Virus record (IMG/VR): IMGVR_UViG_2529292920_000018
Span: 1 to 64,000 of that record
Source of the DNA: a virus
Lineage: Duplodnaviria; Heunggongvirae; Uroviricota; Caudoviricetes
DNA length: 64,000 nt
Strand: one strand, 5' to 3'
Part shown: piece by piece, positions 1 through 64,000 of the stretch
Layout: each line of letters starts with the position of its first letter
How positions within the stretch are numbered: the stretch's first letter is position 1
Position numbers and translations under genes: made by a program
Notes under the pieces: model-generated
Seen by the model: the letters and a program-made list of their open reading frames with translations, nothing else
What the model was told of the DNA's origin: nothing
Database searches by the model: none

Positions 1-495
1 AAAGACGAAAACGTTGGTTTAGGAGAAGGCTCTGCACTGCCCGTTGGTGTGCCCGTTCCGTGGCCCTTAGCAACACCACCAACGGGCTGGCTGAAATGTA
101 ACGGTGCAGCATTTTCTTCTGAAATGTACCCCAATCTGGCAAAAGCCTACCCCACCAATAAATTACCGGATTTACGGGGCGAATTTATTCGTGGCTGGGA
201 TGATGGGCGAGGAATTGATGCGGCACGCGCTTTATTGAGCATTCAAAACGGGATGTTGGAAAAACATCGCCATATTGTTGTAGCTAACGATGGATATGAC
301 ACAAAAGATGAATGGGAGTTGGCTACGATTTTCAAAAAAACATATACACAAGGCAGGGGGCTTGATGCCACAAATACAGGAGGGAGTTTGATTCCATCAC
401 CAACGCTTCATTCACGAGGAAGTATTGGTAACACAGGTGGTAGTGAAACCCGCCCCCGCAATATTGCATTTAACTATATCGTGAGGGCGGCTTAG
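1..495 (+). CDS. Alternative tail-fibre C-terminal (receptor-binding) segment, silent in this orientation
   Basis: Open frame from position 1; first ~85 aa near-identical to the C-terminal part of the fibre at 1111-2562 then divergent; ends ETRPRNIAFNYIVRAA. Confidence 0.6.
   Translation, partial: KDENVGLGEGSALPVGVPVPWPLATPPTGWLKCNGAAFSSEMYPNLAKAYPTNKLPDLRGEFIRGWDDGRGIDAARALLSIQNGMLEKHRHIVVANDGYDTKDEWELATIFKKTYTQGRGLDATNTGGSLIPSPTLHSRGSIGNTGGSETRPRNIAFNYIVRAA
4..29. other. Din-family (gix/pix-like) invertase crossover site, left boundary of invertible tail-fibre segment
   Basis: gacgaaaacgttggtttaggagaagg; inverted copy of the site at 1559-1584; lies at the constant/variable junction (LGLGE) of the fibre. 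Confidence 0.5.
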
Positions 496-501
496 TTATA
501 T

Positions 502-1111
502 TCAACTGGCTGATGCCAGTGGTATTTCCGGCAAGTTGATATCTGGTGCCATGTTTATATCCATTGCGTTCAGCGCGTCTATATAATCCAGCACGGCATT
601 AAGCCGGGTGGTTTCTGCCTGCGTCAACTTCCGCCCGGCCCGCAACTTCAACTGAATCAGACTTATGGAATCCATTGCCGCATCAGCCAGTGACTGGCGC
701 TTGGTTTCTGCCGCTTCTACTGCGGCACGATGTTGTACCTCAGTATCTGTCACCCATTTTTCACCATCCCATTTATCGTATGGTGTTAACGGGGCGATAG
801 TGGTTGTATTTTCGGGTAGTCACCCAGCGCCGTGATTTCTTCGGTGTTTCCCGTGTCAGTGCTATAGACGGTTTCACCACGATGGTCTGGCGCATACTCC
901 CATGAATTTAAATCCTCCGAACGGCGAATAGCATAGCCAGATTTATGTGCGCCTGGGGCATCTAAACAGGAATTAGCCGGAATACCAACACCCACAGCAA
1001 GATATTCAGTTGATTCGGAAATATATTCCCGTGTCTCACCATCATAGTTATAAACGACGATGTTTCCTGCCTGTACGGCATAAGGTCATCATTTAATATC
1101 GCGTTATTCAT
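502..1111 (-). pseudogene. Tail fibre assembly protein (TfaE-like), disrupted by two frameshifts
   Basis: Homology to the intact Tfa at 43090-43683 is split over three reading frames (ORFs 786-995 and 502-753 plus an 11-codon N-terminal stub overlapping the fibre stop). Confidence 0.55.
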
Positions 1112-2562
1112 TATGCGGTTCTCACAATATAATTGAAGGCAATATTGCGTGGGCGGTTTTCATTCCCATCTGAGGATTCCGTTCTGTATTGACTGGTAAA
1201 TCTACCGTTAATTGCACCTTGCCGGACGGCATTATCTGTCGACAACAGACTATCCCCTCTTTTGTCATTTGGCACCAGTACCGTGTTATCCCACGCATCC
1301 CATGACCGAATATTATGATAATGACTTCCTGTTAACCACCCCTGCATGCTTAAGATGCCCCTTCCGGCATCCACCCCGCGCCCATCATCCCAGCCACGGA
1401 TAAACTCACCGCGTAAATCAGGTAATTTTAACGTTGGGTAAACCTTTGCCAGATTTGGGTACATTTCAGAAGAAAATGCTGCACCGTTACATTTCAGCCA
1501 GCCCGTTGGTGGTGTGGCTGAGGGCCATGGAACAGGCACACCAACGGGCAGTGCAGAGCCTTCCCCCAAACCAAGGTAATTGAGGACTTCTTTTATACTG
1601 CCCATAGCGATAATAGCGCGACCAATAGCTGTAAGGGTTGTCAGTGCTGCGCGGTCTGCTCCGGTAAAATAAGGCAACCGATCTGCTGCAGTGGCAAGTC
1701 CTGCCAGAGCAGTGAGCGTGGCATCTGCCGGTTGTTTTCCGTTTGCCAGATCGTATGCAGCCTTGACCGCTTTCGGTGTGGCGGCCAGTATTTCAGACGT
1801 GCTGTTGATGTCACTGCTCAATTGTACGGTGCCTTTTGCCGTCAGCGAGGCAGCAGGCACTCCCGTTATCTGACTCCACGGGTGAGTGTGGCTGACGGGC
1901 GCCTTGCCGGCTGCAAGGTCGTATGCAGCCTTGACCGCCTTCGGCGTGGCAGCCTCAGTTTCTGATTGACTGTCCGTGGCGCTGCTCAGTTGTACGGTGC
2001 CTTTTGCCGTCAGCGAGGCAGCAGGGACTCCCGTTATCTGACTCCACGGGTGAGTGTGGCTGACGGGCGCCTTGCCGGCTGCAAGGTCGTATGCAGCCTT
2101 GACCGCCTTCGGCGTGGCAGCCTCAGTTTCTGATTGACTGTCCGTGGCGCTGCTCAGTTGTACGGTGCCTTTTGCCGTCAGCGAGGCAGCAGGCACTCCC
2201 GTTATCTGACTCCACGGGTGAGTATGGCTGACGGGGGCCTTGCCGGCAGCCAGGTCATATGCAGCCTTGACGGCCTTTGGTGTGGCGGCCAGCGTTTCAG
2301 AGGTGCTGTTGGTGGCACTGCTCAGTTGGGTGAACCCCTTAGCTGTCAGTGTCGCGTCCGGGTGGTTACGGGAACGTACGTGTTCAGCCAGTGACTGTGC
2401 GGCTTCCTCCGTTTTTTTCTTCAGCCATTTCGTCCTGTTTGCCAGTTGCCGGGGGGCTCGATTTGATATCCCGTCTGCACCACCCAGAACCGGATCTGAT
2501 GTCTCCAGTTGATAGATATTTTCTTCCCACTTTTCTGTTTCATTCAGGTTTCCCATAATCAA
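1111..2562 (-). CDS. Tail fibre protein (Mu S / P2 H-like) with invertible C-terminus
   Basis: 483 aa; 56-aa tandem repeats of the phage tail-fibre repeat type; C-terminus ends NRPRNIAFNYIVRTA. Confidence 0.85.
   Translation of the reverse strand: MIMGNLNETEKWEENIYQLETSDPVLGGADGISNRAPRQLANRTKWLKKKTEEAAQSLAEHVRSRNHPDATLTAKGFTQLSSATNSTSETLAATPKAVKAAYDLAAGKAPVSHTHPWSQITGVPAASLTAKGTVQLSSATDSQSETEAATPKAVKAAYDLAAGKAPVSHTHPWSQITGVPAASLTAKGTVQLSSATDSQSETEAATPKAVKAAYDLAAGKAPVSHTHPWSQITGVPAASLTAKGTVQLSSDINSTSEILAATPKAVKAAYDLANGKQPADATLTALAGLATAADRLPYFTGADRAALTTLTAIGRAIIAMGSIKEVLNYLGLGEGSALPVGVPVPWPSATPPTGWLKCNGAAFSSEMYPNLAKVYPTLKLPDLRGEFIRGWDDGRGVDAGRGILSMQGWLTGSHYHNIRSWDAWDNTVLVPNDKRGDSLLSTDNAVRQGAINGRFTSQYRTESSDGNENRPRNIAFNYIVRTA
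1559..1584. other. Din-family invertase crossover site, right boundary of invertible segment
   Basis: ccttcccccaaaccaaggtaattgag; reverse complement shares core ttggtttgggggaagg with site 4-29. Confidence 0.5.
1700..2350. repeat. 168-bp tandem repeat, about 3.5 copies, inside tail fibre gene
   Basis: Motif tcccgttatctgactccacggg recurs at 1861, 2029 and 2197; encodes the 56-aa unit AKGTVQLSSATDSQSETEAATPKAVKAAYDLAAGKAPVSHTHPWSQITGVPAASLT. Confidence 0.8.
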
Positions 2563-3137
2563 CTGCTCCCGTGGTTATAACTGCCATCATGGATGGCGGT
2601 ATTGTTATAGCGAATGGCCACAGACTGATACTCCAGGCTGGCCAGATGGCAGCGGGCCGGTGCAAATGCAGCCAGCGTCTGACGCAGCATCGCGGCCTGA
2701 TCGTTAGTAATGGGCTGTTTCAGAATAACGCGATAAACTGCCCAGGCGGCTGCATCTCCATGAACAAACAGTCCGTTATAGCTGCGATTGCCGTCGTAAC
2801 TGAGACGACCTGTGCCTTCAATCAGATCCACTTCACCAAAGCCAAAACGGCGGATAACTTCCCGGATTGACCACGGCGTCCCTTTATACCGGTGCAGTTC
2901 GATGGCTGCTTTTATAAGCATGCGGCGAACATCGTCCGATTCCGCCAGCTCCCAGCCATCGCCAGACAGTGAGAACTGCTCGCCCAGCCATGGCAGCGCG
3001 GAACTGTCGACGATATCGACGAGAAAGACCATCAGTACGCTCAGGTCGATGTTATCCAGCCGTCCTGCCAGTCTTCCCAGCGTCCTGAGACTGATATCAC
3101 CCTCAAGCGGTGGCGGGAGTTGTAATGGCTCAGTCAT
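2559..3137 (-). CDS. Tail protein, P2 gpI-like (Mu gp48-like)
   Basis: 192 aa; resembles the gpI-like protein at 45279-45890; position between baseplate J and fibre. Confidence 0.65.
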   Translation of the reverse strand: MTEPLQLPPPLEGDISLRTLGRLAGRLDNIDLSVLMVFLVDIVDSSALPWLGEQFSLSGDGWELAESDDVRRMLIKAAIELHRYKGTPWSIREVIRRFGFGEVDLIEGTGRLSYDGNRSYNGLFVHGDAAAWAVYRVILKQPITNDQAAMLRQTLAAFAPARCHLASLEYQSVAIRYNNTAIHDGSYNHGSS

Positions 3138-4233
3138 CAGACACTCCAGTCATGTTAAGAGTGATTGCCGTACAGTTTGCCCATTCGTTTTCTGCCACCA
3201 CCCGCAGTGCCGGTGTCACCAGTTCAACCTGGTACACCCCGGAAACGGACAATGCACTGATAATCTGGCTGGGGACAATATCGCGCCCCAGCGTGGCGGC
3301 ACGTGATGCCACCCAGTTCTGTATGGCGCTGTTAGCGGCATCTTTTACAGACCTGGCATCCTGATCACGATAGATCGTAATCTTGGCTTCAATGGTGTAA
3401 TCCACCTTCACTGGTGTTTTAGCCCGCACTGTATCAGTGAGTGGCCTGACTTTCTCATCAGAGCAGAAACTCTCTACCAGCGTGAGAACACCGCCGTCCG
3501 GCAGACCGGTACTGAGCAGCGGATACAGATCTACGGTCCCGGGAACCGGGGAAAGCACAGCAACATCGACAATGTTGGGATGGGCCTGCATGGCATGAAA
3601 GCGGTATGCGCCACGGCTTCCGGCATTGGTGAATGACTCCGGGGCCAGCCTGATACGCTCCCGGAGCCTGTCATCGTCTTCCTGTTCTGAACCGCCGGAA
3701 CTGGCCGTCAGATTGCTCACCAGCAGGTCGACGTTATCAATCTCATCGAGTAACTGACTGACCTGCGCAGGTTGCCAGCCGTTACCAGCGGTACCGGGTT
3801 CGGTACAGGTGGACGTGACATTGACCAGCAGCAATCCGGCCTTCAGTACCACATCTGTATCGGTGGCAAAAATAACGCTGTCGGAAGCGCTGACGCGGGT
3901 GCCTGCCGGGATCAGCACATCAATGGCCAGTGCCTCATCTACGGAGAACTGGAGCGTGGTAGTGGCAGGCTGCGCGGCAAGACGGTATACACCGACCAGT
4001 TCACCGAGGTAATCAATCATCGGCTCACGGGCAAAGGCGACCAGATTCTGCTTTGCTGCCTCCTGTACCGCAACCCTGACCAGCATTTCGCGATAGGCCC
4101 ACAGATCAATCAGCAGACGTTCTGCCTGTGCCGGGTACAGCGTTTTGCCGGTATCCGCTTCATACTTCGCAATCATTTCTGCCGTGATTTTGTCGGCATC
4201 GCGTTCAATAAAATCGGGTTCTGTCAGCGCCAT
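3130..4233 (-). CDS. Baseplate J-like protein (Mu gp47-like)
   Basis: 367 aa; synteny and resemblance to the J-like protein at 45883-46791. Confidence 0.75.
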   Translation of the reverse strand: MALTEPDFIERDADKITAEMIAKYEADTGKTLYPAQAERLLIDLWAYREMLVRVAVQEAAKQNLVAFAREPMIDYLGELVGVYRLAAQPATTTLQFSVDEALAIDVLIPAGTRVSASDSVIFATDTDVVLKAGLLLVNVTSTCTEPGTAGNGWQPAQVSQLLDEIDNVDLLVSNLTASSGGSEQEDDDRLRERIRLAPESFTNAGSRGAYRFHAMQAHPNIVDVAVLSPVPGTVDLYPLLSTGLPDGGVLTLVESFCSDEKVRPLTDTVRAKTPVKVDYTIEAKITIYRDQDARSVKDAANSAIQNWVASRAATLGRDIVPSQIISALSVSGVYQVELVTPALRVVAENEWANCTAITLNMTGVSDD

Positions 4234-4571
4234 AGCAGCTCCTGAGTCCGGGTCTGTCCGTCTGAGCCTTTCCAGCTCACCCGGAGCGTAAGATGTTCGC
4301 CGTCGACGGCGGGTTTAACTGACATAAGCTGGCAGCGGGGCTCCCAGCGCCGGATGGCATCGACGGATTCGCGCACCACATGCGGAATGGCCCGGTCTAC
4401 AGGCCAGTCGATATAAAGATGCAGATTGCTGCCGAACTCCGGGCGATGCGGGTCGCTGCCGCGGGGAGTCCGCAGGATAATTTGAATCGCCTGCCGGATA
4501 TCATCCAGCCCCCGGACAATTTCGCCGGGAGCCTGCAGGGTCGGTTGCCAGAATACTGAGGTTGTTTTCAT
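4224..4571 (-). CDS. Baseplate protein, GPW/gp25-like (Mu gp46-like)
   Basis: 115 aa; pattern similar to the gpW-like protein at 46796-47143. Confidence 0.7.
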   Translation of the reverse strand: MKTTSVFWQPTLQAPGEIVRGLDDIRQAIQIILRTPRGSDPHRPEFGSNLHLYIDWPVDRAIPHVVRESVDAIRRWEPRCQLMSVKPAVDGEHLTLRVSWKGSDGQTRTQELLWR

Positions 4572-4625
4572 GGGGGCAGTATTGCCCCCGTGCGGGAACG
4601 CTGATATTAAAGGCGTTTAAAAAGC

Positions 4626-5222
4626 TCAGTGGGAGTGGTGGCTGGAGTTTTCGCCATCAGACAACATACTGCCCGTGGCATGGGCATTCCCTTTAATCTC
4701 GATATTGCCATGGATGGTCGCGGTAACACCTTCACCACCAGAACCCGCCATGCCTCCTTCGTAAATCAGCTTACCCCTGACACGCAGATCTCCGGTAAGT
4801 TCGGTTTCCGGTGCGTCAATCGTGGCTTTCTGTGTTTTCAATACCACATCAGCACCACACTCAATGACAATATGCTCAATGCCGCCCCGGATGGTCAGAG
4901 TGTGCGTCTTCCGGTTGTAGCTGTACTCTGCACCATCAGCAAACCGGGTTCCCCGGATATTTTTGTCACTGAACGGTGGTTTATCGACGTCTGAATACAC
5001 CGCGCCCAGAATAACACCATCCTCGCCGTTGGCATCGAGCAGTACCTCAACCTGCTCCCCCACGTCAGGGAGCCAGTAATCTTTGTTATCCTGGGTATTG
5101 CGCTGCAGCACGTTAAGCCAGTTTGTGCGCAGGTTATCGCATTCAGGCAGACGAACGCGGGCCTGAACCCTGTCGGCATCAACGGCACTGACCGTACCGA
5201 CCTGACGAGTGACACCAGTCAT
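4626..5222 (-). CDS. Baseplate assembly protein V-like (spike)
   Basis: 198 aa; synteny; resembles the V-like protein at 47140-47775. Confidence 0.7.
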   Translation of the reverse strand: MTGVTRQVGTVSAVDADRVQARVRLPECDNLRTNWLNVLQRNTQDNKDYWLPDVGEQVEVLLDANGEDGVILGAVYSDVDKPPFSDKNIRGTRFADGAEYSYNRKTHTLTIRGGIEHIVIECGADVVLKTQKATIDAPETELTGDLRVRGKLIYEGGMAGSGGEGVTATIHGNIEIKGNAHATGSMLSDGENSSHHSH

Positions 5223-6373
5223 TTTTTCTTCTCCTTAATCACCGTCGATGTACTGCCATCCGGGTGATAAACCGTGAGTTTCTGAGTTTTTTGTTTTTTC
5301 CCTCTTGTGACTGGCCCCCGTGCCACTTCCAGCTCTGTGGTGTAGCCGCTGTTACGGTCAAACGCATGGCGGGCAGTGGTTATGAGCCATGGCCCGGATA
5401 ACTGCCCAAAACCCACCAGTTCAATTTTGTTGCCTGCTGTCAGTTGAGGTGTTCCCGTCAGCGTCAGGGAGCCGTTCTGCTGGTATTCGTTATGTCTGGC
5501 CAGTGCTGAATCCGCTTTAATCCGGGCACTGTCCGGGTCGCTGACGCGGCTGTTAACTTTAAGTGAGTCAGCGCTGGTAACCTTACCACCTTTGAGCTTT
5601 TTGTCGCTTTCACGGGTACCACCATCAGCTTCGTAGACGATCAGTTTTTTACTGCTGCTTTTCTGGTGTTTTACCTTTGCAGATTTATAGACCCGGTTGA
5701 TGGTGTCACGCAGGGAAAAGCGGGCCACATCCTGCGGTTTTAACTGCCTGACCGGCTCCTGACTGCGCAGTGTGGCCAGATGAGAAAAAATCAGCTGGTC
5801 ACTGACCACTTTCACTGCATAACCATACTCGCTGGCCAGCCGGCGCAGAAAACCCACGTCGGTTTCAGCATACTGGGTCACCCGGTCGATTCTGATGGAC
5901 TCAATGCTGCCCACCAGTTTCAGTCGGTGCTTTCTGGCAATCCGCCCCGCAACAGCTGCCAGCGTGGTGTTCTCAAAACCACGACTGGTTTTAGTCCGCA
6001 GGGCACTGTTAACCGAGGTGGCCACCCCACGGATAGAAACAACGGAAGCGGGCGAACTCACTTCGATCTCGTCTATAGAGAACGTACCGCAGGACAGCAG
6101 CTTCTCGCCCTGATAGCCCATTTTCAGCGTCAGCGTGTCACCCTTGCCCGGATACCATTTATCCAGCCAGCGGCCATCGGTGTCGTCCAGCTCCACCTCA
6201 ATGGTATCGGACTCATTTTTGATGTTATCGCTCCAGGTCACACGGGTGACATAAGGCGCGATATCAGAGGTGATGTTTTTCTGCAGATACCACAAAGTGA
6301 ACACCGGTGTCAGCACATCGCTGACGCCGGTTAACGCTGATGTGACTTGCGCAGTGCTGTTTATCTCAGCCAT
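5219..6373 (-). CDS. Tail protein, gpD-like (Mu P / gp44-like)
   Basis: 384 aa; N-terminal 230 aa align by eye with the truncated D-like ORF at 35994-36698. Confidence 0.7.
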   Translation of the reverse strand: MAEINSTAQVTSALTGVSDVLTPVFTLWYLQKNITSDIAPYVTRVTWSDNIKNESDTIEVELDDTDGRWLDKWYPGKGDTLTLKMGYQGEKLLSCGTFSIDEIEVSSPASVVSIRGVATSVNSALRTKTSRGFENTTLAAVAGRIARKHRLKLVGSIESIRIDRVTQYAETDVGFLRRLASEYGYAVKVVSDQLIFSHLATLRSQEPVRQLKPQDVARFSLRDTINRVYKSAKVKHQKSSSKKLIVYEADGGTRESDKKLKGGKVTSADSLKVNSRVSDPDSARIKADSALARHNEYQQNGSLTLTGTPQLTAGNKIELVGFGQLSGPWLITTARHAFDRNSGYTTELEVARGPVTRGKKQKTQKLTVYHPDGSTSTVIKEKKK

Positions 6374-6576
6374 GGGGCAATATCCTCTTCTGTACGGGCT
6401 TCTTCAGCCTCAATCACCGGGATCAGTAACAACAGCCCGGAGGGCAGCACCGGCGTGATGGCCACGTGCGGATTGGCGGCAATAATCCGGGGATAGCCCA
6501 GCGGGTCACCGTAGTACTGCCATGCCAGCGAATCCCAGCGCTCTCCGTCACGGGTAACATGTTCAAGAAACATCAC
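6361..6576 (-). CDS. Tail protein X-like (LysM-like)
   Basis: 71 aa; motif WQYYGD...IIAANP resembles the P2 gpX-like protein at 50497-50700. Confidence 0.5.
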   Translation of the reverse strand: MMFLEHVTRDGERWDSLAWQYYGDPLGYPRIIAANPHVAITPVLPSGLLLLIPVIEAEEARTEEDIAPWLR

Positions 6577-7457
6577 ACACTCCTCGTCAGTATTCTGGCG
6601 GCCATTGCACTTAATCCCGGAGACATGCGGTTGAATGCTGTGCCGGCGGCGTTAAGCTGCCCGGAAACGGTATCCAGAGCACCTGCAATATTTCTTTTGT
6701 CCACACCACTCAGCGCAGACTGTGCCTGCTGTACATACGTGGCTGCTTCGCTGGCTGTTCTGGCCAGACTGATGGCATCGGGCATGGATTCAGAGAGTGC
6801 GTTAAACGCCGGAACACTTTTCCCCAGAGCCCCGGAGATATTACCCAGTCCGCTCATCAGCCCCGGCACACGGGTCAGTGCGACAACGGGGTTATCCTTC
6901 ATTTTCTGTGTCACCCGAACGGCGCTGATAGTGGTCTGGAGTACAGACTGCGCCTGTTTCGCATAGTTGACGCCGTTGCGGATGAACTGCGCCACCCCTG
7001 AAGGTGAAGGTATGGCACCGGAGACCGCCCCGACACCCGGGAGCTTCGTGCGTATTGCCGGTGGTTGCAGAGGATTTTTCGGGTCACCGGTGTATTCCCG
7101 GAGAGACACGGTGGCACTGACAGCCAGCACGTTGCCGGTACTGTCAGTCTGCTCGCTGGTTGCAGTCACATCGGTAATCACGAACCAGCCGCGATAGTCA
7201 CCGTTGCCGAAGACCAGCGCCAGTGCCTGATGGGCTTTCATGGCTGTTCGCAGTCTCGCCAGCTCCACATCGGGTACACAATAATGCTGATGGAAAACCA
7301 GAGTTATCTGGATTTCGTCCAGCCTGTCGCCGACGAACTGCAGGCCAGGCTTACCCCCGATGCGGGCATGCTCCGCATAATCGACGCCGAACGTGGCCTC
7401 GAAGCCGTCCCAGTAGGTAATCAGCTCAAACTCAATATCACCCAGTACGGCAAACAT
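6573..7457 (-). CDS. DNA circularisation protein N-like (gpU-like N-terminal domain)
   Basis: 294 aa; N-terminus resembles the gpU-like protein at 36698-37177; located after the tape measure. Confidence 0.6.
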   Translation of the reverse strand: MFAVLGDIEFELITYWDGFEATFGVDYAEHARIGGKPGLQFVGDRLDEIQITLVFHQHYCVPDVELARLRTAMKAHQALALVFGNGDYRGWFVITDVTATSEQTDSTGNVLAVSATVSLREYTGDPKNPLQPPAIRTKLPGVGAVSGAIPSPSGVAQFIRNGVNYAKQAQSVLQTTISAVRVTQKMKDNPVVALTRVPGLMSGLGNISGALGKSVPAFNALSESMPDAISLARTASEAATYVQQAQSALSGVDKRNIAGALDTVSGQLNAAGTAFNRMSPGLSAMAARILTRSV

Positions 7458-10408
7458 CAGCGGTACTCCTTACGTTGTTTCTGAGCCAGCAGACGCTCCA
7501 GCATTTTTTCCAGCTCATGCAGACTCATATTCAGGGCACCAGTCAGTCCTGCAGGCGCTGTGGTTTCCCTGCCATTGAGGAAAAACTGAGGATTAAAGCT
7601 GACCTGGATACCACCAGACGTTCCACCGCCGGTTGCAGCTGCACCACGGCCTGAATATCCGGCAGCCAGGATTTCAGGCGAGGGGATACGGGGAACATCC
7701 GGTGTCATCTCATTTGCCAGACGTTGCCCTGGTAAAATCGATGCCCGGGTGGAGAGCGGAATAGCGGGCATGGAAGACAAACTATTGATTACGGCTCCGA
7801 TCGCATTTTTAGCAGACGACATAAACCCATTGATATCGGGCAACGGCATACTGAAGCGAACACCTGAAGTGTTATCCCGTATTTCTGGCCCCTGGATGCT
7901 CACGGGCATTCTGGGGAGCAGTTCACTGGCCATTCGCTGCCCGGCCAGAGCTGCAAGCGGAGTGGTCCGCTGCAGGCCAATGGCGGCCCCCTGCGCGATA
8001 TTGTCACCAAAGCCCATAAACACGCGGCTCGGCGAATGAATGCCCAGCTTTTCGCTGAACCAGCCACTGATGCTGTCACCCATTCCGGTTACACTGGATT
8101 TGAGCGACTCCCATTTGTTTTTGATACCGTTAATCAGACCATCGACAAGATGGCCACCGAAGTCGGTAAACTTTGCCGGCAGATCAACACCAAGATATTT
8201 CAGCGCAGCTGCAAAGGCTTTATAGAGCAGACCTGCCGGCGACCAGTTAATCAGCAGCTTACCAGTTCCCGCGATACCGCCGTTAAAGGCTTCCTGAATG
8301 TCAGCCCAGCACTGTTTAAACCAGCTACTGATGCTGTCACCCATTCCGGTTACACTGGATTTGAGCGACCCCCATTTGTTTTTGATACCGTTAATCAGAC
8401 CGTCGATAAGATGGCCACCGAAGTCGGTGAACTTTGCCGGCAGAGCAACGCCGAAATATTTCAGCGCAGCCGCAAAGGCTTTATAGAGCAGGCCTGCCGG
8501 CGACCAGTTAATCAGTAACTTACCAATTCCCACAATGCCGCCGTTAAAGGCTTCCTGAATGTCTGCCCAGCGCTGTTTAAACCAGCCACTGACTGCCCCC
8601 CAGTTGCGGTAGATAAGGTAAGCTGCTGCCGCGACAGCGGTGATAACGAGACCGATGGGATTCATCATCAGCGCACGTCCAATCCAGAGAACAGCACGTC
8701 CGGCGAGCATAATTCCGCGAACCAGCCCCCCGGAGAGCACGCCACTCAGTGTTCTGGCTCCTCTGGCGACGGCGCTAAATCCGGTCACCAGCCAGCGGAG
8801 CTTACCGCCTTGCCCCAGTGCGAGCGACAGACGAAGCCAGTTGGCCCGAAGTAAAACAGCATTTTTCCAGACACTTACAAAGGGGGAAATAAGGAGATTC
8901 AGCCCCAGTTTGAGACCAACAGTCGCTATCTTAATCGCAAGGAGCGCACTGATGAGCTTAAAAGCCCCACTGACAAATTGCGGGTGAGTCGCTACCCAGT
9001 GTTTTGCCCCCTGAATGAGTGGAAGCAGTTCCTGAGTCAAAGAAATAAAAGATGGAGCTAATTGATCGCCCAGCGTAATTGCCAGATCGCGACTGCTGAC
9101 CATAAGTGTTTTAGTGGCTTCAAGGGGAGATTTCAGCCGCTGATCATAAGCACTGGCAAGCAAATCGTTATCCGCAGCCCTGAGAGCACCGGCACGGATC
9201 TCTCGATATCTGTCCATGTTGGCCAGCATCGGGCGGATAAATGCCATGACCTGCATATCCGCGAACATATCGCCCAGACCAAAGTTTTTCGCCAGAGCCT
9301 GAAGTGCCTCATCTCTTGCCGTATCATTCTTTATTTTCATGGCTGATTTGAAGCCGGCCAGCGCTTCGGGGCTTTTGGCATTGAGGTAACGTTCTATAAC
9401 ACTCAACATCCCTTCAATCGGAGAGATCCCCGCAGCTTTATAACTCGCAATAGATCCCTGCAAATCAATACCCAGATCAGCAAACTGTTTCTGAGTATCG
9501 CGGGCAAAAATTTTGGTAAGAAAGTTTTTAAAATTATTGGCTGCTTCGTCGGTGGAACCTGCACCGATTTTTGCTATCTGGAGACTGGCCCCTATTTCAG
9601 CAACAGCCTCTTTTCCACTGGCAATACCCGCCATCATTGGGGCCAGGGACTGCATCCACTTGACCTGATCCGGGATTTCAAATGACCCCTGGTCACCGGC
9701 ATAAGCCATAATATTCTGAACGGCACCAAAATCTCTGGCCGCACCTTTCAGGGAGTTTTGCCAGACTGCGGCCACTTTTGCCCAGTCCTGAGCAGACGTG
9801 CGTGTTGCCGTTGCCGCGCGGGCAATATCCGGCATCAGAAAACCGATATCTGACACATTATCAATATTGTCGCTGATGAGTGAACCCACCGCCTCCTGCA
9901 GCTCATCCTGATACTGATTGTATTTAAGCGCCCAGCCTTTTATCTGTCCGGCAAGTGCATCCCGCGTTTTATTGTCATATTTTGCGGTGATCGACATATC
10001 AATCATTTTGTCCTGAAAAGACATGGACTGCTGAACGGCAGGGGAAACCGTATGATAAACAGTCTGTGCCATGCCATACGCTTCAATCCCCTGACCATAC
10101 AGCGCCATGCGGTTAGCTTTCAGCGCATCACTGGTAGCGGATGCCGCTGACAGACGGCGCTGCTGGCGCTCAATTTGCTCCATGGTGCGGCTTACCCGCA
10201 GCAGCTCGCTGTTGAGATGCTGCATCCGGGAAGAACCCAGTTGACCATAACGTTCTGTTGCACGGGTTAAAGCGTTCTGACGTTCCTGCAGGCGGCGTGA
10301 GGTATCGCTCAGGGAATCAAGCGCACGGCGGGTACCGCTCATTGCAGAACGGAATGTGCTACCAATCATCCCGCCGATAACAACGCCGACTGAAAACTGT
10401 CCCGACAT
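7457..10408 (-). CDS. Tail tape measure protein
   Basis: 983 aa, helical Ala/Gly-rich protein between chaperone and baseplate genes; contains an internal 87-aa tandem duplication. Confidence 0.85.
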   Translation of the reverse strand: MSGQFSVGVVIGGMIGSTFRSAMSGTRRALDSLSDTSRRLQERQNALTRATERYGQLGSSRMQHLNSELLRVSRTMEQIERQQRRLSAASATSDALKANRMALYGQGIEAYGMAQTVYHTVSPAVQQSMSFQDKMIDMSITAKYDNKTRDALAGQIKGWALKYNQYQDELQEAVGSLISDNIDNVSDIGFLMPDIARAATATRTSAQDWAKVAAVWQNSLKGAARDFGAVQNIMAYAGDQGSFEIPDQVKWMQSLAPMMAGIASGKEAVAEIGASLQIAKIGAGSTDEAANNFKNFLTKIFARDTQKQFADLGIDLQGSIASYKAAGISPIEGMLSVIERYLNAKSPEALAGFKSAMKIKNDTARDEALQALAKNFGLGDMFADMQVMAFIRPMLANMDRYREIRAGALRAADNDLLASAYDQRLKSPLEATKTLMVSSRDLAITLGDQLAPSFISLTQELLPLIQGAKHWVATHPQFVSGAFKLISALLAIKIATVGLKLGLNLLISPFVSVWKNAVLLRANWLRLSLALGQGGKLRWLVTGFSAVARGARTLSGVLSGGLVRGIMLAGRAVLWIGRALMMNPIGLVITAVAAAAYLIYRNWGAVSGWFKQRWADIQEAFNGGIVGIGKLLINWSPAGLLYKAFAAALKYFGVALPAKFTDFGGHLIDGLINGIKNKWGSLKSSVTGMGDSISSWFKQCWADIQEAFNGGIAGTGKLLINWSPAGLLYKAFAAALKYLGVDLPAKFTDFGGHLVDGLINGIKNKWESLKSSVTGMGDSISGWFSEKLGIHSPSRVFMGFGDNIAQGAAIGLQRTTPLAALAGQRMASELLPRMPVSIQGPEIRDNTSGVRFSMPLPDINGFMSSAKNAIGAVINSLSSMPAIPLSTRASILPGQRLANEMTPDVPRIPSPEILAAGYSGRGAAATGGGTSGGIQVSFNPQFFLNGRETTAPAGLTGALNMSLHELEKMLERLLAQKQRKEYR
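8041..8590. repeat. 261-bp near-identical tandem duplication (2 copies plus about 20 bp) inside tape measure gene
   Basis: tttaaaccagc motif recurs at 8058, 8319 and 8579; protein shows FKQRWADIQEAFNGGI...DSISSW twice. Confidence 0.8.
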
Positions 10409-10483
10409 AGTGGTTAACCTCCGGGGAAGGTGAAAAGACGTGAGGGGATAACGCAGAACAGCCGCTACTGGCGGCTGTCTGTA

Positions 10484-10741
10484 CTATGATTTGTCGCCGT
10501 ACTCGCTTTTTATTTGCTCTTCAGCCTGCTCCAGCCACATCTCCAGATCGTCAGTATCGAGGGCATCAATCTCCCCCGGCTGAAACCGGAACCATCTCGC
10601 CAGCAGCCCCTGCGCCTGCGTCAGCGCCCTGGTTGCTCTCACCCATCCCCGTGATGAGCTGAAATCGTTTCTGTAACTGCAGGTAATCAGCCAGATCCAT
10701 ATTGTCGAGATCTTCCGGGAGAAGACCAGTACTGCGGGCAA
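10484..10741 (-). CDS. Tail assembly chaperone frameshift extension (GT-like), reached by recoding from 10566-10901
   Basis: ORF overlaps the chaperone 3' end in the +1 frame and extends 27 codons beyond its stop. Confidence 0.45.
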   Translation of the reverse strand: MPAVLVFSRKISTIWIWLITCSYRNDFSSSRGWVRATRALTQAQGLLARWFRFQPGEIDALDTDDLEMWLEQAEEQIKSEYGDKS

Positions 10742-10901
10742 TCAGCGGTTCGTCCCAGTCTGCCGGGTTTTTGCTGATTTTGCGCACCTGCTTCAGGTCT
10801 TTTACCGTCAGGCGTTTCAGTTCAACCAGCTCAATTCTGGTGCCTGCAGCAGTGGTGAAGGGATAAGACAATTTAAAAGTATCGGATGGGGTCTGTGACA
10901 T
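10566..10901 (-). CDS. Tail assembly chaperone (lambda G-like / Mu gp41-like), zero-frame product
   Basis: 111 aa acidic protein directly upstream of the tape measure; overlapping second ORF 10484-10741. Confidence 0.6.
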   Translation of the reverse strand: MSQTPSDTFKLSYPFTTAAGTRIELVELKRLTVKDLKQVRKISKNPADWDEPLIARSTGLLPEDLDNMDLADYLQLQKRFQLITGMGESNQGADAGAGAAGEMVPVSAGGD

Positions 10902-10998
10902 GATTGTGCTCCTGTGTAAGTTCAGGGCAGTATGTCGGGAGAAGCGCGTGACGGATATTAAAGGAGATTAAGAAGAAGGGGCCGGAGCCCCTGTGATG

Positions 10999-11280
10999 TC
11001 AGCAAGTGCGAAACCCCTTGCAGTTACGCAGGAAAGCGATGAGAAGCGTCTTTCCCTCAGATTTGCCGATGCCGGAGAACCAGTGGTCGGGAGGCTCCCA
11101 TGCTTCAATCAAATCCGCCAGTTTGCGGGCCTTTGAACGTGTGCAGTCAATCGGGTCATTGGTTTTACGGGTATTAAAAAGGGTTTCCACCCCCGGAATA
11201 TCAAGGAGGGTAAACCACGTACCATTTGACATGCCCAGTGCCGCACATCGTCCTCCTTTATCCGTCAGTTCAACACTCAC
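10999..11280 (-). CDS. Hypothetical protein (extra ORF between tube and chaperone)
   Basis: 93-aa ORF; start overlaps the tube gene stop; no recognised family. Confidence 0.4.
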   Translation of the reverse strand: MSVELTDKGGRCAALGMSNGTWFTLLDIPGVETLFNTRKTNDPIDCTRSKARKLADLIEAWEPPDHWFSGIGKSEGKTLLIAFLRNCKGFRTC

Positions 11281-11282
11281 CG

Positions 11283-11804
11283 TCAGCCCCCGATATTGAT
11301 ACGGTAGTCAGTCAGTTGATCAACACCGCCGACCCGGAAGATGTTGGCCAGATAGTCCAGTTGCAGCAGCTCTTCACCATCCAGTACCTGTCTGATATAC
11401 GTGCAGGTGAAGCTACTGGAGAACTCGGCGTTCTCGTGCTGTTTGAACGTCCCCAGCGGGTTCTTCTTGAACATAATCGTCAGGAAGGTGACCAGCGGGA
11501 TTTCGTCAATCAGCCCCTGCGAGCTGTAGCGCTGGACGCTGGAACGACACTGCAGTGCCAGCGACCTGTACGGGTTCGCGGCAGACAGCATCGCATCGCG
11601 GTAAAAGCTGTTCCATTTGATTTCGCCTTCCAGTTTGTCAAAACCAGCCGGGAGTTCCACCTTACCCACCATCCCCAGCGCCTTGTGTTCCTGCATAATC
11701 ATGGAGACATCGGGGAGTTTAACTTCCTCAGCCCGTCCCAGCAGGTTAGTACCATCCAGATAGATGTTGGCATTCGTGATGCGGTTTATCTCAATCTTTG
11801 ACAT
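11283..11804 (-). CDS. Tail tube protein
   Basis: 173 aa; follows sheath; resembles the tube protein at 40116-40634. Confidence 0.8.
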   Translation of the reverse strand: MSKIEINRITNANIYLDGTNLLGRAEEVKLPDVSMIMQEHKALGMVGKVELPAGFDKLEGEIKWNSFYRDAMLSAANPYRSLALQCRSSVQRYSSQGLIDEIPLVTFLTIMFKKNPLGTFKQHENAEFSSSFTCTYIRQVLDGEELLQLDYLANIFRVGGVDQLTDYRINIGG

Positions 11805-13231
11805 CAGTTGCCCCCTTTCAGGGTTAACAGGTATTCCGAGGTGATCTCAGTCTCAAACGTCAGTCGCTCCAGCGGCGGTGGTGGCGTATATTTGTAGCTC
11901 AGCAACAGGTGCCCGGCGGCCAGCTCCGTCTCCGGATTGCGGGCCGGATCAAACCAGCAACGGAAGCCCAGTACCGCACCATCACCAGTCATTTTGCGAC
12001 CGTAGGCGTTGACCGACTCCGTCAGTGCATCAATCAGCGCCTGAGTAATCGGCATGTCGATGTACTGCTGGCTGAAATAACGAATGGACTCGTTGATCAC
12101 ATCACCGGTGCGGCGAACGTTCTCAAAGTTACGCATATGGGTGACCGTTGGCCATGCTGCCGTCCGGTTACCCCACAGACGAAGGCCGCTGCCGTAACTG
12201 CTGAATACCGTGGTGATCCCCTGTTCGTTAAGCAGGTTCACCTCACTCTGCGGGTCATCAATCATCGCGGACAGCTGGCGCTCCACGCCGGTGATCCCCA
12301 GAATCTCCTGATTGGAGGATGACCACCAGTAGCCCTTGTCCAGATCGACTCTGGCACGCAGACCTGCTGCACGCTGGCTGAGCGGCTCCAGACGCTCTGT
12401 GTTTGTCACCGGGTCATATACCTTCACATGCGGATAGCACAGACGGACGCGGTCGGAGCTGGTATTGAAGTTGATGGTGCCTTCCGGGCCACGACCTGCC
12501 AGAGCCTGTGCAAAGGTGGTACCGACAGGCGCATCAATGTAGGTTACCGCGCCCAGCTTCTCTGCCATGGCGATAAGCTCAACTGCGACACTCTTCTGGG
12601 TGCAGAACACCGGCGCAATCAGAATTTTGGCGAAATAGCCGTACAGGTTGAAGCTGTCGTTAAGCAGCTTCATGCCGGTTCGGTTTCCGGCGCTGTTCAC
12701 CCCGCCGATGATGTCCGCCGCAGTCACCTTCGACGGGTCCGCGTACTCATAGCTCACCTTCACGCTGCCACCGGCCTCAATAGCCTTGCCCAGGTTCGTG
12801 AGCACACCCGCCTGCGCATCAACACGGTAGTCCGTGTTCGCCGTGTGGGTGGTGCTGCCTTCACTGTTTTTCACCACCACATTAGCGACAACCGGATGCG
12901 CCAGTCTGGCCTGCCCTGTCGATTTGTCAAAGGTAACCACCTCATCCTCGATCGCCGTTTTATGTTTCGCCGGGTCGAGGACGTTAATGACCAGAACGGT
13001 GCCTGCACCATGGTCATAAATCGCATCCAGCGCCTGCGGAATGGTAAAGCCGGTGAACTGGCTGCCAAATGCCGCTGCGTCTTTCTCAGACAGGCACTGT
13101 ACCAGCGTATTGACATCCCCCATCGGGGCGGTACCAATCAGGCCAATAACGGCAGATTTCACCGTTTTAACCGGGCGGGCTCCGTTTTCCACCTCAATGG
13201 TTTCGGGACCATGCAGATAGTTAGCTGCCAT
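11804..13231 (-). CDS. Tail sheath protein
   Basis: 475 aa; contractile-tail sheath position and size. Confidence 0.85.
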   Translation of the reverse strand: MAANYLHGPETIEVENGARPVKTVKSAVIGLIGTAPMGDVNTLVQCLSEKDAAAFGSQFTGFTIPQALDAIYDHGAGTVLVINVLDPAKHKTAIEDEVVTFDKSTGQARLAHPVVANVVVKNSEGSTTHTANTDYRVDAQAGVLTNLGKAIEAGGSVKVSYEYADPSKVTAADIIGGVNSAGNRTGMKLLNDSFNLYGYFAKILIAPVFCTQKSVAVELIAMAEKLGAVTYIDAPVGTTFAQALAGRGPEGTINFNTSSDRVRLCYPHVKVYDPVTNTERLEPLSQRAAGLRARVDLDKGYWWSSSNQEILGITGVERQLSAMIDDPQSEVNLLNEQGITTVFSSYGSGLRLWGNRTAAWPTVTHMRNFENVRRTGDVINESIRYFSQQYIDMPITQALIDALTESVNAYGRKMTGDGAVLGFRCWFDPARNPETELAAGHLLLSYKYTPPPPLERLTFETEITSEYLLTLKGGN

Positions 13232-13475
13232 GGGCGTCCTCCGTTTTCACTTCGCTGTCACTGCTGCTTCTGCGCTTTGGTGACTGCACAGCCGGTGTGA
13301 CGGCGGGTTTAGTCTCTTCAGGTACCGGCGTCAGATGTTTCAGCGCCACCAGTACCTTCACGTAGTCATGCTCCTCCGGCAGGGAAACCGTCTTCCCCGG
13401 CCAGAGCAGGATTTCGGTTCCGTCCGACAGCGTGACGCCGCTGGCCGGGCCGGAATAGCGGTATTCTTTCATCAC
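13221..13475 (-). CDS. Hypothetical protein (Mu gp38-like position)
   Basis: 84-aa ORF upstream of sheath. Confidence 0.45.
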   Translation of the reverse strand: MMKEYRYSGPASGVTLSDGTEILLWPGKTVSLPEEHDYVKVLVALKHLTPVPEETKPAVTPAVQSPKRRSSSDSEVKTEDAHGS

Positions 13476-13936
13476 TCGCTTTCCTCATAGTTCACTTCGG
13501 TTAACAGCGGGCCGGACGGTAAATCGCTGTCTTCGATAAAGACGCTTTCAGTCACGAAGTCGAGGGCGTACTGCCACAGCCCCCTGACTTCACCGATAAA
13601 CACCTCGCGGGTCAGCCAGATACGGCGGCGGCAGCCGGGCGGGGTGTGGCCACCGAGAATGCGGCGGACAGCATCCAGGACATTAATCGCCCCTTTTTTA
13701 CCGTTGAGCTGGCGGAAGACCACCGTGACGCAGAGCTGGATAGTCTGAGACTGGATCACCGCACCGGTATCATCCGGCCTGTCAAAGCGCGAACCGGCAT
13801 AGCTCAGCAGCAACGCGCCAACCGGATGGTTCAGGCGATATTCAGCCGGTTTCTCCGGGAAGTACTCCACCTGCAGTTGCGGCAGCTTCTCGCGTAACCG
13901 GGCCAGTACCGCATCAAGGACGGGCAGAACGTTCAT
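13472..13936 (-). CDS. Mu gp37-like tail/neck protein
   Basis: 154 aa; synteny between head completion and sheath genes. Confidence 0.5.
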   Translation of the reverse strand: MNVLPVLDAVLARLREKLPQLQVEYFPEKPAEYRLNHPVGALLLSYAGSRFDRPDDTGAVIQSQTIQLCVTVVFRQLNGKKGAINVLDAVRRILGGHTPPGCRRRIWLTREVFIGEVRGLWQYALDFVTESVFIEDSDLPSGPLLTEVNYEESE

Positions 13937-14382
13937 CAGTATTTCTCCAGTAAACCGTCACGACCGCCGAAAGTGGCCGGGCGACTGCGTACACGAAACT
14001 CGCCAGGCTCAGGCACATCTTTCTGAGTGGACGGCAGCCCCAGCGTGAGCCTGTTATCACGTAACTCCCTGAGTTGCCGCAGCGCTTCTTTGTGGTCATC
14101 CTTCACCGTATCCGGGAGGTCACCTTCCGGGCGGCGGGCGTAGAGCCGGTAACGGACCAGCGTGATGGCAATGTCCCGCAGAACAGTCGGTATCTCTGCC
14201 AGTGGCAGGATATAGCGTCCGCGCAGATGGGCATCAATCAGCTCGTCGGCATAGCGGATACAGCTGTCCACCACACGGGTATTCACTGTTGCAGGCGAGT
14301 CGAAGTCCATCTCTTCACTGGTGAGCTCGATAAGCGTCCGCTCCGGCACCTGCGCAAGCAAATCCTCCAGGGTGCAGTACAT
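13936..14382 (-). CDS. Mu gp36-like head-tail joining protein (DUF1320-like)
   Basis: Start placed at internal Met (MYCTLEDLL) to abut the upstream gene; the longer ORF would overlap it by 160 bp. Confidence 0.55.
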   Translation of the reverse strand: MYCTLEDLLAQVPERTLIELTSEEMDFDSPATVNTRVVDSCIRYADELIDAHLRGRYILPLAEIPTVLRDIAITLVRYRLYARRPEGDLPDTVKDDHKEALRQLRELRDNRLTLGLPSTQKDVPEPGEFRVRSRPATFGGRDGLLEKY

Positions 14383-14383
14383 G

Positions 14384-14722
14384 TCACACCCCGCGCAGGA
14401 TACGAATGACGTCGCCTTCACCCCCGGCTTCATCAAGTGCAATACCACAGGATTTACCGTCGCCGGACTGCGGCACGGCTCTGGCCTGAGCATCTGACTG
14501 AACAGCCACACCACGGCTGACAGCGGCCCCGGCCTCGACAGCAATAATGCCCAGAACGCTCACCGGCGTGCTGTCGCCGGTAACAGCATCCACTTCGGCA
14601 ACCCCGAGCGCTGCGGCACCGGCTTTACAGGGGGTATTATCTGCCCCGACAAAACGCTGCTGTGCCAGTGCTGCCCCTGCCGTTACGGTTGTGATCAGAA
14701 TGACCTGCTGAGTGGTTCCCAT
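14384..14722 (-). CDS. Mu gp35-like small Ala/Gly-rich head protein
   Basis: 112 aa, immediately downstream of the major capsid gene. Confidence 0.5.
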   Translation of the reverse strand: MGTTQQVILITTVTAGAALAQQRFVGADNTPCKAGAAALGVAEVDAVTGDSTPVSVLGIIAVEAGAAVSRGVAVQSDAQARAVPQSGDGKSCGIALDEAGGEGDVIRILRGV

Positions 14723-14731
14723 AACGCCTCC

Positions 14732-15685
14732 TTATTTACTGATACCGGTAATGAGATACCCGGCATCGCCACCAACCACGGCGACTTTGTAGATATCGGT
14801 ATAACGGCAGTACTTCACCTTGCCACCGGCTCCGTCGTATTTGTCGGCAACAGGCATCCCCTTACGCCGCAGGGTGTAGCCGAAGGACGGCTCGTTCTCG
14901 TCCGCGCTGTCCGCCCCCGGCTGCGGTTTGCCGACATAGTGCAGCATCAGATTGTCTCCCCAGATATCCGCCGGCACGCTGTTCTTATCCATTGCCGCTT
15001 TCATGGACGGCAGGGAGACTGGGGCACCGATGACGATCTCTTCGATCTGAAAGAGGTCCTGCAGGATTTCTTTGGTGATGCGCTTGCGTTCGTTGGCTCC
15101 GATGGCGGCCTGAATCGCCGGGTGGAACTTCAGCAGCGCCATCACGCCGGCCCCCATGGTCATCAGGTTAGGACGCAGCCCCGTGGCCGTACGGACCGCT
15201 TCCATACCGGCTTCAATCACCCCGATGGGGTCCCCCTTACCACCGGCCCAGCGATCACTGGCTGTCAGTTTTTTGACGTGCCCGGTACGGTAGACCTTTT
15301 CATCCTGAGCCAGACGGGCAGCGATAAGTTCACGGCGCAGGTTCACGCCATTCGTGGCGCGACGGATGGCCTTGCTCTCTTCGTTAAACATGGACTCCGC
15401 CTGCTCGCGATAGTCCACCGGCGCAGCCAGATCGTGTTCACCCAGCACCAGGTCCAGCGTGCCTGTTTTTTCACGGACCAGAACATTGCTGTCCGCCCCG
15501 ACGGCACGCTCGGTGTCATATTCCACAAAGGCGGTTTTCCCGAAGGTCGGTACACGCACGCCTTCCTTGTCCGTCAGCACGACGGGGAAAATACGTTCGC
15601 CGATGAATGCGGCATTTTTATAGCCACGGGCGATACTGGTCAGTACCGGATCAACGACACGTTTACCTTTTAAGTAATCAGACAT
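14732..15685 (-). CDS. Major capsid protein (Mu T-like)
   Basis: 317 aa; follows protease/scaffold gene. Confidence 0.8.
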   Translation of the reverse strand: MSDYLKGKRVVDPVLTSIARGYKNAAFIGERIFPVVLTDKEGVRVPTFGKTAFVEYDTERAVGADSNVLVREKTGTLDLVLGEHDLAAPVDYREQAESMFNEESKAIRRATNGVNLRRELIAARLAQDEKVYRTGHVKKLTASDRWAGGKGDPIGVIEAGMEAVRTATGLRPNLMTMGAGVMALLKFHPAIQAAIGANERKRITKEILQDLFQIEEIVIGAPVSLPSMKAAMDKNSVPADIWGDNLMLHYVGKPQPGADSADENEPSFGYTLRRKGMPVADKYDGAGGKVKYCRYTDIYKVAVVGGDAGYLITGISK

Positions 15686-15699
15686 GCTCTCTCCTTAAA

Positions 15700-16815
15700 T
15701 TACAGGCAGCGTGCGACAGCAGCCTCATAGCTGATGCCTTCTTTTTTGGACAGGGCCACTGCTTTCTGATGCAGGGCCAGACGCTCAGGATCGGCTTCCG
15801 CAAACTCTGCCACATCCACCTTCACCGTGTCGCCGACACGCTCTTTTGTGGCCTGTTCGGCGAAATTCATCACCGGCTCCCCGTCGGAGAGCAATGAACG
15901 AAAGGCGGTGGCCAGCGGTGTGCGGCTTTCCCCCTCAGCAAACTCCACCGGCTTGTCGCCACCGGCAACGGCATCCAGCAGGGCAACCACCACGGAGGAG
16001 GCGCGGGGAGCCAGACGGCCCTCTGCGACCAGTTTTTCTGCAAAGGCCACATTGTCCTTATGCAGTTGCTCCTGTCTGACCTGTGCATCACGCGCATCGC
16101 GATCAGCAGCCTGCTGCTTCAGGCGGCGGTTCTCCTCCTGAAGGGCTTCAATCTCTTCTTTTGTCATCGATGATTCCTCGTTACTTGCGGAAGACGGCCC
16201 CGGGCCTGTCTCACTGAATTGTGCACCTGCTGCATCCTGCGACAGTGTGTCGCGGTACGCCTCTTCGCGCAGACTGTTGAGCTGCCATTCCGGCAGGACT
16301 TTTTCTGCCTCGTCCAGACTGAAGCGGGCGATCAGAAAATCGCGCAGCTTTCCCCACAGGGAGGCATTCGTGATGGCCTGCCAGTCGGCGAACTCCACCA
16401 CACCTTCTTCCTGCTCACTGAAGGACACCTGTTTCAGCCCCTTGACGGAAGGTGGCTGTGCCCCGAGAAAGCCCACATGGCGAAGGTAGAGCACGCCGGG
16501 CTTCGGATTGGACGGTGAATCCGGGAGGTAGAAAGAGGCGGACACTTTTTTGAATCGTCCGTCGGTGACCATCTCAGCAAACTGCGGGTCCAGCTGGGCA
16601 GGCTCTGCCATCAGATCGACGCCGCTGAGCGACAGGGCTTTCACCCAGCCCCACGCCGGGTCTTCCGTTCTGGGATGACCAATCACGAGTGGTGCTTCAT
16701 GGACGGACGGGTCATAGGCTTTCACGCAGGCGGCAAGATCGTCTGGCGTGAACGGCAGTTTTTTGCCGTGCATATCGGTATGAGTACCGGCTTTAAAAAT
16801 GTGAATGGCTGACAT
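15700..16815 (-). CDS. Head maturation protease / scaffold (Mu I-like)
   Basis: 371 aa; charged coiled-coil C-terminal region typical of a scaffold. Confidence 0.7.
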   Translation of the reverse strand: MSAIHIFKAGTHTDMHGKKLPFTPDDLAACVKAYDPSVHEAPLVIGHPRTEDPAWGWVKALSLSGVDLMAEPAQLDPQFAEMVTDGRFKKVSASFYLPDSPSNPKPGVLYLRHVGFLGAQPPSVKGLKQVSFSEQEEGVVEFADWQAITNASLWGKLRDFLIARFSLDEAEKVLPEWQLNSLREEAYRDTLSQDAAGAQFSETGPGPSSASNEESSMTKEEIEALQEENRRLKQQAADRDARDAQVRQEQLHKDNVAFAEKLVAEGRLAPRASSVVVALLDAVAGGDKPVEFAEGESRTPLATAFRSLLSDGEPVMNFAEQATKERVGDTVKVDVAEFAEADPERLALHQKAVALSKKEGISYEAAVARCL

Positions 16816-17029
16816 TTTGCTGTCCCGCGTTATGTTGTCGGAGACAGTTTGTGAGAAATGCAGGCCCGGCGATTTTAATCTGCTTTAGAAAACATCAGGG
16901 GAGAAGGACAGGGAAAGCAATACGGTGAACCGGAGGCGGTTATAAAACAGAGGCTGTAAAGCCTTTATAAAGGTAATACAGCCCCTCATTCGCTGGCAAT
17001 GATAAATCACCCGCCTGAAGAGAGAAAAC
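16816..17029. promoter_or_regulatory. Intergenic region between G-like and I-like genes: candidate late promoter and/or strong gyrase site
   Basis: The only sizeable non-coding gap in the late module; Mu's strong gyrase site lies between G and I at the genome centre. Confidence 0.3.
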
Positions 17030-17488
17030 TCAGCGACGGGCCGCTGATTCAAGATGGCGGACAATGGTATCGAGGATGGGGATTACCACTTCAGGCTGTA
17101 GTTCTCCATCCCCCGTCACCGGCAGGAACGGGCGGGCCGGAAGTTCAACAGACTCATTACGCCCCGTTTTACCCCCGAACTGGTGAATGGCACCGTAAAC
17201 AACGTTGGTCCCCACAACAGCCTGCCGGTCGTCATGGTCGGTTGATACTGACCCCATCAGACGCCCGGTATCCTGCAGTGTCTGCCCGTCACGTTCTTCC
17301 GCTGCCAGCGAGGGCATCCACCCCGGACGCCCCTCATCAAGAAAGTTAAACTGTGTTTCCGCCAGCAGGGTTCCGGCGATTTTGCGCATCGCGGGCTCCA
17401 GGTCTGTGGCAGCAAGATCCAGCGCACGGAGGCTCCGGCGCAGGGATTTATCGTTAATGGTGATACTGACCAGGTTATCGGAAGCCAT
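17030..17488 (-). CDS. Virion morphogenesis protein (Mu G-like)
   Basis: 152 aa; motif HQFGGKTG...LPARPFL shared with the P2 gpS-like protein at 47842-48294. Confidence 0.7.
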   Translation of the reverse strand: MASDNLVSITINDKSLRRSLRALDLAATDLEPAMRKIAGTLLAETQFNFLDEGRPGWMPSLAAEERDGQTLQDTGRLMGSVSTDHDDRQAVVGTNVVYGAIHQFGGKTGRNESVELPARPFLPVTGDGELQPEVVIPILDTIVRHLESAARR

Positions 17489-17490
17489 TG

Positions 17491-18312
17491 TTATCCTCTC
17501 AGTTCCTGTTGTGCCAGTGGCTGAAGCGTACCCTGATAGCGGGCCAGGTCGGGACGGTATGCTGCCCCCGGTGCATAAGACCAGCCGACGTCGGTGGTCA
17601 CCTTCGTGGTGCCGGTATTAAAGGTGGCCACGTTCCGCATTTCGCCGGTTTTCTCTGAGACCAGTTTCAGTTCCTGGCCCATGGCAGAGCCGGAGCTGAT
17701 AACCTTCAGGCCACGGGCACGTACATCCGCCGCACTCAGGGCAATCACACTACAGCGGCAGCGCCAGCCGTTCGGCGGGTAAAATGCCTGCCAGAACGGG
17801 TCATCCCAGCGCAGCACCAGACCATGCAGCGCCAGATGGCTCCTGCGGGTATGGCTGTCGTTGATGCCGGTATACATCCAGTACGGCCTGTCGTCGACGT
17901 TTTCCATCTGTTCCGCCCAACGACCGGCGCTGTAGAGTACGGACATATTGGTGCGAAAGATGGTATCGAGCCGCCACGGACTGCCCTGCTGAATGGTGAC
18001 CGGCTTACCCGTTACCGGGTCAGTCGTGTCACGTGGTCCCCACCATCCCTTACGCTTCAGCACCGGCTCCAGCTCCTGCCGGAACCAGCGATCGGTTTTT
18101 CCTTCATCGACAGCCTGCTGCAGTGCCCCGCGAATATCTTCCAGGATATCCAGGCGGGTCACTTTAGCAACGGTAAAGGCGCGGGCATGGGCCTCCTGCC
18201 ACATTTCTTCCCAGTCCCAGGTAATCTGATACCCTTTGGACTTCAGGTAACTGACTGCCCGCTTCGGGGGAAGCGTCATGCAGTACGCCAGTTCAGCCGT
18301 TGTCACGCTCAT
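17491..18312 (-). CDS. Head morphogenesis protein (Mu F-like)
   Basis: Downstream of portal; start taken at MSVTTAELAY. Confidence 0.7.
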   Translation of the reverse strand: MSVTTAELAYCMTLPPKRAVSYLKSKGYQITWDWEEMWQEAHARAFTVAKVTRLDILEDIRGALQQAVDEGKTDRWFRQELEPVLKRKGWWGPRDTTDPVTGKPVTIQQGSPWRLDTIFRTNMSVLYSAGRWAEQMENVDDRPYWMYTGINDSHTRRSHLALHGLVLRWDDPFWQAFYPPNGWRCRCSVIALSAADVRARGLKVISSGSAMGQELKLVSEKTGEMRNVATFNTGTTKVTTDVGWSYAPGAAYRPDLARYQGTLQPLAQQELRG

Positions 18313-19789
18313 GCAGACGTCCCCGGATATTTGCCACAAAGAGAATACGGGCCAGCCGTTCCTGCAGATCGTCCGTGTTCATCTGAGGGTAGAGCTCCGC
18401 CAGTTCGCCCAGCAGCTCAGTCGGGTTAACCCCGTTTTCGACCCGCTTAAACAGAGGTGCCAGGACGGGTTCCAGCGTGCCATTTAACACACCTCCGTTC
18501 ATCAGAATGTCCAGCGCGTCGTCAAGCTGCTGCTGAGCCTGAATATCGGCATCAATCGCCTCGGCAAATGACAGCGGCAGCATGTTATTCTGGCGTTCCG
18601 ACGGTGGTGTCTCGTCAATATCGCCGTCCTGCAGCTGGTACTCACGCTTAAAGTATTGCGGGGTCAGACGCAGACCCGCCCGGGTGAGTTTTTCGTCGCG
18701 GGTGGCGCGGGTGTCATCAATGGTCTCCTGTTCCCACATGGCCCAGACCGGACACGGCACATCGCCGAAGTTCAGGGTGACCACCGTTCTGATAACCTGA
18801 TTCACTGCTGCCTGAATGATGTCCGCATCCGCATCGCGGATATCAGCCGTTACCTCCAGCCCGGCCTGTGCAGAGGCCTTGTTACTGTTCGCTTCCGTGG
18901 TCTGATTCTGACCAAGTAATGCAATGGAGATCTCACTGCGTGACAGTGTGATCAGCTCGCGGAATACCTCGCTGCTGTCCGCCTTACCATCCGCGGCTTT
19001 GAGTTCGATGCTGCTGTCATCGGGGATGGCGGCCACCGCGTCCTCCACCATCTGCTCCATGGAGTCCAGCAGTTTTTCAATCTCTGCATCATTTGCACCC
19101 CTCGGGTGCTTACCGATCACCCACGGGGAGCCAAACTTTTCGGCAAAGCGGAGCCAGAATTTCATCCCGCCTTTCTTGAAGGCGACCGGCCAGAAGCACA
19201 TGGACAGGTCCGGGAAACCGTAAGGATTGTCATACGAGGCATCCTGTGCCGGCACCACGAATTTTGACGGTGACAGCAGCTCACCCTCCACACCCGCATC
19301 ACGCGCCCGGAAGCGCAGGCAGTTGTCCGTATCAAACTGAAACCACTCAGGCGGTTTGCCGACAATATCCGTCACTGCCCACGCCCTGACCGAACGGCCC
19401 CACATGATTTCACAGGGCTGATACCCGTAGAGCACGGCATCACTCATCTCACCGATGATGCGGGACAGATCCAGATCGTCGAGCATGTCGCGGATGAAAC
19501 GGAAGACCCGGGCAGAAGCGTGACCGCGCTCCAGTCCACGCTCCAGTGATTTGAGCGCTGCTTTACGTCTGCGGATACAGCCCCCGACCAGCGGGTCGGT
19601 GCGCAGTTCGCGGTAGATACGGATATCCCGTCCCTGAGCCTTGAGAATGGGATCAGGATTGGGCAGATACATGCCCAGTCCGTAAAAGTCGATCGCGCGG
19701 CTGCGGGAGGCAATCTGCGCGGTCAGTGATTTCTGAGGCTCAGAAAAAGCAACAAATTCATCGGGTGAAACCCAGATACCCCTCGCCAT
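18293..19789 (-). CDS. Portal protein (Mu gp29-like)
   Basis: 498 aa, immediately downstream of terminase large subunit. Confidence 0.8.
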   Translation of the reverse strand: MARGIWVSPDEFVAFSEPQKSLTAQIASRSRAIDFYGLGMYLPNPDPILKAQGRDIRIYRELRTDPLVGGCIRRRKAALKSLERGLERGHASARVFRFIRDMLDDLDLSRIIGEMSDAVLYGYQPCEIMWGRSVRAWAVTDIVGKPPEWFQFDTDNCLRFRARDAGVEGELLSPSKFVVPAQDASYDNPYGFPDLSMCFWPVAFKKGGMKFWLRFAEKFGSPWVIGKHPRGANDAEIEKLLDSMEQMVEDAVAAIPDDSSIELKAADGKADSSEVFRELITLSRSEISIALLGQNQTTEANSNKASAQAGLEVTADIRDADADIIQAAVNQVIRTVVTLNFGDVPCPVWAMWEQETIDDTRATRDEKLTRAGLRLTPQYFKREYQLQDGDIDETPPSERQNNMLPLSFAEAIDADIQAQQQLDDALDILMNGGVLNGTLEPVLAPLFKRVENGVNPTELLGELAELYPQMNTDDLQERLARILFVANIRGRLHERDNG

Positions 19790-21384
19790 CAGAATCCCTC
19801 CAGCATACGGGCCGCCTGACGACGACGGCGTGAGCTTGCCTTCACCGGCCCTTTGTTAATTTCACGGCTGGCGAAATACGCCAGCGCCAGTGCGATGGCT
19901 GAATCCCCGTGGCGTTTACCACCGTCAGCCTTTGCTTTTGAGCGTTGCTCCGGTACGCGGGGGACACCGTTCACCACCTGAACGGCCCGCAGGTCATCCA
20001 GTGTGTCTTCATCCTTTGGTAAGTCCACCAGGTTACCGTCTTCCAGTGCAGCTTTGACCGGAGGCATATGCTCCCGGTACCAGCCTTCGGTTGGCATCAC
20101 CTGCTGAACCCGGCCGGAGCCGTAGCGCTGCATGGCGTATTCAGCCAGATAGGCACCATTACCACGGGCATCAAACGCTGCACCCAGCAGACCGGGCAGG
20201 CCATCCATCAGATACCAGGTGATTTGCTCCTGCTGTCTGAACGGCACGTTACGCAGCTCCAGTACGAATGGCACGCGTCGTACCAGGTTCTTCTCCTGCA
20301 GCAGGGGATAGTCCACCGACAAATCACCGCTACGGCCAAAGTCGCGCCCCAGGAAAGAGCGGGCATCAGTGGGGAGTGCCTCCAGCAAGGGTTTCAGATA
20401 CTCATCAAGCCAGTCCTGCGTCTCGCGGAAGCGAACCTCATCAGACAGCAGTTCATAACCTTCCTTGCAGGTCAGACGCAATACCGGCGTATCAGCGGAC
20501 ATGCGGGACTCTATCAGGGCACGGGACAGCCAGGCACCGCCACCGTTGGCCGGAATACAGTCAAGCTCTTCGGATGCGCCGGCACCGTAGAATTTGTACA
20601 CCGATGCCATCCAGGCCTGCTCGGATGCCTCCGACCATTCCTTCCCGGTGCGCAGACAGACGCGCCGGAACAGCCCCTCAGATACGGCTTCCCGGAAAGT
20701 GATGCGATGTATGCTGCCTCCCTGACGTCCGGCACGGATATCCCCGATAAGTGTATTGAACGGATTGTCGTCACCGTCATGGGTGGAGATAACGCGTACC
20801 TTTCCCCCCCAGATAAGCATCGCCAGCGCCGCTTTCAGCAGTTCGTCCAGTTGCTCATGGAACGCCGCTTCGTCGATAACAATAATACCCTGACGGCCAC
20901 GCAGGTTAGACGGGCGGCTGGAGAGCGCAACAATACGAAAGCCGGAGTCAGGAAATTTGATGGTGTAAGTCCTGATGTGTTTGTCGTCGTCGTCCTCTTC
21001 CCAGAATCCTTCTTCAATTTCACTGGCCGCATAGTTGAATGCCCGTGCCCACATCGCACACGCCTGAATGTATTCGACGGTCATGTCCTGGTTATAAGCG
21101 ATGTAATACACATTCATCCCGCCTGCTGGCGCAGAAGAGGCGGCGGTCAGTACGTTATCGGATGCCTCAGCCCATGTAATACCGGTACGACGGCTCTTTT
21201 CTATCACCTTAAGCGGAGAGGTGTCTGCCACCCAGCGCTGCTGGTAAGGCAACAGAACGGGAGGAGCATCCAGCGCCGAGGTATCAGGCAAAACGGGAGC
21301 AAGGTTATTCCTCCCGTCCATGGGACTCATCCCTTCGGGGCCACCGCCAGCGGCGTTTAAAATCACTCCGGATGATTTTGTCAT
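19789..21384 (-). CDS. Terminase large subunit (Mu gp28-like)
   Basis: 531 aa; position and size. Confidence 0.8.
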   Translation of the reverse strand: MTKSSGVILNAAGGGPEGMSPMDGRNNLAPVLPDTSALDAPPVLLPYQQRWVADTSPLKVIEKSRRTGITWAEASDNVLTAASSAPAGGMNVYYIAYNQDMTVEYIQACAMWARAFNYAASEIEEGFWEEDDDDKHIRTYTIKFPDSGFRIVALSSRPSNLRGRQGIIVIDEAAFHEQLDELLKAALAMLIWGGKVRVISTHDGDDNPFNTLIGDIRAGRQGGSIHRITFREAVSEGLFRRVCLRTGKEWSEASEQAWMASVYKFYGAGASEELDCIPANGGGAWLSRALIESRMSADTPVLRLTCKEGYELLSDEVRFRETQDWLDEYLKPLLEALPTDARSFLGRDFGRSGDLSVDYPLLQEKNLVRRVPFVLELRNVPFRQQEQITWYLMDGLPGLLGAAFDARGNGAYLAEYAMQRYGSGRVQQVMPTEGWYREHMPPVKAALEDGNLVDLPKDEDTLDDLRAVQVVNGVPRVPEQRSKAKADGGKRHGDSAIALALAYFASREINKGPVKASSRRRRQAARMLEGF

Positions 21385-21926
21385 GTGGCAATCCCCAGAA
21401 TCTCGCGACGAAGCGCCTGTACTGCGTCGCTTGACAGTCCCCCCTTACGGGCAATTTTCTCGGCGTTGCTGGCTGCCTGCTGCGCTCTGGCCCGTACTTC
21501 AGACTGGAACTTTTTGAGGTTGACGGACGCGCGGGACAGCGTAGCCACATTCTTCGCCACCTTCGACAGCAGGGCCACGCGTTCTTTAGGATCGACTTCG
21601 CCTTCTTCCGCCTCCTGCAACTGGACAATACTCTCGAACAGCTCGGTCTGAATAAGGGCTATCACAGCCTCCGAACGCGCATCCTGATCGTCTGCTGCGC
21701 CTTCGGTCAGCATGCGGGCCGCTTCTGTTGCCGCACGGATAGCACCATAGCGGCGCTCAATCTTCTGTCCATAGCGATGGATAGCGGATTTGCTGATGAC
21801 GTACCCCCGCTCACGCAGCAGGGACTCCAGCTCGTTATACCCGCTGAAGCCGGATTCAGTCAGCGCCCGTTCAAGCCAGCGGCGCACATCTTCCGGCAGC
21901 TTTTCTATTGTGCTGCGTCTGGCCAT
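21381..21926 (-). CDS. Terminase small subunit-like protein (Mu gp27-like)
   Basis: 181 aa, helical and charged, directly upstream of the large subunit. Confidence 0.55.
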   Translation of the reverse strand: MARRSTIEKLPEDVRRWLERALTESGFSGYNELESLLRERGYVISKSAIHRYGQKIERRYGAIRAATEAARMLTEGAADDQDARSEAVIALIQTELFESIVQLQEAEEGEVDPKERVALLSKVAKNVATLSRASVNLKKFQSEVRARAQQAASNAEKIARKGGLSSDAVQALRREILGIAT

Positions 21927-22237
21927 TATTCACTCCAGTACTTTTCCGGGCGGGCAATACCCGGACCACATTCCACGGTGTATTCCACCAGGTCTACGCC
22001 GAGGCGGGTCAGGTCAGCAAACCAGTCGCCAGAAGGTTTTTTCTCCAGATCAACCATTTTACGGTCAGCCAGATAATCCAGTTCGCGGCGCAGTTCCAGC
22101 GGTGTGGTGTCCGGGTAGATGGCACGGGACACATCCAGCAGCAGCGTCTCGCTGGCGGTGTAAGGGCGGGTCTTGTTCAGGGCAACCAGCAGACTCCAGC
22201 GCAGGGATTCGCGGCGTACCCGGGTAATATCGACCAT
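21926..22237 (-). CDS. Hypothetical protein (Mu gp26-like position)
   Basis: 103-aa ORF with translationally coupled boundaries. Confidence 0.45.
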   Translation of the reverse strand: MVDITRVRRESLRWSLLVALNKTRPYTASETLLLDVSRAIYPDTTPLELRRELDYLADRKMVDLEKKPSGDWFADLTRLGVDLVEYTVECGPGIARPEKYWSE

Positions 22238-22563
22238 TATTGACCTCCGGTATTGCGGTACTGCTGTACCACTTCCAGTTTGTTATAAAGCGCGTCCAGT
22301 TTGGCCTCAATGACTGTCTGGCCACGGATATAATCCTCTCGACGGACATAATTCAGCGGTAAATCCGCTTTAAATCGCATAAATTCTTTTTCCAGCTCGC
22401 CCCAGTTGGAGGCGGATTGTTGCAGGGCCTGTTCAAGGGAGGCGAATCGTGCCGCCTGGCGTTCTTCTGTTTTACTGAACAACCATTTGGCGAGCCCTCC
22501 CACAAACCCCATGAAGGTGAGCAGAAAACTCACCACCGTCCAGAATTCAACCTGCAGTGTCAT
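22237..22563 (-). CDS. Small membrane protein (Mu gp25-like position)
   Basis: 108 aa with N-terminal hydrophobic helix. Confidence 0.45.
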   Translation of the reverse strand: MTLQVEFWTVVSFLLTFMGFVGGLAKWLFSKTEERQAARFASLEQALQQSASNWGELEKEFMRFKADLPLNYVRREDYIRGQTVIEAKLDALYNKLEVVQQYRNTGGQ

Positions 22564-23210
22564 TTCTGTAATCCTTCCCGTTCATCCAGTAACGCGTTTA
22601 TCTGGTTCCGCCAGCGACGACATTGTCCTGCGTTGTCGATGATGTTGGCGAGAACGTCACGCTGGGAGACACCCGAATCGCGTAACCGGGTGTCAGTGGT
22701 TTCAGGTTGCCCGGTCGCTGTGCCAGAGCGGGTGCCAGCGGCGGCAACTGAGTCTGAATGACCGGTGTCGACGGATGCGTTGTCATATCCGAGTGCGGCG
22801 TTGTACTGGCGCACGAAACCGCGAGTAAACACGCACTCAATGGGATGGCTCTTACCTTTTTCATCAATCCAGCGCTGTGTGACATCGTTAATTTGCCCCT
22901 GTAGTTGTTTATTCCGGCTCTCCAGTTGAGCAATCTGCTCAAGATAACCGGCTTCAGCCCGCTGCCCGGCGGCCACCTGCTCCTGATACCGTCTGGCCCA
23001 GGCCCGCAGCGCAGCATTCTCAAGCGTTGCCTGCTCCGTTTTGTACGCGTCAAATGCTGACTGCAACTGACTGAGCGCGGTATCACCGTCACGCTTTGCA
23101 GAGTCATGACCACTTCTGTATCCCATGGCATACAGGCCGACCAGAAAGGCATTGATAAGAATGGCCAGCAGAATGCCGCGCCACGGCAGCTTTTTAACCA
23201 GATGCCACAC
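22560..23210 (-). CDS. Inner-membrane spanin (Rz-like)
   Basis: N-terminal TM helix then coiled-coil; follows endolysin; GTG start at 23210 with GGGGAGG upstream. Confidence 0.55.
   Translation of the reverse strand: MWHLVKKLPWRGILLAILINAFLVGLYAMGYRSGHDSAKRDGDTALSQLQSAFDAYKTEQATLENAALRAWARRYQEQVAAGQRAEAGYLEQIAQLESRNKQLQGQINDVTQRWIDEKGKSHPIECVFTRGFVRQYNAALGYDNASVDTGHSDSVAAAGTRSGTATGQPETTDTRLRDSGVSQRDVLANIIDNAGQCRRWRNQINALLDEREGLQK
22598..22864 (-). CDS. Outer-membrane spanin (Rz1-like lipoprotein), embedded in the Rz-like gene in another frame
   Basis: MKKVRAIPLSAC lipobox-like LSAC followed by a Pro-rich sequence. Confidence 0.45.
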   Translation of the reverse strand: MKKVRAIPLSACLLAVSCASTTPHSDMTTHPSTPVIQTQLPPLAPALAQRPGNLKPLTPGYAIRVSPSVTFSPTSSTTQDNVVAGGTR

Positions 23211-23934
23211 AACTGCTGCCTCCCCATGTGAGATATCGCGGTGCCAGTTCGCGCAGGATGCGCTGCGGATAATGGCGGTTCTCCCGCCAGCTGGCCGCAT
23301 TGCGTCCGGCATTCACCGTGGCGACATGTCCGAACCAGCGGGTGCTGTCCAGACCTTTCTGTGATGCAAGCCGCCTGTCCCGTTGTACCCAGCCCAGACC
23401 ACCGTTATAGCCCGACAGTGTCATGGCCATACGCTCGCAGTCACTGGCGGCGCTGACACGCTGCCACAGCCAGCGGTCATAGCTGACCAGCGCCCGGATA
23501 GCCCATGCCGGATTAAACGGCTCACGACTGCTCAGCATCGGTATCAACTGGCTTATCCAGTCGGCAGTGGCAGGCATGAACTGCGCCAGTCCCTGAGCGC
23601 CAGCCGGCGAGATCGCATCAGGTCGCCAGCCGCTTTCCTGATGCAGTTGCGCGGCGAAATCGGCCACCGGCGCAGACAGTCCCCATTCAAGCCGGGCATT
23701 ACGGATCACATCATCGCGATACTGCAGCGCAGCCTGCGGAGGTTGTGCTGCGCATGCCTGGCTGAAAAAGCCGCCACACCAGAGCAACATTGCGACAAAG
23801 AATACCCATGCCACATGAACCAGAAAGGTCCCGGCGCGGACTGACAGGCGTTCGGTTCTGATGAAGACCCGAAAGGCTTCGAAAGCCAGTTTCAGGGACA
23901 TGCATACAATCCAGGTGATCTGCGGCCAGTTCAT
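23194..23934 (-). CDS. Endolysin, soluble lytic transglycosylase (SLT) domain with N-terminal signal-anchor
   Basis: SLT signature AAQLHQESGWRPDAISPAGAQGLAQFMPATA; hydrophobic N-terminus. Confidence 0.75.
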   Translation of the reverse strand: MNWPQITWIVCMSLKLAFEAFRVFIRTERLSVRAGTFLVHVAWVFFVAMLLWCGGFFSQACAAQPPQAALQYRDDVIRNARLEWGLSAPVADFAAQLHQESGWRPDAISPAGAQGLAQFMPATADWISQLIPMLSSREPFNPAWAIRALVSYDRWLWQRVSAASDCERMAMTLSGYNGGLGWVQRDRRLASQKGLDSTRWFGHVATVNAGRNAASWRENRHYPQRILRELAPRYLTWGGSSCVASG

Positions 23935-23936
23935 GA

Positions 23937-24287
23937 TTAAAGCCCCATCGCAACAGCCAGGCAGACCGCTGCAACAATCAGTGCACGGCGGATTAACGCA
24001 GCAGAAAACACCAGGTGAAGGCCGGTCTGTACCGGGAAACGCCCTTCAGCCATCAGCCTGTCGTCATGTTTCAGGTACTGACCGGGACGGGCTTTGGGGA
24101 AGAGCGAACGGTCAAGCCAGTAACCCAGCACTGCTGCCAGCGTGATGAGTGCCAGCTTGTAGATCACAACAGGCAGCTGCTGTGGTGAGACCAGAGCGAT
24201 GGTGCCCAGCAACAGCACTGAGGTCAGCAGCCAGCCGCTGAGGCGAGGTTTTTTAACAGGGGGAATGAATTTTTTCAGGTTTTTCAT
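23937..24287 (-). CDS. Holin-like membrane protein
   Basis: About three TM helices; start at MKNLKKF with AAGGAGA upstream; directly upstream of endolysin. Confidence 0.5.
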   Translation of the reverse strand: MKNLKKFIPPVKKPRLSGWLLTSVLLLGTIALVSPQQLPVVIYKLALITLAAVLGYWLDRSLFPKARPGQYLKHDDRLMAEGRFPVQTGLHLVFSAALIRRALIVAAVCLAVAMGL

Positions 24288-24417
24288 GTGTGTCTCCTTA
24301 TCTGGTGGAGACAGCATCACAAATACAGGGCGCGAAGGATTTTAAAGCGCGTTAAGAGAGCCGGGGATACGGGATGTGCAGGATAAACGATGAATTATTC
24401 ACAGAGGAGAATACGAT

Positions 24418-25146
24418 ATGACGCAGACACTGAATCCGGTCATCACTGTCACCGTGTCCGGTCCTGTGGGCAGCGGTAAAAGTTACATATTGGCGCGAAT
24501 AGAGGAAGTGGTGAAACAGGAATTCGGAAACAGCGTCATTGTCGACGCCGCAGACGTGGACGGTGAGCGCCGTATGAGTGGGGATGATCTGAGCACATGG
24601 CAGAAACCACGGGCTGGCACAGTGATCAGGCTGGAGGAATACACGGGACAGGGCCTGTTGTCATACGGCGAGGAGCGTATCTGTCGGACGAATGAGCTGC
24701 TGGATGTTATATGCCCCACGGGCCGGCAACCCTGGATACTGCCCGATGCACTGCATGCCACCATTGCGGCACTGATGACAGTTTACGATCAGGAGCTGCT
24801 CATGAAGGAGTTACGTAAACTCACTGGTCAGTCAACAGAATGTTGTTCGTCCCCGAAGTACGGCAAACAGGAACACATCCCGATTAACCAGCCTCCCCGG
24901 TTCTTCGACGAATACCTTCTGACACCGGAAAATAAAGCTGAGCATGAAGAGATCAAAGCGGCGTTGTTCCGGGAAATCAGGAAGATTGCTGAAATGCAAC
25001 TGGAGGGCGGGCTGGACAGAGTGATGGCGAGAGGAGAATGGGCATCGCTGTTTGAAAGAGTTTCCCCGGAATTACTTCCCCTCGCACTGGCTATCGGGAT
25101 TATGCAGACAGCGGATAAACCTCACTTACGTTCATTAAACACGTAA
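24418..25146 (+). CDS. P-loop NTPase of unknown function
   Basis: Walker A GPVGSGKS at residues 15-22; no further recognisable family. Confidence 0.5.
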   Translation: MTQTLNPVITVTVSGPVGSGKSYILARIEEVVKQEFGNSVIVDAADVDGERRMSGDDLSTWQKPRAGTVIRLEEYTGQGLLSYGEERICRTNELLDVICPTGRQPWILPDALHATIAALMTVYDQELLMKELRKLTGQSTECCSSPKYGKQEHIPINQPPRFFDEYLLTPENKAEHEEIKAALFREIRKIAEMQLEGGLDRVMARGEWASLFERVSPELLPLALAIGIMQTADKPHLRSLNT

Positions 25147-25526
25147 CGCATAATCCGGGATACGCATTCAGCGATGACTGCATTTTCACCGGTTTTTACT
25201 GCATCCAGAAGTGACTCTTTAAATGGTACGGGCCGGGGCTGCAGAAAGGTCGGCATGGCATTGAGCAGACAGAGCGTTTTTTCCGTGAGGACGACATCAG
25301 CCGCTCCCACAGCCAGCAACTGAGAGTAACGAATATAGCTGTTATCCCGAAGCCATATCAGCGTATCAATAAAACACCGGCACTTTTTCTGGTCGTGATC
25401 AACCTGGTCCGGGATATCGAAAAAACCAGAATAAATCAAAACCTGAGGTGCCGGATGCGTGTTCAGTAATCGGCAGAATATTTTGCCGGTGAGTACATAA
25501 AAATCATCATTTAAGGAGTGCATCAT
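25122..25526 (-). CDS. Hypothetical protein
   Basis: 134-aa ORF convergent with the P-loop gene; start codon overlaps that of the divergent ORF at 25525. Confidence 0.35.
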   Translation of the reverse strand: MMHSLNDDFYVLTGKIFCRLLNTHPAPQVLIYSGFFDIPDQVDHDQKKCRCFIDTLIWLRDNSYIRYSQLLAVGAADVVLTEKTLCLLNAMPTFLQPRPVPFKESLLDAVKTGENAVIAECVSRIMRYVFNERK

Positions 25527-25740
25527 GAATCCCCGATTAACGTTAACAGAACATCAGCGCCGTGCTGAAGCAGTGAACAATGTTCTGGAAGATATTATCC
25601 GGTTATACCGCGGAGAACTGAGTGTCTGTCGTGCCGCTTTTCATTTTCAGGGAATACAAAAGCAGTTTGATACTTCTGTTTTTGCAGAAGGTATTACTTA
25701 TGCCCTGGACCGGATAAGGTCAGAAAATCGCCCCGGATAA
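25525..25740 (+). CDS. Hypothetical small protein
   Basis: 71-aa ORF with AAGGAG 6 nt upstream of ATG. Confidence 0.4.
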   Translation: MNPRLTLTEHQRRAEAVNNVLEDIIRLYRGELSVCRAAFHFQGIQKQFDTSVFAEGITYALDRIRSENRPG

Positions 25741-25794
25741 TCCCTAAACCACATTAACAGAAATCCCGCCATCCCTGCCGCATCATGAAAGAAC

Positions 25795-25826
25795 GACCAG
25801 CCCGGCACCCGAAAGCCGGGCTGGTC
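25795..25826. other. Perfect 12-bp stem-loop (stem gaccagcccggc, loop acccgaaa)
   Basis: Read directly; no U-tract on either strand, so function (terminator, RNA stability or other) is unclear. Confidence 0.35.
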
Positions 25827-25930
25827 ATCGCCCCACAGGAATGCGCTGTGAGCCGACCAAGGTTCAGTCAGTCTCGCGAGACCTGACCAGACTGCCATAT
25901 TTTTTAATAATTGTAAAAGGCTTACAGATT

Positions 25931-26695
25931 ATGAAAATGCAGACATTACCCATCGTGCCGTGGATTGGTGGCAAACGCCGCCTTGCAAAACACATTCTGC
26001 CGCTGTTTCCGGCGCATGAATGTTATGTGGAGCCGTTTTGTGGGGCAGCAGCGCTCTATTTTCTTAAGACACCCGGCAAGATCGAAGTCATCAATGATAT
26101 CAACGGTGAACTGGTGAATCTGTACCGGGTGGTAAAGCATCACCTGGAAGAATTTGTCCGCCAGTTCAAATGGGCGCTGGTCAGCCGTCAGATCTACAAA
26201 TGGCTGCAGATCACCCCGGAAGAAACACTGACGGATATCCAGCGTGCGGCACGGTTCTACTACCTTCAGAAGCAGGCGTTTGGCGGCAAGGTGGCAGAGC
26301 ACAGCTTCGGTACCTCCACCACATCCCCGCCACGCTTCAACCTGCTACGTATTGAAGAAGAACTGTCAGCGGCACACCTGCGGCTTTCCAGAACAGTCAT
26401 AGAACACATGGACTGGCAACAGTGCATTGAGCGTTATGATCGTCCGCACACGCTGTTCTACTGCGACCCACCGTACCTGGGTACGGAAGGCTATGGTGTG
26501 GATTTTCCTGAAGGGAACTACTCGCGGCTGGCAGAGCTGGCCCGGTGCATCAGAGGAAAAATGATAATTTCGGTGAACGACATCCCGCAGATGCGCGAGG
26601 TGTTCACTGGACTGAACATACAGACAGTGAATATCAACTACAGTCTGGCGGGTAAACCCACGCCGCGCCGTGAACTGCTAATCTGCAACTTCTGA
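25931..26695 (+). CDS. dam: DNA adenine methyltransferase (Dam family)
   Basis: N-terminal WIGGKRR and catalytic DPPY motifs. Confidence 0.8.
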   Translation: MKMQTLPIVPWIGGKRRLAKHILPLFPAHECYVEPFCGAAALYFLKTPGKIEVINDINGELVNLYRVVKHHLEEFVRQFKWALVSRQIYKWLQITPEETLTDIQRAARFYYLQKQAFGGKVAEHSFGTSTTSPPRFNLLRIEEELSAAHLRLSRTVIEHMDWQQCIERYDRPHTLFYCDPPYLGTEGYGVDFPEGNYSRLAELARCIRGKMIISVNDIPQMREVFTGLNIQTVNINYSLAGKPTPRRELLICNF

Positions 26696-26700
26696 AACAA

Positions 26701-26727
26701 AACCGGAAAGCACAATGCTTTCCGGTA
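26701..26727 (-). terminator. Rho-independent terminator downstream of the repressor gene
   Basis: 10-bp stem ccggaaagca/tgctttccgg followed on the minus strand by TTTTGTTT. Confidence 0.5.
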
Positions 26728-26811
26728 AACCAAACAACTTCCACTATGTCACTGGCGATGTTTTCTGAAAGCATCCAGATCAACCACCTGTCCTTTGTGT
26801 CCGGGTCAGTA

Positions 26812-27168
26812 TCAGCCTGCGATTTTTCCTGGTTTTGGCTGAGTATAGAATCGCCCAATCTCAAGAAATGAGCGTTGTTGGTCTGGTGTCATGTCGTCAA
26901 AAGTATCTATTAGTTTTTGTTTTTCTGGGGAAATTTGATTCTGGTTTCTAGTCATACCATCTGTGCTCATTCCAGTGAGCAACCAATTTACATCAACATT
27001 AAACTCTTGATGCATCTTTAACAGAAACTCCCCTCCAGGCATCGCCTTTCCATTTTCAATCTGACTGATACCACCATTAGAAATACCTAAACGAGCTGCA
27101 AATTCTCTCTGGTTCAACCCTGCTTTCTTCCTCACAGAAATAACGCGCTCTCCTATATCTTTGCTCAT
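26812..27168 (-). CDS. Phage repressor, XRE-family helix-turn-helix
   Basis: HTH motif LNQREFAARLGISNGGISQIENGK; divergent from the ner-like gene. Confidence 0.7.
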   Translation of the reverse strand: MSKDIGERVISVRKKAGLNQREFAARLGISNGGISQIENGKAMPGGEFLLKMHQEFNVDVNWLLTGMSTDGMTRNQNQISPEKQKLIDTFDDMTPDQQRSFLEIGRFYTQPKPGKIAG

Positions 27169-27191
27169 AAAAGTGAATCTCTATCTTGATA

Positions 27192-27209
27192 TGCTCATAA
27201 TTATGAGCA
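27192..27209. promoter_or_regulatory. Operator-like 18-bp perfect palindrome in the divergent repressor/ner promoter region
   Basis: tgctcataattatgagca is its own reverse complement; 24 bp from the repressor start, 53 bp from the ner start. Confidence 0.5.
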
Positions 27210-27261
27210 ATAATCTAACACATATAAGGCAAACATCATTGCATCAACAAAGGAGACAACG

Positions 27262-27450
27262 ATGACTGCAGAACAAGTCAAAGCTCTCTTCCGCCAGCGC
27301 GGGATCACTTTCACCCGCTGGGCAGAAGAAAACGGCTACAACCGCAATGAGGTATACCGCGTTCTCAACGGGCAGACCAAAGCCCGTTACGGTAAATCCC
27401 ATGAAATCGCCGTGAAGTTGGGACTGAAATCAACAGCTCAGGCGGCCTAA
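27262..27450 (+). CDS. ner: Ner-like DNA-binding protein
   Basis: 62 aa; first gene of the early operon; RBS AAGGAG. Confidence 0.7.
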   Translation: MTAEQVKALFRQRGITFTRWAEENGYNRNEVYRVLNGQTKARYGKSHEIAVKLGLKSTAQAA

Positions 27451-27496
27451 ATATTTTGAGTCTTTGTAAAAGGTTATCACATATCGCAAAAGAGGT

Positions 27497-27811
27497 ATGC
27501 AGATGAGTAAGACGAATGTTTCAAGCTCCGGCAGTCGCATCCTCCGGGTACTCAAAGCGCTGCGCGGTCATGCCCTGAACGGTATTTCTAACGGTGAACT
27601 GGCGACAGCACTGCACGAGTCACCGGCAAACATCAACCGGGCACTCAACACCCTCATTGAAGAAGGGCTGGCTCTGAAACTGGAGAACGGACGTTTTGCA
27701 CCGGGCATCCAGTTACTGCAGATCGCCATGGCCCACAGTAACGAGATGGCACGTGCACAGGATCGTATTAACGAAATTAACCAACGTGTCATTTCAGGTA
27801 GTCGTTTGTAA
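27497..27811 (+). CDS. Winged-helix DNA-binding protein
   Basis: 104 aa with wHTH-like region RILRVLKALRGHALNGISNGELATALHESPANINRALNTLIEEG. Confidence 0.4.
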   Translation: MQMSKTNVSSSGSRILRVLKALRGHALNGISNGELATALHESPANINRALNTLIEEGLALKLENGRFAPGIQLLQIAMAHSNEMARAQDRINEINQRVISGSRL

Positions 27812-27821
27812 GGAGTAATCA

Positions 27822-28742
27822 ATGGGACGTACCAAATCACCGATTAACACTGAACTGAACGCCGATGTACCGCTGTCGGATGATCTCAACGTCAGCCTGA
27901 ATGCCATGACACAGCATCGCATGGAGATCATGCAGCAGTTTGGTGATGGACTGCCTTATGAACGTGAACGCATCGTTCACGAAGCACGTTTTTATATGGC
28001 GCAGAGTGCTGAATCTATGTTGGAAGCGGGTAAGCGGCTGATCATCTTAAAAGAAAATGAACCGCATGGTGATTTCACAAATATTCTGGAAAACGACCTC
28101 GGATTAGCACCACAGGTAGCTCGTCGCATGATGCAGGCCAGCGTGAAATTTCTCGGCAATGGAGATGAACAGCCAAAACGCTCAGCGCTGAGCGTTTTGG
28201 GAAAAACCAAGTTATATGAACTGATGGTTCTGGATGACGAAGAACTCGACGCATTAGCTGATGGTGGAACCGTCGCCGGTGCAACGCTTGATGATATTGA
28301 TCGCATGACCAGCCGCGAACTGAAGGCCGCCCTGCGTGAAGCGCGCGAAACCAACGCAGCTCAGCAACAGGTGCTTGCCGGAAAGGACGAAAAAATCAAC
28401 GAACTGGCCACAAAACTGGAGAAGAAATCGCGCCTGCAACCTCCGCCGCCAGACGAAGAACTGAAAAAATTGCGGGCGGAAGTGACGGCATTAGCGGTTG
28501 AGGCCGAATCGGCTATCGCCGTCCGGCTGTCCAGTGTTTTTGAGACCCTGTGTGAATACTGCACCAAAAACATGATCGATACCCCCAGAGATTTCATGGC
28601 CGGTCTGGTCTGCCAGATTGAACGCAGTGTTCATGCATTACGTGAGACGTTTGACCTTGAGGCCGCTCCATCGGGTAACGATGCCCCCGCCTGGCTGACC
28701 GAACCGGAACCTGAAATCAACCGACCGGAGGATATGCAGTAA
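27822..28742 (+). CDS. Hypothetical early protein (possibly DUF3102-like)
   Basis: 306-aa helical, charged protein between ner and the transposase. Confidence 0.4.
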   Translation: MGRTKSPINTELNADVPLSDDLNVSLNAMTQHRMEIMQQFGDGLPYERERIVHEARFYMAQSAESMLEAGKRLIILKENEPHGDFTNILENDLGLAPQVARRMMQASVKFLGNGDEQPKRSALSVLGKTKLYELMVLDDEELDALADGGTVAGATLDDIDRMTSRELKAALREARETNAAQQQVLAGKDEKINELATKLEKKSRLQPPPPDEELKKLRAEVTALAVEAESAIAVRLSSVFETLCEYCTKNMIDTPRDFMAGLVCQIERSVHALRETFDLEAAPSGNDAPAWLTEPEPEINRPEDMQ

Positions 28743-29059
28743 TGAATACGAATAACACACAAAATACCCTGATGGACAGCCCGGAGGCACTGGGGCACGC
28801 ACTGTGTAATCTGCTGCCGGAGATGGTGCAGGGTTTCCGCGTGGTGACCCCTTCCGGTGAAATCTGCGTACCCGCACAGGAGACGCACCCGTTTGTACTG
28901 ACGATGGAGGTGATGCTGATGCAGCAGATAAGACGTCTGCAGAATCAGTCAGCATTACGCCCGGTAGTTGCACCGCAACCGGTAAATACCGTGGTGAAAA
29001 CCTGCGATGGCGAAACACTGTGCGACCTCGCCAGAAAAATTGCCGCCAGAATCGGATAA
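28742..29059 (+). CDS. Hypothetical protein
   Basis: 105-aa ORF translationally coupled to neighbours. Confidence 0.4.
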   Translation: MNTNNTQNTLMDSPEALGHALCNLLPEMVQGFRVVTPSGEICVPAQETHPFVLTMEVMLMQQIRRLQNQSALRPVVAPQPVNTVVKTCDGETLCDLARKIAARIG

Positions 29060-29074
29060 CAGGGAAGACAAGCT

Positions 29075-30844
29075 ATGACCCCGGCACTGACTGAAAAACT
29101 GGTTGAAACAGCCCGCGCGGCACGTGACGCGGGGCATGGTAAACGCGGTGCAATATACGACGCTGCCTGTGCTGAACTTGGCATGTCCCGCGCCACTCTG
29201 CTGCGCAGGCTGAAGGAGGTATCTGTGACTGATAAACGCAAAAAACGCGCCGATGCCGGGCGCAGCGCCCTGACCCGCGACGAAGCCGCGCTGATATCTG
29301 CCACACTGCGTGAGGCCACCCGCAAGAACGGTAAGCGTCTCTATTCCATCGCAGATGCAGTGGAAACCCTGCGGGCTAACGGCTTTATCACCGCAGGCAG
29401 AACAGATGAAACCACCGGTGAGTTTTTCCCGTTGTCTGAAGATGCCATCAGCCGTGCTCTGCGTAACTATGGCCTGCACCCGGAACAACTGGATGCCCCT
29501 GCACCACATACCGAAGTGGCCAGTCTGCATCCCAATCATGTCTGGCAGATTGACGCCTCACTCTGCACGCTTTACTACCTGAGCAATGGACATAAAGGGC
29601 TGCAGGTGATGGACAGCGCGAAGTTCTACAAGAACAAGCCCGCTAACCTTGCCCGTATCGCCAGTGACCGCGTGTGGAGTTACGAGATTACCGACCATGC
29701 CAGCGGCTGGATTTACGTTGAGTATGTGACGGGCGCGGAATCAGGTGAGAACCTGTGTTCTGTGCTTATCAACGCCATGCAGGAGCGTGGCGGCGCAGAC
29801 GTGCTGCACGGCGTGCCGAAAATACTCTATCTCGACCCCGGCTCGGCAAACACCGCGGGTATGACGAAAAACATGTGCCGCTCACTGGGCATCGACCTGA
29901 TAGCGCACAAGCCGCATAACGCCCGCGCCACCGGACAGGTGGAAAAGGCGCGTGACATTATCGAACGCAAGCTGGAGCCGGGTCTGAAGTTCCGGCCGGT
30001 TCACAGTCTGGAAGAACTCAACGCGCTGGCCGCGAAATGGCGCAGCCACTTTAACGCCACGGCTGTTCACAGCCGCCACGGTAAAACCCGCACGGATATC
30101 TGGCTGAAGATTACTGCTGAGCAGCTGAAAAAAGCGCCTTCCGTTAAGGTATGTCGTGAACTGGCTGTGGCGGCACCAGAACTCCGCAAAGTCACGCCAA
30201 AACTTCGTGTCTCGTTCCGGGGCACTGAATTTGACGTATCAACGGTACCGGGCGTACTGGTTGGTGAAAAACTGATGATTACCCGTAACCCATGGCGCAG
30301 CGATGTGGCACAGGTGGTTCTGACTGGTGAGGACGGCCACGAGACGTTCTTCCTGGTCGAAGAGGTCAGAAAGAACGAGTTTGGCTTTGCTGAAGGCGCG
30401 GCGGTATTTGGCGAAAGTTACAAAGCCCTGCCGGAAACCCCGGCACAGATGGCGGCAAAAGAAACCGAAGCGCTGGTTACCGGTACAGACAACGCCGCAG
30501 ATGCAGCCGCCGCACGCAAGGCGAAGGCGCTGCCGTTCGGCGGGCGGCTTGACCCGTATAAACATATCGACGACACCACACTTCCGGCCTATATGCCGAA
30601 GCGTGGTCAGGCCTCTGACGTACGCGGGCCGCGCACTGAACAACGTCCCATGACTCATGTGGAGGCCGCGAAAGCCCTGCGCGATAAGTTCAGCACCGAC
30701 GGCCTTACCTGGACGCCGGAACATTACCGCCAGTTAACGGCACAGTACCCGGACGGCGTACCGGAAGCCGCACTGGATGAAGTCATGGCCACGCTGACCA
30801 CACCGGCCCGCAGCAGTGTTATCAGCATTGTTAACGGCAACTGA
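29075..30844 (+). CDS. DDE transposase (transposable-phage A protein)
   Basis: 589 aa; candidate DDE residues at HVWQIDAS, YLDPGSANT and ATGQVEK; followed by a MuB-like ATPase. Confidence 0.75.
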   Translation: MTPALTEKLVETARAARDAGHGKRGAIYDAACAELGMSRATLLRRLKEVSVTDKRKKRADAGRSALTRDEAALISATLREATRKNGKRLYSIADAVETLRANGFITAGRTDETTGEFFPLSEDAISRALRNYGLHPEQLDAPAPHTEVASLHPNHVWQIDASLCTLYYLSNGHKGLQVMDSAKFYKNKPANLARIASDRVWSYEITDHASGWIYVEYVTGAESGENLCSVLINAMQERGGADVLHGVPKILYLDPGSANTAGMTKNMCRSLGIDLIAHKPHNARATGQVEKARDIIERKLEPGLKFRPVHSLEELNALAAKWRSHFNATAVHSRHGKTRTDIWLKITAEQLKKAPSVKVCRELAVAAPELRKVTPKLRVSFRGTEFDVSTVPGVLVGEKLMITRNPWRSDVAQVVLTGEDGHETFFLVEEVRKNEFGFAEGAAVFGESYKALPETPAQMAAKETEALVTGTDNAADAAAARKAKALPFGGRLDPYKHIDDTTLPAYMPKRGQASDVRGPRTEQRPMTHVEAAKALRDKFSTDGLTWTPEHYRQLTAQYPDGVPEAALDEVMATLTTPARSSVISIVNGN

Positions 30845-30854
30845 GGAGGGAAAC

Positions 30855-32021
30855 ATGCTGGTACTGAAGCAGCAACTGAAAGAGGCCCGTATTCCACAGG
30901 CGGTGGTGGCGAGAGCTGTCGATGTTTCTGAGGCCACGCTGGCCCAGATTGTGAATCATAACGCGTGGCCCCGCACCAGCCCCGGAGAAGTGCGCCGGCG
31001 TCTTGCGTCCTGGCTGGAAAGTCAGGGGATTGATACAACGAAGAGTTTTGATGCTGTACAGGGCGCGGCCACGCCCCGTACAGCGGGTACCACAGATAAA
31101 ACGAGCCTCAGTGAGGAAGAGAATATGTTACTCAAAAAACAGGTGTTATTTCCAGCAACCAAAAAAGCGTTTGGTCTTTTCCGTGACCCGTTCGCCGACG
31201 AAGCCATGCAGGGTTCTGATGATGTGTTCACCACCCCGGATATTCGCTACGTGCGTGAGGCGTTGTACCAGACAGCCCGTCATGGTGGGTTTATGGCCGT
31301 CATCGGTGAGTCCGGTGCGGGTAAATCCACGCTGCGCCGCGACCTGACTGAACGTATCAACCGCGAGAATGCGCCGGTAATTGTTATCGAGCCATACATC
31401 ATCGCTATGGAAGACAACGATGTGAAAGGGAAAACCCTGAAGGCAGCAGCGATTGCCGAAGCCATTATCAGTACCATCGCACCACTGGAAAGCATCAGAC
31501 GCAGTCAGGACGCCCGCTTTCGCCAGTTGCATCGCGTCCTGAAAGACAGCAGCCAGGCGGGGTTCAGCCACGTTCTGGTGATTGAGGAGGCCCACAGTCT
31601 GCCCATTCCGACACTGAAACACCTCAAACGCTTTTTTGAGCTGGAGTCCGGTTTCAAAAAACTGCTGTCCATCGTGCTGATTGGCCAGCCGGAACTGGCG
31701 ACAAAACTGTCTGAACGCAATATGGAAGTCCGTGAAGTCGTTCAGCGCTGTGAGGTGGTCGAACTTCTGCCTCTGGACAATAACCTTGAAGAGTTTCTGA
31801 CGTTCAAACTGCAACGGGCCGGTAAACAACTGACGGACATTATGGACGCCAGCGCAGTGGATGCCATACGTGCCCGCCTGAGCAATCCGGGAAGTCATCG
31901 TAAAAATATGGTCAGCCTGCTGTATCCGCTGGCCGTCAGTAACCTGGTAATAGCCGCCATGAATCTGGCCGCTGAAATCGGGGTTCCACAGGTCAACGCT
32001 GACGTTGTCAAAGGGGTTTAA
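30855..32021 (+). CDS. Transposition ATPase (MuB-like, AAA+)
   Basis: Walker A GESGAGKST; start at MLVLKQQ with GGAGGG upstream. Confidence 0.75.
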   Translation: MLVLKQQLKEARIPQAVVARAVDVSEATLAQIVNHNAWPRTSPGEVRRRLASWLESQGIDTTKSFDAVQGAATPRTAGTTDKTSLSEEENMLLKKQVLFPATKKAFGLFRDPFADEAMQGSDDVFTTPDIRYVREALYQTARHGGFMAVIGESGAGKSTLRRDLTERINRENAPVIVIEPYIIAMEDNDVKGKTLKAAAIAEAIISTIAPLESIRRSQDARFRQLHRVLKDSSQAGFSHVLVIEEAHSLPIPTLKHLKRFFELESGFKKLLSIVLIGQPELATKLSERNMEVREVVQRCEVVELLPLDNNLEEFLTFKLQRAGKQLTDIMDASAVDAIRARLSNPGSHRKNMVSLLYPLAVSNLVIAAMNLAAEIGVPQVNADVVKGV

Positions 32022-32023
32022 TA

Positions 32024-32293
32024 ATGAAATCCACCACAGGTATCAACCAGCAAATCAGCAAAGTGCAGTCAGCCATTATGGCGCTTAAGGCGACGAACAC
32101 GGATGTACAAAGCATCACCATCAGGGGTAACAAACCTGTCATCCGCGTTTCCCGGAGTGCGCATTGCATGCGCATGCTTGAGCAGGGAAAGGCCTGTTAT
32201 CTGTATACCGGTCATGACCACAGGGGACATTTCCGTCAGGGCGTTTTCGAACTGCACGGCTGTCGCGTCGTGTGGCCGGAATCTTTGTGGTAA
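32024..32293 (+). CDS. Hypothetical protein
   Basis: 89-aa ORF in the early accessory region. Confidence 0.4.
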   Translation: MKSTTGINQQISKVQSAIMALKATNTDVQSITIRGNKPVIRVSRSAHCMRMLEQGKACYLYTGHDHRGHFRQGVFELHGCRVVWPESLW

Positions 32294-32320
32294 TCAGCAC
32301 AACAGGAGGAGTCATAAAAT

Positions 32321-32851
32321 ATGGCAAAAAGTACAAAAGGGGCAAAACGTATCAAAGCCGCAGCAGCACTCTGGGTGCCGGGGACACGCGAAGAGGTCAT
32401 TGAGGGAATCAGACTGCTTGGTGACGCGCAACGTGAACTGGTCAGGGCTGAAACAGAAATGAATGACACCATTGGCGACATCACTGCACGTTATGCCCCG
32501 CTCACCGAGAGCCTGAAAAAACGCATGGCCGAACTGCAGTCCGGTATCCAGACATGGTGTGAGGCGCACCGTGATGAACTGACCGGCAACGGGAAGGTGA
32601 AGTTCGCTAACCTCACCACCGGCGAGGTGCAGTGGCGAAACCGTCCGCCGTCAGTCAGCATTCGCGGGGCGGATAATGTCATTGAACTGCTGAGACGTCT
32701 GGGGCTTGAGCGCTTTATTCGTGTAAAGGAGGAAATAAATAAAGATGCCATTCTGAATGAAAAAGAGGCTGTGAAAAATATTCCCGGTATTACCATAAAA
32801 AGTGATATTGAGGATTTTTCAATAATTCCTTTTGAGCAGGATGTGCAGTAA
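32321..32851 (+). CDS. gam: Host-nuclease inhibitor Gam-like protein
   Basis: 176 aa; Mu Gam-like size and position after the B-like gene. Confidence 0.55.
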   Translation: MAKSTKGAKRIKAAAALWVPGTREEVIEGIRLLGDAQRELVRAETEMNDTIGDITARYAPLTESLKKRMAELQSGIQTWCEAHRDELTGNGKVKFANLTTGEVQWRNRPPSVSIRGADNVIELLRRLGLERFIRVKEEINKDAILNEKEAVKNIPGITIKSDIEDFSIIPFEQDVQ

Positions 32852-32948
32852 ACACACCACGTTAATTATTTAATAAAAACATTTTCTTTTTTATTCCGGC
32901 GTCAGCGCCGCGGGCTTCTGCACGCCGGAAACAGAGGAGAATTAAATT

Positions 32949-33143
32949 ATGATATTTAAATGTATTCAGTGCGAGAGGGATATAACAGCCCTGCGTTTTC
33001 ACAGCGCCATCGCCGTGATGTCCGGTAAGTATCACATACCTGCAGTACGTGTCACCCTGGTCTGCCCGTACTGCAGCCAGCATTTTTCGGCGGACGTGCC
33101 CGTCATGGAATTCTCCCGCCCTGACAGGGAGGACGCGCAATGA
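32949..33143 (+). CDS. Small zinc-ribbon protein
   Basis: 64 aa with two CxxC pairs (CIQC, CPYC). Confidence 0.4.
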   Translation: MIFKCIQCERDITALRFHSAIAVMSGKYHIPAVRVTLVCPYCSQHFSADVPVMEFSRPDREDAQ

Positions 33144-33412
33144 TTACCCCACAGGAAGCACGACAGCGCACCCGAACTCTTGTTGAACACTATGTCAACG
33201 AGTGTGAATGCCGCGACCTCACCGATGTGAAGCACGTCCTGACGGCGCTAATCAGCATGGTCACACAGGCCATTGTGGCGACCAACGGAAAGGAGGCTGC
33301 CCTGCAGGTACTGATGAACACACTCACCCACACGGCAGAGCATGAGGTGCCGTACCGGATGGAAACCACTGCAGAAGGCGGCCTGCACATCACCGTCAGC
33401 CGGAAGCACTGA
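33140..33412 (+). CDS. Hypothetical protein
   Basis: 90-aa ORF translationally coupled to neighbours. Confidence 0.4.
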   Translation: MITPQEARQRTRTLVEHYVNECECRDLTDVKHVLTALISMVTQAIVATNGKEAALQVLMNTLTHTAEHEVPYRMETTAEGGLHITVSRKH

Positions 33413-33421
33413 GGGCGCGGC

Positions 33422-33718
33422 ATGACACGAAACACCGAACTCACCCGCACCGCCCTCTACCGTCTGGCCCTGCAGCGTTTCGGGCCGGACGCACAGGCCC
33501 TGAAACTGGCAGAAGAGGCCGCTGAACTGGCGGCCAGTGCCGCCCGCAACCTGAACGGACAGGGCAGCGAAAGTGACCTCGCGGCAGAGCTGGCAGACGT
33601 GGAAATCATGACAGAGCAACTGCGCCTTCAGGGGATGGACCGGCTGATTGACTTCCACAAACAGAAAAAACTGGAACGTCTGGCTGCACGACTGGGCGTG
33701 ATTTACACGAACGAGTAA
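33422..33718 (+). CDS. MazG-like nucleotide pyrophosphohydrolase (small, tentative)
   Basis: 98 aa, acidic helical EAAELAA...ELADVEIMTEQL pattern. Confidence 0.4.
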   Translation: MTRNTELTRTALYRLALQRFGPDAQALKLAEEAAELAASAARNLNGQGSESDLAAELADVEIMTEQLRLQGMDRLIDFHKQKKLERLAARLGVIYTNE

Positions 33719-33732
33719 CCGGGAGGCATTCA

Positions 33733-33948
33733 ATGGCTGACATACTCAGGGAAATCACCGCATGGACACTGATTCTTACTGGCCTGGCGACATGCCTCAG
33801 TGCGGGGGCAGCCCTGGCTGCCCTGCTGATGCACATAACAACACAGTGGTTATGGGAAAAGCTTAAAGCAGCATACAGCCTGAAAGAGCTGTCCGACGCT
33901 GTCCGGGCATGGAAACGGCAGAAAAATACCGGAGATACAGAACAATGA
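33733..33948 (+). CDS. Small membrane protein
   Basis: 71 aa with one hydrophobic helix. Confidence 0.35.
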   Translation: MADILREITAWTLILTGLATCLSAGAALAALLMHITTQWLWEKLKAAYSLKELSDAVRAWKRQKNTGDTEQ

Positions 33949-34628
33949 CAGACCAGAATAAACACATTGAGAAACTGAAAAAGTTGCTGGCGCTGGCCGC
34001 ATCCGGCAACCCGCACGAGGCCGCTCTGGCACTGCGCCGAGCCCGTAAACTGATGGATGTTCACGGCATCACACATTCCGACATTGCTATGAGTGATATT
34101 GATGAAACCATCAGTCACTACTGGCCGACAGGCAGTCTCCGTCCACCGCGCTACATGCTGGGCCTGATGAACATCATCCGCGAGGTATTTGGTGTTAACT
34201 CCATCATTCACCCCGGCACGCATCCGTCTGTGGGGTTCTACGGCAACCGGGAACGTGCGGCACTGGCTGCATACACCTGGGAAGTGCTGGCCCGTCAGCT
34301 GAAAAAGGCGCGTCAGCAGTATATCAGTGCACAGAACAAAAGAATAAAAACCGCCACCCGCACCAGCCGTGGAGACCAGTTTGCCGAAGGCTGGGTGCTG
34401 GCCGTTATCAGTGAAATACAGTCCTTTGCCCTGACCGATGATGAGCGTGAACTGATGCAGCAGTGGCTGGAACATAAATACCCGCAGACGCAAACCACCA
34501 GGGCGCGTAAACCGGGAAGAAGCCGCAATGGCGACGCCTCGCGCTATGCGGGGTTTCGTGAAGGGCAGAACGTCAGACTGCACCGCCCGGTCAGTGGGCA
34601 GGAACAACAGAAACTGGAGGCCAGATGA
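33945..34628 (+). CDS. DUF2786-like protein
   Basis: N-terminal KLLALAASGNPHEAALALRRARKLM motif; start at MTDQNKH. Confidence 0.45.
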   Translation: MTDQNKHIEKLKKLLALAASGNPHEAALALRRARKLMDVHGITHSDIAMSDIDETISHYWPTGSLRPPRYMLGLMNIIREVFGVNSIIHPGTHPSVGFYGNRERAALAAYTWEVLARQLKKARQQYISAQNKRIKTATRTSRGDQFAEGWVLAVISEIQSFALTDDERELMQQWLEHKYPQTQTTRARKPGRSRNGDASRYAGFREGQNVRLHRPVSGQEQQKLEAR

Positions 34629-34855
34629 TTACGCTATCAGGTAAAAGCCGGAAATTAAAAGCCTGCCGAATATCTGCCAGATACCTTTTTGCCCGCGCCT
34701 TTTTTAAGAACGTCAGGCCGGGGATCACAATTGGTGTTATTGCCGGACGCGAACAGGTTGAAAAATACATGTCAGGTGCATGGTGGAATAACGACCCTGT
34801 CATTGCTGCCCGTAATATTCATATCGAATGGGGAGGTATTCAGAATGACTACTGA
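34625..34855 (+). CDS. Hypothetical protein
   Basis: 76-aa ORF. Confidence 0.35.
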   Translation: MITLSGKSRKLKACRISARYLFARAFFKNVRPGITIGVIAGREQVEKYMSGAWWNNDPVIAARNIHIEWGGIQNDY

Positions 34856-35051
34856 AACCATTGTCTGTTTTCTTTTCTGGTATATGTACGCAGGATCATG
34901 CAGCGCAAGACTTCATCGTTCCCTGGGCTATGGCAGGCACTACGACACCGCGCATTACATCCTGTACATGACCGCCGTCATGTTGTTCTGGCCAGTCACC
35001 CTGCCAGCTGCAACCGACATTGTTGCCGACAGACTGAAAAAAAGGAGATGA
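34845..35051 (+). CDS. Small membrane protein
   Basis: 68 aa, two hydrophobic helices; GGGAGG 8 nt upstream of ATG. Confidence 0.35.
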   Translation: MTTETIVCFLFWYMYAGSCSARLHRSLGYGRHYDTAHYILYMTAVMLFWPVTLPAATDIVADRLKKRR

Positions 35052-35052
35052 T

Positions 35053-35502
35053 ATGCAGAAAAAACGCCTGATACAGCTTATCCATATTGCCCGTAATGAA
35101 CTGGGTATGGATGAAGACACCTACCGCCAGATGTTACAGGGGCTGACCGGTAAAGCCTCAACCAAAGGAATGGATACCACACAACTAAACTGCGTGCTGG
35201 AATCCATGAAAAAGAAAGGCTTTCGCGTTAAACCAGCCAGAAAAGCCAGCTCCGGTTTACCGCTGGATAACCATCCGCAGTCCAGGAAAATTCGTGCGCT
35301 ATGGCTTGAAATGGCTGCTGCCGGCATTGTTCGTGACCGTTCAGAAAATGCATTAGCGAGGTGGATCAAGCGGGAAACGGGCATCAGCGCCCTGCGCTGG
35401 CTCAGTACTGAACAGGCAAGCAGTGTTATTGAGAAACTGAAGAAGTGGCAGCGCAGAGCTGCGGGAGTCAAACATGAGCGACCTGAATCAGTTTCGAAGT
35501 AA
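35053..35502 (+). CDS. gemA: GemA-like protein (Mu gp16-like)
   Basis: 149 aa; immediately upstream of the Mor-like gene as in Mu. Confidence 0.6.
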   Translation: MQKKRLIQLIHIARNELGMDEDTYRQMLQGLTGKASTKGMDTTQLNCVLESMKKKGFRVKPARKASSGLPLDNHPQSRKIRALWLEMAAAGIVRDRSENALARWIKRETGISALRWLSTEQASSVIEKLKKWQRRAAGVKHERPESVSK

Positions 35503-35863
35503 GGGGCCGGAACTCCTGGTGGAACTGGCACAGCATACCTCTGAGACCGTTCGCGAGATTATTGATATTGAGCCCGAAGTTGCCGACCAGATTGGTCAGG
35601 CCGTCGCGAACCGAATGATGCAGGTCTGGGGCGGGCAAAACGTTTATTTCCCGATGGGCATGGTATGGAAGGTCAGTCAGCGCGACCGGGAAATCTTCAG
35701 GGAGTTTAACGGACGCAACCACCACGAACTGGCCCGCAAATTTGGTGTTTCGCTTCAGTGGGTCTACAGCGTGGTTAAGCGGGTAAGAAAAGAAGAACTG
35801 GATCGGATGCAGGGCAAGCTATTTGCTGATGAACCCGATGCAGATACGGAGAAAAAAGAGTAA
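35474..35863 (+). CDS. mor: Mor/C-family transcription activator
   Basis: 129 aa; C-terminal HTH region REIFREFNGRNHHELARKFGVSLQWVYSVVKRV. Confidence 0.7.
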   Translation: MSDLNQFRSKGPELLVELAQHTSETVREIIDIEPEVADQIGQAVANRMMQVWGGQNVYFPMGMVWKVSQRDREIFREFNGRNHHELARKFGVSLQWVYSVVKRVRKEELDRMQGKLFADEPDADTEKKE

Positions 35864-36697
<834 letters not shown>

Positions 36698-36698
<1 letters not shown>

Positions 36699-37177
36699 TA
36701 TCCCGCCCCCGTCATACCCGTGAATTTAGTCGCCATACTGCCAGCCTTACCGATGAGCGATTCCGCCTGTTTACCGATATCGCCATAAAGCGCGGCCAGT
36801 GATTCATCAACGCGGGTGAGCGACAGCGTAAAATCAATTTTCCGGGGTGTGCCATCTGCAAAGAAAATACTCCCTGTTTCACTCACCTTGCTGATGACAT
36901 ACATGCCGTAAATCATGCCGGTGCCATCCAGCAACGGCCACGCCCGCCCCTCCTCTGCCATCAGCCTGAGCGTGGTCATCGTCAGCTTGCCGCCGGTCAG
37001 TTCGGGATAAAGCACACCGGCAAGCGTGATGTTTTCCTCACCCACACCGAGAAACTGAAAAGCGTCCCGTTTACCGATACGGGAATTTGACGGCCAGCGA
37101 TAATCTGATTCACGCTGCATGGTCTGGTGTGGCAGCGTCTGGCGCATAAAAACAAACATACCTAACGCGAGCATCAT
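36698..37177 (-). CDS. U: Tail protein gpU-like
   Basis: 159 aa; P2 order between T and D. Confidence 0.75.
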
Positions 37178-37191
37178 TTTTCGTCACCTCC

Positions 37192-39639
37192 TTAACCGTC
37201 ATGCATCATGCTGGCACGGGCGCGCGCACGTTTATCCCGCTCGTATTTTTCGAGCGCATCCTGTAACTGGCGGTCGAGCTGTGTCCCCGGCGCAGTACCA
37301 CCCGTCAGGCTGATGTGATATTCGTTTTTACTCTGGTCTACATAAGAGCGGCCAGCCGGTGCCGTGACCGGCTGATAAGCCTGATAACCTGCATAAGAGC
37401 TGGTCGCCGGAATATAACCACCGCTGCCATACGTGGCGGCTTGAGTTCTGGCGGCGGTCTGGTCAAGTGTGTCTGACTCTTTGTTGATAACACCGAGTTT
37501 TTCCAGTACCCAGTCAATACCACTGCGCAGTTTGTTGAACGCATTAAGCGGCAGCATCAGCGCGTCAGCCAGTGCCTGCCCAAACATGACGCCCGTGTCA
37601 CGGCAACGGTTCAGGGTGTCCTGGGTGGCTTTGACCGGGGCAATCAGGTTTTTAAACCACTGCCACGCGGCCTGTAACTTTTCACCCAGCCAGTCAAACA
37701 CCGGTTTAAGTGGCGTGAACAGTTCCCCCACCGGCGCAAATGCCGCTTTCAGCCCTTCCACCACACCGCCAAAGAATGCGCTGACAGGCTCCCAGTATTT
37801 ACGGATAAGCAACGCCCCGGCGACAATTGCAGCCACCACGGCCACAACCGGCCAGCTAATCGCCCCGATGGCGGTTATAACAGCACTGCCAACCGTCGTG
37901 AAGATTGCCCCCATTGCGCCTGCTGCCGCGATGATGGCATTGATGCCGGTGATAACCGGCCAGGCTACGAGGCCAATGGCACCGATGACACCAATCAGTG
38001 CCAGTGCACCACCGACAATGATGCCGATGGTTGACGCCAGTGATTTGTTTTTCTGGATCCAGCCGTCGAGTTTTAACACATACTTTGTGGCCGTCTGCGT
38101 GAGATTACGCAGTGCGCCTTCCTGCTGGTCAAACAGGTCAGTCCCCACCGCCTCATAAGCGGACTGAAACTCCTTAAAGTCACCGCCGAGGTTGTCCTGC
38201 ATGATATTTACCAGCTCTGCGGTCTTCCCGTCTGAGGCTTTAAACGCAGCGGTCAGTTTGTCCAGCTTTCCGGTTGAGGCGGCAGTCATCAGCACAGCGG
38301 CGGCTGAGCTGGCCTCCTCCCCGAAAATGGTTTTCATGTATTCAGCCTGCTGGGCAGTACCGAGCCGGTTTTTCTCAAAACTGGCCTGCATTTCTTTCAG
38401 AATGGTAAATATTGGCCGGGTGTTTCCCTTGCTGTCTGAGGTTTTCACTCCAAGCTCTTTGAGTGCATCCCATGCTTTTCCCGTCGGTGCCTGCAGGCGG
38501 CTTAACACGGCACGGCTTCCCGTCCCCGCCATTGAGCCTGTGATTTTTGCATCATGCAGCGCCCCGACCATTGCGGCAGTTTCTTCAATGCTGACACCGG
38601 CATTTTTTGCCACAGGTGCGGCATAGGTCAGCGCATCGCTCATGCCGTCAAAATCGGCGGCGGTTTTGTTCATCGTCATGGAGAGAACATCCCCGATATG
38701 AGCGACCTTATCGTTTGAAAGCTGAAAGGCGGATTTCATCCCCATCAGCAGGGCGGCGTTTTCTTCCATCGTGCGGCGGTTCGCCAGCGCCATATTCAGC
38801 GTGACCGGCGTTGCCGCCTGAATGGCATCAACATCCCCACCCGCTTTCGCGATGATTATCTGTGCACCGGCCGCATCATCCGCCGAGGCGGCGGTATTGT
38901 CGCCGAGCTGGCGCGCCTGTTTGCGTAGTGCGGTCATTTCGGCGGAGTCTTTTGCCACTCCGAGCACGGCCTGCAATTCTGAGTTTTTCTGCGCAAACTC
39001 ATAACCGGGCATCAGCAACTTAACTCCGGTCATCGTTCCCGCCGCCGCAATCCCCACACCGGCAGCGCCTACTGAGGCCATATTTCCGGCCAGTTCCTTT
39101 CCGGCCTGATAACGCTGTTTGACTGCGTTAAGTTTTGCCTGTTGCGCACTGACACGCGCCAGCGCGTCGCGCTGACGGTTAAGCTGTGCGGTGGTTTCAC
39201 TGATACGGTTTTTCAGTCCCTGCTCATCATGTGCAAGATTGCGGGTATTAATTCCCACAGCGGCCAGTTCCCGCTGCTGGCGTTTAACGGAATCTGTCAG
39301 GCGGTTATATTTCGCCTGTAAGTCCTCCGCCGCACGCTTTGCGGATTCCAGCACTTTCGCCTGACCACGGGTCGGACGTTCGGTGTTTTTAAACTGTGTG
39401 GCAAGGGCTTCGGCCTCCTGCCGTGCCTTTTCAAGTGCATGACCAGTCACGGCGAGCTGTGCACTGGTCTTGCGGAATCCCTCAATACGGGATGCCTGAC
39501 CGTTCAGCTCGCGCAGTGATTTTTGTGTTTCCCGGATATCCCCCGACAGCGATTTGCTCGCTGTGCGGATGGATTTAAACGGACGGGATGCCTGGTCAAC
39601 AGCCCTGAGCAATACCTGTAATTTTACATTGTTACTCAT
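37192..39639 (-). CDS. T: Tail tape measure protein (gpT-like)
   Basis: 815 aa; follows the E/E' chaperone. Confidence 0.85.
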   Translation of the reverse strand: MSNNVKLQVLLRAVDQASRPFKSIRTASKSLSGDIRETQKSLRELNGQASRIEGFRKTSAQLAVTGHALEKARQEAEALATQFKNTERPTRGQAKVLESAKRAAEDLQAKYNRLTDSVKRQQRELAAVGINTRNLAHDEQGLKNRISETTAQLNRQRDALARVSAQQAKLNAVKQRYQAGKELAGNMASVGAAGVGIAAAGTMTGVKLLMPGYEFAQKNSELQAVLGVAKDSAEMTALRKQARQLGDNTAASADDAAGAQIIIAKAGGDVDAIQAATPVTLNMALANRRTMEENAALLMGMKSAFQLSNDKVAHIGDVLSMTMNKTAADFDGMSDALTYAAPVAKNAGVSIEETAAMVGALHDAKITGSMAGTGSRAVLSRLQAPTGKAWDALKELGVKTSDSKGNTRPIFTILKEMQASFEKNRLGTAQQAEYMKTIFGEEASSAAAVLMTAASTGKLDKLTAAFKASDGKTAELVNIMQDNLGGDFKEFQSAYEAVGTDLFDQQEGALRNLTQTATKYVLKLDGWIQKNKSLASTIGIIVGGALALIGVIGAIGLVAWPVITGINAIIAAAGAMGAIFTTVGSAVITAIGAISWPVVAVVAAIVAGALLIRKYWEPVSAFFGGVVEGLKAAFAPVGELFTPLKPVFDWLGEKLQAAWQWFKNLIAPVKATQDTLNRCRDTGVMFGQALADALMLPLNAFNKLRSGIDWVLEKLGVINKESDTLDQTAARTQAATYGSGGYIPATSSYAGYQAYQPVTAPAGRSYVDQSKNEYHISLTGGTAPGTQLDRQLQDALEKYERDKRARARASMMHDG

Positions 39640-40059
39640 TCGTGTTTCCGCTTCGCCGGAGCGCCTTTTCGTGCCATGTGATGAGTTCGGTCAGGCTCAT
39701 GGGATACAGTTCTGATGGCGGCCAGTGAAATATCACTGCCACATCCGCCATCAGGTCATCGACCGAGAGATTTTTCGGAAACGTCACTGCACCGAGTTCG
39801 GCGACAAAAAACCGACCACCTTACCGGCCAGCGCCACAAGGTCAGGCAGTTCCAGCGCGGCGACTTCCTGCTCGGTCAGCATCGGTGCCGTCATGCGCGG
39901 CAGCACTTTAATCAGTGCATCGACTTCGGAGTTCGCGACTGCAGCCAGACTGACACCGCGCAGCGTCCCGGCATTGGGTTTCATCAGCGTGACCTGTTCG
40001 ATAACCTGCTCACCACGTTTGACCGGATTGTCCAGGGTAATGACGTTTTCTTTGTTCAT
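39632..40059 (-). CDS. E: Tail assembly chaperone E and E+E' (programmed -1 frameshift)
   Basis: E is ORF 39784-40059; slippery T7G (ggttttttg) at 39805-39813; the -1 frame runs to a stop at 39632 overlapping the T start. Confidence 0.7.
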
Positions 40060-40115
40060 GGTTTTCTCACTTCTGAATCGGGGTTAACCGGTCAGCCAGG
40101 CTGACCGGATGAAAA

Positions 40116-40634
40116 TCACAGGCCGATATTGCGGCGGTGTTGCTCCAGCCGGTCGACGCCGTTCACCTTCTCAATCATGTTGATGGTGTCGATTTCGACC
40201 AGCTCCTTACCGTCTATCGTCAGCCGGAAATAGGTGCAGACCACGGAGATTTTCGACTCGGTGTCTTCTCCCTGTTTACCCTCGCCGGTGTCGATTTCTT
40301 TCTGACGTCCACGCATGACCACTTCAACGGCCACCGTTTCGCCGGTATCGTCACGCTGGTAAGAGCCTGCAAAACGAATCGGCACAGCATCCACACCGGT
40401 TGCGGCGTAAAGCTCCCAGATAACCGAATCCGGGAAACCACCGAGCGACCACTCCATTGACAGCGCATCGTCATCAAGGCCGAGGTCTACCGGTGCGCTG
40501 CCGTTCATCCCCGCACCGCGATAGTTTTCGAGCTTACGGGTCAGTTTTGGCAGCGTGACGGACTTCGCGACGCCCTGATAGCTGTAGCCGTTCAGAAAGA
40601 CGTTCATTAACTTGAGTTTGCGCGGCATTGCCAT
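40116..40634 (-). CDS. FII: Tail tube protein (FII-like)
   Basis: 172 aa; P2 order. Confidence 0.85.
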   Translation of the reverse strand: MAMPRKLKLMNVFLNGYSYQGVAKSVTLPKLTRKLENYRGAGMNGSAPVDLGLDDDALSMEWSLGGFPDSVIWELYAATGVDAVPIRFAGSYQRDDTGETVAVEVVMRGRQKEIDTGEGKQGEDTESKISVVCTYFRLTIDGKELVEIDTINMIEKVNGVDRLEQHRRNIGL

Positions 40635-40646
40635 CGGTCAGGCTCC

Positions 40647-41837
40647 TTAATTGCTGTTAACCGAGGTGACCAGATTTGCCAGGTATTTATCAGTAATACG
40701 CTGGCGCAGGGTCAGGTTTTCAAGAGGAGGCACCGGTGTATAGTCGTAGTCGATATACAGTTTTCCGGCCTTGAGGGTTTCCGCATCGTTGGATTCTTCG
40801 CTGAACCAGCAGGTCGCATCCACGATATAGCCGTTTGTTTTCAGCTCACGGAATTTGGCATTGATGCCGTCAACGATGTCGCGAATCAGCGTTGCGGTGA
40901 TGGGCTTGTCCACCGCCCACATGTGCGCCTCAGCCATCGTGTCGGCCAGCACCTGCGCGGTGCGGGTGTAGTTTTCAAAGAGGAACAGCGGGTCATCAGA
41001 GCAGGTACGGTTACCCCAGAATCGGAAACCGTCGCGGCGAATCAGCGTAGTGACACCTGACTCGTTAAGCAGGTCAGCATCGGTGCCGGACTCCTGCAAA
41101 TCCCAGAATACAGATGCGCTGATGCCGGTAACACCGTTTACCCCGACGTTGGACAGCGTTTTATGCCAGCCCTGCTCCTGGTCGATTTTAGCGCGCAGAC
41201 CCAGCGCACGGGCGGTGGCATACGCGGTGGCGGTGGTACTGGTGACCGTATCCCATGCGAGGAAATCCGGCCAGATGACCATCAGCTCACGCTGGCTGAA
41301 ATTCTGGCGGTAGGCTTTCACCTCGGAAATGGTCTTACAGCCCCATGCGCTGATATATCCGAAAGCACGCAGCTTCTGACAGACTGATGCCAGTGCAACA
41401 GCCACCTCTTTGGTATCCAGTCCCGGCACGCCGAGAATACGCGGTTTAACACCGGTTACCGACTCCGCCGCCAGCAGGGCTTTCAGTCCGGTGTACTGAC
41501 CGTTTTCGTCGGTGGTGCCGATGATATTGGAAACGGTCTGCGCGAGTTTCGTTTCCTCGTCGTCGCCGGTGCCGTCTTCCACACGTACGACAACGGTGAC
41601 CGGTTTTGACTGGTCGGCGATGGCCTGCAACGATGCCGCCAGCGTGCCTTTTTTACCGGCCTTTGCAATTGCACTCTGCACATTGGTAATCAGCACCGGT
41701 TTATTGAGGGGGAAGGTTTCCGCATCCGCATCGCTGGCCGTGCAGACCATGCCGACAATGGCAGTGGATACGGTGGAAATGACGCGGGTGCCGTCGTTAA
41801 TCTCCAGCACCTGCACGCCGTGATGATAGTCACTCAT
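40647..41837 (-). CDS. FI: Tail sheath protein (FI-like)
   Basis: 396 aa; P2 order. Confidence 0.85.
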   Translation of the reverse strand: MSDYHHGVQVLEINDGTRVISTVSTAIVGMVCTASDADAETFPLNKPVLITNVQSAIAKAGKKGTLAASLQAIADQSKPVTVVVRVEDGTGDDEETKLAQTVSNIIGTTDENGQYTGLKALLAAESVTGVKPRILGVPGLDTKEVAVALASVCQKLRAFGYISAWGCKTISEVKAYRQNFSQRELMVIWPDFLAWDTVTSTTATAYATARALGLRAKIDQEQGWHKTLSNVGVNGVTGISASVFWDLQESGTDADLLNESGVTTLIRRDGFRFWGNRTCSDDPLFLFENYTRTAQVLADTMAEAHMWAVDKPITATLIRDIVDGINAKFRELKTNGYIVDATCWFSEESNDAETLKAGKLYIDYDYTPVPPLENLTLRQRITDKYLANLVTSVNSN

Positions 41838-41896
41838 CCGTTTAACTCCGTGGTTAATGGGTGAGTGGTATTTTCAGTTGTGCCGGAGATGTCAGG

Positions 41897-42496
41897 CTAT
41901 TTGTCCCGGTTGGCTAAGGGATGACACAATTTATTCTTTGTCGCTGATGAGGGAAATTTTTTATAGAGCGTGGACAGGCCAATATCAAAAATCAGTGCCA
42001 CGCGTTGACGTGACTCCCCTGCAGCCAGCAAACGCCCGGCCTGCTCCCACTCACTCGCGGTGAGTTTCGGTCGTCTGCCACCAATACGACCTTTGGCTCT
42101 GGCCGCTTCCAGTCCGGCGCGTGTCCGCTCGACAATGAGTTCTCGCTCCATTTCAGCCAGGGCACCCATCACATGAAAGAAAAAACGCCCCATCGGTGTG
42201 CTGGTATCAATAGCATCCGTCAGGCTGCGAAAATTAACGCCGCGTTCGCGCAGTTCCTCAACCAGAATGACCAGATGCCGCATACTACGCCCCAGCCGGT
42301 CCAGCTTCCAGACCACCAGTGTATCCCCCTCCGATAATGTCCTGAGCAGTTTTTTCAGTCCCGGTCGGTCGGACTTCGTGCCGCTGATTTTATCCTCAAA
42401 AATCAGCTCACATCCTGCGCACTCCAGCGCGTTACGCTGCAATTCCGTATTCTGGTCATTTGTTGACACGCGTACATAGCCAATAAGCATGAGCAT
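41897..42496 (-). CDS. Serine DNA invertase (Gin/Pin/Hin/Cin family)
   Basis: N-terminal catalytic motif IGYVRVSTNDQ and C-terminal HTH; adjacent to the invertible fibre segment. Confidence 0.9.
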   Translation of the reverse strand: MLMLIGYVRVSTNDQNTELQRNALECAGCELIFEDKISGTKSDRPGLKKLLRTLSEGDTLVVWKLDRLGRSMRHLVILVEELRERGVNFRSLTDAIDTSTPMGRFFFHVMGALAEMERELIVERTRAGLEAARAKGRIGGRRPKLTASEWEQAGRLLAAGESRQRVALIFDIGLSTLYKKFPSSATKNKLCHPLANRDK

Positions 42497-42547
42497 CCCC
42501 CTGAATAAAAACCGGAGATGATGCCAGTTAGCCGTAATCTCTGCATT

Positions 42548-42573
42548 TTCTTAAACGTTGGTTTGGGAGAAGG
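42548..42573. other. Din-family invertase crossover site, left boundary of P2-type invertible segment
   Basis: ttcttaaacgttggtttgggagaagg; core is the inverted copy of the site at 44441-44468. Confidence 0.55.
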
Positions 42574-43090
42574 TGCTCCAGCTATTGGCGTTCCGTTCTT
42601 CTGGCCGTCCGCAGCAATGCCAGATACCGTAATCGATAGCTGGTCCAGCATGGTGTTTTTGAAGTTCAACGGCGCGAAATTCTCTGCCACTGATTACCCT
42701 GTGCTGGCGAAAGTGTTTCCGGCGCTGGCATTACCTGACGCACGCGGTGATTTCATTCGTATCTGGGATGACGGGCGCGGGATTGATGTCGGACGTACCC
42801 TACTTTCAGGGCAATCACACACAATTATGGATCATGCGCACAATATGGAATTGTGGACGGGGGACGGGCTTGCCGCAGGAAGTGCACGGGAAGGAGTAAA
42901 CCCAGGAATACTGGCTACATATGGTGACGGGGGAATAGTTAAAACGGACGAACCCGGTCTTAGGGTGCCTTCCTCACTACGAGCTCTTAGCTCTCGTAGT
43001 GTTAAACGTTATGGTGAAATTAGTGGAAATGTAGGTACAGAAACCCGTCCACGAAATATTGCATTTAACTTTCTGGTGAGGGCTAAATAA
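42553..43090 (+). CDS. Alternative tail-fibre C-terminal segment, silent in this orientation
   Basis: Begins at the LGLGE crossover; contains DDGRGID and ends ETRPRNIAFNFLVRAK, like the Mu-like fibre tips. Confidence 0.65.
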
Positions 43091-43683
43091 TGAAACCTGT
43101 TTTTGATGAAAATGGGCTGGCTACAGTACCGGGTAATATGCGTTGTTTTTATTATGATGCTGAAACATCTGAGTATACGGGCTGGTCTGATGAATATATT
43201 AATACTGGTGTAAGTATGCCCGACTGTTCCACTGGTATTGACCCTGGCGAATACATTCCGGGGAAAGTGGCAGTATTTACGGGTAAGGGATGGAGCCATG
43301 AAGAAGACCACCGCAATGAGACTGTTTACTCAATCGAAAATGGCGCAGCTGTTACAGTGGATTATATCGGTGCCATCAAAGACGGTTATGTCACGCTTTC
43401 ACCGTTAACGCCATACGATAAATGGGATGGTGAGAAATGGGTGACGGATACCGAGGCACAGCATAGCGCCGCACTAGACGCGGCAGAAGTAAAGCGCCAG
43501 TCGCTGATTGATGCTGCAATGGCTTCCATCAGTCTGATTCAACTGAAATTACAGGCCGGGCGGAAGCTGACGCAGCCAGAAAACACCCGACTTAACGCTG
43601 TGCTGGATTATATTGACGCGGTGACGGCAACAGATACCAGCACCGCACCGGATGTCATCTGGCCTGAACTGCCGGAGGCGTAG
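43090..43683 (+). CDS. Tail fibre assembly protein (TfaE-like), partner of the alternative fibre tip
   Basis: 197 aa; C-terminus TSTAPDVIWPELP. Confidence 0.8.
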   Translation: MKPVFDENGLATVPGNMRCFYYDAETSEYTGWSDEYINTGVSMPDCSTGIDPGEYIPGKVAVFTGKGWSHEEDHRNETVYSIENGAAVTVDYIGAIKDGYVTLSPLTPYDKWDGEKWVTDTEAQHSAALDAAEVKRQSLIDAAMASISLIQLKLQAGRKLTQPENTRLNAVLDYIDAVTATDTSTAPDVIWPELPEA

Positions 43684-44095
43684 GCCATTCAATATCTGGC
43701 GCACCGGAAGTATCGACCAGTTCCAGTGCGTCCAGATAATCCAGCCACAAATTATATTGCACCAGTTCCTCACCTTTCAGGCGACCAATCGCCGCTTTAC
43801 CAGGCCATTGCTTACTGTTTATGTATTCGTTGACCTGATTAATCAATTGCTGCTTTTTCAGTTCGGCTGCGGCAATTTGTTCCTCATGAGTTGGCGGTGG
43901 AATATCAATCCATGCAGGCATTCCGTCGATGACACCTCTGTATTTTCCTTCTGGTGCTTCCTTCATAAATTCGGCAGCAACAGTGTCGTCAATTTCGATT
44001 CCATCATCGGGCCATTCGCCGGATTCCTGATAAGCGATTTTAAGCTCCACAGGGAAAAACGCATTTTTATCGGCACTGAAAATATATTTCTGCAT
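43655..44095 (-). CDS. G: Tail fibre assembly protein (gpG-like), partner of the expressed fibre tip
   Basis: 146 aa; C-terminus TSGAPDIEWPTPP; immediately after the H-like gene. Confidence 0.75.
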   Translation of the reverse strand: MQKYIFSADKNAFFPVELKIAYQESGEWPDDGIEIDDTVAAEFMKEAPEGKYRGVIDGMPAWIDIPPPTHEEQIAAAELKKQQLINQVNEYINSKQWPGKAAIGRLKGEELVQYNLWLDYLDALELVDTSGAPDIEWPTPPAVQAR

Positions 44096-44097
44096 TT

Positions 44098-45282
44098 CTA
44101 CCGTCCTATCGAAATATAACTGAATCTGTATTGCTGTGAGATATCACTGGTTGCCACACGCCACGCTGAATTACTGATATGTTCAAAATTTACAGACAAA
44201 ACCTGCGGGGCAGGAATCGACGGGTCTGACTGAACGGCATCAGACATAACACTGACTGAAACCATCGGCTGATTAGGGAATGGTATAGGGAAGTGTCCAC
44301 TGATAAAGCGGGTCGTGTTTCCTGCAAAAGTGCCAAACTGAACAATATATCCACCTGGTAGCCTGAACCATCCCGAACCAGAAGCGAATGCTCCCATATC
44401 CGGTATCTGATTATCTCCTGTGCCCACATTCCGTTTTGCCGCTTCTCCCAAACCAAGGTATGCGAGAAGACCGGCAACATCCTTTCCACTCAAATGAGTC
44501 AGCGTATTGTCCAGCGGTTGTTTACCTGCCAGCGCATTGTTAATGGTAGTGCTGAATTTCGGGTCATTGTTAATGGCCGCGGCAATTTCTTTCAGTGTGT
44601 CCAGCGTGGCTGGCGCGCCGTTAATCAGAGCGGTAATAGCAGCCTGAACAAACTCAGTGGTCGCAATCCGCGTGGTGTTATTTCCTGCGGCAGGCGTCGG
44701 CGCTTTTGGTTCTCCGGTAAATGTCGGATTATGTTTCTGTGCATACTGGGTATGAGGATCCTGTGCGGCAATGTGGTTTCTCATCTGGTCATCCACATAC
44801 AGCTTTAATTCCAGGACTTTATCATCCACGTATTTACGGGTCGCCAGTACCACCGACGGGTCGATTTTCAGCGTGATGGCTTCGGTATTCGTGACAACCA
44901 GAATCATGCGGATAGTCTGGGTACGACCACTGCCTTCCTGCAACTGCGGTTTGTACGTTTCCGGGCAGTTCGCCACCGCAATGAGTACGCCTTCATCATC
45001 ATAAAGCCCAATCTCACGGATCCAGAATCCGCCCTCGTTCTCAGGGATGATTTGCTCCGCAATAATCTGGCTCTGGTTGTTCGGGTCAACACTCAGAAGA
45101 TTCAGCGGCGCGATGCGTTTCTGGTTAATCAGTTTTGTCTGTGCCGGGTCTGGTGTCGGCAAGACACCATTCGCATCACCAACGGCCATTTGCGTCAGAT
45201 TCAGCTTACTGCCGAGCATCGTCGCGTTAGCCAGCCGTGCTGCGCCCTGATTAGTCAGAATGGCGTAGTATTTCACTGTCAT
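44098..45282 (-). CDS. H: Tail fibre protein (gpH-like) with invertible C-terminus
   Basis: 394 aa; conserved H-like N-terminus; crossover site at codons LAYLGLGE. Confidence 0.85.
   Translation of the reverse strand: MTVKYYAILTNQGAARLANATMLGSKLNLTQMAVGDANGVLPTPDPAQTKLINQKRIAPLNLLSVDPNNQSQIIAEQIIPENEGGFWIREIGLYDDEGVLIAVANCPETYKPQLQEGSGRTQTIRMILVVTNTEAITLKIDPSVVLATRKYVDDKVLELKLYVDDQMRNHIAAQDPHTQYAQKHNPTFTGEPKAPTPAAGNNTTRIATTEFVQAAITALINGAPATLDTLKEIAAAINNDPKFSTTINNALAGKQPLDNTLTHLSGKDVAGLLAYLGLGEAAKRNVGTGDNQIPDMGAFASGSGWFRLPGGYIVQFGTFAGNTTRFISGHFPIPFPNQPMVSVSVMSDAVQSDPSIPAPQVLSVNFEHISNSAWRVATSDISQQYRFSYISIGR
44441..44468. other. Din-family invertase crossover site, right boundary of P2-type invertible segment
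   Basis: gcttctcccaaaccaaggtatgcgagaa; reverse complement shares core ttggtttgggagaag with site 42548-42573. Confidence 0.55.
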
Positions 45283-45890
45283 GCGTTTACTCTCAGGTTA
45301 TCAATTAAATGAATGGCCGAGGCCGGGAAATAATCCCCTCCGACAATAATGGCCTCCGGGGTGTAGGGATAAACCGTCAGGGCGTCGCCGTGATAGCATC
45401 CCGCACCGGCAAAAATGTTGCCGTTTGTACTTAAACTGATAGCCAGTCCCGTCAGATGGCGGCTTGCCGGTTTTGCATCAGCAACGAGGCGCTCCAGCTC
45501 CTGATACATTTCTTCGGTAATACCCTGCTCAAGCACGCCAACAACGATACGGAACGTCCCCGGCTCCTCGTTGAGCTGCCACCACTCCCTTACCTCAATC
45601 AGATAGCCGAGCGGCTCCACCACACGCCGGATTGCGCCTATAGTGCCCTTATGGCAGTGAATGAAATACGCATCGCGGATAACAGCGCGTTTTGTCGCTT
45701 CCGGCCACTTATCATCCCAGCGGTCAACCGAAAATGACCACGCCAGCCACGGCAGCAGATTTGCCGGGCAGGTGTCCGGGTTCCACAGTTCACGAATACT
45801 GACCGGTGTTTTTTCAATTTCCGCACAGGCTTTTGCGGCGGCAACTTCAAGCGGTGATGAGCCGGTCGGCAGCAGTCGCGAATCACTCAT
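45279..45890 (-). CDS. I: Tail protein gpI-like
   Basis: 203 aa; P2 order. Confidence 0.75.
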   Translation of the reverse strand: MSDSRLLPTGSSPLEVAAAKACAEIEKTPVSIRELWNPDTCPANLLPWLAWSFSVDRWDDKWPEATKRAVIRDAYFIHCHKGTIGAIRRVVEPLGYLIEVREWWQLNEEPGTFRIVVGVLEQGITEEMYQELERLVADAKPASRHLTGLAISLSTNGNIFAGAGCYHGDALTVYPYTPEAIIVGGDYFPASAIHLIDNLRVNA

Positions 45891-46791
45891 CCGAGCCTCC
45901 GGTCACGACGCGGTATTCGGTACAGAAAGACGCCTGCGTACTGTTGAGCACGATGTCGGCCAGTGGTGCTGCCAGCTCGACACGCTGCACGCCTTCCACA
46001 TGCAAAGCGGCATAAATGGCAGACAGACGGATGTCGCGCCCCAGCCGGTGCTGTGCCGTGATGTACGCTTCCAGCTTTTTCACGGCGGCGGCGCGAATGG
46101 GTTCGCTTTCGGGACCAGGGTAAAGATACAGCGTGGCGTTTATCTGGTATTCAACGATGGCGGCAGACTGCACGGTCACGCGGTCGGCCACCGGCCTGAC
46201 GTCCTCGCCATTAAGGGCGTTACGCACCACGGCCAGCAGGTCTTCGGATGCGACGCCGTTATTTTCACGTGACAGCACGGAGATGGTGACGCAGGCCGGA
46301 GACGGACTGGTGACAGAGATATCCGCGACACGCCCGTCAGCACTGCGACCATGATACTGATAGGCCCCCACCGACCCGGCGACGCTTAAGCCCTCAAACG
46401 CCTGCTGAATACGCAGACGATAATCGGTGTCAGACTCCATCACTGCCGGTGTCGGCGGGATAGTCGAATCATCTGCCGGGGTGATAATCAGGCGCGTGGT
46501 GTTGTAATTGGCACCAATCACATCAAGGTCATTACCGGCGGCACAAGCCAGCATCACCGCCCGTGCGGCCTCATTCACACGCTGACGCCAGATAAGCTCA
46601 CGATAAGCATTTTCCTCCAGCAGTTTGACGAGAGGCTCAGATTCCAGCGTCAGGGTACGGGCGACCGCCTCCTGCTGGTCTTCCGGGTAAAGGGAAATCA
46701 GTGTCGCCTTGCGTTCGGCAAGAATGGTTTCAAAGTCCAGCTCCTCGACCACATCCGGTGCGGGTAGCTGGTTCAGGTCGATAATCGGCAT
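45883..46791 (-). CDS. J: Baseplate protein gpJ-like
   Basis: 302 aa; P2 order. Confidence 0.85.
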   Translation of the reverse strand: MPIIDLNQLPAPDVVEELDFETILAERKATLISLYPEDQQEAVARTLTLESEPLVKLLEENAYRELIWRQRVNEAARAVMLACAAGNDLDVIGANYNTTRLIITPADDSTIPPTPAVMESDTDYRLRIQQAFEGLSVAGSVGAYQYHGRSADGRVADISVTSPSPACVTISVLSRENNGVASEDLLAVVRNALNGEDVRPVADRVTVQSAAIVEYQINATLYLYPGPESEPIRAAAVKKLEAYITAQHRLGRDIRLSAIYAALHVEGVQRVELAAPLADIVLNSTQASFCTEYRVVTGGSDE

Positions 46792-46795
46792 GGTT

Positions 46796-47143
46796 TCAAC
46801 TCACAGGGATGATTAACGAAAGTAGCTGGCCGGTGTCGTTGTGCTGACCGGTTAACGTGACCGTCATTCGCCCGTCAAAACTGCGCGCCGTGGTGACGGA
46901 TGACAGGGTGACGCGGGGTTCCCATTTCAGCACTGCCATGTAACAGGCGACCTTAATCTGCAACTCAAGCGCCGGAGTCTGCGGCTGGTCAATCATTGAC
47001 GCCAGCAACGAGCCGTAATCACGACGCATCACCCGTGAGCCGACCGGTGTGCGCAGGATATCGCCGATACTCTGGCTGATATGCTCAAGGTCAGTGACCG
47101 TCAGGCCATCACTGCGATTCATTCCGAGATAACGCGCTGTCAT
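46796..47143 (-). CDS. W: Baseplate protein gpW-like
   Basis: 115 aa; P2 order. Confidence 0.8.
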   Translation of the reverse strand: MTARYLGMNRSDGLTVTDLEHISQSIGDILRTPVGSRVMRRDYGSLLASMIDQPQTPALELQIKVACYMAVLKWEPRVTLSSVTTARSFDGRMTVTLTGQHNDTGQLLSLIIPVS

Positions 47144-47775
47144 AAAGGACTCCCGGTTGTGCCGCCGCTGTCGCCGGGGTGTTTGTGGGTATGCAGTACC
47201 TTACCGTTTGATGAGAGTTCACCGCCGGTGTGTTCAATGTTGCCGCGCATCGTCCCGCCCTTCTGCACTTCCAGCGTGCCGGTAGTCAGTTTGTTAGTGC
47301 AGACCACTTCCGGTGTGTCCAGGGTGACACGGGTTGACGCTTTCACCATGACCACCGGTACCGTGGCAGTAACAGAATCAGAAGCCGTCACGCTGGCCGT
47401 TTTAATTCCGCTTACCGTGAGTGCACTGGTTTCGGGTTCATACTCAATCACCGCCCCGTCAGGGAAACGGATATGCAGGGCATCCGCCGACGCAGACGGC
47501 GCGCGGTTATCGCCGGAATAAATCCCCGGCAGAACGAACGCCGTGTCGAGTTCACCGCCCACGGCCAGAATCAGCACCTGTTCCCCCACGGAAGGTGCCC
47601 ACCATGTGCGCGAACGTCCGGCGCGATGGGTCAGCCACTGAAGCCAGTCGGTGCACATGCCGCCGGTCTGCACACGGCAGCGACCGGCGTTAAGGTCGGT
47701 TTCGACGATAATGCCGGTGCGGATCATGTTGCGCAGTGCGCGCGCGAGTTCCTGAATATTTGCGAGAGTGTTCAT
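47140..47775 (-). CDS. V: Baseplate spike gpV-like
   Basis: 211 aa; P2 order. Confidence 0.8.
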   Translation of the reverse strand: MNTLANIQELARALRNMIRTGIIVETDLNAGRCRVQTGGMCTDWLQWLTHRAGRSRTWWAPSVGEQVLILAVGGELDTAFVLPGIYSGDNRAPSASADALHIRFPDGAVIEYEPETSALTVSGIKTASVTASDSVTATVPVVMVKASTRVTLDTPEVVCTNKLTTGTLEVQKGGTMRGNIEHTGGELSSNGKVLHTHKHPGDSGGTTGSPL

Positions 47776-47841
47776 AACGGGAAGGATGCCGCCGGGTCAT
47801 ACCGGCGGCAATGTGACGATGAGGTGTCGGGAATGGCACAA

Positions 47842-48294
47842 CTAACGGTCGAGGTGAGCCAGGATAATCTCTTCAATCATCTGCACATCCTCACAGGTAA
47901 AGCCGAGCAGAGGACGCGCCGGATAATCAATTTTCTTACCGTCTTTCCGGTTTTCTTCCGACAGACCGAACTGATGCACACTGGCGATTTTCGGCGACTT
48001 CCCGCCGTAAAATTCCATTGATGCCTGCTCCGGGCTGGCACGGATATGCAAAAAACGACTGGTGATAAGTTTCGCAAACATTTTTCGCTTAACACGACCG
48101 GTCTTTTTTCTGGCGCTCTGCTGCTGGCGTGGCGCGTAGGGTGTGCCGTCCGGGGCTTTCTGAGCCATCACCCGACGCTGCTGACTCTGCCGCAGACGTT
48201 TCGCCAGTTCGGCGCTCAGTCGCCGACGCCCTGACGGTGACAGCGATTCAATCAGTCCGGTCAGCCGGTCTTCAAAACGCTTAAACTCATTCAT
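47842..48294 (-). CDS. S: Tail completion protein gpS-like
   Basis: 150 aa; P2 order. Confidence 0.7.
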   Translation of the reverse strand: MNEFKRFEDRLTGLIESLSPSGRRRLSAELAKRLRQSQQRRVMAQKAPDGTPYAPRQQQSARKKTGRVKRKMFAKLITSRFLHIRASPEQASMEFYGGKSPKIASVHQFGLSEENRKDGKKIDYPARPLLGFTCEDVQMIEEIILAHLDR

Positions 48295-48754
48295 CCCACT
48301 TGCTCACCAGTTCGCCATTGATATAAAGCTCCACCGGGCGGGTGACCGGCTCCGGCGGCGTGGGTTCCGGGATATTCTTCACATGCAGTGCGCCGTCCAC
48401 CTCACTGACCAGCGTGCGCTCGGTCAGCATCAGGCTGATGCTGATATCAAAGCTGCTGTCATTGTTGATGTCTGCATAAAACGTGAAGCCCTTTTTCTGG
48501 CCTGCGTCGGTGGTCATGATGTCGGGCTGATTTTCCCGCAGCCACGCCAGCACCGGCACGATGAGCAGGTCAAAATCACCGGTAAAGTCGGTCACAATCA
48601 CATTGAGCGTGTAACGCTTTTCGAATGACAACGACGTCGCCAGCGTGGAGGCAATACTCCCGTTATCAACGAATATCCGCAGCATCTCGGGACTGGTTTT
48701 CAGCACCGTGACGGCATCAGTCAGCGCCCTGCGCAGGCTGTCGGGTTTGAGCAT
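48287..48754 (-). CDS. R: Tail completion protein gpR-like
   Basis: 155 aa; P2 order. Confidence 0.7.
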   Translation of the reverse strand: MLKPDSLRRALTDAVTVLKTSPEMLRIFVDNGSIASTLATSLSFEKRYTLNVIVTDFTGDFDLLIVPVLAWLRENQPDIMTTDAGQKKGFTFYADINNDSSFDISISLMLTERTLVSEVDGALHVKNIPEPTPPEPVTRPVELYINGELVSKWDE

Positions 48755-49007
48755 CGTTTTCGTCCTGACAGTGTTTAATCATTTTTACCTGGCTGGCACA
48801 GCGTGCCAGCGCGTTCTCAAGCTGCCGGATATCGGCACTTAAATCGCCGTTCGTCTCCGGGTCACTGCCCGGCATCGGGCAAAGACTCACTTTCGGGCAG
48901 GCGTTGTGGACAATCACTGGCGTCAGTGCAGGCCGGGCGCTGGTGCAACCGGCGCACAGCATCAGGCAGGTCAGCACCGTACCAGCGGCGAAAATCCTCG
49001 TTTTCAT
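48717..49007 (-). CDS. lysC: Outer-membrane spanin (LysC-like lipoprotein), overlapping the LysB 3' end
   Basis: MKTRIFAAGTVLTCLMLCAGC signal/lipobox-like N-terminus, Pro- and Cys-rich. Confidence 0.45.
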   Translation of the reverse strand: MKTRIFAAGTVLTCLMLCAGCTSARPALTPVIVHNACPKVSLCPMPGSDPETNGDLSADIRQLENALARCASQVKMIKHCQDENDAQTRQPAQGAD

Positions 49008-49287
49008 TAAGTAACCTCGTGATGGTTTTCTCGCGCTGTGCTTCACGTTTCGCGGCGTTCTCCAGTTCCTGACGCAGTGCCACCTGCGCCAGCTCGTTTT
49101 TGTCTGCCCTGGTGAGGGCAACATGAAGCTGATTTTTCAGCATGGTGATGGTCGTCTGCTGTTCACTGGCGACGTTATTCGCCCTGTCCAGCGAGGCGCG
49201 CAGGCTGGCATTTTTGTGTTTCACCAGAAACAGACCGGCCACCGCCAGTGATAACAACACAACCAGCACAGTCATCAGCTTTGACAT
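48862..49287 (-). CDS. lysB: Inner-membrane spanin (LysB-like)
   Basis: N-terminal TM helix then coiled-coil; P2 lysis cassette order. Confidence 0.6.
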   Translation of the reverse strand: MSKLMTVLVVLLSLAVAGLFLVKHKNASLRASLDRANNVASEQQTTITMLKNQLHVALTRADKNELAQVALRQELENAAKREAQREKTITRLLNENEDFRRWYGADLPDAVRRLHQRPACTDASDCPQRLPESESLPDAGQ

Positions 49288-49700
49288 GGTTCCCGCCCCT
49301 CAAAACGCTGACGGCAGGCCGTACGTATCAGCCGGAAAAACAGCGACGCCACAAGATAAATCAGCGCAGTAAAAATCCACCCGGCAGCGACCAGCGAGAT
49401 AAACGTCACCACCATCACCACCAGAGCCGCCGCCCGTCTGCGCCACGGCACCGGCTGCAAAAACAGCGACGTGACAATCTTCACGGCCAGCGATTCCGGC
49501 GGCAGCTCCCGCCCGTAGCGTTCCAGTACATACTCCGTGGCATACACGCCGACACCACCGGCAACCACACAGATAACCGTCGCCAGAATCGCCCAGGTGG
49601 CGACAAAACTGACGGCCACGCTCTGCGGGTAAGTCAGGGACAGTGCCAGCATCAGCGTCAGCGACACGTTCAGCATCAGTGAAAGGGATAATTTCTTCAT
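49275..49700 (-). CDS. lysA: LysA-like membrane protein
   Basis: 141 aa, multiple TM helices; between lysozyme and spanins. Confidence 0.5.
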   Translation of the reverse strand: MKKLSLSLMLNVSLTLMLALSLTYPQSVAVSFVATWAILATVICVVAGGVGVYATEYVLERYGRELPPESLAVKIVTSLFLQPVPWRRRAAALVVMVVTFISLVAAGWIFTALIYLVASLFFRLIRTACRQRFEGREPCQS

Positions 49701-49714
49701 GGTGTTTACTCCGT

Positions 49715-50212
49715 TTAAGCCGGTACGCCGCCAGCGGTACGCCAGACGGTGACCAGTTTTTCCAGTGAATGCTCACGCTGACCGTAACCGGCACCCGGCA
49801 GGGACGCCCAGATATTGCGACAGCGTGAAATGGCGCGCTCAATGCGTCCCGCCCGGATGTCGTCCAGTGCACCGCGTTCGCGGATCAACTGAATGGCGAG
49901 CCTGTCCTGTGACAGCGGACTGAAATCCGGCAGGGCAAGCTGTTTGCGGTAGTGCGGCCAGAACAGGTAAAGCTGCTGATAGCGACCGGAGGCCGTGGAT
50001 TTTTCACCGCGACGGTTAAACACCTTCGCCGGTCGGCCATGCGCGAACGGGTGGTCACTGTAGTCAGTGAAGATTTCCGGCTTTCCGTCCAGTCCGGTGA
50101 CTATCACGTCATAGCCCCGGTTTTTCGTCAGCGGATGGTTCGCCGTCCCTTCGGACACGGCCAGCATGTCGAGAAAGGCCGCGATATTCTGGTGCGTGTT
50201 AATTACCGGCAT
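49715..50212 (-). CDS. K: Endolysin (lysozyme, gpK-like)
   Basis: 165 aa; follows holin. Confidence 0.8.
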   Translation of the reverse strand: MPVINTHQNIAAFLDMLAVSEGTANHPLTKNRGYDVIVTGLDGKPEIFTDYSDHPFAHGRPAKVFNRRGEKSTASGRYQQLYLFWPHYRKQLALPDFSPLSQDRLAIQLIRERGALDDIRAGRIERAISRCRNIWASLPGAGYGQREHSLEKLVTVWRTAGGVPA

Positions 50213-50493
50213 TACTGTTTCCCCCTGCCCTTAAAACGGCGCTGAATGGCAATCTCAATCACCTGATAACCGGCGATACCCAGCATGGAGCCGATGCCGC
50301 ACACCGCAGGCAGTGACAGGTCAGGAAACTGCACCAGAACAACACCGGCGACCATCGAGACAAAACCACCGAGCAACATGCGCCCGATAAACAGACGCGG
50401 GGTGATGGGTTCACCACCGGCAAGCACCTTGCCGACAACAATCAGCACCCCAATCATGAAAAGCGACAGGACGCTTTTTTCTTCTGCTGTCAT
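50212..50493 (-). CDS. Y: Holin (gpY-like)
   Basis: 93 aa with three hydrophobic helices and charged C-terminus. Confidence 0.7.
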   Translation of the reverse strand: MTAEEKSVLSLFMIGVLIVVGKVLAGGEPITPRLFIGRMLLGGFVSMVAGVVLVQFPDLSLPAVCGIGSMLGIAGYQVIEIAIQRRFKGRGKQ

Positions 50494-50496
50494 GCG

Positions 50497-50700
50497 TTAC
50501 TCCCACAGATTGACAGTTTCAGCCACGGGCGCGGTCTGAACGTCGGGCAGTTCGACGGCGGTGCCGTGTGGCAGCACCGCACCCAGTTCAGCCAGTCCCG
50601 GATTTGCGGCGAGCACGGTTTCAACCACGCCCTCAGTGCGCCCGTAATACCGGACACAAATGGCGTCGAGCGTGTCGCCCTGTAGCGCAAAGGTCTTCAT
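50497..50700 (-). CDS. X: Tail protein X
   Basis: Start at MKTFALQGDTLDAICVRYYG; LysM-like. Confidence 0.7.
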   Translation of the reverse strand: MKTFALQGDTLDAICVRYYGRTEGVVETVLAANPGLAELGAVLPHGTAVELPDVQTAPVAETVNLWE

Positions 50701-51209
50701 CAGATTTGACTCACGATGCAGCGCGGCTTGTCCTGGATGCGCGCCACTGCCCAGCGCATATCCCGCCACAGTTCATCAATGGTGCTGTCAATGCTGTCGG
50801 CCTTCTTGTCGCCTTTCGCACTGGCATCCACGCCGCGATAACGCTCATAAAGCGATGCGGTCGCCATCGCACACACGGCGCGCTCGTAGTAAAAAACTTT
50901 GATGCTTTCACCGTCGATGTCGTCCGCCGGGACGTCAGCCAGACGCGTAAAACCGGCGGCAATTTTCTGTTCGCGGTACTCGTACAGCTCCGCATTCGTT
51001 TCAGCCATGCCTGACTTGATGGCCTCACGCAGACGGGCGGGGGCGACGGTCTGCTCAAGGCGCATACGTTCCCGGACGCGCTTCGGGTCGATATTGGGAA
51101 AAAAGAACGTGTTTTTAATCACCGGCTCGTCGCCTGCCGGTTGCGGGATGACCACCGTACCCTCACCGGATACGGGAGCCTCCTTTCGCGGAATAATCAG
51201 CGTCATCAT
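50700..51209 (-). CDS. L: Head completion protein gpL-like
   Basis: Start at MMTLIIPRKE; P2 order. Confidence 0.75.
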   Translation of the reverse strand: MMTLIIPRKEAPVSGEGTVVIPQPAGDEPVIKNTFFFPNIDPKRVRERMRLEQTVAPARLREAIKSGMAETNAELYEYREQKIAAGFTRLADVPADDIDGESIKVFYYERAVCAMATASLYERYRGVDASAKGDKKADSIDSTIDELWRDMRWAVARIQDKPRCIVSQI

Positions 51210-51308
51210 GACTACCTCTGAAAAGTCGGGCGGTGGACGCCGGTGCAGTGTCAGATGATTCACCCTCACTGACCGGCGTGCCGCCCTGGCGCGGGGCGCA
51301 TTCGGTTG

Positions 51309-52052
51309 TTAACTGGCTTTCTTTTTCGGGCGTCCACGTTTTGCCGGTGTCGCACTCCGGGTCTTACGCGGGGCGCGGGTGGCCGCTTTGGGCTGCGGCT
51401 CCGGCTTCGGTTTCAGCTCCCGCTCCAGTCGTTCAATCTCTTTTTTGACGCCTGCCTGACAGTCGAGCTGTGTCGCACGTTGCAGGTGAGCCAGCGCACC
51501 GGCGGCATCACCAGCGTCACGCAGAAACAGACCGGTGATTTTGTGCAGCTTTGCGCGCACTTCATCAGGCATGTCAGCCGTGGCGGTCAGTTCAAGGGTG
51601 TCCGTCAGCAGGCGGGTATCCACAGACTCACCGGCAGCGTGGGCACGCATGGCCGCGAGTGCCACCTCCTCGGTGAACATGTACGGCGGGGTACGGCGGT
51701 GTTTGCCCGGCATGGTCAGACCGTACTTCAGGGCATAACGGGCAATCTCCAGCGCACCGGCAATATCGCCGGTATCCAGACGCCACAGCATGACCGTCAT
51801 CAGAATGTCATCCTGTGCACCTTTGCCCTGCTCCAGCACGCCGTTCACCCACGGCAACCAGAACGGCAGCAGTTCGCGCTTTTTCGCGGCCTTAAGCTCT
51901 TTTGAATAAATCGCTTTCAGTGTGCGCTGGTCTGCGGCCAGCTTGACCAGCATCTGCTCATAGACAGTTGCATGTCGCAGCGGGGCGGCTTCCCGCTGCG
52001 CGGTCATCGCTGCCGAGACCCGCATCATGTGGCGCTGTGCGGGACTCGTCAT
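51309..52052 (-). CDS. M: Terminase small (endonuclease) subunit gpM-like
   Basis: 247 aa with basic C-terminus; P2 order. Confidence 0.8.
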   Translation of the reverse strand: MTSPAQRHMMRVSAAMTAQREAAPLRHATVYEQMLVKLAADQRTLKAIYSKELKAAKKRELLPFWLPWVNGVLEQGKGAQDDILMTVMLWRLDTGDIAGALEIARYALKYGLTMPGKHRRTPPYMFTEEVALAAMRAHAAGESVDTRLLTDTLELTATADMPDEVRAKLHKITGLFLRDAGDAAGALAHLQRATQLDCQAGVKKEIERLERELKPKPEPQPKAATRAPRKTRSATPAKRGRPKKKAS

Positions 52053-52055
52053 CGG

Positions 52056-53129
52056 TTACGCTCCCGGCTCTGCGGTCGCCTTAGCCGGTGTGGAGAAATC
52101 ACCGACCTTGATTTTTTCCACCAGACAACCGGCGGCGTAGTCTTCCACCACATAATCAATGTTCATTGACTCGTAGTTCTCCACGCGGTCGAGTTTCGGG
52201 TTTTCCTCAATCACGCGGCGATGGCTGTCATCCATGTAGTAGATGGACAGGTTTTCCAGCTTCGTGATGAGCATCGCATCCGCCGGGAAGTACGGGACGC
52301 GTACCGCCGGCAGGTTACCGATGCGTTTCTGGCTGATGATGACGTCAGCGGCCAGCATTTCGCTGTTGTCCTGCTCCCTGTTGACGATGGGGAAATACTT
52401 GTCCGCCAGTAGCTGACGTCCCACAATCACCACAAGGTCATGGTCTTCCTGATACCACGGCTCAATCAGGTTATTGGTCGCATCCATCACCAGTGCGTCA
52501 AGGCTGGCATAATCACCGCCCTTGCCCACGCGGATGACCTCAGAGGTCGTGTGCCCTTCCTCGTCAGTGACCTTGCTCATCACGCGCGCCGGTGCTTCAT
52601 TGCGGTATTTCTGCAGCCAGCCGACCGCCACATCCTGCAGCATCGGATTACTGCTGCGGTCAGAGGTTTCGGCACGCCTCACGCCGTTAAAACCGGCCAT
52701 GATTAAATCAAGGGACTGGCGTTTGATAATGGCGTTACGGACACGGAGCTGGAAATCCTGATAACGCGCCCACAGGTCCAGCGTTTTGTAGCGGATATAA
52801 AAATCGAAGTTAATCTGGTCGCATTCGTACTTGTTTGACGCCAGCTTCGAGAAGTCCTTCGGCTGACGCTCGGTGCCACCGGCGGTGTCGGTGGTGCTGG
52901 CGATGGAGCCGGTGACACCGATGCCAATTTTTTCCCCTTTCATTTCGCTGACCGGCACAATGTTGATGCGGGTCAGAAAGTCAGAAGACTCCTGCATAGT
53001 GTTCATCAGGGTCTGGGTGACCGACGGTTCAACGGTGAATTTTTTCGACACATCACCGGCGTCGATGCCGTTCAGTTCGGCAACACGGGACAGGTAGGCA
53101 TTAAATTTAAAGCGGGTTTCCTGGCGCAT
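52056..53129 (-). CDS. N: Major capsid protein gpN-like
   Basis: 357 aa; P2 order. Confidence 0.85.
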   Translation of the reverse strand: MRQETRFKFNAYLSRVAELNGIDAGDVSKKFTVEPSVTQTLMNTMQESSDFLTRINIVPVSEMKGEKIGIGVTGSIASTTDTAGGTERQPKDFSKLASNKYECDQINFDFYIRYKTLDLWARYQDFQLRVRNAIIKRQSLDLIMAGFNGVRRAETSDRSSNPMLQDVAVGWLQKYRNEAPARVMSKVTDEEGHTTSEVIRVGKGGDYASLDALVMDATNNLIEPWYQEDHDLVVIVGRQLLADKYFPIVNREQDNSEMLAADVIISQKRIGNLPAVRVPYFPADAMLITKLENLSIYYMDDSHRRVIEENPKLDRVENYESMNIDYVVEDYAAGCLVEKIKVGDFSTPAKATAEPGA

Positions 53130-53187
53130 AGTTTTTCCTGAAATTAAGGGTTAATCGTGAAGGTTTTCCCGGACTGACTGACGCCGG

Positions 53188-54042
53188 TCAGCAGTTCGTC
53201 ATCAGGGCGTCACCGCCACCGCCGGTGGCCTTGCTGCGGCGCTGCTGGGTCAGACTTTCGGTGTGGTCGAGACTGTTTTTCAGGCGGGTGAATGCCTGAC
53301 TGGTTTCATCCGCCCTGTCAGTCACCTCCTGCTTAAGTGCGGAAAAGGCGGTTTCCATCTCAGCAAGGCGCTGCTCAGTAGCGCTCAGTTTTTCCTGCAC
53401 ATGCTCAGCGACAGCGGTCACCGCTTCATGCACGTCATTCAGACGGGCGTCATCGCTGGCCTGTTTGCGGCCAAAAATGGATTTCACCTTTTCGGTCAGG
53501 GCTGTGAACACGGTTTCAGGCAGGTCTTCAAATTCCAGCTCAACAGGCGTTGCCACTGAAATCAGGTTTTCAGGGCTTAATTTGAAGCGATTCAGGGGGT
53601 TGTGTTTTGCCGTGCGGCAGAATTCCAGGTATTCCGTGCCGAGGCTTGCCGGGTCATCGGTGACGGCCAGCCCCACCAGATAACATTTGCCGGTGTTGGC
53701 AAAGTTCGGCTCAATTTCCATTGAGGTGTAGACCTTCTGCGCGGCCTTGTTCATCGCGATAAGGTCATCGGTCGGGGTGATTTTCGCAAACAGCGCCCAT
53801 TTGCCTTTCAGCGCCGAATCATCGTCAATCTTTTCGGCCTTCAGTTCGGCCACATCGCCATAACGTTTAAAAATACCGTCAGGCAGGATGCCGCGCAGAT
53901 GTTCCAGGTTAATGCGGCAACCATAGACGCGCGGGTCAAAGGTTTCGGCCATTTCCTGAATATCCTGCGCACTGATGACACGCCCGTCACAGGTGTCACC
54001 CTCAACGCCGATACGAAAGAATTTTGAGACTTTTTTTGCCAT
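53188..54042 (-). CDS. O: Capsid scaffold protein gpO-like
   Basis: Start at MAKKVSKFFRIGVEG; P2 order. Confidence 0.8.
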   Translation of the reverse strand: MAKKVSKFFRIGVEGDTCDGRVISAQDIQEMAETFDPRVYGCRINLEHLRGILPDGIFKRYGDVAELKAEKIDDDSALKGKWALFAKITPTDDLIAMNKAAQKVYTSMEIEPNFANTGKCYLVGLAVTDDPASLGTEYLEFCRTAKHNPLNRFKLSPENLISVATPVELEFEDLPETVFTALTEKVKSIFGRKQASDDARLNDVHEAVTAVAEHVQEKLSATEQRLAEMETAFSALKQEVTDRADETSQAFTRLKNSLDHTESLTQQRRSKATGGGGDALMTNC

Positions 54043-54215
54043 TGTCAGGAGTCCTGAATAGTGATTAGAGGAGTCACATGTCGGCATCAGTTTCCCGACG
54101 ATGCGCATCCTCCGCCATCAGTCCCGGATGGCTTATCACTGACACAACAGCACCTTAGCGAATCGCGTGGCGCGACTCAGTAGCCTTGCCGTGTATTCAT
54201 CACGGCGAGGTATTC

Positions 54216-55988
54216 ATGACCATCACCACAGACACCACTCTTTTACACGACCCGCGTCGTCAGGCGGCGCTGCTGTACTGGCAGGGATTTTCCGTGCCGC
54301 AGATTGCCGCCATGTTGCAGATGAAACGCCCGACGGTGCAGAGCTGGAAACAGCGCGACGGCTGGGACAGCGTTGCCCCCATCAGCCGTGTCGAAATGAG
54401 TCTGGAAGCGCGGCTGACCCAGCTCATCATCAAACCGCAGAAAACCGGCGGTGACTTCAAGGAAATTGACCTGCTCGGACGCCAGATTGAACGACTGGCA
54501 CGGGTCAACCGTTACAGTCAGACCGGCAACGAGGCAGACCTTAATCCGAACGTCGCTAACCGCAACAAAGGCGGGCGTCGCAAACCGAAAAAGAATTTTT
54601 TCAGTGACGAGGCCATCGAAAAGCTGGAGCAGATTTTCTTTGAGCAGTCTTTCGACTATCAGTTGCACTGGTATCGCGCAGGGCTTGAGCACCGCATCCG
54701 CGATATCCTGAAATCCCGCCAGATTGGCGCGACGTTTTATTTTTCCCGCGAGGCGCTGCTGCGCGCCCTGAAAACCGGTCATAACCAGATTTTTCTGTCG
54801 GCCAGTAAAACGCAGGCGTATGTGTTCCGCGAATACATCATCGCCTTTGCCCGGCTGGTTGACGTTGACCTGACCGGTGACCCGATTGTCCTGGGCAATA
54901 ACGGCGCAAAACTGATTTTTCTCGGCACCAACTCCAACACCGCGCAGAGCCATAACGGCGACCTGTACGTCGACGAGATTTTCTGGATCCCGAATTTTCA
55001 GGTACTGCGTAAGGTGGCATCAGGTATGGCCTCACAGAGTCACCTGCGCTCGACCTATTTCTCCACCCCGTCCACACTGGCGCACGACGCCTACCCGTTC
55101 TGGTCGGGTGAACTGTTTAACCGGGGACGCGCCAGCGCCGCCGAACGCGTGGAAATCGACGTCAGTCATAACGCCCTTGCCGGTGGGCTTCTCTGTGCGG
55201 ACGGCCAGTGGCGGCAGATTGTCACCATTGAGGACGCCCTGAAAGGCGGCTGCACGCTGTTCGACATTGAGCAGCTCAAACGTGAAAACAGCGCCGACGA
55301 TTTTAAAAACCTGTTCATGTGTGAATTTGTTGACGACAAGGCGTCGGTGTTCCCGTTCGAGGAGCTGCAACGCTGCATGGTCGACACGCTGGAAGAATGG
55401 GAAGACTATGCGCCGTTTGCCACGAATCCGTTCGGCTCCCGCCCGGTCTGGATTGGTTACGACCCGTCACACCGTGGCGACAGTGCCGGATGCGTGGTGC
55501 TGGCACCGCCGGTGGTGGCCGGTGGCAAATTCAGAATACTTGAGCGTCACCAGTGGAAAGGCATGGACTTTGCCACCCAGGCAGAATCCATCCGCAAACT
55601 CACCGAAAAATACAACGTCGAATACATCGGAATTGATGCCACCGGCCTCGGTGTCGGCGTGTTCCAGCTCGTTCGCTCGTTCTATCCCGCCGCGCGCGAT
55701 ATCCGCTACACGCCGGAAATGAAAACCGCAATGGTGCTCAAGGCAAAAGACGTTATTCGCCGTGGCTGTCTGGAATATGACGTCAGCGCCACCGACATCA
55801 CCAGCTCGTTCATGGCTATCCGCAAGACCATGACCAGCAGCGGACGCAGCGCCACCTATGAGGCCAGCCGCAGCGAGGAAGCCAGCCACGCCGACCTCGC
55901 CTGGGCGACCATGCACGCCCTGTTAAATGAGCCACTCACCGCCGGTATCAGCACTCCGCTGACATCCACCATTCTGGAGTTTTACTGA
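54216..55988 (+). CDS. P: Terminase large (ATPase) subunit gpP-like
   Basis: Start at MTITTDTTLL; divergent from O as in P2. Confidence 0.85.
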   Translation: MTITTDTTLLHDPRRQAALLYWQGFSVPQIAAMLQMKRPTVQSWKQRDGWDSVAPISRVEMSLEARLTQLIIKPQKTGGDFKEIDLLGRQIERLARVNRYSQTGNEADLNPNVANRNKGGRRKPKKNFFSDEAIEKLEQIFFEQSFDYQLHWYRAGLEHRIRDILKSRQIGATFYFSREALLRALKTGHNQIFLSASKTQAYVFREYIIAFARLVDVDLTGDPIVLGNNGAKLIFLGTNSNTAQSHNGDLYVDEIFWIPNFQVLRKVASGMASQSHLRSTYFSTPSTLAHDAYPFWSGELFNRGRASAAERVEIDVSHNALAGGLLCADGQWRQIVTIEDALKGGCTLFDIEQLKRENSADDFKNLFMCEFVDDKASVFPFEELQRCMVDTLEEWEDYAPFATNPFGSRPVWIGYDPSHRGDSAGCVVLAPPVVAGGKFRILERHQWKGMDFATQAESIRKLTEKYNVEYIGIDATGLGVGVFQLVRSFYPAARDIRYTPEMKTAMVLKAKDVIRRGCLEYDVSATDITSSFMAIRKTMTSSGRSATYEASRSEEASHADLAWATMHALLNEPLTAGISTPLTSTILEFY

Positions 55989-57022
55989 TGAGTAAGAAAA
56001 AAGGGAAAACACCGCAGCCAGCGGTGAAAACAATGACTGCCAGCGCCCCGAAAATGGAGGCATTCACCTTTGGTGAGCCGGTGCCGGTACTCGACCGCCG
56101 TGATATTCTGGATTACGTCGAGTGCATCAGTAACGGCAGATGGTATGAGCCACCGGTCAGCTTTACCGGTCTGGCAAAAAGCCTGCGTGCTGCCGTGCAT
56201 CACAGCTCACCGATTTACGTCAAACGTAATATTCTGGCCTCAACGTTTATCCCGCACCCGTGGCTTTCCCAGCAGGATTTCAGCCGCTTTGTGCTGGATT
56301 TTCTGGTGTTCGGTAATGCGTTTCTGGAAAAGCGCTACAGCACTACCGGTAAGGTCATCAGACTGGAAACCTCACCTGCAAAATATACCCGCCGTGGCGT
56401 GGAGGAGGATGTTTACTGGTGGGTGCCATCCTTCAACGAGCCGACACCTTTCGCGCCCGGCTCCGTGTTTCACCTGCTGGAGCCGGATATCAATCAGGAG
56501 CTGTACGGCCTGCCGGAATATCTCAGCGCCCTTAACTCTGCCTGGCTGAATGAGTCAGCCACACTGTTCCGCCGCAAGTATTACGAAAACGGCGCGCATG
56601 CCGGATATATCATGTACGTCACCGATGCCGTGCAGGATCGCAACGATATCGAAATGCTTCGCGAAAACATGGTGAAGTCGAAAGGCCGCAACAACTTTAA
56701 AAATCTGTTTCTCTATGCCCCACAGGGAAAAGCCGACGGCATTAAAATTATCCCGCTCAGTGAAGTGGCGACGAAGGACGATTTTTTTAATATCAAAAAA
56801 GCCAGTGCCGCAGACCTGCTGGACGCGCACCGCATCCCCTTTCAGTTGATGGGCGGCAAGCCGGAGAACGTCGGGTCGCTGGGTGATATTGAGAAAGTGG
56901 CAAAGGTCTTTGTCCGCAATGAGCTTATCCCGTTACAGGACAGGATCCGCGAGATAAACGGCTGGCTCGGTCAGGAGGTCATCCGCTTTAAAAACTACTC
57001 ACTGGACACTGACAACGGCTGA
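55988..57022 (+). CDS. Q: Portal protein gpQ-like
   Basis: 344 aa; downstream of P, next to cos. Confidence 0.85.
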   Translation: MSKKKGKTPQPAVKTMTASAPKMEAFTFGEPVPVLDRRDILDYVECISNGRWYEPPVSFTGLAKSLRAAVHHSSPIYVKRNILASTFIPHPWLSQQDFSRFVLDFLVFGNAFLEKRYSTTGKVIRLETSPAKYTRRGVEEDVYWWVPSFNEPTPFAPGSVFHLLEPDINQELYGLPEYLSALNSAWLNESATLFRRKYYENGAHAGYIMYVTDAVQDRNDIEMLRENMVKSKGRNNFKNLFLYAPQGKADGIKIIPLSEVATKDDFFNIKKASAADLLDAHRIPFQLMGGKPENVGSLGDIEKVAKVFVRNELIPLQDRIREINGWLGQEVIRFKNYSLDTDNG

Positions 57023-57027
57023 ACATC

Positions 57028-57049
57028 GCCGCCTGCGGGCGGCTTTTTT
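57028..57049 (+). terminator. Rho-independent terminator after the portal gene
   Basis: gccgcc-tgcg-ggcggc hairpin followed by tttttt. Confidence 0.6.
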
Positions 57050-57191
57050 ATACCCCGTCATCACGCCCTCACACGCTCACCACCGCACAAAACAGCCCGC
57101 ATACACACCAACGCCCCGGCGGACAATCTAAACGCCATCACGACGCGCTCAGACGCTGAAAAAATAAAATCAGCACCACCGCCAGCGCGCA

Positions 57192-57210
57192 GTGCTTTCC
57201 CCGCCTCGCC
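57192..57210. other. P2-type cos site (19-nt cohesive-end sequence)
   Basis: gtgctttccccgcctcgcc is the reverse complement of GGCGAGGCGGGGAAAGCAC, the P2 cohesive end as I recall it. Confidence 0.6.
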
Positions 57211-57370
57211 CGCCCGCTTCATGGGGCGGTTTTAATGCAGTTGCATTACCATACAGAAGTACTGCCACGTCTGACAATTCATAGCTAGAATGTATAGCAT
57301 ATGTTGCATGCAAAATAATGCATATAAAGAATGCTTTTCACTCAATACTTCATCATACGATTTTGTTGGC

Positions 57371-58153
57371 TCATTTTAGAAGCCCTATTATAGCTGCAAT
57401 CATACTTCCTACGCCGCCGACTGCTGCGAAAAAAGTAGCCCAAAACATTTTCTTCTGAGTACTCAAATTCTCTCTGTACCGCACCTCATCTTTATTGAAT
57501 GTAGATATTGTGTTCAGTGCCTTTCCTGTTGGCCTAAATCCACTACTTGTTTCAACAAGATCTCCATTCTGAACAAGAGAATTCAGGCATAAACGAAGCT
57601 CTTTACGCATCCTGTTTTTATCGTCATGGTATACCCATAAACTACCAGCGACTTCGGTCATTATTGAAAACTCACTAAACACAGTTTGAGCATCCCATTC
57701 ACGATACATTCTTATAATCGTTGAGAGAACAAACATCACATCAGTTATTTCTTTTTTTTGCTGTCGATAAATATATTTTTCACGACTAAATTTTATATTT
57801 TCATAATTAGACCTTACTCTAAAGAACAACTCCCTTAAAAATGTTAAATCATTTAAAGAGTTAAATCGCAACTCATGCGCACGGTAGTAGTAAACACCAA
57901 AAAAAGAATCAGGCGTAACCTCAGAAATATCCAAGCATGAACTTATATGAAATCTACGCTCCTCATCATCCCATTTAAAAGCCTTTATCTTCCCATCAAC
58001 CAAACAGTCAAAGAGGTATTCTGTATCATTTTTATCTTTAATATATACAGAGTACATATCATACTTAATCGCGTTTTCATATAACAAACTAATACGGCCA
58101 TCATCTGGCGTTCTTTTCTTATCAAACTTCTTAAGTTGGTTTATAACTTTCAT
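57371..58153 (-). CDS. Hypothetical tail-anchored membrane protein (cargo gene B at tin/old hotspot)
   Basis: 260 aa; single C-terminal TM helix MFWATFFAAVGGVGSMIAAIIGLL; AT-rich codon usage; no recognised family. Confidence 0.5.
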   Translation of the reverse strand: MKVINQLKKFDKKRTPDDGRISLLYENAIKYDMYSVYIKDKNDTEYLFDCLVDGKIKAFKWDDEERRFHISSCLDISEVTPDSFFGVYYYRAHELRFNSLNDLTFLRELFFRVRSNYENIKFSREKYIYRQQKKEITDVMFVLSTIIRMYREWDAQTVFSEFSIMTEVAGSLWVYHDDKNRMRKELRLCLNSLVQNGDLVETSSGFRPTGKALNTISTFNKDEVRYRENLSTQKKMFWATFFAAVGGVGSMIAAIIGLLK

Positions 58154-58212
58154 AACATTCTCGCAGTGCTAATCTCATACGCAACAAATCTCGGCTCTGC
58201 CGCTCTAATAGT

Positions 58213-58253
58213 CAAAAAATGCCGACACCCAATTAAATATTCAGCGTCGGCAT
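58213..58253 (-). terminator. Possible terminator between the two cargo genes
   Basis: Stem atgccgac/gtcggcat with long loop, followed on the minus strand by TTTTTT. Confidence 0.35.
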
Positions 58254-58262
58254 TGTAAGATA

Positions 58263-58994
58263 TCAATTATCTATGATTGATATCACCTTACCAGTTTTTA
58301 TATCAACACGCGCAGCAATCGTCTGTTTCACCACTCCGCCATAAGCATTTTTTCCGCGAAACGTGGTTTTCACAATGGCATGAGGGTCTTTATTCAAAAC
58401 CAGATGATATACCGTTGACACATGTTTATAAGATGAATCATCGTTCATATTATCTTTAATTAGTTTTTCCAATGGACGATAAGAACCATCCCAACCACTA
58501 AAATTACTCTGAAATGTATCAAGATTGATTTTATTGTTTAGTGAATTCGGGTCATTTTCATAATCATTAAAGCACCACCCAAGAACATCACCGAGTTTCA
58601 ACTCATCATCTTTGGTAAATGTATATTCACTCATGCAGGCATAAAACGCATCTGACGCGGTGGCTGGAACTTCCTTAAAATCAATGTAACTATTCACAAT
58701 ATCGTGTCGTGTTTTCTTTGACTCGTTCCGATATTCCTTGAGTGTTTTTTTACCATATTTGAATGTTTTTTGGACTTTATGTTCTGCAACGGTTGATGTT
58801 TCAGTTTTATCAACTGGCTGGCTTTTTTCTGTTGGATAGAGTATTGAACCAATTATGCTCAATACAAAACCTCCTCCGAGATAAACCGCACTTGCACGTT
58901 TGCGGTTTGGCATTCGCACCAGTGATGGCTTGATTAACCCGATGAAGAAAGCAACGAAAAAAGCGAGTGATAGAAAAGCGATTATAGTATCCAT
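58263..58994 (-). CDS. Hypothetical membrane protein with two N-terminal TM helices (cargo gene A at tin/old hotspot)
   Basis: Start at MDTIIAFLSL with AAGGA 7 nt upstream; about 170-aa C-terminal soluble domain; AT-rich; no recognised family. Confidence 0.5.
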   Translation of the reverse strand: MDTIIAFLSLAFFVAFFIGLIKPSLVRMPNRKRASAVYLGGGFVLSIIGSILYPTEKSQPVDKTETSTVAEHKVQKTFKYGKKTLKEYRNESKKTRHDIVNSYIDFKEVPATASDAFYACMSEYTFTKDDELKLGDVLGWCFNDYENDPNSLNNKINLDTFQSNFSGWDGSYRPLEKLIKDNMNDDSSYKHVSTVYHLVLNKDPHAIVKTTFRGKNAYGGVVKQTIAARVDIKTGKVISIIDN

Positions 58995-59217
58995 AGCTAT
59001 CCTTTTTGCATCATCCACATAAAAAATCGACCTCATGTTAGCAACAGGATGCTTACTTTTGAATATTTGTAAGTTGTTAGCTCTCCAACCTAACTCCTTT
59101 CAACCGTCAAAAACCGGCACCAACGCAGTAAAAATATGTCTGTCAACTAACGCCTCGCTACGCTCGTTGTTCAACCCCGCCAGCCCTGAAAACAAGTTTC
59201 ACGACTGGCGGCGTTCT

Positions 59218-59436
59218 CTATCGTCTTCGTGGTGGTGGCGCAACTCTGGACTGACCGATATAGTTAAGCCGCCCGTAATTATCCCGAACTATTTCGGCAC
59301 ACCCGACCAGCTCATCGGGCGTCAGATTTTCGTTGACCATAATCCGCTGTAAACGCTGAACAATAGCCATCAGCTTGATATTTTTAGTTTTATGGTGCGG
59401 TATCTCGCCTGGTATTCTGTGCATTATCCAAGCCAC
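59218..59436 (-). CDS. Hypothetical small protein
   Basis: 72-aa ORF between the cargo island and the ASCH-like gene. Confidence 0.3.
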   Translation of the reverse strand: MAWIMHRIPGEIPHHKTKNIKLMAIVQRLQRIMVNENLTPDELVGCAEIVRDNYGRLNYIGQSRVAPPPRRR

Positions 59437-59879
59437 CCGTTTTGCTTTGCACGCTCCACCTGTTCATCTGAATAGTTCCATATCCCATCCGCAGCAACCA
59501 CTGCCCCGCCAGACAGCCCCGTCTCTGGTTCATACATAACAGCAAGGCCGAGCTGATGCATAATTTCATGATTAATTCTGAATACCAGACCACGTTCACT
59601 AAGTTCTTTCCAGTTCACAATCTTATATGCGCCCGTATTAAGCAGCTCAATACTTAGCAAGACATAATCTTCCAGCCAGTCTGACAGGTCAGTAACATCT
59701 GTTATCCGGGCTTCAACCTTTCGCCCCGTAAACACACCCTGCACCCATTCATGCAAAATCAACGTGTCCCCGCGCTCATAATTACGGTCATTTTTCCGAA
59801 ACTCTGCGCGTTTTTTTCCTTCCAGTACAAGGTCGAAATATTTTGCGTGCAGCTTTACCTCGTGAATTTTTGCCATCAT
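59424..59879 (-). CDS. ASCH-domain (DUF3850-like) protein
   Basis: N-terminal KIHEVKLHAKYFDLVLEGKKRAEFRKNDR pattern; start overlaps the A stop. Confidence 0.5.
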   Translation of the reverse strand: MMAKIHEVKLHAKYFDLVLEGKKRAEFRKNDRNYERGDTLILHEWVQGVFTGRKVEARITDVTDLSDWLEDYVLLSIELLNTGAYKIVNWKELSERGLVFRINHEIMHQLGLAVMYEPETGLSGGAVVAADGIWNYSDEQVERAKQNGWLG

Positions 59880-62203
59880 GTCCACTCCATTACTGTTGAG
59901 AATCCCGGCCACTCATCAGCGACCGGATACGTGAATTTTTTCCCGTCATAATTTACGGTTGCCCCACGCGCCAGCGCCTCAAGCTCCCATCGCTGCGGCC
60001 TGATACCGTTCTGAGCAAGGTCAACGCGGATACGGGTAATTTGCATTCGTTCCGACCGGGTCAGTCTGGCCGATGGTGCCATTTCATGCGGTTTTAACGG
60101 GCTTCCGTTTCTTTGCTGGCGATTTGGTGTTCTCAGGCCATGTTTTAATGCACCTCTGAGCGCCCTCACGACCTCCGGGTCATTCCATTCGATGACACCG
60201 TCATCAACCAGATTAAGCACTGCTGCGGCGTGCTCAGAAGGTGTGGGAGCTGGTAACGAAGTATCACCACCGGTGAGCTTTCCACAGTTATTGACAGGAC
60301 TCCGAGGCGCGGCGATGCCGCTTTTTAAAGTCAAAGGCTCAACGACCGGAACTTTCGGCACAATGCGCCAGTCCGTCGTTCTGGTGATATGAATATGACG
60401 CGCGCCGAGATGCGGCGCGTAAATGCCGACCACTCTCTCGACTTCTTCCTCGTACTCGTTAACGTCATCCGACGGGCTACGGGCAACCCTGACAGTCTGA
60501 CAATCGCGCGGGACATTTGCCCCACCCTGCGCGCTGATATACAACGCAAAATCACCACTGTCTGCGGCAGCGCGAGCAGCCTCGACGCGTTCGTCAAACT
60601 CATCAGCAATACTGACGCCGCGAGGCAATTTGCGTAGTTCACGGTAAGCCCCCATTGTCGGCAGTCCAACCGTTTTAAATTGCGGGATGCGCCACGTTGA
60701 CGCCCATGCGGTAACAGCCGCGGCAGTATCTTTAAGCGGCTTACCGGTATCGTTATCGAGCTGACCATCCAGTGCATAGCCGTCGATATTTTTTGAAATG
60801 TATTTCGCGATATATCCCGCAGCACCGCCCCGGTTAAGGTGCTTTGCCTGAAAACGGTTTCGCGCTGCTCCTCTTTCGTCGCCATCCTCTTTGAGCGCAT
60901 AGCGACGCATGATTTCAATAATCTGGTTACGCTGGCGTGGATTACAAAAAAGCATCATATGCCAGTGCGGCGTTCCGTCGTGGTGTGGCTCAACGACACG
61001 CAAACCGTAGGCCTGTAAATCATTATCCTTGAATGCCGTGCGCATCAGGCTCCAGATACGGCAGAGATAACGCTGCGCATCCTTTGGATTAAATGCCTCA
61101 TGGTTCCAGCCGTGATTAAGCTGGACGGTTTTACTTTCGCCTTTTCCGACCTGACGTGTCGGGTGATACTTTGACGGCGCGGTCAGCGTGATAAACATCC
61201 CCACATCACCCTCTGCGGCGGCGTAACGCTCAATTCCGGCGATGGTGTTCATCAGCTCCATCCGGCGAATTTCTGGATTAGAAATACTGCCCATCACCTT
61301 ACTGATAAGGTCGATGCGTTCGCCGGTTTCCCTGTTTTCAAGGTCACACGATTTAAGAAATTCCAGATTTGCCTGGCGGCGCGCACGCACATCACGAATA
61401 GCATGTTTACTGGCATAAGGTGAACGGTCTTTATTGACCTCCCCGACAGCAATCAGTAACGCCTCATGCCAACGCATACGCTGGCCTTTAAGCTGATGAG
61501 TCCACCACTCATCGTTAAACAGACGGGCAATGGCAGAATATGCCTGCCTCGTGGTCATCTGCCCTTTACGGTATTTTTTCCAGTAGAGAGGGGAAATATT
61601 GAAAGCACGTGCAGCGCCAGCAACATGACCATACAGGTGAGCCTGCGCCTCATCCGTAAACAGCGATTCTTTTTCGCCATGCGCATCCACCCAGGCATCG
61701 CAGAGTTCCTCATACATCATGAAAAGCTGCGATGAGATACGGGCGGCAAACTTTTTCAGCTCCTTGTCATTCATTCCCGGCAGGCGTGCATAGTGGTCAC
61801 GCTCTGCCAAAAACAGCAACGACGCGTCGGTGTTCATTTCATGGCGCTGATTCACACGCTCAATACGCGGCCATAAACGACGCTGAAAAGTGGATGTGAG
61901 GAAATAAAACCCGTGCACCGGGCTTTTATTGCGCCGGATGTAGTCATAGCGTGAAGTAAACAGCGAGCGCAAAAAATAAGGCAGGCGATTTATCGTGGAT
62001 AAAACACCTTGCACCTGACGCATCTCGTCACGTGTAAGGGGTCTTTCGCGCCCGACGGCCTCGCGTGGCGCGTTCCATGCATAAGCACCGGTAAACGCCT
62101 TACCGGTGCCTGCAGCAAATGCTGAAGGAGGGACAAAACGCCCGGAGGCTTTAACGGCCATATGAGCCAAAAGCCTCTGAACAACGCCTGCTGAGTTGCT
62201 CAA
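59876..62203 (-). CDS. A: Replication initiation endonuclease gpA-like
   Basis: 775-aa ORF containing GYIAKYISKN active-site-like motif; true start may be the internal Met at 62161. Confidence 0.85.
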   Translation of the reverse strand: MSNSAGVVQRLLAHMAVKASGRFVPPSAFAAGTGKAFTGAYAWNAPREAVGRERPLTRDEMRQVQGVLSTINRLPYFLRSLFTSRYDYIRRNKSPVHGFYFLTSTFQRRLWPRIERVNQRHEMNTDASLLFLAERDHYARLPGMNDKELKKFAARISSQLFMMYEELCDAWVDAHGEKESLFTDEAQAHLYGHVAGAARAFNISPLYWKKYRKGQMTTRQAYSAIARLFNDEWWTHQLKGQRMRWHEALLIAVGEVNKDRSPYASKHAIRDVRARRQANLEFLKSCDLENRETGERIDLISKVMGSISNPEIRRMELMNTIAGIERYAAAEGDVGMFITLTAPSKYHPTRQVGKGESKTVQLNHGWNHEAFNPKDAQRYLCRIWSLMRTAFKDNDLQAYGLRVVEPHHDGTPHWHMMLFCNPRQRNQIIEIMRRYALKEDGDERGAARNRFQAKHLNRGGAAGYIAKYISKNIDGYALDGQLDNDTGKPLKDTAAAVTAWASTWRIPQFKTVGLPTMGAYRELRKLPRGVSIADEFDERVEAARAAADSGDFALYISAQGGANVPRDCQTVRVARSPSDDVNEYEEEVERVVGIYAPHLGARHIHITRTTDWRIVPKVPVVEPLTLKSGIAAPRSPVNNCGKLTGGDTSLPAPTPSEHAAAVLNLVDDGVIEWNDPEVVRALRGALKHGLRTPNRQQRNGSPLKPHEMAPSARLTRSERMQITRIRVDLAQNGIRPQRWELEALARGATVNYDGKKFTYPVADEWPGFSTVMEWT

Positions 62204-62426
62204 CCTGCGCGTTTAAATCAGCAAAAGACTTTGCGCTTCCGGTCAGAATATCGTGATGCATCAGGCCGGAAACGAGCTGGCTTAATTTCGGATAATAACC
62301 AACCACTGCCAGCCATTCCTGACCGGCGTTTTTACCGCTTTCCGCTCTCTTTTTCTCGTGGAGAATAAACTGAAAGCTGTCACTGGTAACGACATAACGT
62401 TCGCCAATTTCAATACGAATACTCAT
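62151..62426 (-). CDS. Hypothetical protein (P2 orf83 position)
   Basis: 91-aa ORF. Confidence 0.4.
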   Translation of the reverse strand: MSIRIEIGERYVVTSDSFQFILHEKKRAESGKNAGQEWLAVVGYYPKLSQLVSGLMHHDILTGSAKSFADLNAQVEQLSRRCSEAFGSYGR

Positions 62427-62647
62427 GCCGTTCTCCGGTAATGTTTGTTTTTTGCTTCAAAGACTGACTGGCAGGAAACACAACGCGTGGCTGACGGATA
62501 AGCCGCACGACGGGCAGCAGGTATTGGCGCGTCACACTCTTCGCAAACCAGCGCAGAAGCACCGCAATGTTTTACCCTTGCCGCGTTAATCTGACGCTCC
62601 AGTAATTCAGCCTGTTGTTCCTGAATAAAATCTACGTTGTCCGGCAT
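62423..62647 (-). CDS. TraR/DksA-family zinc-finger protein
   Basis: 74 aa with C-x2-C...C-x2-C (CEEC, CVSC). Confidence 0.6.
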   Translation of the reverse strand: MPDNVDFIQEQQAELLERQINAARVKHCGASALVCEECDAPIPAARRAAYPSATRCVSCQSVFEAKNKHYRRTA

Positions 62648-62952
62648 TACCAGCTCCTTTTGTCGTTAAGTTTTTTAAATTCATCAGCGCAATAGCTGGC
62701 AATTTCTGTCGTTAATTTCGTCAGTTCATCCACGGAGGAGATTTGCTTGTGAAATACAGCGCGTTTAACAAGTAAATTGACCACATCAGACAGGAGGTTT
62801 AATTCATTCTGATAAATCGCGATAACAGATTCAGTGATGTCGCGTTTTTCTTTATCAAGACAAAGTTGAATAAGAGACAAATCGCCATTTTTCATAACGG
62901 CGATTTTTAAGGCGTTATTCAGTAATACAACTGAATGAGAACAGGACATCAA
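62647..62952 (-). CDS. Hypothetical protein
   Basis: 101-aa ORF in the P2 early operon. Confidence 0.4.
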
Positions 62953-63173
62953 AGCACCTCCCCGCGAGACAATCCGATATTGTGAAATTTTTCCGACTCC
63001 TGACTGAGCAGCTCGACTATCTCCACGCGGGATAACTCCGCCTTTGTGATGTGGCGAATCATGGTGTCAAGATGAGAAGAAAAGCGCGTCGCAGCGTCAG
63101 CCTGTGCTTCGGTTCTGGCCTGTTGCAGCAGTAATGCGTATTTACCGCACTGATTTTCAGAAACTGTATGCAT
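62949..63173 (-). CDS. Hypothetical protein
   Basis: 74-aa ORF in the P2 early operon. Confidence 0.4.
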
Positions 63174-63236
63174 GACTTTCTCCAGGCAAAAAGAAGCCCC
63201 GCACGATTAAGTGCGTTAAAAACTCTGGTTAATTAT

Positions 63237-63737
63237 TTAATGCAGATATTGCTCTGGTTTTACCGACGTCAGAATTGTCGGTGCATACTCAAACAGGCTG
63301 AATAATTCACGTAATGCACGGAATAAAGCATCACGCCAGTAACATGATTCTTCATTAATTCGCCAGTATGGCTGGTTGAATTCTTTTTCAGTCAATCCGG
63401 CATGCATAAATAAAGTACGACGCTGACTGACTGTTAAAAAACTAATATATGCATACTCACTTGCGCCAACCTGACGGCGTTTTGAGAATGCCCCACGCAA
63501 TTCATCAATTGCACAAACCAGCCGTTCACGTTCGACGTCGTTCATTTCTTCAAAACGCATCGTTGCGTGACGCTGTTTTAACTGCGCATGGAAGCAAACC
63601 GTTAACCGTTCGCGCTCCATCATCTGATTATAATAATCACATGTATCCTGCCAGCGAGGAACGGCAAGATGCTTACCAATTATCCGGCGCATAGCTGCTG
63701 GCTGTTTTTCAACGAGATTGAGCGTCATCACTGTCAT
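63237..63737 (-). CDS. B: Replication protein gpB-like
   Basis: 166 aa; position upstream of A. Confidence 0.6.
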   Translation of the reverse strand: MTVMTLNLVEKQPAAMRRIIGKHLAVPRWQDTCDYYNQMMERERLTVCFHAQLKQRHATMRFEEMNDVERERLVCAIDELRGAFSKRRQVGASEYAYISFLTVSQRRTLFMHAGLTEKEFNQPYWRINEESCYWRDALFRALRELFSLFEYAPTILTSVKPEQYLH

Positions 63738-63928
63738 TTCCAGACCCTCCGGCTTTTCAGAAAGGTCAGAGCCTTTTTTAACGGACTCTGTTTTTTGGTG
63801 CGGATAATGATTCCCTTACGCCCCTTACCGTGGGTGATGGTGAAGTCAATCGCCCTGGGGCTTTCGTTACGCAATAACTGAGCAATACAACGAGGCTCAT
63901 TCATACGGTTCTCCTTAACGTGGTTCAC
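63734..63928 (-). CDS. Hypothetical small basic protein
   Basis: 64-aa ORF upstream of the B-like gene. Confidence 0.35.
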   Translation of the reverse strand: MNHVKENRMNEPRCIAQLLRNESPRAIDFTITHGKGRKGIIIRTKKQSPLKKALTFLKSRRVWK

Positions 63929-64000
63929 CGAGACCTAACCACATCAACCAGCCGTCACGAATCTCTTTAGGACGGCTTTCATAAGCCAGTTTTAGTCCGT

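What the first reader, a model, noticed from the sequence alone, without database searches (positions are those of the whole stretch)
16816..17029. Central intergenic gap between G-like and I-like genes: candidate strong gyrase site
This 214-bp non-coding gap is the only sizeable one in the tightly packed late module and lies close to the midpoint of the Mu-like prophage if its left end is 1-2 kb upstream of the window. In Mu the strong gyrase site occupies the same G-I interval at the genome centre and is needed for efficient replicative transposition.
Basis: partly seen in the sequence, partly recalled or inferred. Interest (0 to 1): 0.4.

Follow-up and report, generated by a model that had tools for sequence, protein, structure and literature searches.

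The report
Late operon boundary in Mu-like prophage
The 214-bp gap is real and sits near the middle of a Mu-like transposable prophage, but it reads as an ordinary boundary between two late operons (terminator-like hairpin plus activator-dependent promoter); nothing in the sequence shows a Mu-type strong gyrase site, although one very conserved palindrome remains unexplained.

Summary
Window 16816-17029 is a 214-bp non-coding gap on the minus (late-gene) strand. It lies between a Mu-G-family gene and a head-protease gene, is the largest gap in the late module, and is about 0.7 kb (2%) from the inferred centre of a ~36.7-kb BcepMu-like prophage.

The gyrase-site reading gains nothing beyond position. 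The gap does not align with the Mu G-I interval or with the O157 Sp18-type interval. Those two do align significantly with each other in the SGS right arm. A gyrase-motif matrix I rebuilt from published Topo-Seq data ranks the Mu SGS 2nd-4th in Mu. It gives the gap only 4.3 (rank ~1500). It also misses the Sp18-type gap, so this test is inconclusive. A/T phasing is equally weak in Mu and here.

What the gap does contain:
- a terminator-like hairpin followed by a U-tract;
- a YTAA-N6-TTAA box with fixed spacing to a -10-like ACTG, present exactly four times in 64 kb, each time before a late operon, and conserved in relatives; a Mor-family activator is encoded in the prophage;
- a leader hairpin before the start codon.

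One element is unexplained. CCTTTATAAAG is invariant, and the adjacent G and TTTACAG nearly so, in all 20 enterobacterial relatives aligned; in 68 of 71 IMG/VR contigs carrying it, it sits in this gap.

The parts
17030..17488 (-). G-like virion morphogenesis gene, the last gene of the upstream late unit
   Evidence: PF05069, E 5e-23. It follows Mu-type portal (PF06074) and F (PF04233) genes.
16816..17029 (-). The 214-bp non-coding gap
   Evidence: A gap of 191-215 bp is kept in 19 relatives from Enterobacterales.
17001..17015 (-). GGCGGGTGATTTATC, a short resemblance to gyrase-core-like sequences, probably chance
   Evidence: It matches the bottom strand of the Mu SGS (GCGG[C/G]TGATTT) and a 12-mer in a Pasteurella Mu-like gap (10 of 200 shuffles). 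It is not conserved in the Pectobacterium/Dickeya relatives.
16950..16985 (-). 36-bp imperfect palindrome that forms an RNA hairpin (10-bp outer stem plus 4-bp inner stem)
   Evidence: Fold z-score -2.5. The terminator scan also flags part of it.
16962..16973 (.). Perfect 12-bp palindrome CCTTTATAAAGG; its first 11 bp are invariant across relatives and the twelfth (G) differs only in L020
   Evidence: CCTTTATAAAG is invariant in all 20 aligned sequences. It is unique in the window. The 18-mer CCTTTATAAAGGYTTTAC occurs in 71 IMG/VR contigs, and in 68 of them it lies about 60 bp after a G homologue.
16954..16960 (-). TTTACAG, conserved next to the palindrome
   Evidence: It is conserved (one relative, L025, has two substitutions), including in relatives where it cannot pair with upstream sequence (L013 group).
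16940..16949 (-). UGUUUUAUAA, a U-rich tract after the hairpin (terminator-like)
   Evidence: The U-tract is weak in the KP12-type relatives (CGCUUUGCA).
16898..16917 (-). Pyrimidine-rich spacer CTTTCCCTGTCCTTCTCCCC
   Evidence: Mu has a comparable tract, CTTCCTTTCACTTTCTTTCTCC. It is poorly conserved among relatives.
16871..16888 (-). Dyad box CTAA-N6-TTAA-AATC, the proposed binding site of the prophage's Mor-family activator
   Evidence: One of exactly 4 matches to YTAANNNNNNTTAAWATC in 64 kb (expected 0.01). The half-sites are conserved while the spacer varies in relatives.
16846..16851 (-). -10-like element CAAACT (conserved core ACTG)
   Evidence: The distance from the box to ACTG is exactly 26 nt in all 20 relatives and identical at all four boxes in the window.
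16820..16847 (-). Leader hairpin CTGTC..GACAG just before the ribosome-binding site and ATG
   Evidence: In L020 it is replaced by a different hairpin, CCTGTTT..AAACAGG.
15700..16815 (-). Head maturation protease gene, the first gene of the downstream late unit
   Evidence: PHROG 976, E 2e-163. It is not a detectable homologue of Mu I.
24338..24355 (-). Second copy of the box, upstream of the holin/lysis operon
10954..10971 (-). Third copy of the box, upstream of the tail-gene unit that starts at 10999..11280
4603..4620 (-). Fourth copy of the box, upstream of the baseplate unit that starts at 4224..4571
35474..35863 (+). Mor-family transcription activator gene, the presumed activator of the four boxes
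   Evidence: PF08765, E 1e-43.

Best explanation
The gap is the boundary between two late transcription units of a BcepMu-like transposable prophage whose late genes run on the minus strand. After the G stop codon comes about 45 bp of lineage-variable sequence. Next is a 36-bp imperfect palindrome that folds as an RNA hairpin and is followed by UGUUUUAU. This most likely terminates or attenuates the transcript covering lysis, terminase, portal, F and G. About 85 bp further on lies a dyad box (CTAA-N6-TTAA), 26 nt upstream of a weak -10-like ACTG element, with no -35. This is a promoter that depends on the prophage's Mor-family activator and drives the protease and capsid genes. It corresponds to promoter PI, which occupies the same interval in Mu. 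A short leader hairpin precedes the ribosome-binding site. Shown here: the anatomy, the fourfold recurrence of the box, its conservation, and the presence of the activator gene. Inferred: termination, activator binding and the transcription start. The centre of the hairpin, CCTTTATAAAGG plus TTTACAG, is far more conserved than a terminator requires. It probably also binds a protein, which I cannot identify.
For: The box YTAANNNNNNTTAAWATC occurs exactly 4 times in 64 kb. All four are on the minus strand, each in a non-coding stretch before a late operon (expected 0.01). All four lie in identical register with a downstream ACTG. The relaxed box occurs 4-7 times in each related prophage (PhiKM, KP12, DLI.5a), with one at each homologous late-operon start except the KP12 holin. 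It occurs only twice in 250 kb of E. coli W3110. In 20 relatives the half-sites and the 26-nt spacing are invariant while the spacer changes, for example CTAA-AGCAGA-TTAA versus TTAA-TGGGGG-TTAA. A Burkholderiaceae relative with 40% G identity also keeps TTAA-ACAAGA-TTAA. The Mor-family gene is at 35474..35863. The Mu record places a predicted terminator and the C-dependent promoter PI in its own G-I gap. The annotated Pmom region of Mu contains TTAT-N6-ATAA, the same dyad geometry. The hairpin plus U-tract appears (z -2.5). Mu and the Sp18-type prophage have similarly placed hairpins followed by U-tracts.
Against: No transcript data were available, so termination and the start site are untested. 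The four-hit pattern was derived from the same four sites; the independent support is its recurrence in relatives and its rarity in W3110. The U-tract is poor in the KP12-type relatives. In the L013 group the strong hairpin lies upstream of the palindrome rather than around it, so the terminator reading does not explain why the palindrome itself is invariant. Promoter and terminator together account for roughly 135 of the 214 bp.
Confidence: 0.62

Rival explanations
1. The gap, or its first ~110 bp, is a functional analogue of the Mu strong gyrase site. Gyrase would bind the region just after G, wrap the A/T-phased palindromic segment, and supercoil the prophage into one loop so that the two ends synapse efficiently during replicative transposition. 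This could coexist with the terminator and promoter, as it does in Mu.
For: The gap follows the G homologue, as the Mu SGS does, and lies about 2% off the inferred genome centre, compared with 1.3% for Mu. In Mu and the Sp18-type prophage the terminator-like hairpin coincides with the SGS right arm, and the window has a similarly placed A/T-rich imperfect palindrome. WW-dinucleotide power at 10-11 bp in the gap is at the 99.6th percentile of the prophage, like Mu at 99.5. In three relatives the gap holds the locus maximum. A short core-like match, GCGGGTGATTT, lies 17 bp after the G stop; the Mu cut is 20 bp after its G stop.
Against: There is no significant alignment to the Mu or Sp18-type gaps, while those two align with each other. 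The rebuilt gyrase-motif score is 4.3 (rank ~1500 of ~36,000) against rank 2-4 for the Mu SGS. In 18 relatives the gap never holds the locus maximum, and its best position is not conserved. That matrix also misses the Sp18-type gap (rank ~500-870), so this is weak evidence. The phasing is not significant against shuffles of the gap itself (14-42 of 400), and the holin-upstream region scores the same. The core-like match is inverted relative to Mu and absent from the Pectobacterium/Dickeya relatives. Distant relatives have no G-protease gap at all (-4 and -1 bp). A 2023 review states that only the Sakai prophage site could replace the Mu SGS (PMC10052514). From memory only, the tested set included a Salmonella Typhi prophage of this family; I could not verify this.
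Confidence: 0.2
2. The invariant CCTTTATAAAGG-TTTACAG element is a specific binding site for a dimeric protein other than gyrase, either a host nucleoid protein or a phage protein. It would regulate the late operon boundary or help organise the prophage.
For: A 12-bp perfect palindrome whose first 11 bp are invariant in 20 relatives whose flanking intergenic sequence is otherwise unalignable. It sits at a nearly fixed distance from the G stop (offset 57 or 48). It occupies this location in 68 of the 71 IMG/VR contigs that carry it. It is conserved even where it is not part of a hairpin (L013 group).
Against: No second copy exists in the prophage, even allowing two mismatches, so it is not a repeated operator. 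By eye I found no convincing match to the IHF, Fis or TyrR consensus sequences as I recall them. No candidate protein is identified. The conservation could instead reflect DNA bending between phased A/T tracts.
Confidence: 0.15
3. The gap is mainly a recombination joint between two modules of different ancestry, with no function beyond carrying the promoter.
For: Upstream genes are Mu-family (Portal_Mu, Phage_Mu_F, gpG family). The downstream protease has no similarity to Mu I, and the capsid protein is of the Phage_cap_E type.
Against: The gap's length and several blocks are conserved down to 60-70% G-protein identity. Mere joint sequence would be expected to drift.
Confidence: 0.03

Closest known systems
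Bacteriophage Mu G-I intergenic region (strong gyrase site, predicted terminator, C-dependent late promoter PI)
   Same: Both follow a gpG-family gene and are of similar length (196 vs 214 bp). Both lie near the genome centre. Both have a hairpin plus U-tract, a pyrimidine-rich spacer, an activator-dependent promoter for the head protease gene, and an inverted repeat just before the start codon.
   Different: There is no significant sequence similarity. The SGS right-arm sequence that Mu shares with the Sp18-type prophage is absent. The activator box is TTAA-N6-TTAA rather than the Mu C-type sequence. The downstream protease is not a detectable homologue of Mu I. Early genes are inverted relative to late genes in this prophage.
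Mu Mor/C-dependent middle and late promoters
   Same: A Mor-family activator is encoded (PF08765). The box has dyad symmetry with 4-bp half-sites and a 6-bp spacer, upstream of a weak -10 and with no -35. It is repeated before each late operon, as in Mu with its four late promoters.
   Different: The half-site sequence differs (TTAA rather than TTAT/ATAA in Pmom). The prophage encodes one Mor-family protein, and I found no separate C homologue among the proteins examined, so there may be no middle/late cascade. Binding was not tested.
BcepMu-like transposable phages (Bcepmuvirus; Escherichia phage PhiKM, Klebsiella phage KP12 clone 2)
   Same: 99.5% DNA identity to PhiKM and 83% to KP12 across the region. 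Gene order is the same, with the same gap and the same boxes.
   Different: None of significance. The deposited records do not annotate the gap, and KP12 calls a 41-aa ORF inside it.

Membership tests
Mu-type strong gyrase site (SGS) | Lies in the intergenic interval after the gpG-family gene and before the head protease gene | tested here: met
Mu-type strong gyrase site (SGS) | Central position in the ~37-kb genome | tested here: met
   Inferred about 0.74 kb (2%) off centre, using the Mor-side end at 36025 and the DLI.5a relative for the other end. The left end itself lies outside the window.
Mu-type strong gyrase site (SGS) | Sequence similarity to the Mu / Sp18 SGS, especially the right arm | tested here: not met
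   Window against Mu: score 25 (same orientation) and 18 (inverted), both within the shuffle range, and the best hit lies in coding flank. Window against Sp18-type: score 21, 44 of 500 shuffles. Control, Mu against Sp18-type: score 34, 0 of 500.
Mu-type strong gyrase site (SGS) | Outstanding match to the E. coli gyrase cleavage motif (Topo-Seq) | tested here: inconclusive
   The matrix was rebuilt by regression on 588 published site scores (cross-validated r 0.88). The Mu SGS ranks 2-4 in Mu. The gap's maximum is 4.3, rank ~1500. The functional Sp18-type gap also ranks only ~500-870, so a low score does not exclude function.
Mu-type strong gyrase site (SGS) | Phased A/T bending signals in the arm that wraps the GyrA C-terminal domain | tested here: inconclusive
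   Power at 10-11 bp is similar in Mu and the window (2.12 vs 2.02). Both are only borderline against shuffles, and a control promoter region scores alike.
Mu-type strong gyrase site (SGS) | Strong gyrase cleavage, and a requirement for efficient replicative transposition | not testable with these tools
   Needs cleavage mapping and deletion or replacement experiments.
Mor/C-family activator-dependent late promoter | A Mor-family activator is encoded by the same element | tested here: met
   PF08765, E 1e-43, at 35474..35863.
Mor/C-family activator-dependent late promoter | A dyad-symmetric box upstream of a weak -10, with no -35, repeated before the late operons | tested here: met
   Four boxes in identical register before four late units. 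The standard sigma-70 scan finds no promoter on the gene strand in the gap.
Mor/C-family activator-dependent late promoter | Box and spacing conserved in relatives while surrounding bases vary | tested here: met
   Found in 20 of 20 relatives with a 26-nt spacing, at the homologous late-operon starts of PhiKM and DLI.5a and three of the four in KP12, and in a Burkholderiaceae relative.
Mor/C-family activator-dependent late promoter | Activator binding and activator-dependent transcription start | not testable with these tools
   Needs gel shift, footprinting or 5'-end mapping.
Intrinsic (Rho-independent) terminator | G+C-containing stem-loop directly followed by a U-run | tested here: inconclusive
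   Met in the window. The U-run is degenerate in KP12-type relatives, and the hairpin sits differently in the L013 group.

The most novel reading that the evidence does not exclude
The invariant palindrome CCTTTATAAAGG-TTTACAG, with its phased A/T tracts at the centre of BcepMu-like transposable prophages, is an undescribed cis-acting site that organises the ~37-kb prophage for end synapsis. It would be a sequence-unrelated counterpart of the Mu strong gyrase site, acting through gyrase or another DNA-bending or bridging protein. If so, a central organising site would be a general requirement of transposable phages rather than a peculiarity of Mu.
Probability: 0.15. Interest if true: 0.6.

Novelty: new member of a known kind. 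Interest (0 to 1): 0.3.

Why it matters
If the gap is only an operon boundary, it adds a usable late-promoter signature (YTAA-N6-TTAA, 26 nt, ACTG) for annotating BcepMu-like prophages, which are common in Enterobacterales. It also shows that central position alone is not evidence of a gyrase site. If the invariant palindrome proved to be a central organising site, the idea that transposable phages need a mid-genome element to bring their ends together could be tested outside Mu itself, with a defined 20-bp target to mutate.

Tried and rejected
1. Identity to the published 133-bp gyrase consensus, by base or by strong/weak pattern. Rejected because it fails on Mu itself: the SGS ranks 247 and 672.

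2. The published position matrix (Sutormin 2019, sheet DS10). It is not held in the stored supplement, so I regressed a symmetric 130-bp matrix on 588 coordinate/score pairs and 250 kb of W3110. It recovers the Mu SGS but under-predicts its score (about 10 against the published 14.3). It misses the Sp18-type gap. I therefore treat it as inconclusive, not negative.

3. WW-dinucleotide periodicity at 10-11 bp. It does not separate the Mu SGS from an ordinary promoter region.

4. Local alignments of the gap to Mu, Sp18-type, Pasteurellaceae, Acinetobacter and Burkholderiaceae G-downstream gaps. These gave only a 12-mer (GGGTGATTTATC, 10 of 200 shuffles) and the promoter box.

5. The idea that the gap carries a transposase site. 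The prophage ends carry GATAAATG repeats, and GATAAAT occurs at 17001-17007. However, 6 copies in the prophage is about the chance number (roughly 4), and the match is not conserved in all relatives.

6. The palindrome as a repeated operator. There is no second copy.

7. The palindrome as a sigma-70 promoter or as an IHF, Fis or TyrR site. Inspection by eye against consensus sequences I recall found no convincing match. This was not a formal test.

8. Rfam search of the gap and flanks. No match at E up to 1.

9. Reading Oram & Pato 2004 and Oram et al. 2006, which tested central sequences from Mu-like prophages. Neither paper is held.

Full report
**What the window holds.** Positions 1 to 36025 belong to a transposable prophage of the BcepMu type. 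The region around the finding is 99.5% identical to Escherichia phage PhiKM (taxonomy line: Bcepmuvirus). It is 83% identical to Klebsiella phage KP12 clone 2 and to Phi06_2974 B. Late genes (lysis, terminase, portal, F, G, protease, capsid, tail) run on the minus strand from about 24.3 kb down to 1.1 kb. Early genes run on the plus strand from about 25.8 to 35.9 kb. They include an rve-type transposase and a Mor-family activator. From 36026 onward lies a P2-like prophage.

**The observation.** The 214-bp gap at 16816-17029 is real. Upstream on the gene strand is a 152-aa protein of the Mu gpG family (PF05069, E 5e-23). Before it come Mu-type F and portal genes. Downstream is a 371-aa protein assigned to PHROG 976, head maturation protease (E 2e-163). 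This protein is 'I-like' only by position and role. It has no Pfam match and no BLASTP similarity to Mu I (E 1.1). The other non-coding gaps in the late module are 54 and 97 bp, so 214 bp is the largest. No Rfam family matches the gap.

**Is it central?**
- The Mor-side end of the prophage is at window 36025 (…TAATCA). Similarity to a related prophage in E. coli DLI.5a stops there.
- In DLI.5a both junctions with host sequence are defined. The element is 36,871 bp long and begins with TGAT at both ends. Its G-protease gap is 891 bp from the centre.
- Transferring that geometry, the other end of the window's prophage lies about 0.7 kb before position 1. The centre is then near 17.66 kb, and the gap centre is about 0.74 kb (2%) away.
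- In Mu the annotated gyrase cut (17879/17880 of 36,717 bp) is 1.3% off centre.

**Direct comparison with known strong gyrase sites.** The Mu record places three features in its 196-bp G-I gap: the gyrase cut site, a predicted terminator (17908-17953) and the C-dependent late promoter PI (17977-18043).
- Local alignment of the window's gap to this interval gives nothing beyond shuffles in either orientation. The best hit lies in coding flank.
- For a second reference I fetched the Sp18-type Mu-like prophage from an O157:H7 genome. A 2023 review states that the Sakai prophage site was the only one able to replace the Mu SGS (PMC10052514).
- Mu and the Sp18-type gap align significantly (score 34; 0 of 500 dinucleotide shuffles). 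The aligned segments sit at the same offset, 48-75 bases after the G stop, which is the SGS right arm.
- The window against Sp18-type scores 21 (44 of 500 shuffles).
- So homology of the Mu type is detectable where it exists, and it is absent here.

**Gyrase motif.** The published 133-bp consensus used as an identity template fails on Mu itself. The published matrix is not in the stored supplement.
- I transcribed 588 cleavage-site coordinates with their published motif scores.
- I fetched W3110 1-250 kb and confirmed the register: G at position 0 in 69% of sites and C at +3 in 66%.
- I then regressed a symmetric 130-position matrix. Cross-validated r was 0.88 and rmse 1.4.
- The matrix ranks the Mu SGS 2nd to 4th of 36,600 positions in Mu, although it under-predicts the score.
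- In the window's prophage the gap's best score is 4.3 (95.6th percentile, rank about 1500). The best sites lie elsewhere, at 18668 in the portal gene, at 7997 and at 15140-15289.
- In 18 relatives the gap scores 3.3-7.4, never holds the locus maximum, and its best position is not conserved.
- The same matrix ranks the Sp18-type gap only about 500th to 870th.
- The motif score therefore does not reliably mark a functional strong gyrase site. I count this test as inconclusive.

**A/T phasing.** WW-dinucleotide power at 10-11 bp in the gap is at the 99.6th percentile of the prophage, much like Mu (99.5) and Sp18-type (99.2). Three relatives have their locus maximum in the gap. Against shuffles of the gap itself the signal is borderline in Mu (24-44 of 400) and in the window (14-42 of 400). 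The holin-upstream promoter region scores the same. This is compatible with an SGS-like arm but does not discriminate.

**What the gap contains.** Twenty homologous gaps were aligned: the window, KP12 and 18 genomes from Enterobacterales with G-protein identity down to 60%. Gap length is kept at 191-215 bp. Four conserved blocks stand out against otherwise unalignable sequence.
- CCTTTATAAAG(G) followed by TTTACAG.
- TTTTCTAA…TTAA.
- CACTGTC.
- GGGACAGC, just before the ATG.

More distant relatives have gaps from -4 to 240 bp, so a gap is not universal.

**The promoter.** The second and third blocks form a bipartite element, YTAA-N6-TTAA-WATC, then ACTG 26 nt after the box.
- The same element, in exactly the same register, precedes three other late units in the window: the holin, the tail unit at about 11.0 kb and the baseplate unit at about 4.6 kb.
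- The 18-base pattern occurs exactly four times in 64 kb, all on the minus strand, against 0.01 expected. The pattern was derived from these four sites, so independent support matters.
- A relaxed pattern finds 4-7 copies per related prophage, with one at each homologous late-operon start except the KP12 holin, and only two copies in 250 kb of W3110.
- Across relatives the half-sites and the 26-nt spacing are invariant while the 6-bp spacer changes.
- A Burkholderiaceae relative with 40% G identity keeps TTAA-ACAAGA-TTAA before its protease gene.
- The prophage encodes a Mor-family activator (PF08765, E 1e-43). The sigma-70 scan finds no ordinary promoter on the gene strand.
- The annotated Mu Pmom region contains TTAT-N6-ATAA, the same geometry. 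That Mu C binds there is established knowledge, which I cite from memory.
- I conclude, by inference, that 16846-16888 is an activator-dependent late promoter for the protease-capsid unit, the counterpart of Mu PI.

**The terminator-like hairpin.** On the gene strand, 16950-16985 is a 36-bp imperfect palindrome that folds into a 10-bp plus 4-bp hairpin. UGUUUUAUAA follows it (z -2.5).
- Mu and the Sp18-type prophage have comparably placed long hairpins with U-tracts. In both, the hairpin coincides with the SGS right arm.
- Every subgroup of relatives has a G+C-rich hairpin in the first 60-90 bases after G, but the sequences and exact positions differ.
- This fits a transcription-unit boundary.
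- The U-tract is weak in the KP12-type relatives, so efficient termination is not assured.

**The unexplained element.** The centre of the hairpin is a perfect 12-bp palindrome, CCTTTATAAAGG (16962-16973), with TTTACAG next to it.
- CCTTTATAAAG is invariant in all 20 aligned relatives; the twelfth base and TTTACAG each vary in only one relative. This includes the L013 group, where it is not inside a hairpin.
- It starts 57 or 48 bases after the G stop even where the intervening sequence is unrelated.
- It is unique in the window.
- The 18-mer CCTTTATAAAGGYTTTAC occurs in 71 IMG/VR contigs. In 68 of them it lies about 60 bp after a G homologue and about 158 bp before the protease gene.
- This is more conservation than a terminator needs. 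It points to protein recognition or to a constrained bend: the neighbouring A/T tracts are roughly in helical phase, most clearly in the Pectobacterium relatives.
- I could not assign a partner.

**Verdict.** The gap is best read as an ordinary late-operon boundary: a terminator-like hairpin, a Mor-dependent promoter and a leader. It corresponds in position and architecture to the Mu G-I interval. Membership in the Mu-type strong gyrase site family fails the one defining feature that could be tested decisively, sequence homology. The other sequence-based features are inconclusive, and the biochemical ones cannot be tested here. A gyrase-site function, or another central organising function, is not excluded, and the invariant palindrome is the place to test it. 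I put the gyrase reading at about 0.2.

Noticed in passing
window 35994-36698 (junction at 36025/36026): The transposable prophage ends at 36025 (…TAATCA) inside gene D of a P2-like prophage. The ORF 35994..36698 (-) matches PF05954 only up to profile position 190 of 305. It is followed by gpU (36698..37177), tape measure (37192..39639) and sheath (40647..41837). So one prophage has transposed into and disrupted another.
   Followed up: partly
window 35990-36025; L004 7773-7830 and 44590-44643: Both ends of the related DLI.5a prophage start with TGAT. Each carries GATAAATG 14 bases from the terminus, with a second copy (GATAAATG or GATATTTATG) about 23 bases further in. These are probably transposase-binding repeats. 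Flanking CCTTG/CTTGC gives a 5-bp target duplication with a one-base ambiguity.
   Followed up: partly
window ~18668 (inside portal gene 18293..19789): The rebuilt gyrase-motif matrix gives its best or second-best score in the whole prophage here (9.9-11.8, similar to its score for the Mu SGS). The site is about 1 kb from the inferred genome centre. It stays high in close relatives but not in the Pectobacterium/Dickeya group. It could be chance, about 6% for a top site to fall that near the centre.
   Followed up: partly
window 14732-17488: The gap is a mosaic joint. Portal, F and G are Mu-family proteins. The protease after the gap shows no similarity to Mu I, and the capsid protein matches Phage_cap_E rather than a Mu-T-family model.
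   Followed up: yes
window 16820-16847; L020 3090-3125: The inverted repeat CTGTC…GACAG just before the protease start codon is conserved in 19 relatives. In the Dickeya relative it is replaced by a different hairpin (CCTGTTT…AAACAGG) at the same place. This suggests a structural role in the leader or promoter. Mu has an analogous repeat (CTGCTCA…TGAGCAG) before gene I.
   Followed up: partly
L031 3035-3110, L035 3060-3120, L048 3060-3120: The G-downstream gaps of Pasteurellaceae Mu-like prophages contain conspicuous TTTTAAAA-type tracts repeated every 10-11 bp. They share ATTTTTTAAAACG and TTTAAA.CGGT.TTTAA with the Mu SGS right arm, so they look much more like Mu's site than the window's gap does.
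   Followed up: partly
window 1-1110: A plus-strand ORF with a tail Collar domain (49..495) faces the minus-strand tail-fibre gene (1111..2562). In the DLI.5a relative a recombinase gene lies just beyond. This suggests an invertible tail-fibre segment like the Mu G segment, cut off by the window edge.
   Followed up: no
L144 19656-19735: In the O157 Sp18-type prophage, RefSeq annotates a 'tRNA-OTHER' on the opposite strand between the F and G genes. I did not examine it.
   Followed up: no

Follow-up and report, generated by a model that had tools for sequence, protein, structure and literature searches.

We put at about 0.5 the probability that the interval between the holin gene and the repressor gene of this E. 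coli prophage is a layered slot, in which an orphan methylase gene and an RNA hairpin belong to the phage backbone and a mobile cargo contributes a head-to-head cassette of two genes whose expression would be mutually exclusive. The core of this cassette consists of genes for a probable winged-helix protein of ~140 aa and a helical partner of ~70 aa, the ATGs of which overlap in the tetranucleotide CATG, and it appears to move between unrelated prophages. The methylase has already been published, and the two-gene cassette (134 and 71 aa in this prophage) was previously undescribed. The window, i.e., the whole stretch of 64,000 nucleotides that was analysed, had also been the subject of an earlier note, and all of the features listed there were recovered from the sequence at the positions collected in Table 1.

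The prophage in the window is 99.9% identical to Escherichia phage PhiKM (genus Bcepmuvirus), and proteins identical to those encoded here are also found in the annotation of prophage Phi2 of EC958 (ST131). By this comparison, the host element is a BcepMu-like transposable E. coli prophage (EC958 Phi2 / PhiKM). The earlier note had described an accessory island of a Mu-like prophage, bordered by the lysis genes and the repressor; this holds, the slot being variable and BcepMu-like the more precise term. The region is carried by 635 of 5426 complete E. coli genomes, and all three cargo ORFs are intact in 481 of these 635 (at >=80% coverage). In BcepMu, the slot contains gp18-20 instead, without a methylase, and other relatives harbor empty, DUF2441, alternative three-gene or extended variants. 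Comparison by blastn with KP12 (L002) and Phi06_2974B (L003) placed the breakpoints of the insert at 24354/24358 on the left and 25785/25786 on the right, and the empty-site variant, Phi06_2974B, has just ~33 bp between both flanks. Presence or absence and replacement between conserved flanks, together with the occurrence of the cargo in unrelated phages, indicate that the region is prophage hotspot cargo, or a moron.

Table 1. Features of the slot and its borders, with positions in the window
Feature	Position	Strand	Evidence or remark
Holin	23937-24320	-	Pfam Holin_2-3, 1.5e-41
Backbone divergent control region, upstream of holin/late operon	24321-24358	.	ends at left edge of cargo
Cargo insert, ~1.43 kb, three interleaved genes	~24359-25784	.	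missing from empty-site relatives
242-aa chimeric P-loop ORF	24418-25146	+	Walker A GPVGSGKS
N-terminal Walker-A module, residues 1 to ~155	24418-24882	+	standalone gene elsewhere
C-terminal helical domain, residues ~177-228	24946-25101	+	homologous to standalone 89-aa Serratia gene
134-aa ORF	25122-25526	-	phrog_2266, 2.6e-44
Imperfect 18-bp palindrome CGGCAGAATATTTTGCCG, in 134-aa gene, upstream of 71-aa gene	25471-25488	.	repeat search
SD AAGGAG of 71-aa gene, 6 nt before ATG	25513-25518	+	within codons 3-5 of 134-aa gene
CATG head-to-head start overlap, 2 nt	25524-25527	.	both ATGs share 25525-25526
71-aa ORF, helical partner	25525-25740	+	phrog_4490
SD-like GGGG of 134-aa gene	25531-25534	-	within codons 3-4 of 71-aa gene
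Backbone hairpin, perfect 12-bp stem, 8-nt loop	25795-25826	-	GACCAGCCCGGC (25795-25806) pairs with GCCGGGCTGGTC (25815-25826)
Orphan D12-class N6-adenine DNA methyltransferase	25931-26695	+	Pfam PF02086 (MethyltransfD12) 6e-29, TIGR00571
Intrinsic terminator of repressor gene; same hairpin trails methylase gene on plus strand	26702-26726	-	11-bp stem, then UUUUGUUU
Prophage repressor (HTH_3 / CI-type), right-hand slot boundary	26812-27168	-	Pfam HTH_3 4.6e-15, Phage_CI_repr 1.8e-5

The 134-aa and 71-aa ORFs are real genes rather than chance ORFs, as judged from their PHROG matches, purifying selection in relatives and their recurrence with the same overlap. In P2-like relatives, dN/dS was 0.075 for the 134-aa gene and 0.14 for the 71-aa gene. 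Within E. coli, the two genes showed 0 synonymous and 8 non-synonymous and 2 synonymous and 5 non-synonymous substitutions, respectively; as these changes are few and mostly non-synonymous, purifying selection is shown in the relatives rather than in the E. coli lineage. The CATG register was found in 52 of 52 IMG/VR loci (L048 with an aberrant call), with differing flanking bases, and also in 13 genome loci, Serratia and Arsenophonus, and nucleotide identity was highest around the start-codon junction. The pair occurs at hotspot 1 of P2-like phages and on an Arsenophonus phage-plasmid near Cox/C. Prophages of Pseudomonas and Pectobacterium have it either between the terminase and gpW/portal genes or adjoining tail tube/sheath or holin genes, the Pseudomonas pair being a reverse-oriented insert in late-gene modules. 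These comparisons indicate that the pair is a cassette that turns up in prophages of the BcepMu-like and P2-like (hotspot 1) kinds as well as in lambda-like ones of Pseudomonas, with the CATG always the same.

The family of the 134-aa protein comprises at least 195 clusters (195 representatives at E<=1e-3), nearly all of 125-155 aa with full-length matches, and may be regarded as a pan-prophage moron in BcepMu-, P2- and lambda-like prophages of Enterobacterales and Pseudomonas, with further members in Vibrio and Campylobacterales. No Pfam, PADLOC or PDB relative was found at significance: a scan of 110 members gave no consistent Pfam family (just three unrelated single-member matches), there was no PADLOC match to the family, and the best PDB profile matches, to the winged-helix proteins AspA, YjcQ and MarR, had E values of 0.3-0.9, all of them on the same motif. 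The family consensus reads ...TvxWLxxxGYI...vVLTxKGLxxL. From these consistent, individually non-significant matches and an HHpred note by the Midge annotators, the protein probably has a winged-helix fold (helix 3, wing and LTxKG motif) with a helical C-terminal extension; its AlphaFold2 model was unusable (pLDDT 45.9), and Foldseek on this model returned nothing. Among 33 genome loci, the large gene was solo in 20 and paired in 13, and it was also found in Vibrio and Helicobacter operons, which indicates that the large protein also occurs alone as a reverse-oriented prophage moron.

The small partner differs between subfamilies. The 71-aa protein gave no Pfam or PDB match and is 31% identical (E 6e-11) to a 73-aa Serratia partner, and hhalign of the Pseudomonas/Pectobacterium/Arsenophonus partner profile against the E. 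coli/Serratia profile returned a probability of 75.7% (E 2.4e-5), the matched motif being MDxxRARxYW...L..EAL. The partner in P2-like phages showed no detectable homology to the 71-aa family. All three cargo ORFs are labelled hypothetical protein by RefSeq/PGAP, and each cargo protein matched one PHROG (phrog_3787, phrog_2266 and phrog_4490). In line with the earlier note, which had called them unknown, none of the three has a routine homologue. The note's suggestion of an anti-restriction or defence module found no such support, as no cargo protein matched a known defence or anti-restriction family in PADLOC-DB 2.0; searches with the 134-aa and 71-aa proteins, their P2-like, Arsenophonus and Pseudomonas-type relatives and the alternative slot cargos also returned no match there.

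The earlier note had further pointed out that the divergent 134-aa and 71-aa ORFs leave no intergenic promoter space, and the 2-nt overlap of their ATGs bears this out. The GGGG motif of the 134-aa gene precedes the first ATG by 4 nt and a second in-frame ATG (25521-25523, minus strand) by 7 nt. Among 27 representative pairs, an SD-like motif was present at the 71-aa-type position in 25 and at the 134-aa-type position in 19, with a strong GGAG in Pseudomonas. Since each RBS lies within the first five codons of the partner gene, the promoters would have to sit in the opposite coding sequence; and since the RBSs are embedded reciprocally, the two mRNAs would have to share a complementary stretch of at least ~28 nt at their 5' ends, in which both RBSs lie. 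A sigma-70 scan gave nothing convincing at the start-codon junction and overall no more sites than in shuffles. The palindrome upstream of the 71-aa gene is a candidate operator; it also encodes the conserved peptide GKIFCRL, and a palindrome-like sequence is present at the same codons in the Serratia locus L010, so coding constraint alone may explain it. At its 3' end, the 134-aa ORF overlaps the convergent P-loop ORF by 25 nt.

We propose that expression of the two genes would be mutually exclusive through transcriptional interference and antisense masking of the RBSs, and that the winged-helix protein probably binds DNA at the cassette, which would bias the choice. The larger protein would be the effector, as its solitary occurrence as a moron suggests, and its role may lie in phage-phage or phage-host conflict, be it exclusion, defence or counter-defence. 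The latter suggestion comes from the location of the cassette; it is guilt by location only, no known defence family having been matched. We infer that the cassette is a self-contained, mutually exclusive unit, and it probably serves such conflicts. The more specific idea of a minimal toggle, with one state in the lysogen and a superinfection or induction trigger that flips it and releases the effector against competing phages or host defence, is speculative, and we consider it unlikely.

Two known systems offer a frame for this proposal. In the face-to-face switches of P2 (Pe/Pc) and 186 (pR/pL), the promoters are intergenic, whole operons are controlled, and a DNA-binding protein sets the state. 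The cassette resembles these switches in its divergent genes and, as far as can be predicted from its sequence, in 5'-overlapping transcripts and interference, but it has no intergenic DNA, carries its RBSs in the opposite gene and consists of only two small genes. Hotspot 1 of P2 is the old/tin locus between gpA and the portal gene (PMC9122126, PMC9519451). Homologues of the 134-aa protein and its partner are found exactly there, and both sites are polymorphic slots between conserved genes; in contrast, no cassette member matches a validated or candidate PADLOC 2.0 defence family, and a head-to-head start-codon overlap is not described for hotspot systems.

Alternatively, the cassette could be a regulatory accessory of the prophage, for example one that modulates induction or acts as an antirepressor, or an Aca-like autoregulator of a small anti-defence protein. 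The large protein as a probable winged-helix DNA binder would fit such a role, as would the adjoining repressor in this prophage and the neighborhood of Cox/C in Arsenophonus, and the variation of the small partner between subfamilies follows the acr-aca logic of a conserved HTH and a variable small gene. However, acr-aca operons are co-directional, solo copies have no small gene to regulate, the Pseudomonas copies lie in structural modules far from the immunity region, and the empty-site variant implies that the cargo is dispensable to closely related prophages. We consider this explanation unlikely.

A toxin-antitoxin-like or abortive-infection pair, in which the small partner would restrain a toxic effector of ~140 aa until infection sets it free, or with the roles exchanged, seems improbable. 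The compact two-gene unit, its presence on mobile elements and in defence hotspots, and the tight coupling of expression, which resembles the mutual antisense control of type I systems, are all consistent with such a pair, but the many solo copies of the large gene are hard to square with an obligatory antitoxin, and the small proteins, being hydrophilic, differ from type I toxins. A type II toxin-antitoxin system was rejected, as the genes are divergent, an arrangement atypical of these co-directional operons, Pfam and PADLOC searches returned no toxin or antitoxin domain, and the large gene is often solo.

The third cargo gene is a chimera of a Walker-A-only module and a cassette-associated gene of ~89 aa. 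Standalone N-module proteins of 141-158 aa, labelled 'ABC transporter ATPase', were found elsewhere, and the C-terminus is 46% identical (E 3e-11) to Serratia p89. The Walker A motif (residues 15-22) is unchanged across 16 relatives, the strand–Walker A–helix–strand (VIVDAAD) unit is similar to the first ~48 residues of ABC nucleotide-binding domains, and VIVD and VIRLEE are putative hhhhD/E motifs. A complete P-loop NTPase core was rejected: the Pfam, NCBIfam and PDB matches, all below cutoffs, cover residues ~3-50 only, neither the LSGGQ signature nor a Q-loop or H-loop is present in the sequence, and natural variants of 182 aa do without residues 52-124. Only three strands are predicted, the AlphaFold2 model was unusable (pLDDT 44.6), and PADLOC-DB 2.0 gave only Walker-A-level matches (E >= 0.002). 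Homology to a routine nucleotide kinase had been named beforehand as evidence against the previous reading; the best such match was guanylate kinase, with an E value of 0.37-0.44 and a poor alignment. Compared with ABC/AAA P-loop NTPases, the protein shares the Walker A unit, but it matches no Pfam P-loop family at threshold and its C-terminal third comes from a separate gene. Rather than a complete NTPase, it is probably a nucleotide binder at most, and the annotation as 'P-loop protein' or 'ABC transporter ATPase' reflects a Walker-A fragment joined to an unrelated gene.

This chimeric gene, with its several truncated or deleted forms, could also suggest that recombination has left the cargo as a scar with decaying ORFs that have lost their function in E. 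coli, in line with the mostly non-synonymous E. coli changes noted above and with frameshifts in some metagenomic 71-aa variants. Such decay is quite improbable, given that three intact ORFs are present in 481 of the 635 genomes with the region, the strong purifying selection in relatives, a dN/dS of 0.32 for the N-module of the P-loop gene (0.43 for the whole gene), and an overlap register and SD motifs that are the same in Pseudomonas and E. coli prophages.

In the backbone layer, the hairpin between the cargo and the methylase gene folds with an RNA dG of -31 (plus strand) or -40 (minus strand) kcal/mol (z ~ -6; 0 of 200 shuffles fold as well). On the minus strand, a 15-bp stem including wobble pairs is followed by the U-rich run 5'-GUUCUUUCAUGAUG, in which 5 of the first 8 nt beyond the stem are U; the plus strand has no U-tract, a simple terminator scan made no call, and there was no Rfam match. 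A compensatory change at the stem top, from GGC/GCC to GGTG/CACC, is found in KP12/Phi06. From these sequence features, the hairpin, which precedes both the cargo and the late/lysis operon in the leftward direction, is most likely an intrinsic terminator or insulator of transcription on that strand. The repressor terminator has a dG of -17.6 to -18.5 kcal/mol (z -4.7 to -6.1).

The methylase scored 102 bits against PF02086 (cutoff 22) and, marginally, 116.6 bits against TIGR00571 (cutoff 114.85), and its translation holds the DPPY and FxGxA motifs (FYCDPPYLGTEG and VEPFCGAAALYF); by these profile cutoffs and catalytic and SAM-binding motifs, it can be assigned to the D12 class (Dam family). 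A start at 25931 rather than at the upstream ATG 25841 is backed by a 1-nt indel relative to KP12/Phi06 in the upstream stretch. The gene has a dN/dS of 0.08, and homologues with 60-66% identity are present in further Mu-like and Burkholderia phages, among them B3, Curvibacter TJ1, Shewanella MuM16-1, phiE125 and KS9. The protein is the M.EcoMIV (EC958_1101) of EC958 Phi2, as both are RefSeq WP_000783854.1, and it is listed by REBASE as putative type IIA, was given no recognition site and is little transcribed in the lysogen (PMC4659465); from this poor transcription, it is probably made during lytic growth. Although it shares the D12 fold, the DPPY motif and the orphan state without a cognate nuclease with the Dam family of E. 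coli and phages, an E. coli Dam orthologue was rejected (67 bits against a cutoff of 441 for the NCBIfam equivalog NF008152). Thus, with a score below the equivalog cutoff and no site assigned (PMC4659465), GATC specificity is an assumption.

The layering of the slot becomes evident from the fate of these elements in relatives. The methylase and hairpin are kept at ~80% identity without the cargo in Phi06_2974B or with a DUF2441 gene instead in KP12, the P-loop N-module is present in one E. coli variant in which the methylase is absent, and between the window and L006, the methylase gene has a dS of 0.46, against 0-0.13 in the cargo genes. These data indicate two layers, a backbone and a mobile three-gene cargo, and not one module, and the hairpin, previously counted among the accessory block, belongs with the methylase to the backbone of enterobacterial BcepMu-like phages. 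The earlier note had joined the phage Dam and its unknown neighbors in one anti-restriction, regulatory or defence module. On this reading, the methylase would act together with them against restriction, protect the carrier from its own defence system, or regulate the small ORFs by methylation; the physical adjacency, the shared orientation of the 71-aa gene and the methylase and a weak secondary PADLOC match of the latter to PD-Lambda-5_B (5.8e-16) would favor this, but it is very improbable, as it is largely refuted by the comparisons above, the cargo pair is found in many prophages, P2-like and Pseudomonas ones included, with no methylase nearby, the best PADLOC match is a generic type II methylase (MTase_II, 6e-112), and the hairpin stands between the 71-aa gene and the methylase. 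The phage "Dam" is thus better described as an orphan methylase of unassigned site, outside any module with its neighbors.

The arrangement is also reminiscent of com-mom of phage Mu, in which Com, a zinc finger of ~60 aa with a four-Cys motif, is encoded upstream of a modification gene. In both cases, a small ORF and an RNA hairpin precede a DNA-modification gene at the regulatory end of a Mu-type phage. In contrast to com-mom, ~105 nt separate the hairpin from the methylase start, which it does not sequester, and the small ORF goes with the mobile cargo rather than with the methylase. A Com-type translational activator was rejected for the 71-aa protein, which has a single Cys, no Com-type zinc finger and no Pfam match.

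By comparison across prophages, three "hypothetical proteins" have become defined objects. The prophage is present in ~12% of complete E. coli genomes, including the pandemic ST131 clade C, so its cargo would be expressed or poised for expression in very many clinical strains. The family of the 134-aa protein occupies the kind of loci from which most of the recently discovered defence systems have come, which makes it a concrete candidate for functional screens. If the toggle were true, it would represent a new anti-phage or counter-defence family as well as a new, extremely compact regulatory architecture. The invariant CATG overlap with reciprocally embedded RBSs is a rare arrangement, which could serve as a natural minimal switch.

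The open reading frames, hairpin and methylase gene that the earlier note had listed were all found at the coordinates claimed for them, as judged from the ORF list and the raw sequence, and they lie between the lysis cassette and the repressor of a BcepMu-like prophage of E. coli. The 2.7-kb region shares 99.9% identity with Escherichia phage PhiKM of the genus Bcepmuvirus, and its gene order is the same in prophage Phi2 of EC958 (ST131), where the RefSeq 134-aa protein (WP_000972294.1) and methylase (WP_000783854.1) are also identical. Of 5426 complete E. coli genomes, 635 contain the region, 481 of them at 80% coverage or more. Window 24200-26900 matched 712 places in E. coli genomes, one of them on a plasmid instead of a chromosome, with up to three copies in some genomes; the plasmid copy and the multiple copies would fit a transposable phage that is still active. 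Transfer of coordinates from EC958 Phi2 alone (window ~1-1800 corresponds by homology to EC958 1005540-1007607) predicts that the window starts within the invertible segment of tail-fibre genes that has been reported for this prophage (PMC4134206). As the 134-aa ORF begins with MMHS, a second ATG at 25521-25523 could also serve as its start. A further 66-aa ORF on the minus strand (25698-25898), which runs across the hairpin and into the 3' end of the 71-aa gene, is probably spurious, because it is absent from the RefSeq annotation and lies across the cargo/backbone breakpoint.

Features of the region between the holin and repressor genes (window coordinates)
Feature	Position	Strand	Remarks
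Cargo insert	~24359-25784		breakpoints versus KP12/Phi06_2974B
242-aa ORF	24418-25146	+	Walker A GPVGSGKS
134-aa ORF	25122-25526	-	convergent with 242-aa ORF; 3' ends overlap by 25 nt
AAGGAG of 71-aa gene	25513-25518		strong motif; 6 nt upstream of its ATG; inside codons 3-5 of 134-aa gene
Shared start-codon bases	25525-25526		within CATG 25524-25527
71-aa ORF	25525-25740	+	divergent from 134-aa ORF
GGGG of 134-aa gene	25531-25534	-	inside codons 3-4 of 71-aa gene
Hairpin	25795-25806 paired with 25815-25826		perfect 12-bp stem, 8-nt loop
D12 methylase gene	25931-26695	+	clear D12 enzyme
Repressor intrinsic terminator	26702-26726	-	11-bp hairpin between convergent methylase and repressor genes

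Two related phages share with this region just window 24200-24358 and 25785-26697. Phi06_2974B has approximately 33 bp and no cargo between these flanks, and Klebsiella phage KP12 carries a DUF2441 gene in place of the cargo. As the hairpin and methylase are kept in both, they belong to the enterobacterial BcepMu-like backbone, and the suggestion that the Dam methylase and its unknown neighbours form one anti-restriction, regulatory or defence module is thus unsupported. A comparison with the variant L006 (NZ_CP054662.1) gave a dS of 0.46 and a dN/dS of 0.08 for the methylase and a dS of 0-0.13 for the cargo genes, indicating that exchange of the cargo is much more recent than the divergence of the backbone. 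L006 also has, within 3556-4400, an extra 126-aa minus-strand gene between hairpin and methylase, whose product had no Pfam or PADLOC match; copies of a ~163-bp segment equivalent to window 25824-25986 bracket it on both sides, suggesting insertion by recombination at that spot. In a further variant, from E. coli (L004, NZ_CP059281.1, 7219-9849), the sequence corresponding to window 24418 onward keeps no more than the initial 683 bp, which end in a standalone P-loop N-terminus of 158 aa annotated as 'ABC transporter ATPase'. The rest of the slot holds two minus-strand genes (193 and 328 aa) and a different, longer HTH repressor (153 aa), with no methylase; Pfam and PADLOC searches of these proteins gave only weak HTH matches. 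BcepMu itself has gp18-gp20 between repressor and holin and no methylase there. Taken together, these comparisons indicate that the whole repressor-holin interval is a layered variable slot.

The methylase is an already known enzyme. By its identity with the EC958 Phi2 protein it is M.EcoMIV (EC958_1101), which was described by Forde et al. as a prophage-borne orphan D12 enzyme with no recognition site assigned and low transcription in the lysogen (PMC4659465), and which is conserved across ST131 clade C (PMC5654935). The longer methylase start used in the PhiKM record (25841) is disfavoured by a 1-nt indel versus relatives upstream of 25931.

The 242-aa "P-loop protein" of the cargo is a chimera of a Walker-A module and a gene of approximately 89 aa. 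Its profile matches all fall within residues ~3-50 (strand, Walker A, helix, strand) and resemble the N-terminus of the ABC nucleotide-binding domain, every one of them below family thresholds; unlike that domain, the protein has no LSGGQ. Its relatives occur as 247-, 242-, 182-, 158- and 141-aa forms, of which the 182-aa form lacks residues 52-124 and the 141-158-aa forms consist of the N-module alone. In a Serratia BcepMu-like prophage, the equivalent position holds an 89-aa gene that is convergent with a 139-aa homologue of the 134-aa gene and overlaps its 3' end; it matches residues 177-228 of the 242-aa protein (46% identity, E 3e-11). The occurrence of both parts on their own is the basis for regarding the E. 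coli gene as chimeric. Its dN/dS is 0.43 overall and 0.32 in the N-module. It is very unlikely that the protein is a complete NTPase, and a routine kinase was rejected, with a best kinase match of E ~0.4. The AlphaFold2 model, built on an alignment of 16 close relatives, was unusable (pLDDT 44.6).

The backbone hairpin at 25795-25826 is markedly stable (z ~-6), and none of 200 shuffled sequences folded as well. As RNA it reaches -40 kcal/mol on the minus strand, with a 15-bp stem including wobble pairs, versus -31 kcal/mol for plus-strand RNA; only the minus strand continues into a U-rich tail, with 5 U within 8 nt past the stem. This tail is kept in KP12 and Phi06_2974B, and the stem is maintained in them through the compensatory change GGC/GCC to GGTG/CACC. 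These properties suggest a probable leftward terminator or insulator, which would act in addition to the canonical repressor terminator and keep leftward read-through out of the cargo and the late/lysis operon. The repressor terminator has a proper U-tract on the repressor (minus) strand only, so that no intrinsic terminator is evident for the methylase transcript. Rfam gave no match within 24000-27400. The promoter/terminator scan returned no more sites than in shuffles and none at the start-codon junction, and neither it nor an inverted-repeat search identified a promoter or operator with confidence. The palindrome found by the latter (25471-25488) was rejected as independent operator evidence, because it falls on conserved codons (GKIFCRL), as it does in Serratia. 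An analogy with Com/mom was likewise rejected, as there is no zinc finger and the hairpin is wrongly positioned.

What is genuinely new in this region is the head-to-head pair of the 134-aa ("large") and 71-aa ("small") genes, a widespread cassette, and the uncharacterised ~140-aa family behind it. Using tblastn, 143-aa homologues of the large protein (~31% identity) were found in the P2-like phages Midge, ST147-VIM1phi7.1 and FSL SP-004, between the gpA replication endonuclease gene and the portal gene or genome end, a position that corresponds to P2 hotspot 1 (PMC9122126, PMC9519451). Each of them has a divergent 63-64-aa ORF, with starts overlapping by the same two bases. An IMG/VR scan returned 54 loci, and all 52 informative ones have a CATG-anchored divergent ORF, one (L048) with an aberrant call. 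In the Serratia prophage the junction is likewise CATGATG, and the partner, of 73 aa, is 31% identical to the 71-aa protein (E 6e-11). An Arsenophonus P2-like phage-plasmid carries the pair at yet another genomic position. In the Arsenophonus nasoniae plasmid paNv_UK11 (L068, 2781-3837), two paralogous ~71-aa partner genes flank the large gene, one in the CATG head-to-head position and the other convergent downstream, suggesting that the cassette can gain a second copy of its small partner by duplication.

An exhaustive profile search collected 195 cluster representatives of the large protein, nearly all of 125-155 aa and with full-length matches. When GTDB species genomes were searched with a sub-profile, 34 loci came up and 33 of them were analysed; most were from Pseudomonas, with others from Pectobacterium, Pantoea, Vibrio, Campylobacter and further genera, and the neighbours of the large gene were phage genes. 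In Pseudomonas, the large gene lies in reverse orientation between a lambda-type terminase gpA gene and a 68-aa ORF followed by the portal gene; this ORF, which had no Pfam match, would hold the position of lambda gpW. In other Pseudomonas settings it sits beside tail tube/sheath genes or a holin, and in Vibrio it adjoins a Rha/ANT antirepressor. A divergent 72-83-aa partner starting at the CATG is present in 13 of the 33 loci, and the large gene is alone in the other 20. Three distant single proteins, used as queries, yielded nothing in IMG/VR. Purifying selection acts on both genes in the P2-like group, where the median dN/dS (20 pairs with dS > 0.1) was 0.075 for the large and 0.14 for the small one.

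The ribosome-binding site of each gene lies inside the other gene; consequently, both mRNAs would have to start within the opposite coding sequence and be complementary over at least ~28 nt across both sites. An SD-like motif is found at these positions for the small gene in 25 and for the large gene in 19 of 27 representative pairs, and Pseudomonas pairs have GGAG for both. Nucleotide identity in the P2-like alignment is highest around the junction, at 0.92-0.95 between -15 and +60. The simplest consequence of the overlapping layout would be that expression of one gene excludes that of the other, by interference between promoters and by antisense masking. The cassette may be likened to the face-to-face promoter switches of P2 and 186, compressed, however, to zero intergenic DNA.

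The large family has the consensus NIExFNxxtGxIFAxLYExFPvP...FxxTvxWLxxxGYI...vVLTxKGLevLkaxPxSL...G..l..a.K.G. With a profile of the first ~97 residues, the top PDB matches were three independent winged-helix proteins, AspA, YjcQ and a MarR regulator (E 0.3-0.9), and all three alignments cover the recognition helix, wing and LTxKG. In the Midge annotation the protein is labelled a putative transcriptional regulator, with a note of an HHpred match to "T7 fusion protein 5.5/5.7". We therefore consider, with moderate confidence, that the large protein is probably a winged helix. Its AlphaFold2 model, from nine close relatives, had a pLDDT of 45.9, and Foldseek retrieved no structural relative for this low-confidence model (best E 4.5). 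None of the three cargo proteins could be assigned a function from Pfam, NCBIfam, PADLOC or PHROGs, no PADLOC family matched the large protein, and searches of the PDB by sequence and by profile brought no significant match to any of the three. Scanned singly against Pfam, 110 large-family members gave three unrelated single-member matches and no consistent family. Pfam did not reproduce the name "DUF2513" that UniRef gives to the Serratia homologue, and the name was discarded. A literature search on the three cargo genes and DUF2513 retrieved nothing relevant beyond the methylase papers.

The small partners are predicted to be helical and had no relatives of known structure. Those of Pseudomonas, Pectobacterium and Arsenophonus align without gaps to those of E. 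coli and Serratia over MDxxRARxYW...L..EAL, and their profiles matched in hhalign with 75.7% probability (pairwise E 2.4e-5). Homology of the P2-like 63-aa partner (NNDLSSRE motif) to the 71-aa family was not supported, at an hhalign probability of 0.1-3.4%. One Pseudomonas subgroup (L074-L079 and L084; ORFs ending near 3272) has a Cys/Arg-rich tail, as in ...PRCRCCRTS and ...PRCRCGRCCRTC, which is missing from the other subgroups. As the large gene often occurs alone, its product is regarded as the effector and the small protein as the modulator.

The cassette occupies P2 hotspot 1, the BcepMu-like variable slot and, as a reverse-oriented insert, late operons, and it is dispensable in sister prophages. 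Together with its recent exchange, these features suggest, with modest confidence, that it may be prophage conflict or lysogenic-conversion cargo. Readings of the cassette as toxin-antitoxin-like, as prophage-regulatory or Aca-like, as linked to the methylase, or as "junk" each rank below that of conflict or lysogenic-conversion cargo. The cassette has an unusual and strictly conserved gene architecture and, coming from a type of locus that is already well explored, offers a specific candidate that can be tested.

What the first reader, a model, noticed from the sequence alone, without database searches (positions are those of the whole stretch)
41897..44468. Invertase-driven tail-fibre switch occupying the P2 Z/fun hotspot
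Where P2 carries Z/fun (between G and FI), this prophage has a serine invertase (41897-42496) and an invertible segment of about 1.9 kb bounded by inverted sites at 42548-42573 and 44441-44468. It holds an alternative fibre tip (42553-43090) with its own Tfa (43090-43683) opposite the expressed tip and G-like Tfa (43655-44095). The silent tip ends ETRPRNIAFNFLVRAK and carries DDGRGID, like the Mu-like prophage fibre tips, suggesting receptor-binding modules are exchanged between the two resident prophages.
Basis: partly seen in the sequence, partly recalled or inferred. Interest (0 to 1): 0.5.

Follow-up and report, generated by a model that had tools for sequence, protein, structure and literature searches.

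The report
Invertible tail-fibre switch in P2-like prophage
A P2-like prophage of E. coli carries a Gin-type DNA invertase that can flip a 1.9-kb segment to give its tail fibre one of two receptor-binding tips; the feature is real and well formed, but it is a common, already described arrangement.

Summary
The window has a 197-aa serine invertase (41897-42490, minus strand), 77-80% identical to Mu Gin. Two 26-bp inverted crossover sites (42546-42571 and 44443-44468) share the perfect 15-mer TTGGTTTGGGAGAAG. Between them lie two convergent tip-plus-chaperone modules. Inverting the segment in silico gives an in-frame 452-aa fibre in place of the present 394-aa one.

Both orientations occur in complete E. 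coli genomes: 15 in the window's orientation and 19 flipped. Flipped genomes annotate a 452-aa fibre that is 98% identical to the prediction. Their junctions swap inside the shared 15-mer. The module sits where P2 has fun(Z), ending at the pF activator site.

The arrangement is ordinary. The invertase-sheath junction is in 581 of 5,426 complete E. coli genomes. Phage pro483 has the same annotated layout. Published work reports invertases in this hotspot and measured inversion in P2-like prophages.

The suggested exchange between the two resident prophages is not supported here, because their tips are only 38-42% identical. Across E. coli genomes, however, these modules do occur on both kinds of phage backbone. 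Separately, a BcepMu-like transposable prophage interrupts gene D of the P2-like prophage, so it is probably defective.

The parts
41897..42490 (-). Gin-family serine DNA invertase, 197 aa from Met3. The ORF as listed starts 2 codons earlier, at 42496.
   Evidence: Pfam Resolvase (E 2e-52) and HTH_7 (E 1e-12). It matches Mu Gin structures 3UJ3 and 4M6F at E 1e-94 over residues 3-184. It is 77% identical to Gin and 100% identical to KL53 WP_000905100.1. Ser9 and the YVRVS and DRLGRS motifs are intact, and Met114 is wild type.
42406..42468 (.). Putative Fis-dependent recombinational enhancer (sis-like) inside the 5' end of the invertase gene
   Evidence: Two matches to the 15-bp Fis consensus lie at gene nt 23-37 and 71-85, with centres 48 bp apart. 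Mu gin has matches at the same positions. The proximal centre is about 97 bp from the left site core. The Hin enhancer is 65 bp with a Fis site at each end, about 100 bp from hixL (PMC3798978). This is a consensus match and inference, not shown.
42546..42571 (.). Left crossover site, on the invertase side: TTTTCTTAAACG TT GGTTTGGGAGAA
   Evidence: The site is conserved in related prophages. Its outer half stays with the invertase flank in flipped genomes.
42572..43090 (+). Silent alternative fibre tip (172 aa, collar-type, ending ETRPRNIAFNFLVRAK). It has no N-terminal fibre part in this orientation.
   Evidence: Weak Pfam Collar match. It is 38-42% identical to the collar-type tips of the other prophage. 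After in-silico inversion it fuses in frame to H residues 1-280. The fused 452-aa form is annotated in strains IAL7250 and AMSCJX04.
43090..43683 (+). Tail fibre assembly chaperone (Tfa, 197 aa) belonging to the silent tip
   Evidence: Pfam Caudo_TAP, E 8e-26. Its start overlaps the stop of the silent tip.
43655..44095 (-). Tail fibre assembly chaperone (146 aa) of the expressed tip, in the position of P2 G
   Evidence: Pfam Caudo_TAP, E 9e-34. It converges on the other Tfa and overlaps it by 29 bp. BLASTP finds no similarity to P2 G.
44098..44442 (-). Expressed variable tip of fibre gene H (last 114 aa, gp53-like C-terminal domain)
   Evidence: Pfam Gp53-like_C, residues 307-394, E 9e-8. It is unrelated to the silent tip. 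In flipped genomes it is left as an orphan 399-nt ORF next to the invertase.
44443..44468 (.). Right crossover site, inside H: TTCTCCCAAACC AA GGTATGCGAGAA. It encodes ...YLGLGE.
44469..45282 (-). Constant N-terminal part of tail fibre gene H (about 272-280 aa, shared by both fibre forms)
   Evidence: Pfam Phage_tail_fib N-terminal domain, E 1e-62. The two fibre forms share a 280-aa prefix.
41906..41934 (-). pF late-promoter activator (Ogr) binding site of the sheath operon. It marks the right-hand limit of the hotspot cargo and overlaps the invertase 3' end.
   Evidence: The alignment with the annotated P2 site 17555-17583 shows TTGTG and TTAGCCAACCGG retained at the same spacing. P2 homology starts at window 41917.

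Best explanation
This is a Mu G-segment-type tail-fibre host-range switch in a P2-like (Peduovirus) prophage of E. coli. It lies between the fibre chaperone gene and the pF promoter, where P2 has fun(Z).

A Gin-family serine invertase binds two 26-bp sites in inverted orientation. One site is just upstream of its own gene and the other is inside fibre gene H. With Fis bound to an enhancer inside the invertase gene, the enzyme cuts both sites at the central TT/AA dinucleotide, rotates the ends and rejoins them. This inverts 1,897 bp.

In the present orientation, H (394 aa) ends in a gp53-like tip and is followed by a 146-aa chaperone. After inversion, the same 280-aa N-terminal part is fused in frame to a collar-type tip (452 aa in all) and is followed by a 197-aa chaperone. 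A lysogen population would therefore yield particles with either of two receptor specificities.

Shown here: the parts, the preserved reading frame, an intact invertase, and both orientations in nature with the predicted junctions.

Inferred: Fis and enhancer dependence, the different receptor specificities, and activity in this particular strain.
For: - Invertase: Resolvase and HTH_7 domains, 77-80% identical to Gin, catalytic Ser9 and other catalytic motifs intact, and identical to a widely held RefSeq protein.
- Sites: 26-bp sites of hix/gix type with identical cores. The shared 15-mer occurs 4 times against 0.10 expected, always at fibre junctions.
- Frame: in-silico inversion gives an in-frame 452-aa H'.
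- Both orientations: the flipped 3.5-kb arrangement is colinear at 97.9% in strains IAL7250 and AMSCJX04. At 80% coverage or more, 19 genomes are flipped and 15 are in the window's orientation.
- Predicted product: the flipped genomes annotate a 1,359-nt H that is 98% identical to the prediction.
- Same lineage, both states: AMSCJX04 (flipped) has the same protein accessions for I, J and the 197-aa Tfa as CE0021a and KOr024 (not flipped).
- Junctions: the alignment places the swap inside TTGGTTTGGGAGAAG, with the outer half-sites staying with their flanks.
- Enhancer: Fis-consensus pair 48 bp apart, about 97 bp from the left site, at the same positions as in Mu gin.
- Literature: invertases and inverted neighbouring genes are reported in the P2 Z/fun hotspot (10.1101/2024.10.15.618418). 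Inversion phase variation was measured in P2-like prophages of EPEC (PMC4272514).
Against: - There are no read-level data for this strain, so both orientations have not been shown to coexist here.
- The enhancer rests on a degenerate consensus, about 1 chance match per 128 nt.
- The receptors of the two tips are unknown.
- A transposable prophage interrupts gene D of this prophage. The switch may therefore have no consequence for infectious particles in this host.
Confidence: 0.9

Rival explanations
1. The switch is structurally intact but idle. Because the prophage is defective (gene D is split by a BcepMu-like prophage), flipping may still occur but changes nothing that selection sees. The element is then a decaying remnant.
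For: Homology to the KL53 D gene stops at window 36028, which is nt 671 of 1,164. Next to that point lie a Mor gene and an rve transposase with an AAA ATPase, belonging to a Bcepmuvirus-like prophage.
Against: The invertase, both sites, both tips and both chaperones are intact. The region is 99.5% identical to an uninterrupted prophage in KL53. The insertion therefore looks recent and no decay is visible. This rival concerns consequence, not mechanism, and is compatible with the main explanation.
Confidence: 0.3
2. The switch has been taken over by the host. Inversion produces a fibre protein that blocks adsorption of other phages, as reported for PinQ and StfE2 in E. coli K-12.
For: There is a precedent. 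An invertase of one cryptic prophage flips the segment of another, and the chimeric Stf blocks T2 adsorption (PMC12529663). The prophage here is defective, and two compatible switches coexist.
Against: Nothing in the sequence points to this. H lies in an Ogr-dependent late operon and has no evident independent promoter; the promoter scan found no more sites than chance. Near-identical copies sit in intact prophages and in phages such as pro483.
Confidence: 0.05
3. The inverted repeat is a chance or purely historical feature. The segment does not invert, and the two orientations in databases reflect separate ancient lineages.
For: None, beyond the lack of read-level data for this strain.
Against: The shared 15-mer is far above chance. 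The junction structure is exactly as site-specific exchange predicts. Prophages that share identical I, J and Tfa proteins differ in orientation. Inversion has been measured in P2-like prophages.
Confidence: 0.02

Closest known systems
Phage Mu G segment with Gin
   Same: The invertase is 77-80% identical to Gin. The constant fibre part lies outside the segment. Two convergent tip-plus-chaperone modules lie inside it. The invertase sits just outside the segment on the same strand as the fibre gene. The sites are 26 bp and the Fis-consensus pair is at the same gene positions.
   Different: The segment is 1.9 kb, against about 3 kb in Mu. The core dinucleotide is TT/AA as in hix, not the gix core. 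BLASTP finds no similarity of the tips to Mu S or S', and the only chaperone match to Mu U/U' is weak (30% over 73 aa to U'). The host phage is P2-like, not transposable.
Escherichia phage pro483 (NC_028943) and other Peduovirus records that carry an invertase
   Same: The gene order is the same: I, H, Tfa, Tfa', silent tip, DNA invertase, sheath. The DNA is 95.7% identical over the shared parts, and the invertase is annotated as such.
   Different: Only 61% of the 3.5-kb query is covered at megablast level. Which parts of the query are not covered was not examined.
Invertible fibre loci of P2-like prophages in EPEC E2348/69 (Goldberg et al. 2014, PMC4272514)
   Same: These are P2-like prophages in which an invertase and inverted repeats switch the fibre C-terminus. 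Coexistence of the variants was shown by sequencing.
   Different: One EPEC locus has three repeats and four variants. The locus here has two sites and two variants. Sequence identity to the EPEC loci was not tested.
e14 P segment with Pin, P1 C segment with Cin, and Salmonella Fels-2 Fin (the last three from general knowledge)
   Same: They belong to the same invertase subfamily and use the same logic of fusing a constant fibre part to alternative tips. Their invertases are known to substitute for one another. A case of one prophage's invertase acting on another prophage's segment is reported in PMC12529663.
   Different: They sit in different phage backbones. They were not compared by sequence here, except for Mu.

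Membership tests
Hin/Gin/Cin/Pin DNA invertases (serine recombinase subfamily) | N-terminal resolvase-type catalytic domain with the serine nucleophile (Ser9 in Gin) and conserved Arg and Asp residues | tested here: met
   PF00239, E 2e-52. YVRVSTNDQ and KLDRLGRS are aligned to Gin.
Hin/Gin/Cin/Pin DNA invertases (serine recombinase subfamily) | C-terminal helix-turn-helix DNA-binding domain and overall length of about 190 aa | tested here: met
   PF02796 HTH_7, E 1e-12, residues 140-183. The protein is 197 aa.
Hin/Gin/Cin/Pin DNA invertases (serine recombinase subfamily) | Close sequence relationship to a characterised invertase rather than to resolvases | tested here: met
   Gin scores E 1e-94, against E 4e-33 for gamma-delta resolvase. 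Identity to Gin is 77%.
Hin/Gin/Cin/Pin DNA invertases (serine recombinase subfamily) | Two 26-bp recombination sites in inverted orientation with identical 2-bp cores | tested here: met
   Sites at 42546-42571 and 44443-44468, with cores TT and AA.
Hin/Gin/Cin/Pin DNA invertases (serine recombinase subfamily) | Fis-bound enhancer in cis: about 65 bp, a Fis site at each end, about 100 bp from one site | tested here: inconclusive
   A consensus pair lies at gene nt 23-37 and 71-85, at the same positions as in Mu gin and 97 bp from the left site. The architecture is described in PMC3798978. The consensus is degenerate and binding was not tested.
Hin/Gin/Cin/Pin DNA invertases (serine recombinase subfamily) | The segment does invert | tested here: met
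   Met at population level. Both orientations occur in complete genomes, 15 against 19, with the predicted junctions and in prophages that share identical neighbouring proteins. It cannot be tested for this strain without reads.
Mu G-segment-type tail-fibre switch | The crossover lies inside the fibre gene, so one constant N-terminal part is fused in frame to either of two tips | tested here: met
   The two forms are 394 aa and 452 aa and share a 280-aa prefix. The 452-aa form is annotated in flipped genomes.
Mu G-segment-type tail-fibre switch | Each tip is followed by its own assembly chaperone inside the segment | tested here: met
   Two convergent Caudo_TAP genes.
Mu G-segment-type tail-fibre switch | The two tips confer different host ranges | not testable with these tools
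   The tips are unrelated in sequence (gp53-like against collar-type), which fits different receptors. This is inference only.
Cargo of the P2 Z/fun hotspot | Located between the G-equivalent gene and the pF promoter of the FI operon in a P2-like backbone | tested here: met
   P2 layout. Homology of 97.8% runs from window 41917 (P2 17572) through FI and FII. The pF activator site is retained. The invertase-FI junction occurs in 581 of 5,426 E. coli genomes.

The most novel reading that the evidence does not exclude
The window holds two fibre switches with interchangeable sites. Four copies of the same core 15-mer lie within 44.5 kb: two in the P2-like prophage and two in the BcepMu-like prophage that has inserted into P2 gene D. 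Either invertase could therefore drive both switches.

Recombination between sites of different prophages (2-27 with 44443-44468, or 1561-1586 with 42546-42571) would invert about 41-44 kb. It would also create in-frame chimeric fibres that swap tips between the two phages. Both chimeras translate in frame in silico. Similar chimeric junctions occur in other E. coli genomes.

This would make nested prophages a place where host-range modules are shuffled by site-specific recombination, not by homologous recombination.
Probability: 0.1. Interest if true: 0.45.

Novelty: already known. Interest (0 to 1): 0.15.

Why it matters
The value is mainly for annotation. The silent tip and its chaperone should be read as the alternative 3' end of H, not as orphan 'phage tail protein' genes. 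Host-range prediction for this prophage family must consider both fibre forms.

The locus also shows that the P2 Z/fun hotspot, now searched for defence genes, often carries a host-range switch instead; about 11% of complete E. coli genomes have the invertase-sheath junction.

The one point of wider interest is the coexistence of two compatible switches in nested prophages. This could be used to test whether invertases move fibre tips between unrelated phages.

Tried and rejected
1. My first in-silico inversion used the wrong left site. The site pattern first matched at window 9, in the other prophage. The result was discarded for the main question. It did reveal that the site at 2-27 is compatible and gives an in-frame 435-aa chimera.

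2. I first read the megablast limits (query 754-2660) as cassette breakpoints lying exactly at the crossover cores. For phage 500465-2 this was wrong. Its flanks are homologous too and align on the other strand because the segment is flipped. For vB_EcoM-683R1, the breakpoint at the crossover site holds on the fibre side. Its invertase side is homologous.

3. BLASTP of the tips and chaperones against the P2 H C-terminus, P2 G and Mu S, S', U and U' gave nothing at E 1e-3, except a weak match of one Tfa to Mu U'. 'G-like' therefore holds for position and Pfam family only.

4. A pairwise distance matrix of related loci could not be run, because L006 and L008-L012 were not available to scripts. 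I replaced it with shared RefSeq protein accessions and a junction alignment.

5. The promoter and terminator scan of 41800-44600 found no more sites than shuffled sequence.

6. PADLOC and Pfam scans of the two ORFs in the old/tin hotspot gave no hit.

7. The paper on Fin of Fels-2 (PMC1347348) is not held, so that comparison rests on general knowledge.
Full report
**What is there**

The region lies in the tail gene cluster of a P2-like prophage, read on the minus strand. The order is V (47140-47775), W, J, I, H (44098-45282, 394 aa), a chaperone (43655-44095), then two plus-strand ORFs (42518/42572-43090 and 43090-43683). These are followed by a recombinase gene (41897-42496, minus strand), sheath FI (40647-41837), tube FII, E, tape measure T, U and D.

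Pfam assigns the following:
- the recombinase: Resolvase plus HTH_7;
- both small genes next to the tips: Caudo_TAP;
- the H N-terminus: Phage_tail_fib;
- the H C-terminus: Gp53-like_C;
- the plus-strand tip ORF: a weak Collar match.

The repeat finder reports one long inverted repeat, 42546-42572 against 44442-44468. Read as 26-bp sites, these are TTTTCTTAAACG-TT-GGTTTGGGAGAA and TTCTCCCAAACC-AA-GGTATGCGAGAA. This is the hix/gix type of layout (Mu gix sites for comparison). The shared 15-mer TTGGTTTGGGAGAAG, allowing up to 2 mismatches, occurs four times in the window against 0.10 expected. All four copies lie at tail-fibre junctions. The other two (14-28 and 1560-1574) belong to a second switch at the left edge of the window.

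**The invertase**

It aligns to Mu Gin (PDB 3UJ3 and 4M6F) at E 1e-94 over residues 3-184. By comparison, gamma-delta resolvase scores E 4e-33. From Met3 it is 197 aa, the length annotated in RefSeq for strain KL53, and it is 100% identical to that protein. It is 98-99% identical to the invertases of related prophages in either orientation, and 77% identical to Gin. The serine nucleophile and the DRLGRS motif are present. Position 114 is the wild-type Met, which fits a Fis-dependent enzyme.

Two matches to the 15-bp Fis consensus lie at gene nt 23-37 and 71-85, with centres 48 bp apart. Mu gin has matches at the same positions. The proximal centre is about 97 bp from the left site. This fits the published enhancer: 65 bp, a Fis site at each end, about 100 bp from hixL (PMC3798978). 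The consensus is degenerate, so I treat the enhancer as inferred.

**Does it switch?**

Inverting the DNA between the two core dinucleotides in silico keeps the frame. The first 280 residues of H, ending in LGLGE, become fused to the collar-type tip. The result is a 452-aa protein followed by the 197-aa chaperone.

I then searched 5,426 complete E. coli genomes with the 3.5-kb region as it stands and with the in-silico flipped version.
- The window's arrangement is colinear in 15 genomes at 80% coverage or more; the best is KL53 at 99.5%.
- The flipped arrangement is colinear in 19 genomes. Five reach 100% coverage at 97.7-97.9% identity.
- Flipped genomes annotate a 1,359-nt H (452 aa) that is 98% identical to my prediction. 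They also carry an orphan 'gp53-like' ORF next to the invertase.
- AMSCJX04 (flipped) carries the same RefSeq protein accessions for I, J and the 197-aa chaperone as CE0021a and KOr024 (not flipped). One prophage lineage therefore occurs in both states.
- In a junction alignment, each outer half-site stays with its flank. The exchange falls inside the shared TTGGTTTGGGAGAAG, as site-specific inversion predicts.

Read-level evidence for this particular strain cannot be obtained with the tools at hand.

**Position relative to P2**

P2 has H, G, fun(Z) on the opposite strand, then the pF activator site, pF and FI. Homology to P2 (97.8%) runs from window 41917, which is P2 17572, through FI and FII. 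The activator site is retained: TTGTG and TTAGCCAACCGG at the same spacing. It overlaps the last codons of the invertase.

**How ordinary is it?**

- The 500-nt junction of invertase 3' end, pF and FI 5' end is present at 80% coverage or more in 581 of 5,426 complete E. coli genomes.
- Phage pro483 (NC_028943) has the same gene order with an annotated DNA invertase.
- A survey of phage hotspots states that a DNA invertase is often seen in the Z/fun hotspot of P2-like phages, together with inversion of adjacent genes and swapping of fibre and chaperone genes (10.1101/2024.10.15.618418).
- Coexisting orientations have been measured by sequencing in P2-like prophages of EPEC E2348/69. One of them has three repeats and four variants (PMC4272514).

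The kind of element, its location and its behaviour are therefore already described.

**The suggestion of exchange between the two resident prophages**

The silent P2-like tip is 38% and 42% identical in protein to the two tips of the other prophage. At DNA level the tips share only about 50 nt. The C-terminal part of the chaperone is closer, at 74% aa and 81% nt. The expressed gp53-like tip is unrelated to all of them. This is shared family membership, not recent exchange in this genome.

Across E. coli genomes, exchange is evident.
- The same cassette, about 95% identical, is joined to an unrelated fibre N-terminus in vB_EcoM-683R1. Homology there begins at the crossover site.
- A junction of the P2 H constant part with a tip of the BcepMu-like prophage's type is colinear at about 90% identity in 59 genomes.
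- A junction of the BcepMu-type fibre constant part with the start of the P2-type collar tip is found at 96.6% in three genomes.

Both chimeras are in frame in silico. The four sites in the window would allow such events. An invertase of one prophage flipping another prophage's segment has been reported (PMC12529663). Nothing shows that this has happened here.

**Context that changes the biological meaning**

The other prophage is not Mu. It carries an rve-type transposase, an AAA ATPase and a Mor activator on the plus strand, and its late genes are on the minus strand. It is 98.7% identical to phage PhiKM, classified as a Bcepmuvirus. It is inserted in gene D of the P2-like prophage: homology to the KL53 D gene stops at window 36028, which is nt 671 of 1,164. 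The P2-like prophage is therefore probably unable to build tails on its own. The switch may still flip, but it may have no effect on infectious particles in this host.

**Verdict**

The exchange between the resident prophages is not supported. The feature is a well-formed member of a known and common class. I rate it low for interest. One modestly interesting untested possibility remains: cross-talk or recombination between the two compatible switches of the nested prophages.

Noticed in passing
window 35994-36698, breakpoint about 36027/36028: Gene D of the P2-like prophage is cut short, at 234 aa instead of 387. Homology to the D gene of strain KL53 stops at window 36028. The adjacent DNA belongs to a transposable prophage whose Mor gene is at 35474-35863. 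The P2-like prophage is thus interrupted in an essential tail gene. The rest of D and ogr must lie left of the window.
   Followed up: partly
window 1-36027: This is a BcepMu-like (Bcepmuvirus) transposable prophage, 98.7% identical to phage PhiKM. It has an rve transposase (29075-30844), an AAA ATPase (30816-32021) and a Dam-type methyltransferase (25841-26695). Its late genes are on the opposite strand to the early genes.
   Followed up: partly
window 1-1586: A second fibre switch is cut by the window edge. Its crossover sites are at 2-27 and 1561-1586, with a silent collar-type tip at 28-495 (plus strand) and the expressed tip at 1111-1560 (minus strand). Its invertase must lie left of the window. 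The sites share the core 15-mer with the P2-like switch.
   Followed up: partly
window 502-1110, minus strand: The only chaperone gene inside that second segment has no intact full-length ORF. A Tfa-like N-terminal part and the 83-aa C-terminal ORF (502-753) lie in different frames. This suggests a frameshift mutation or an assembly indel. The segment also holds only one chaperone for two tips.
   Followed up: partly
window 57371-58153 and 58263-59036, minus strand: Two ORFs of 260 and 257 aa lie between the portal gene (55988-57022) and replication gene A (59876-62203). This is the P2 old/tin hotspot, known for defence genes. Neither ORF has a Pfam or PADLOC match.
   Followed up: partly
window 41897-41934: The last 12 or so codons of the invertase overlap the Ogr activator site of the pF late promoter. 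The C-terminal tail beyond the Gin-homologous part (…SSATKNKLCHPLANRDK) is encoded by the junction with the P2 backbone. It is conserved in related prophages.
   Followed up: partly
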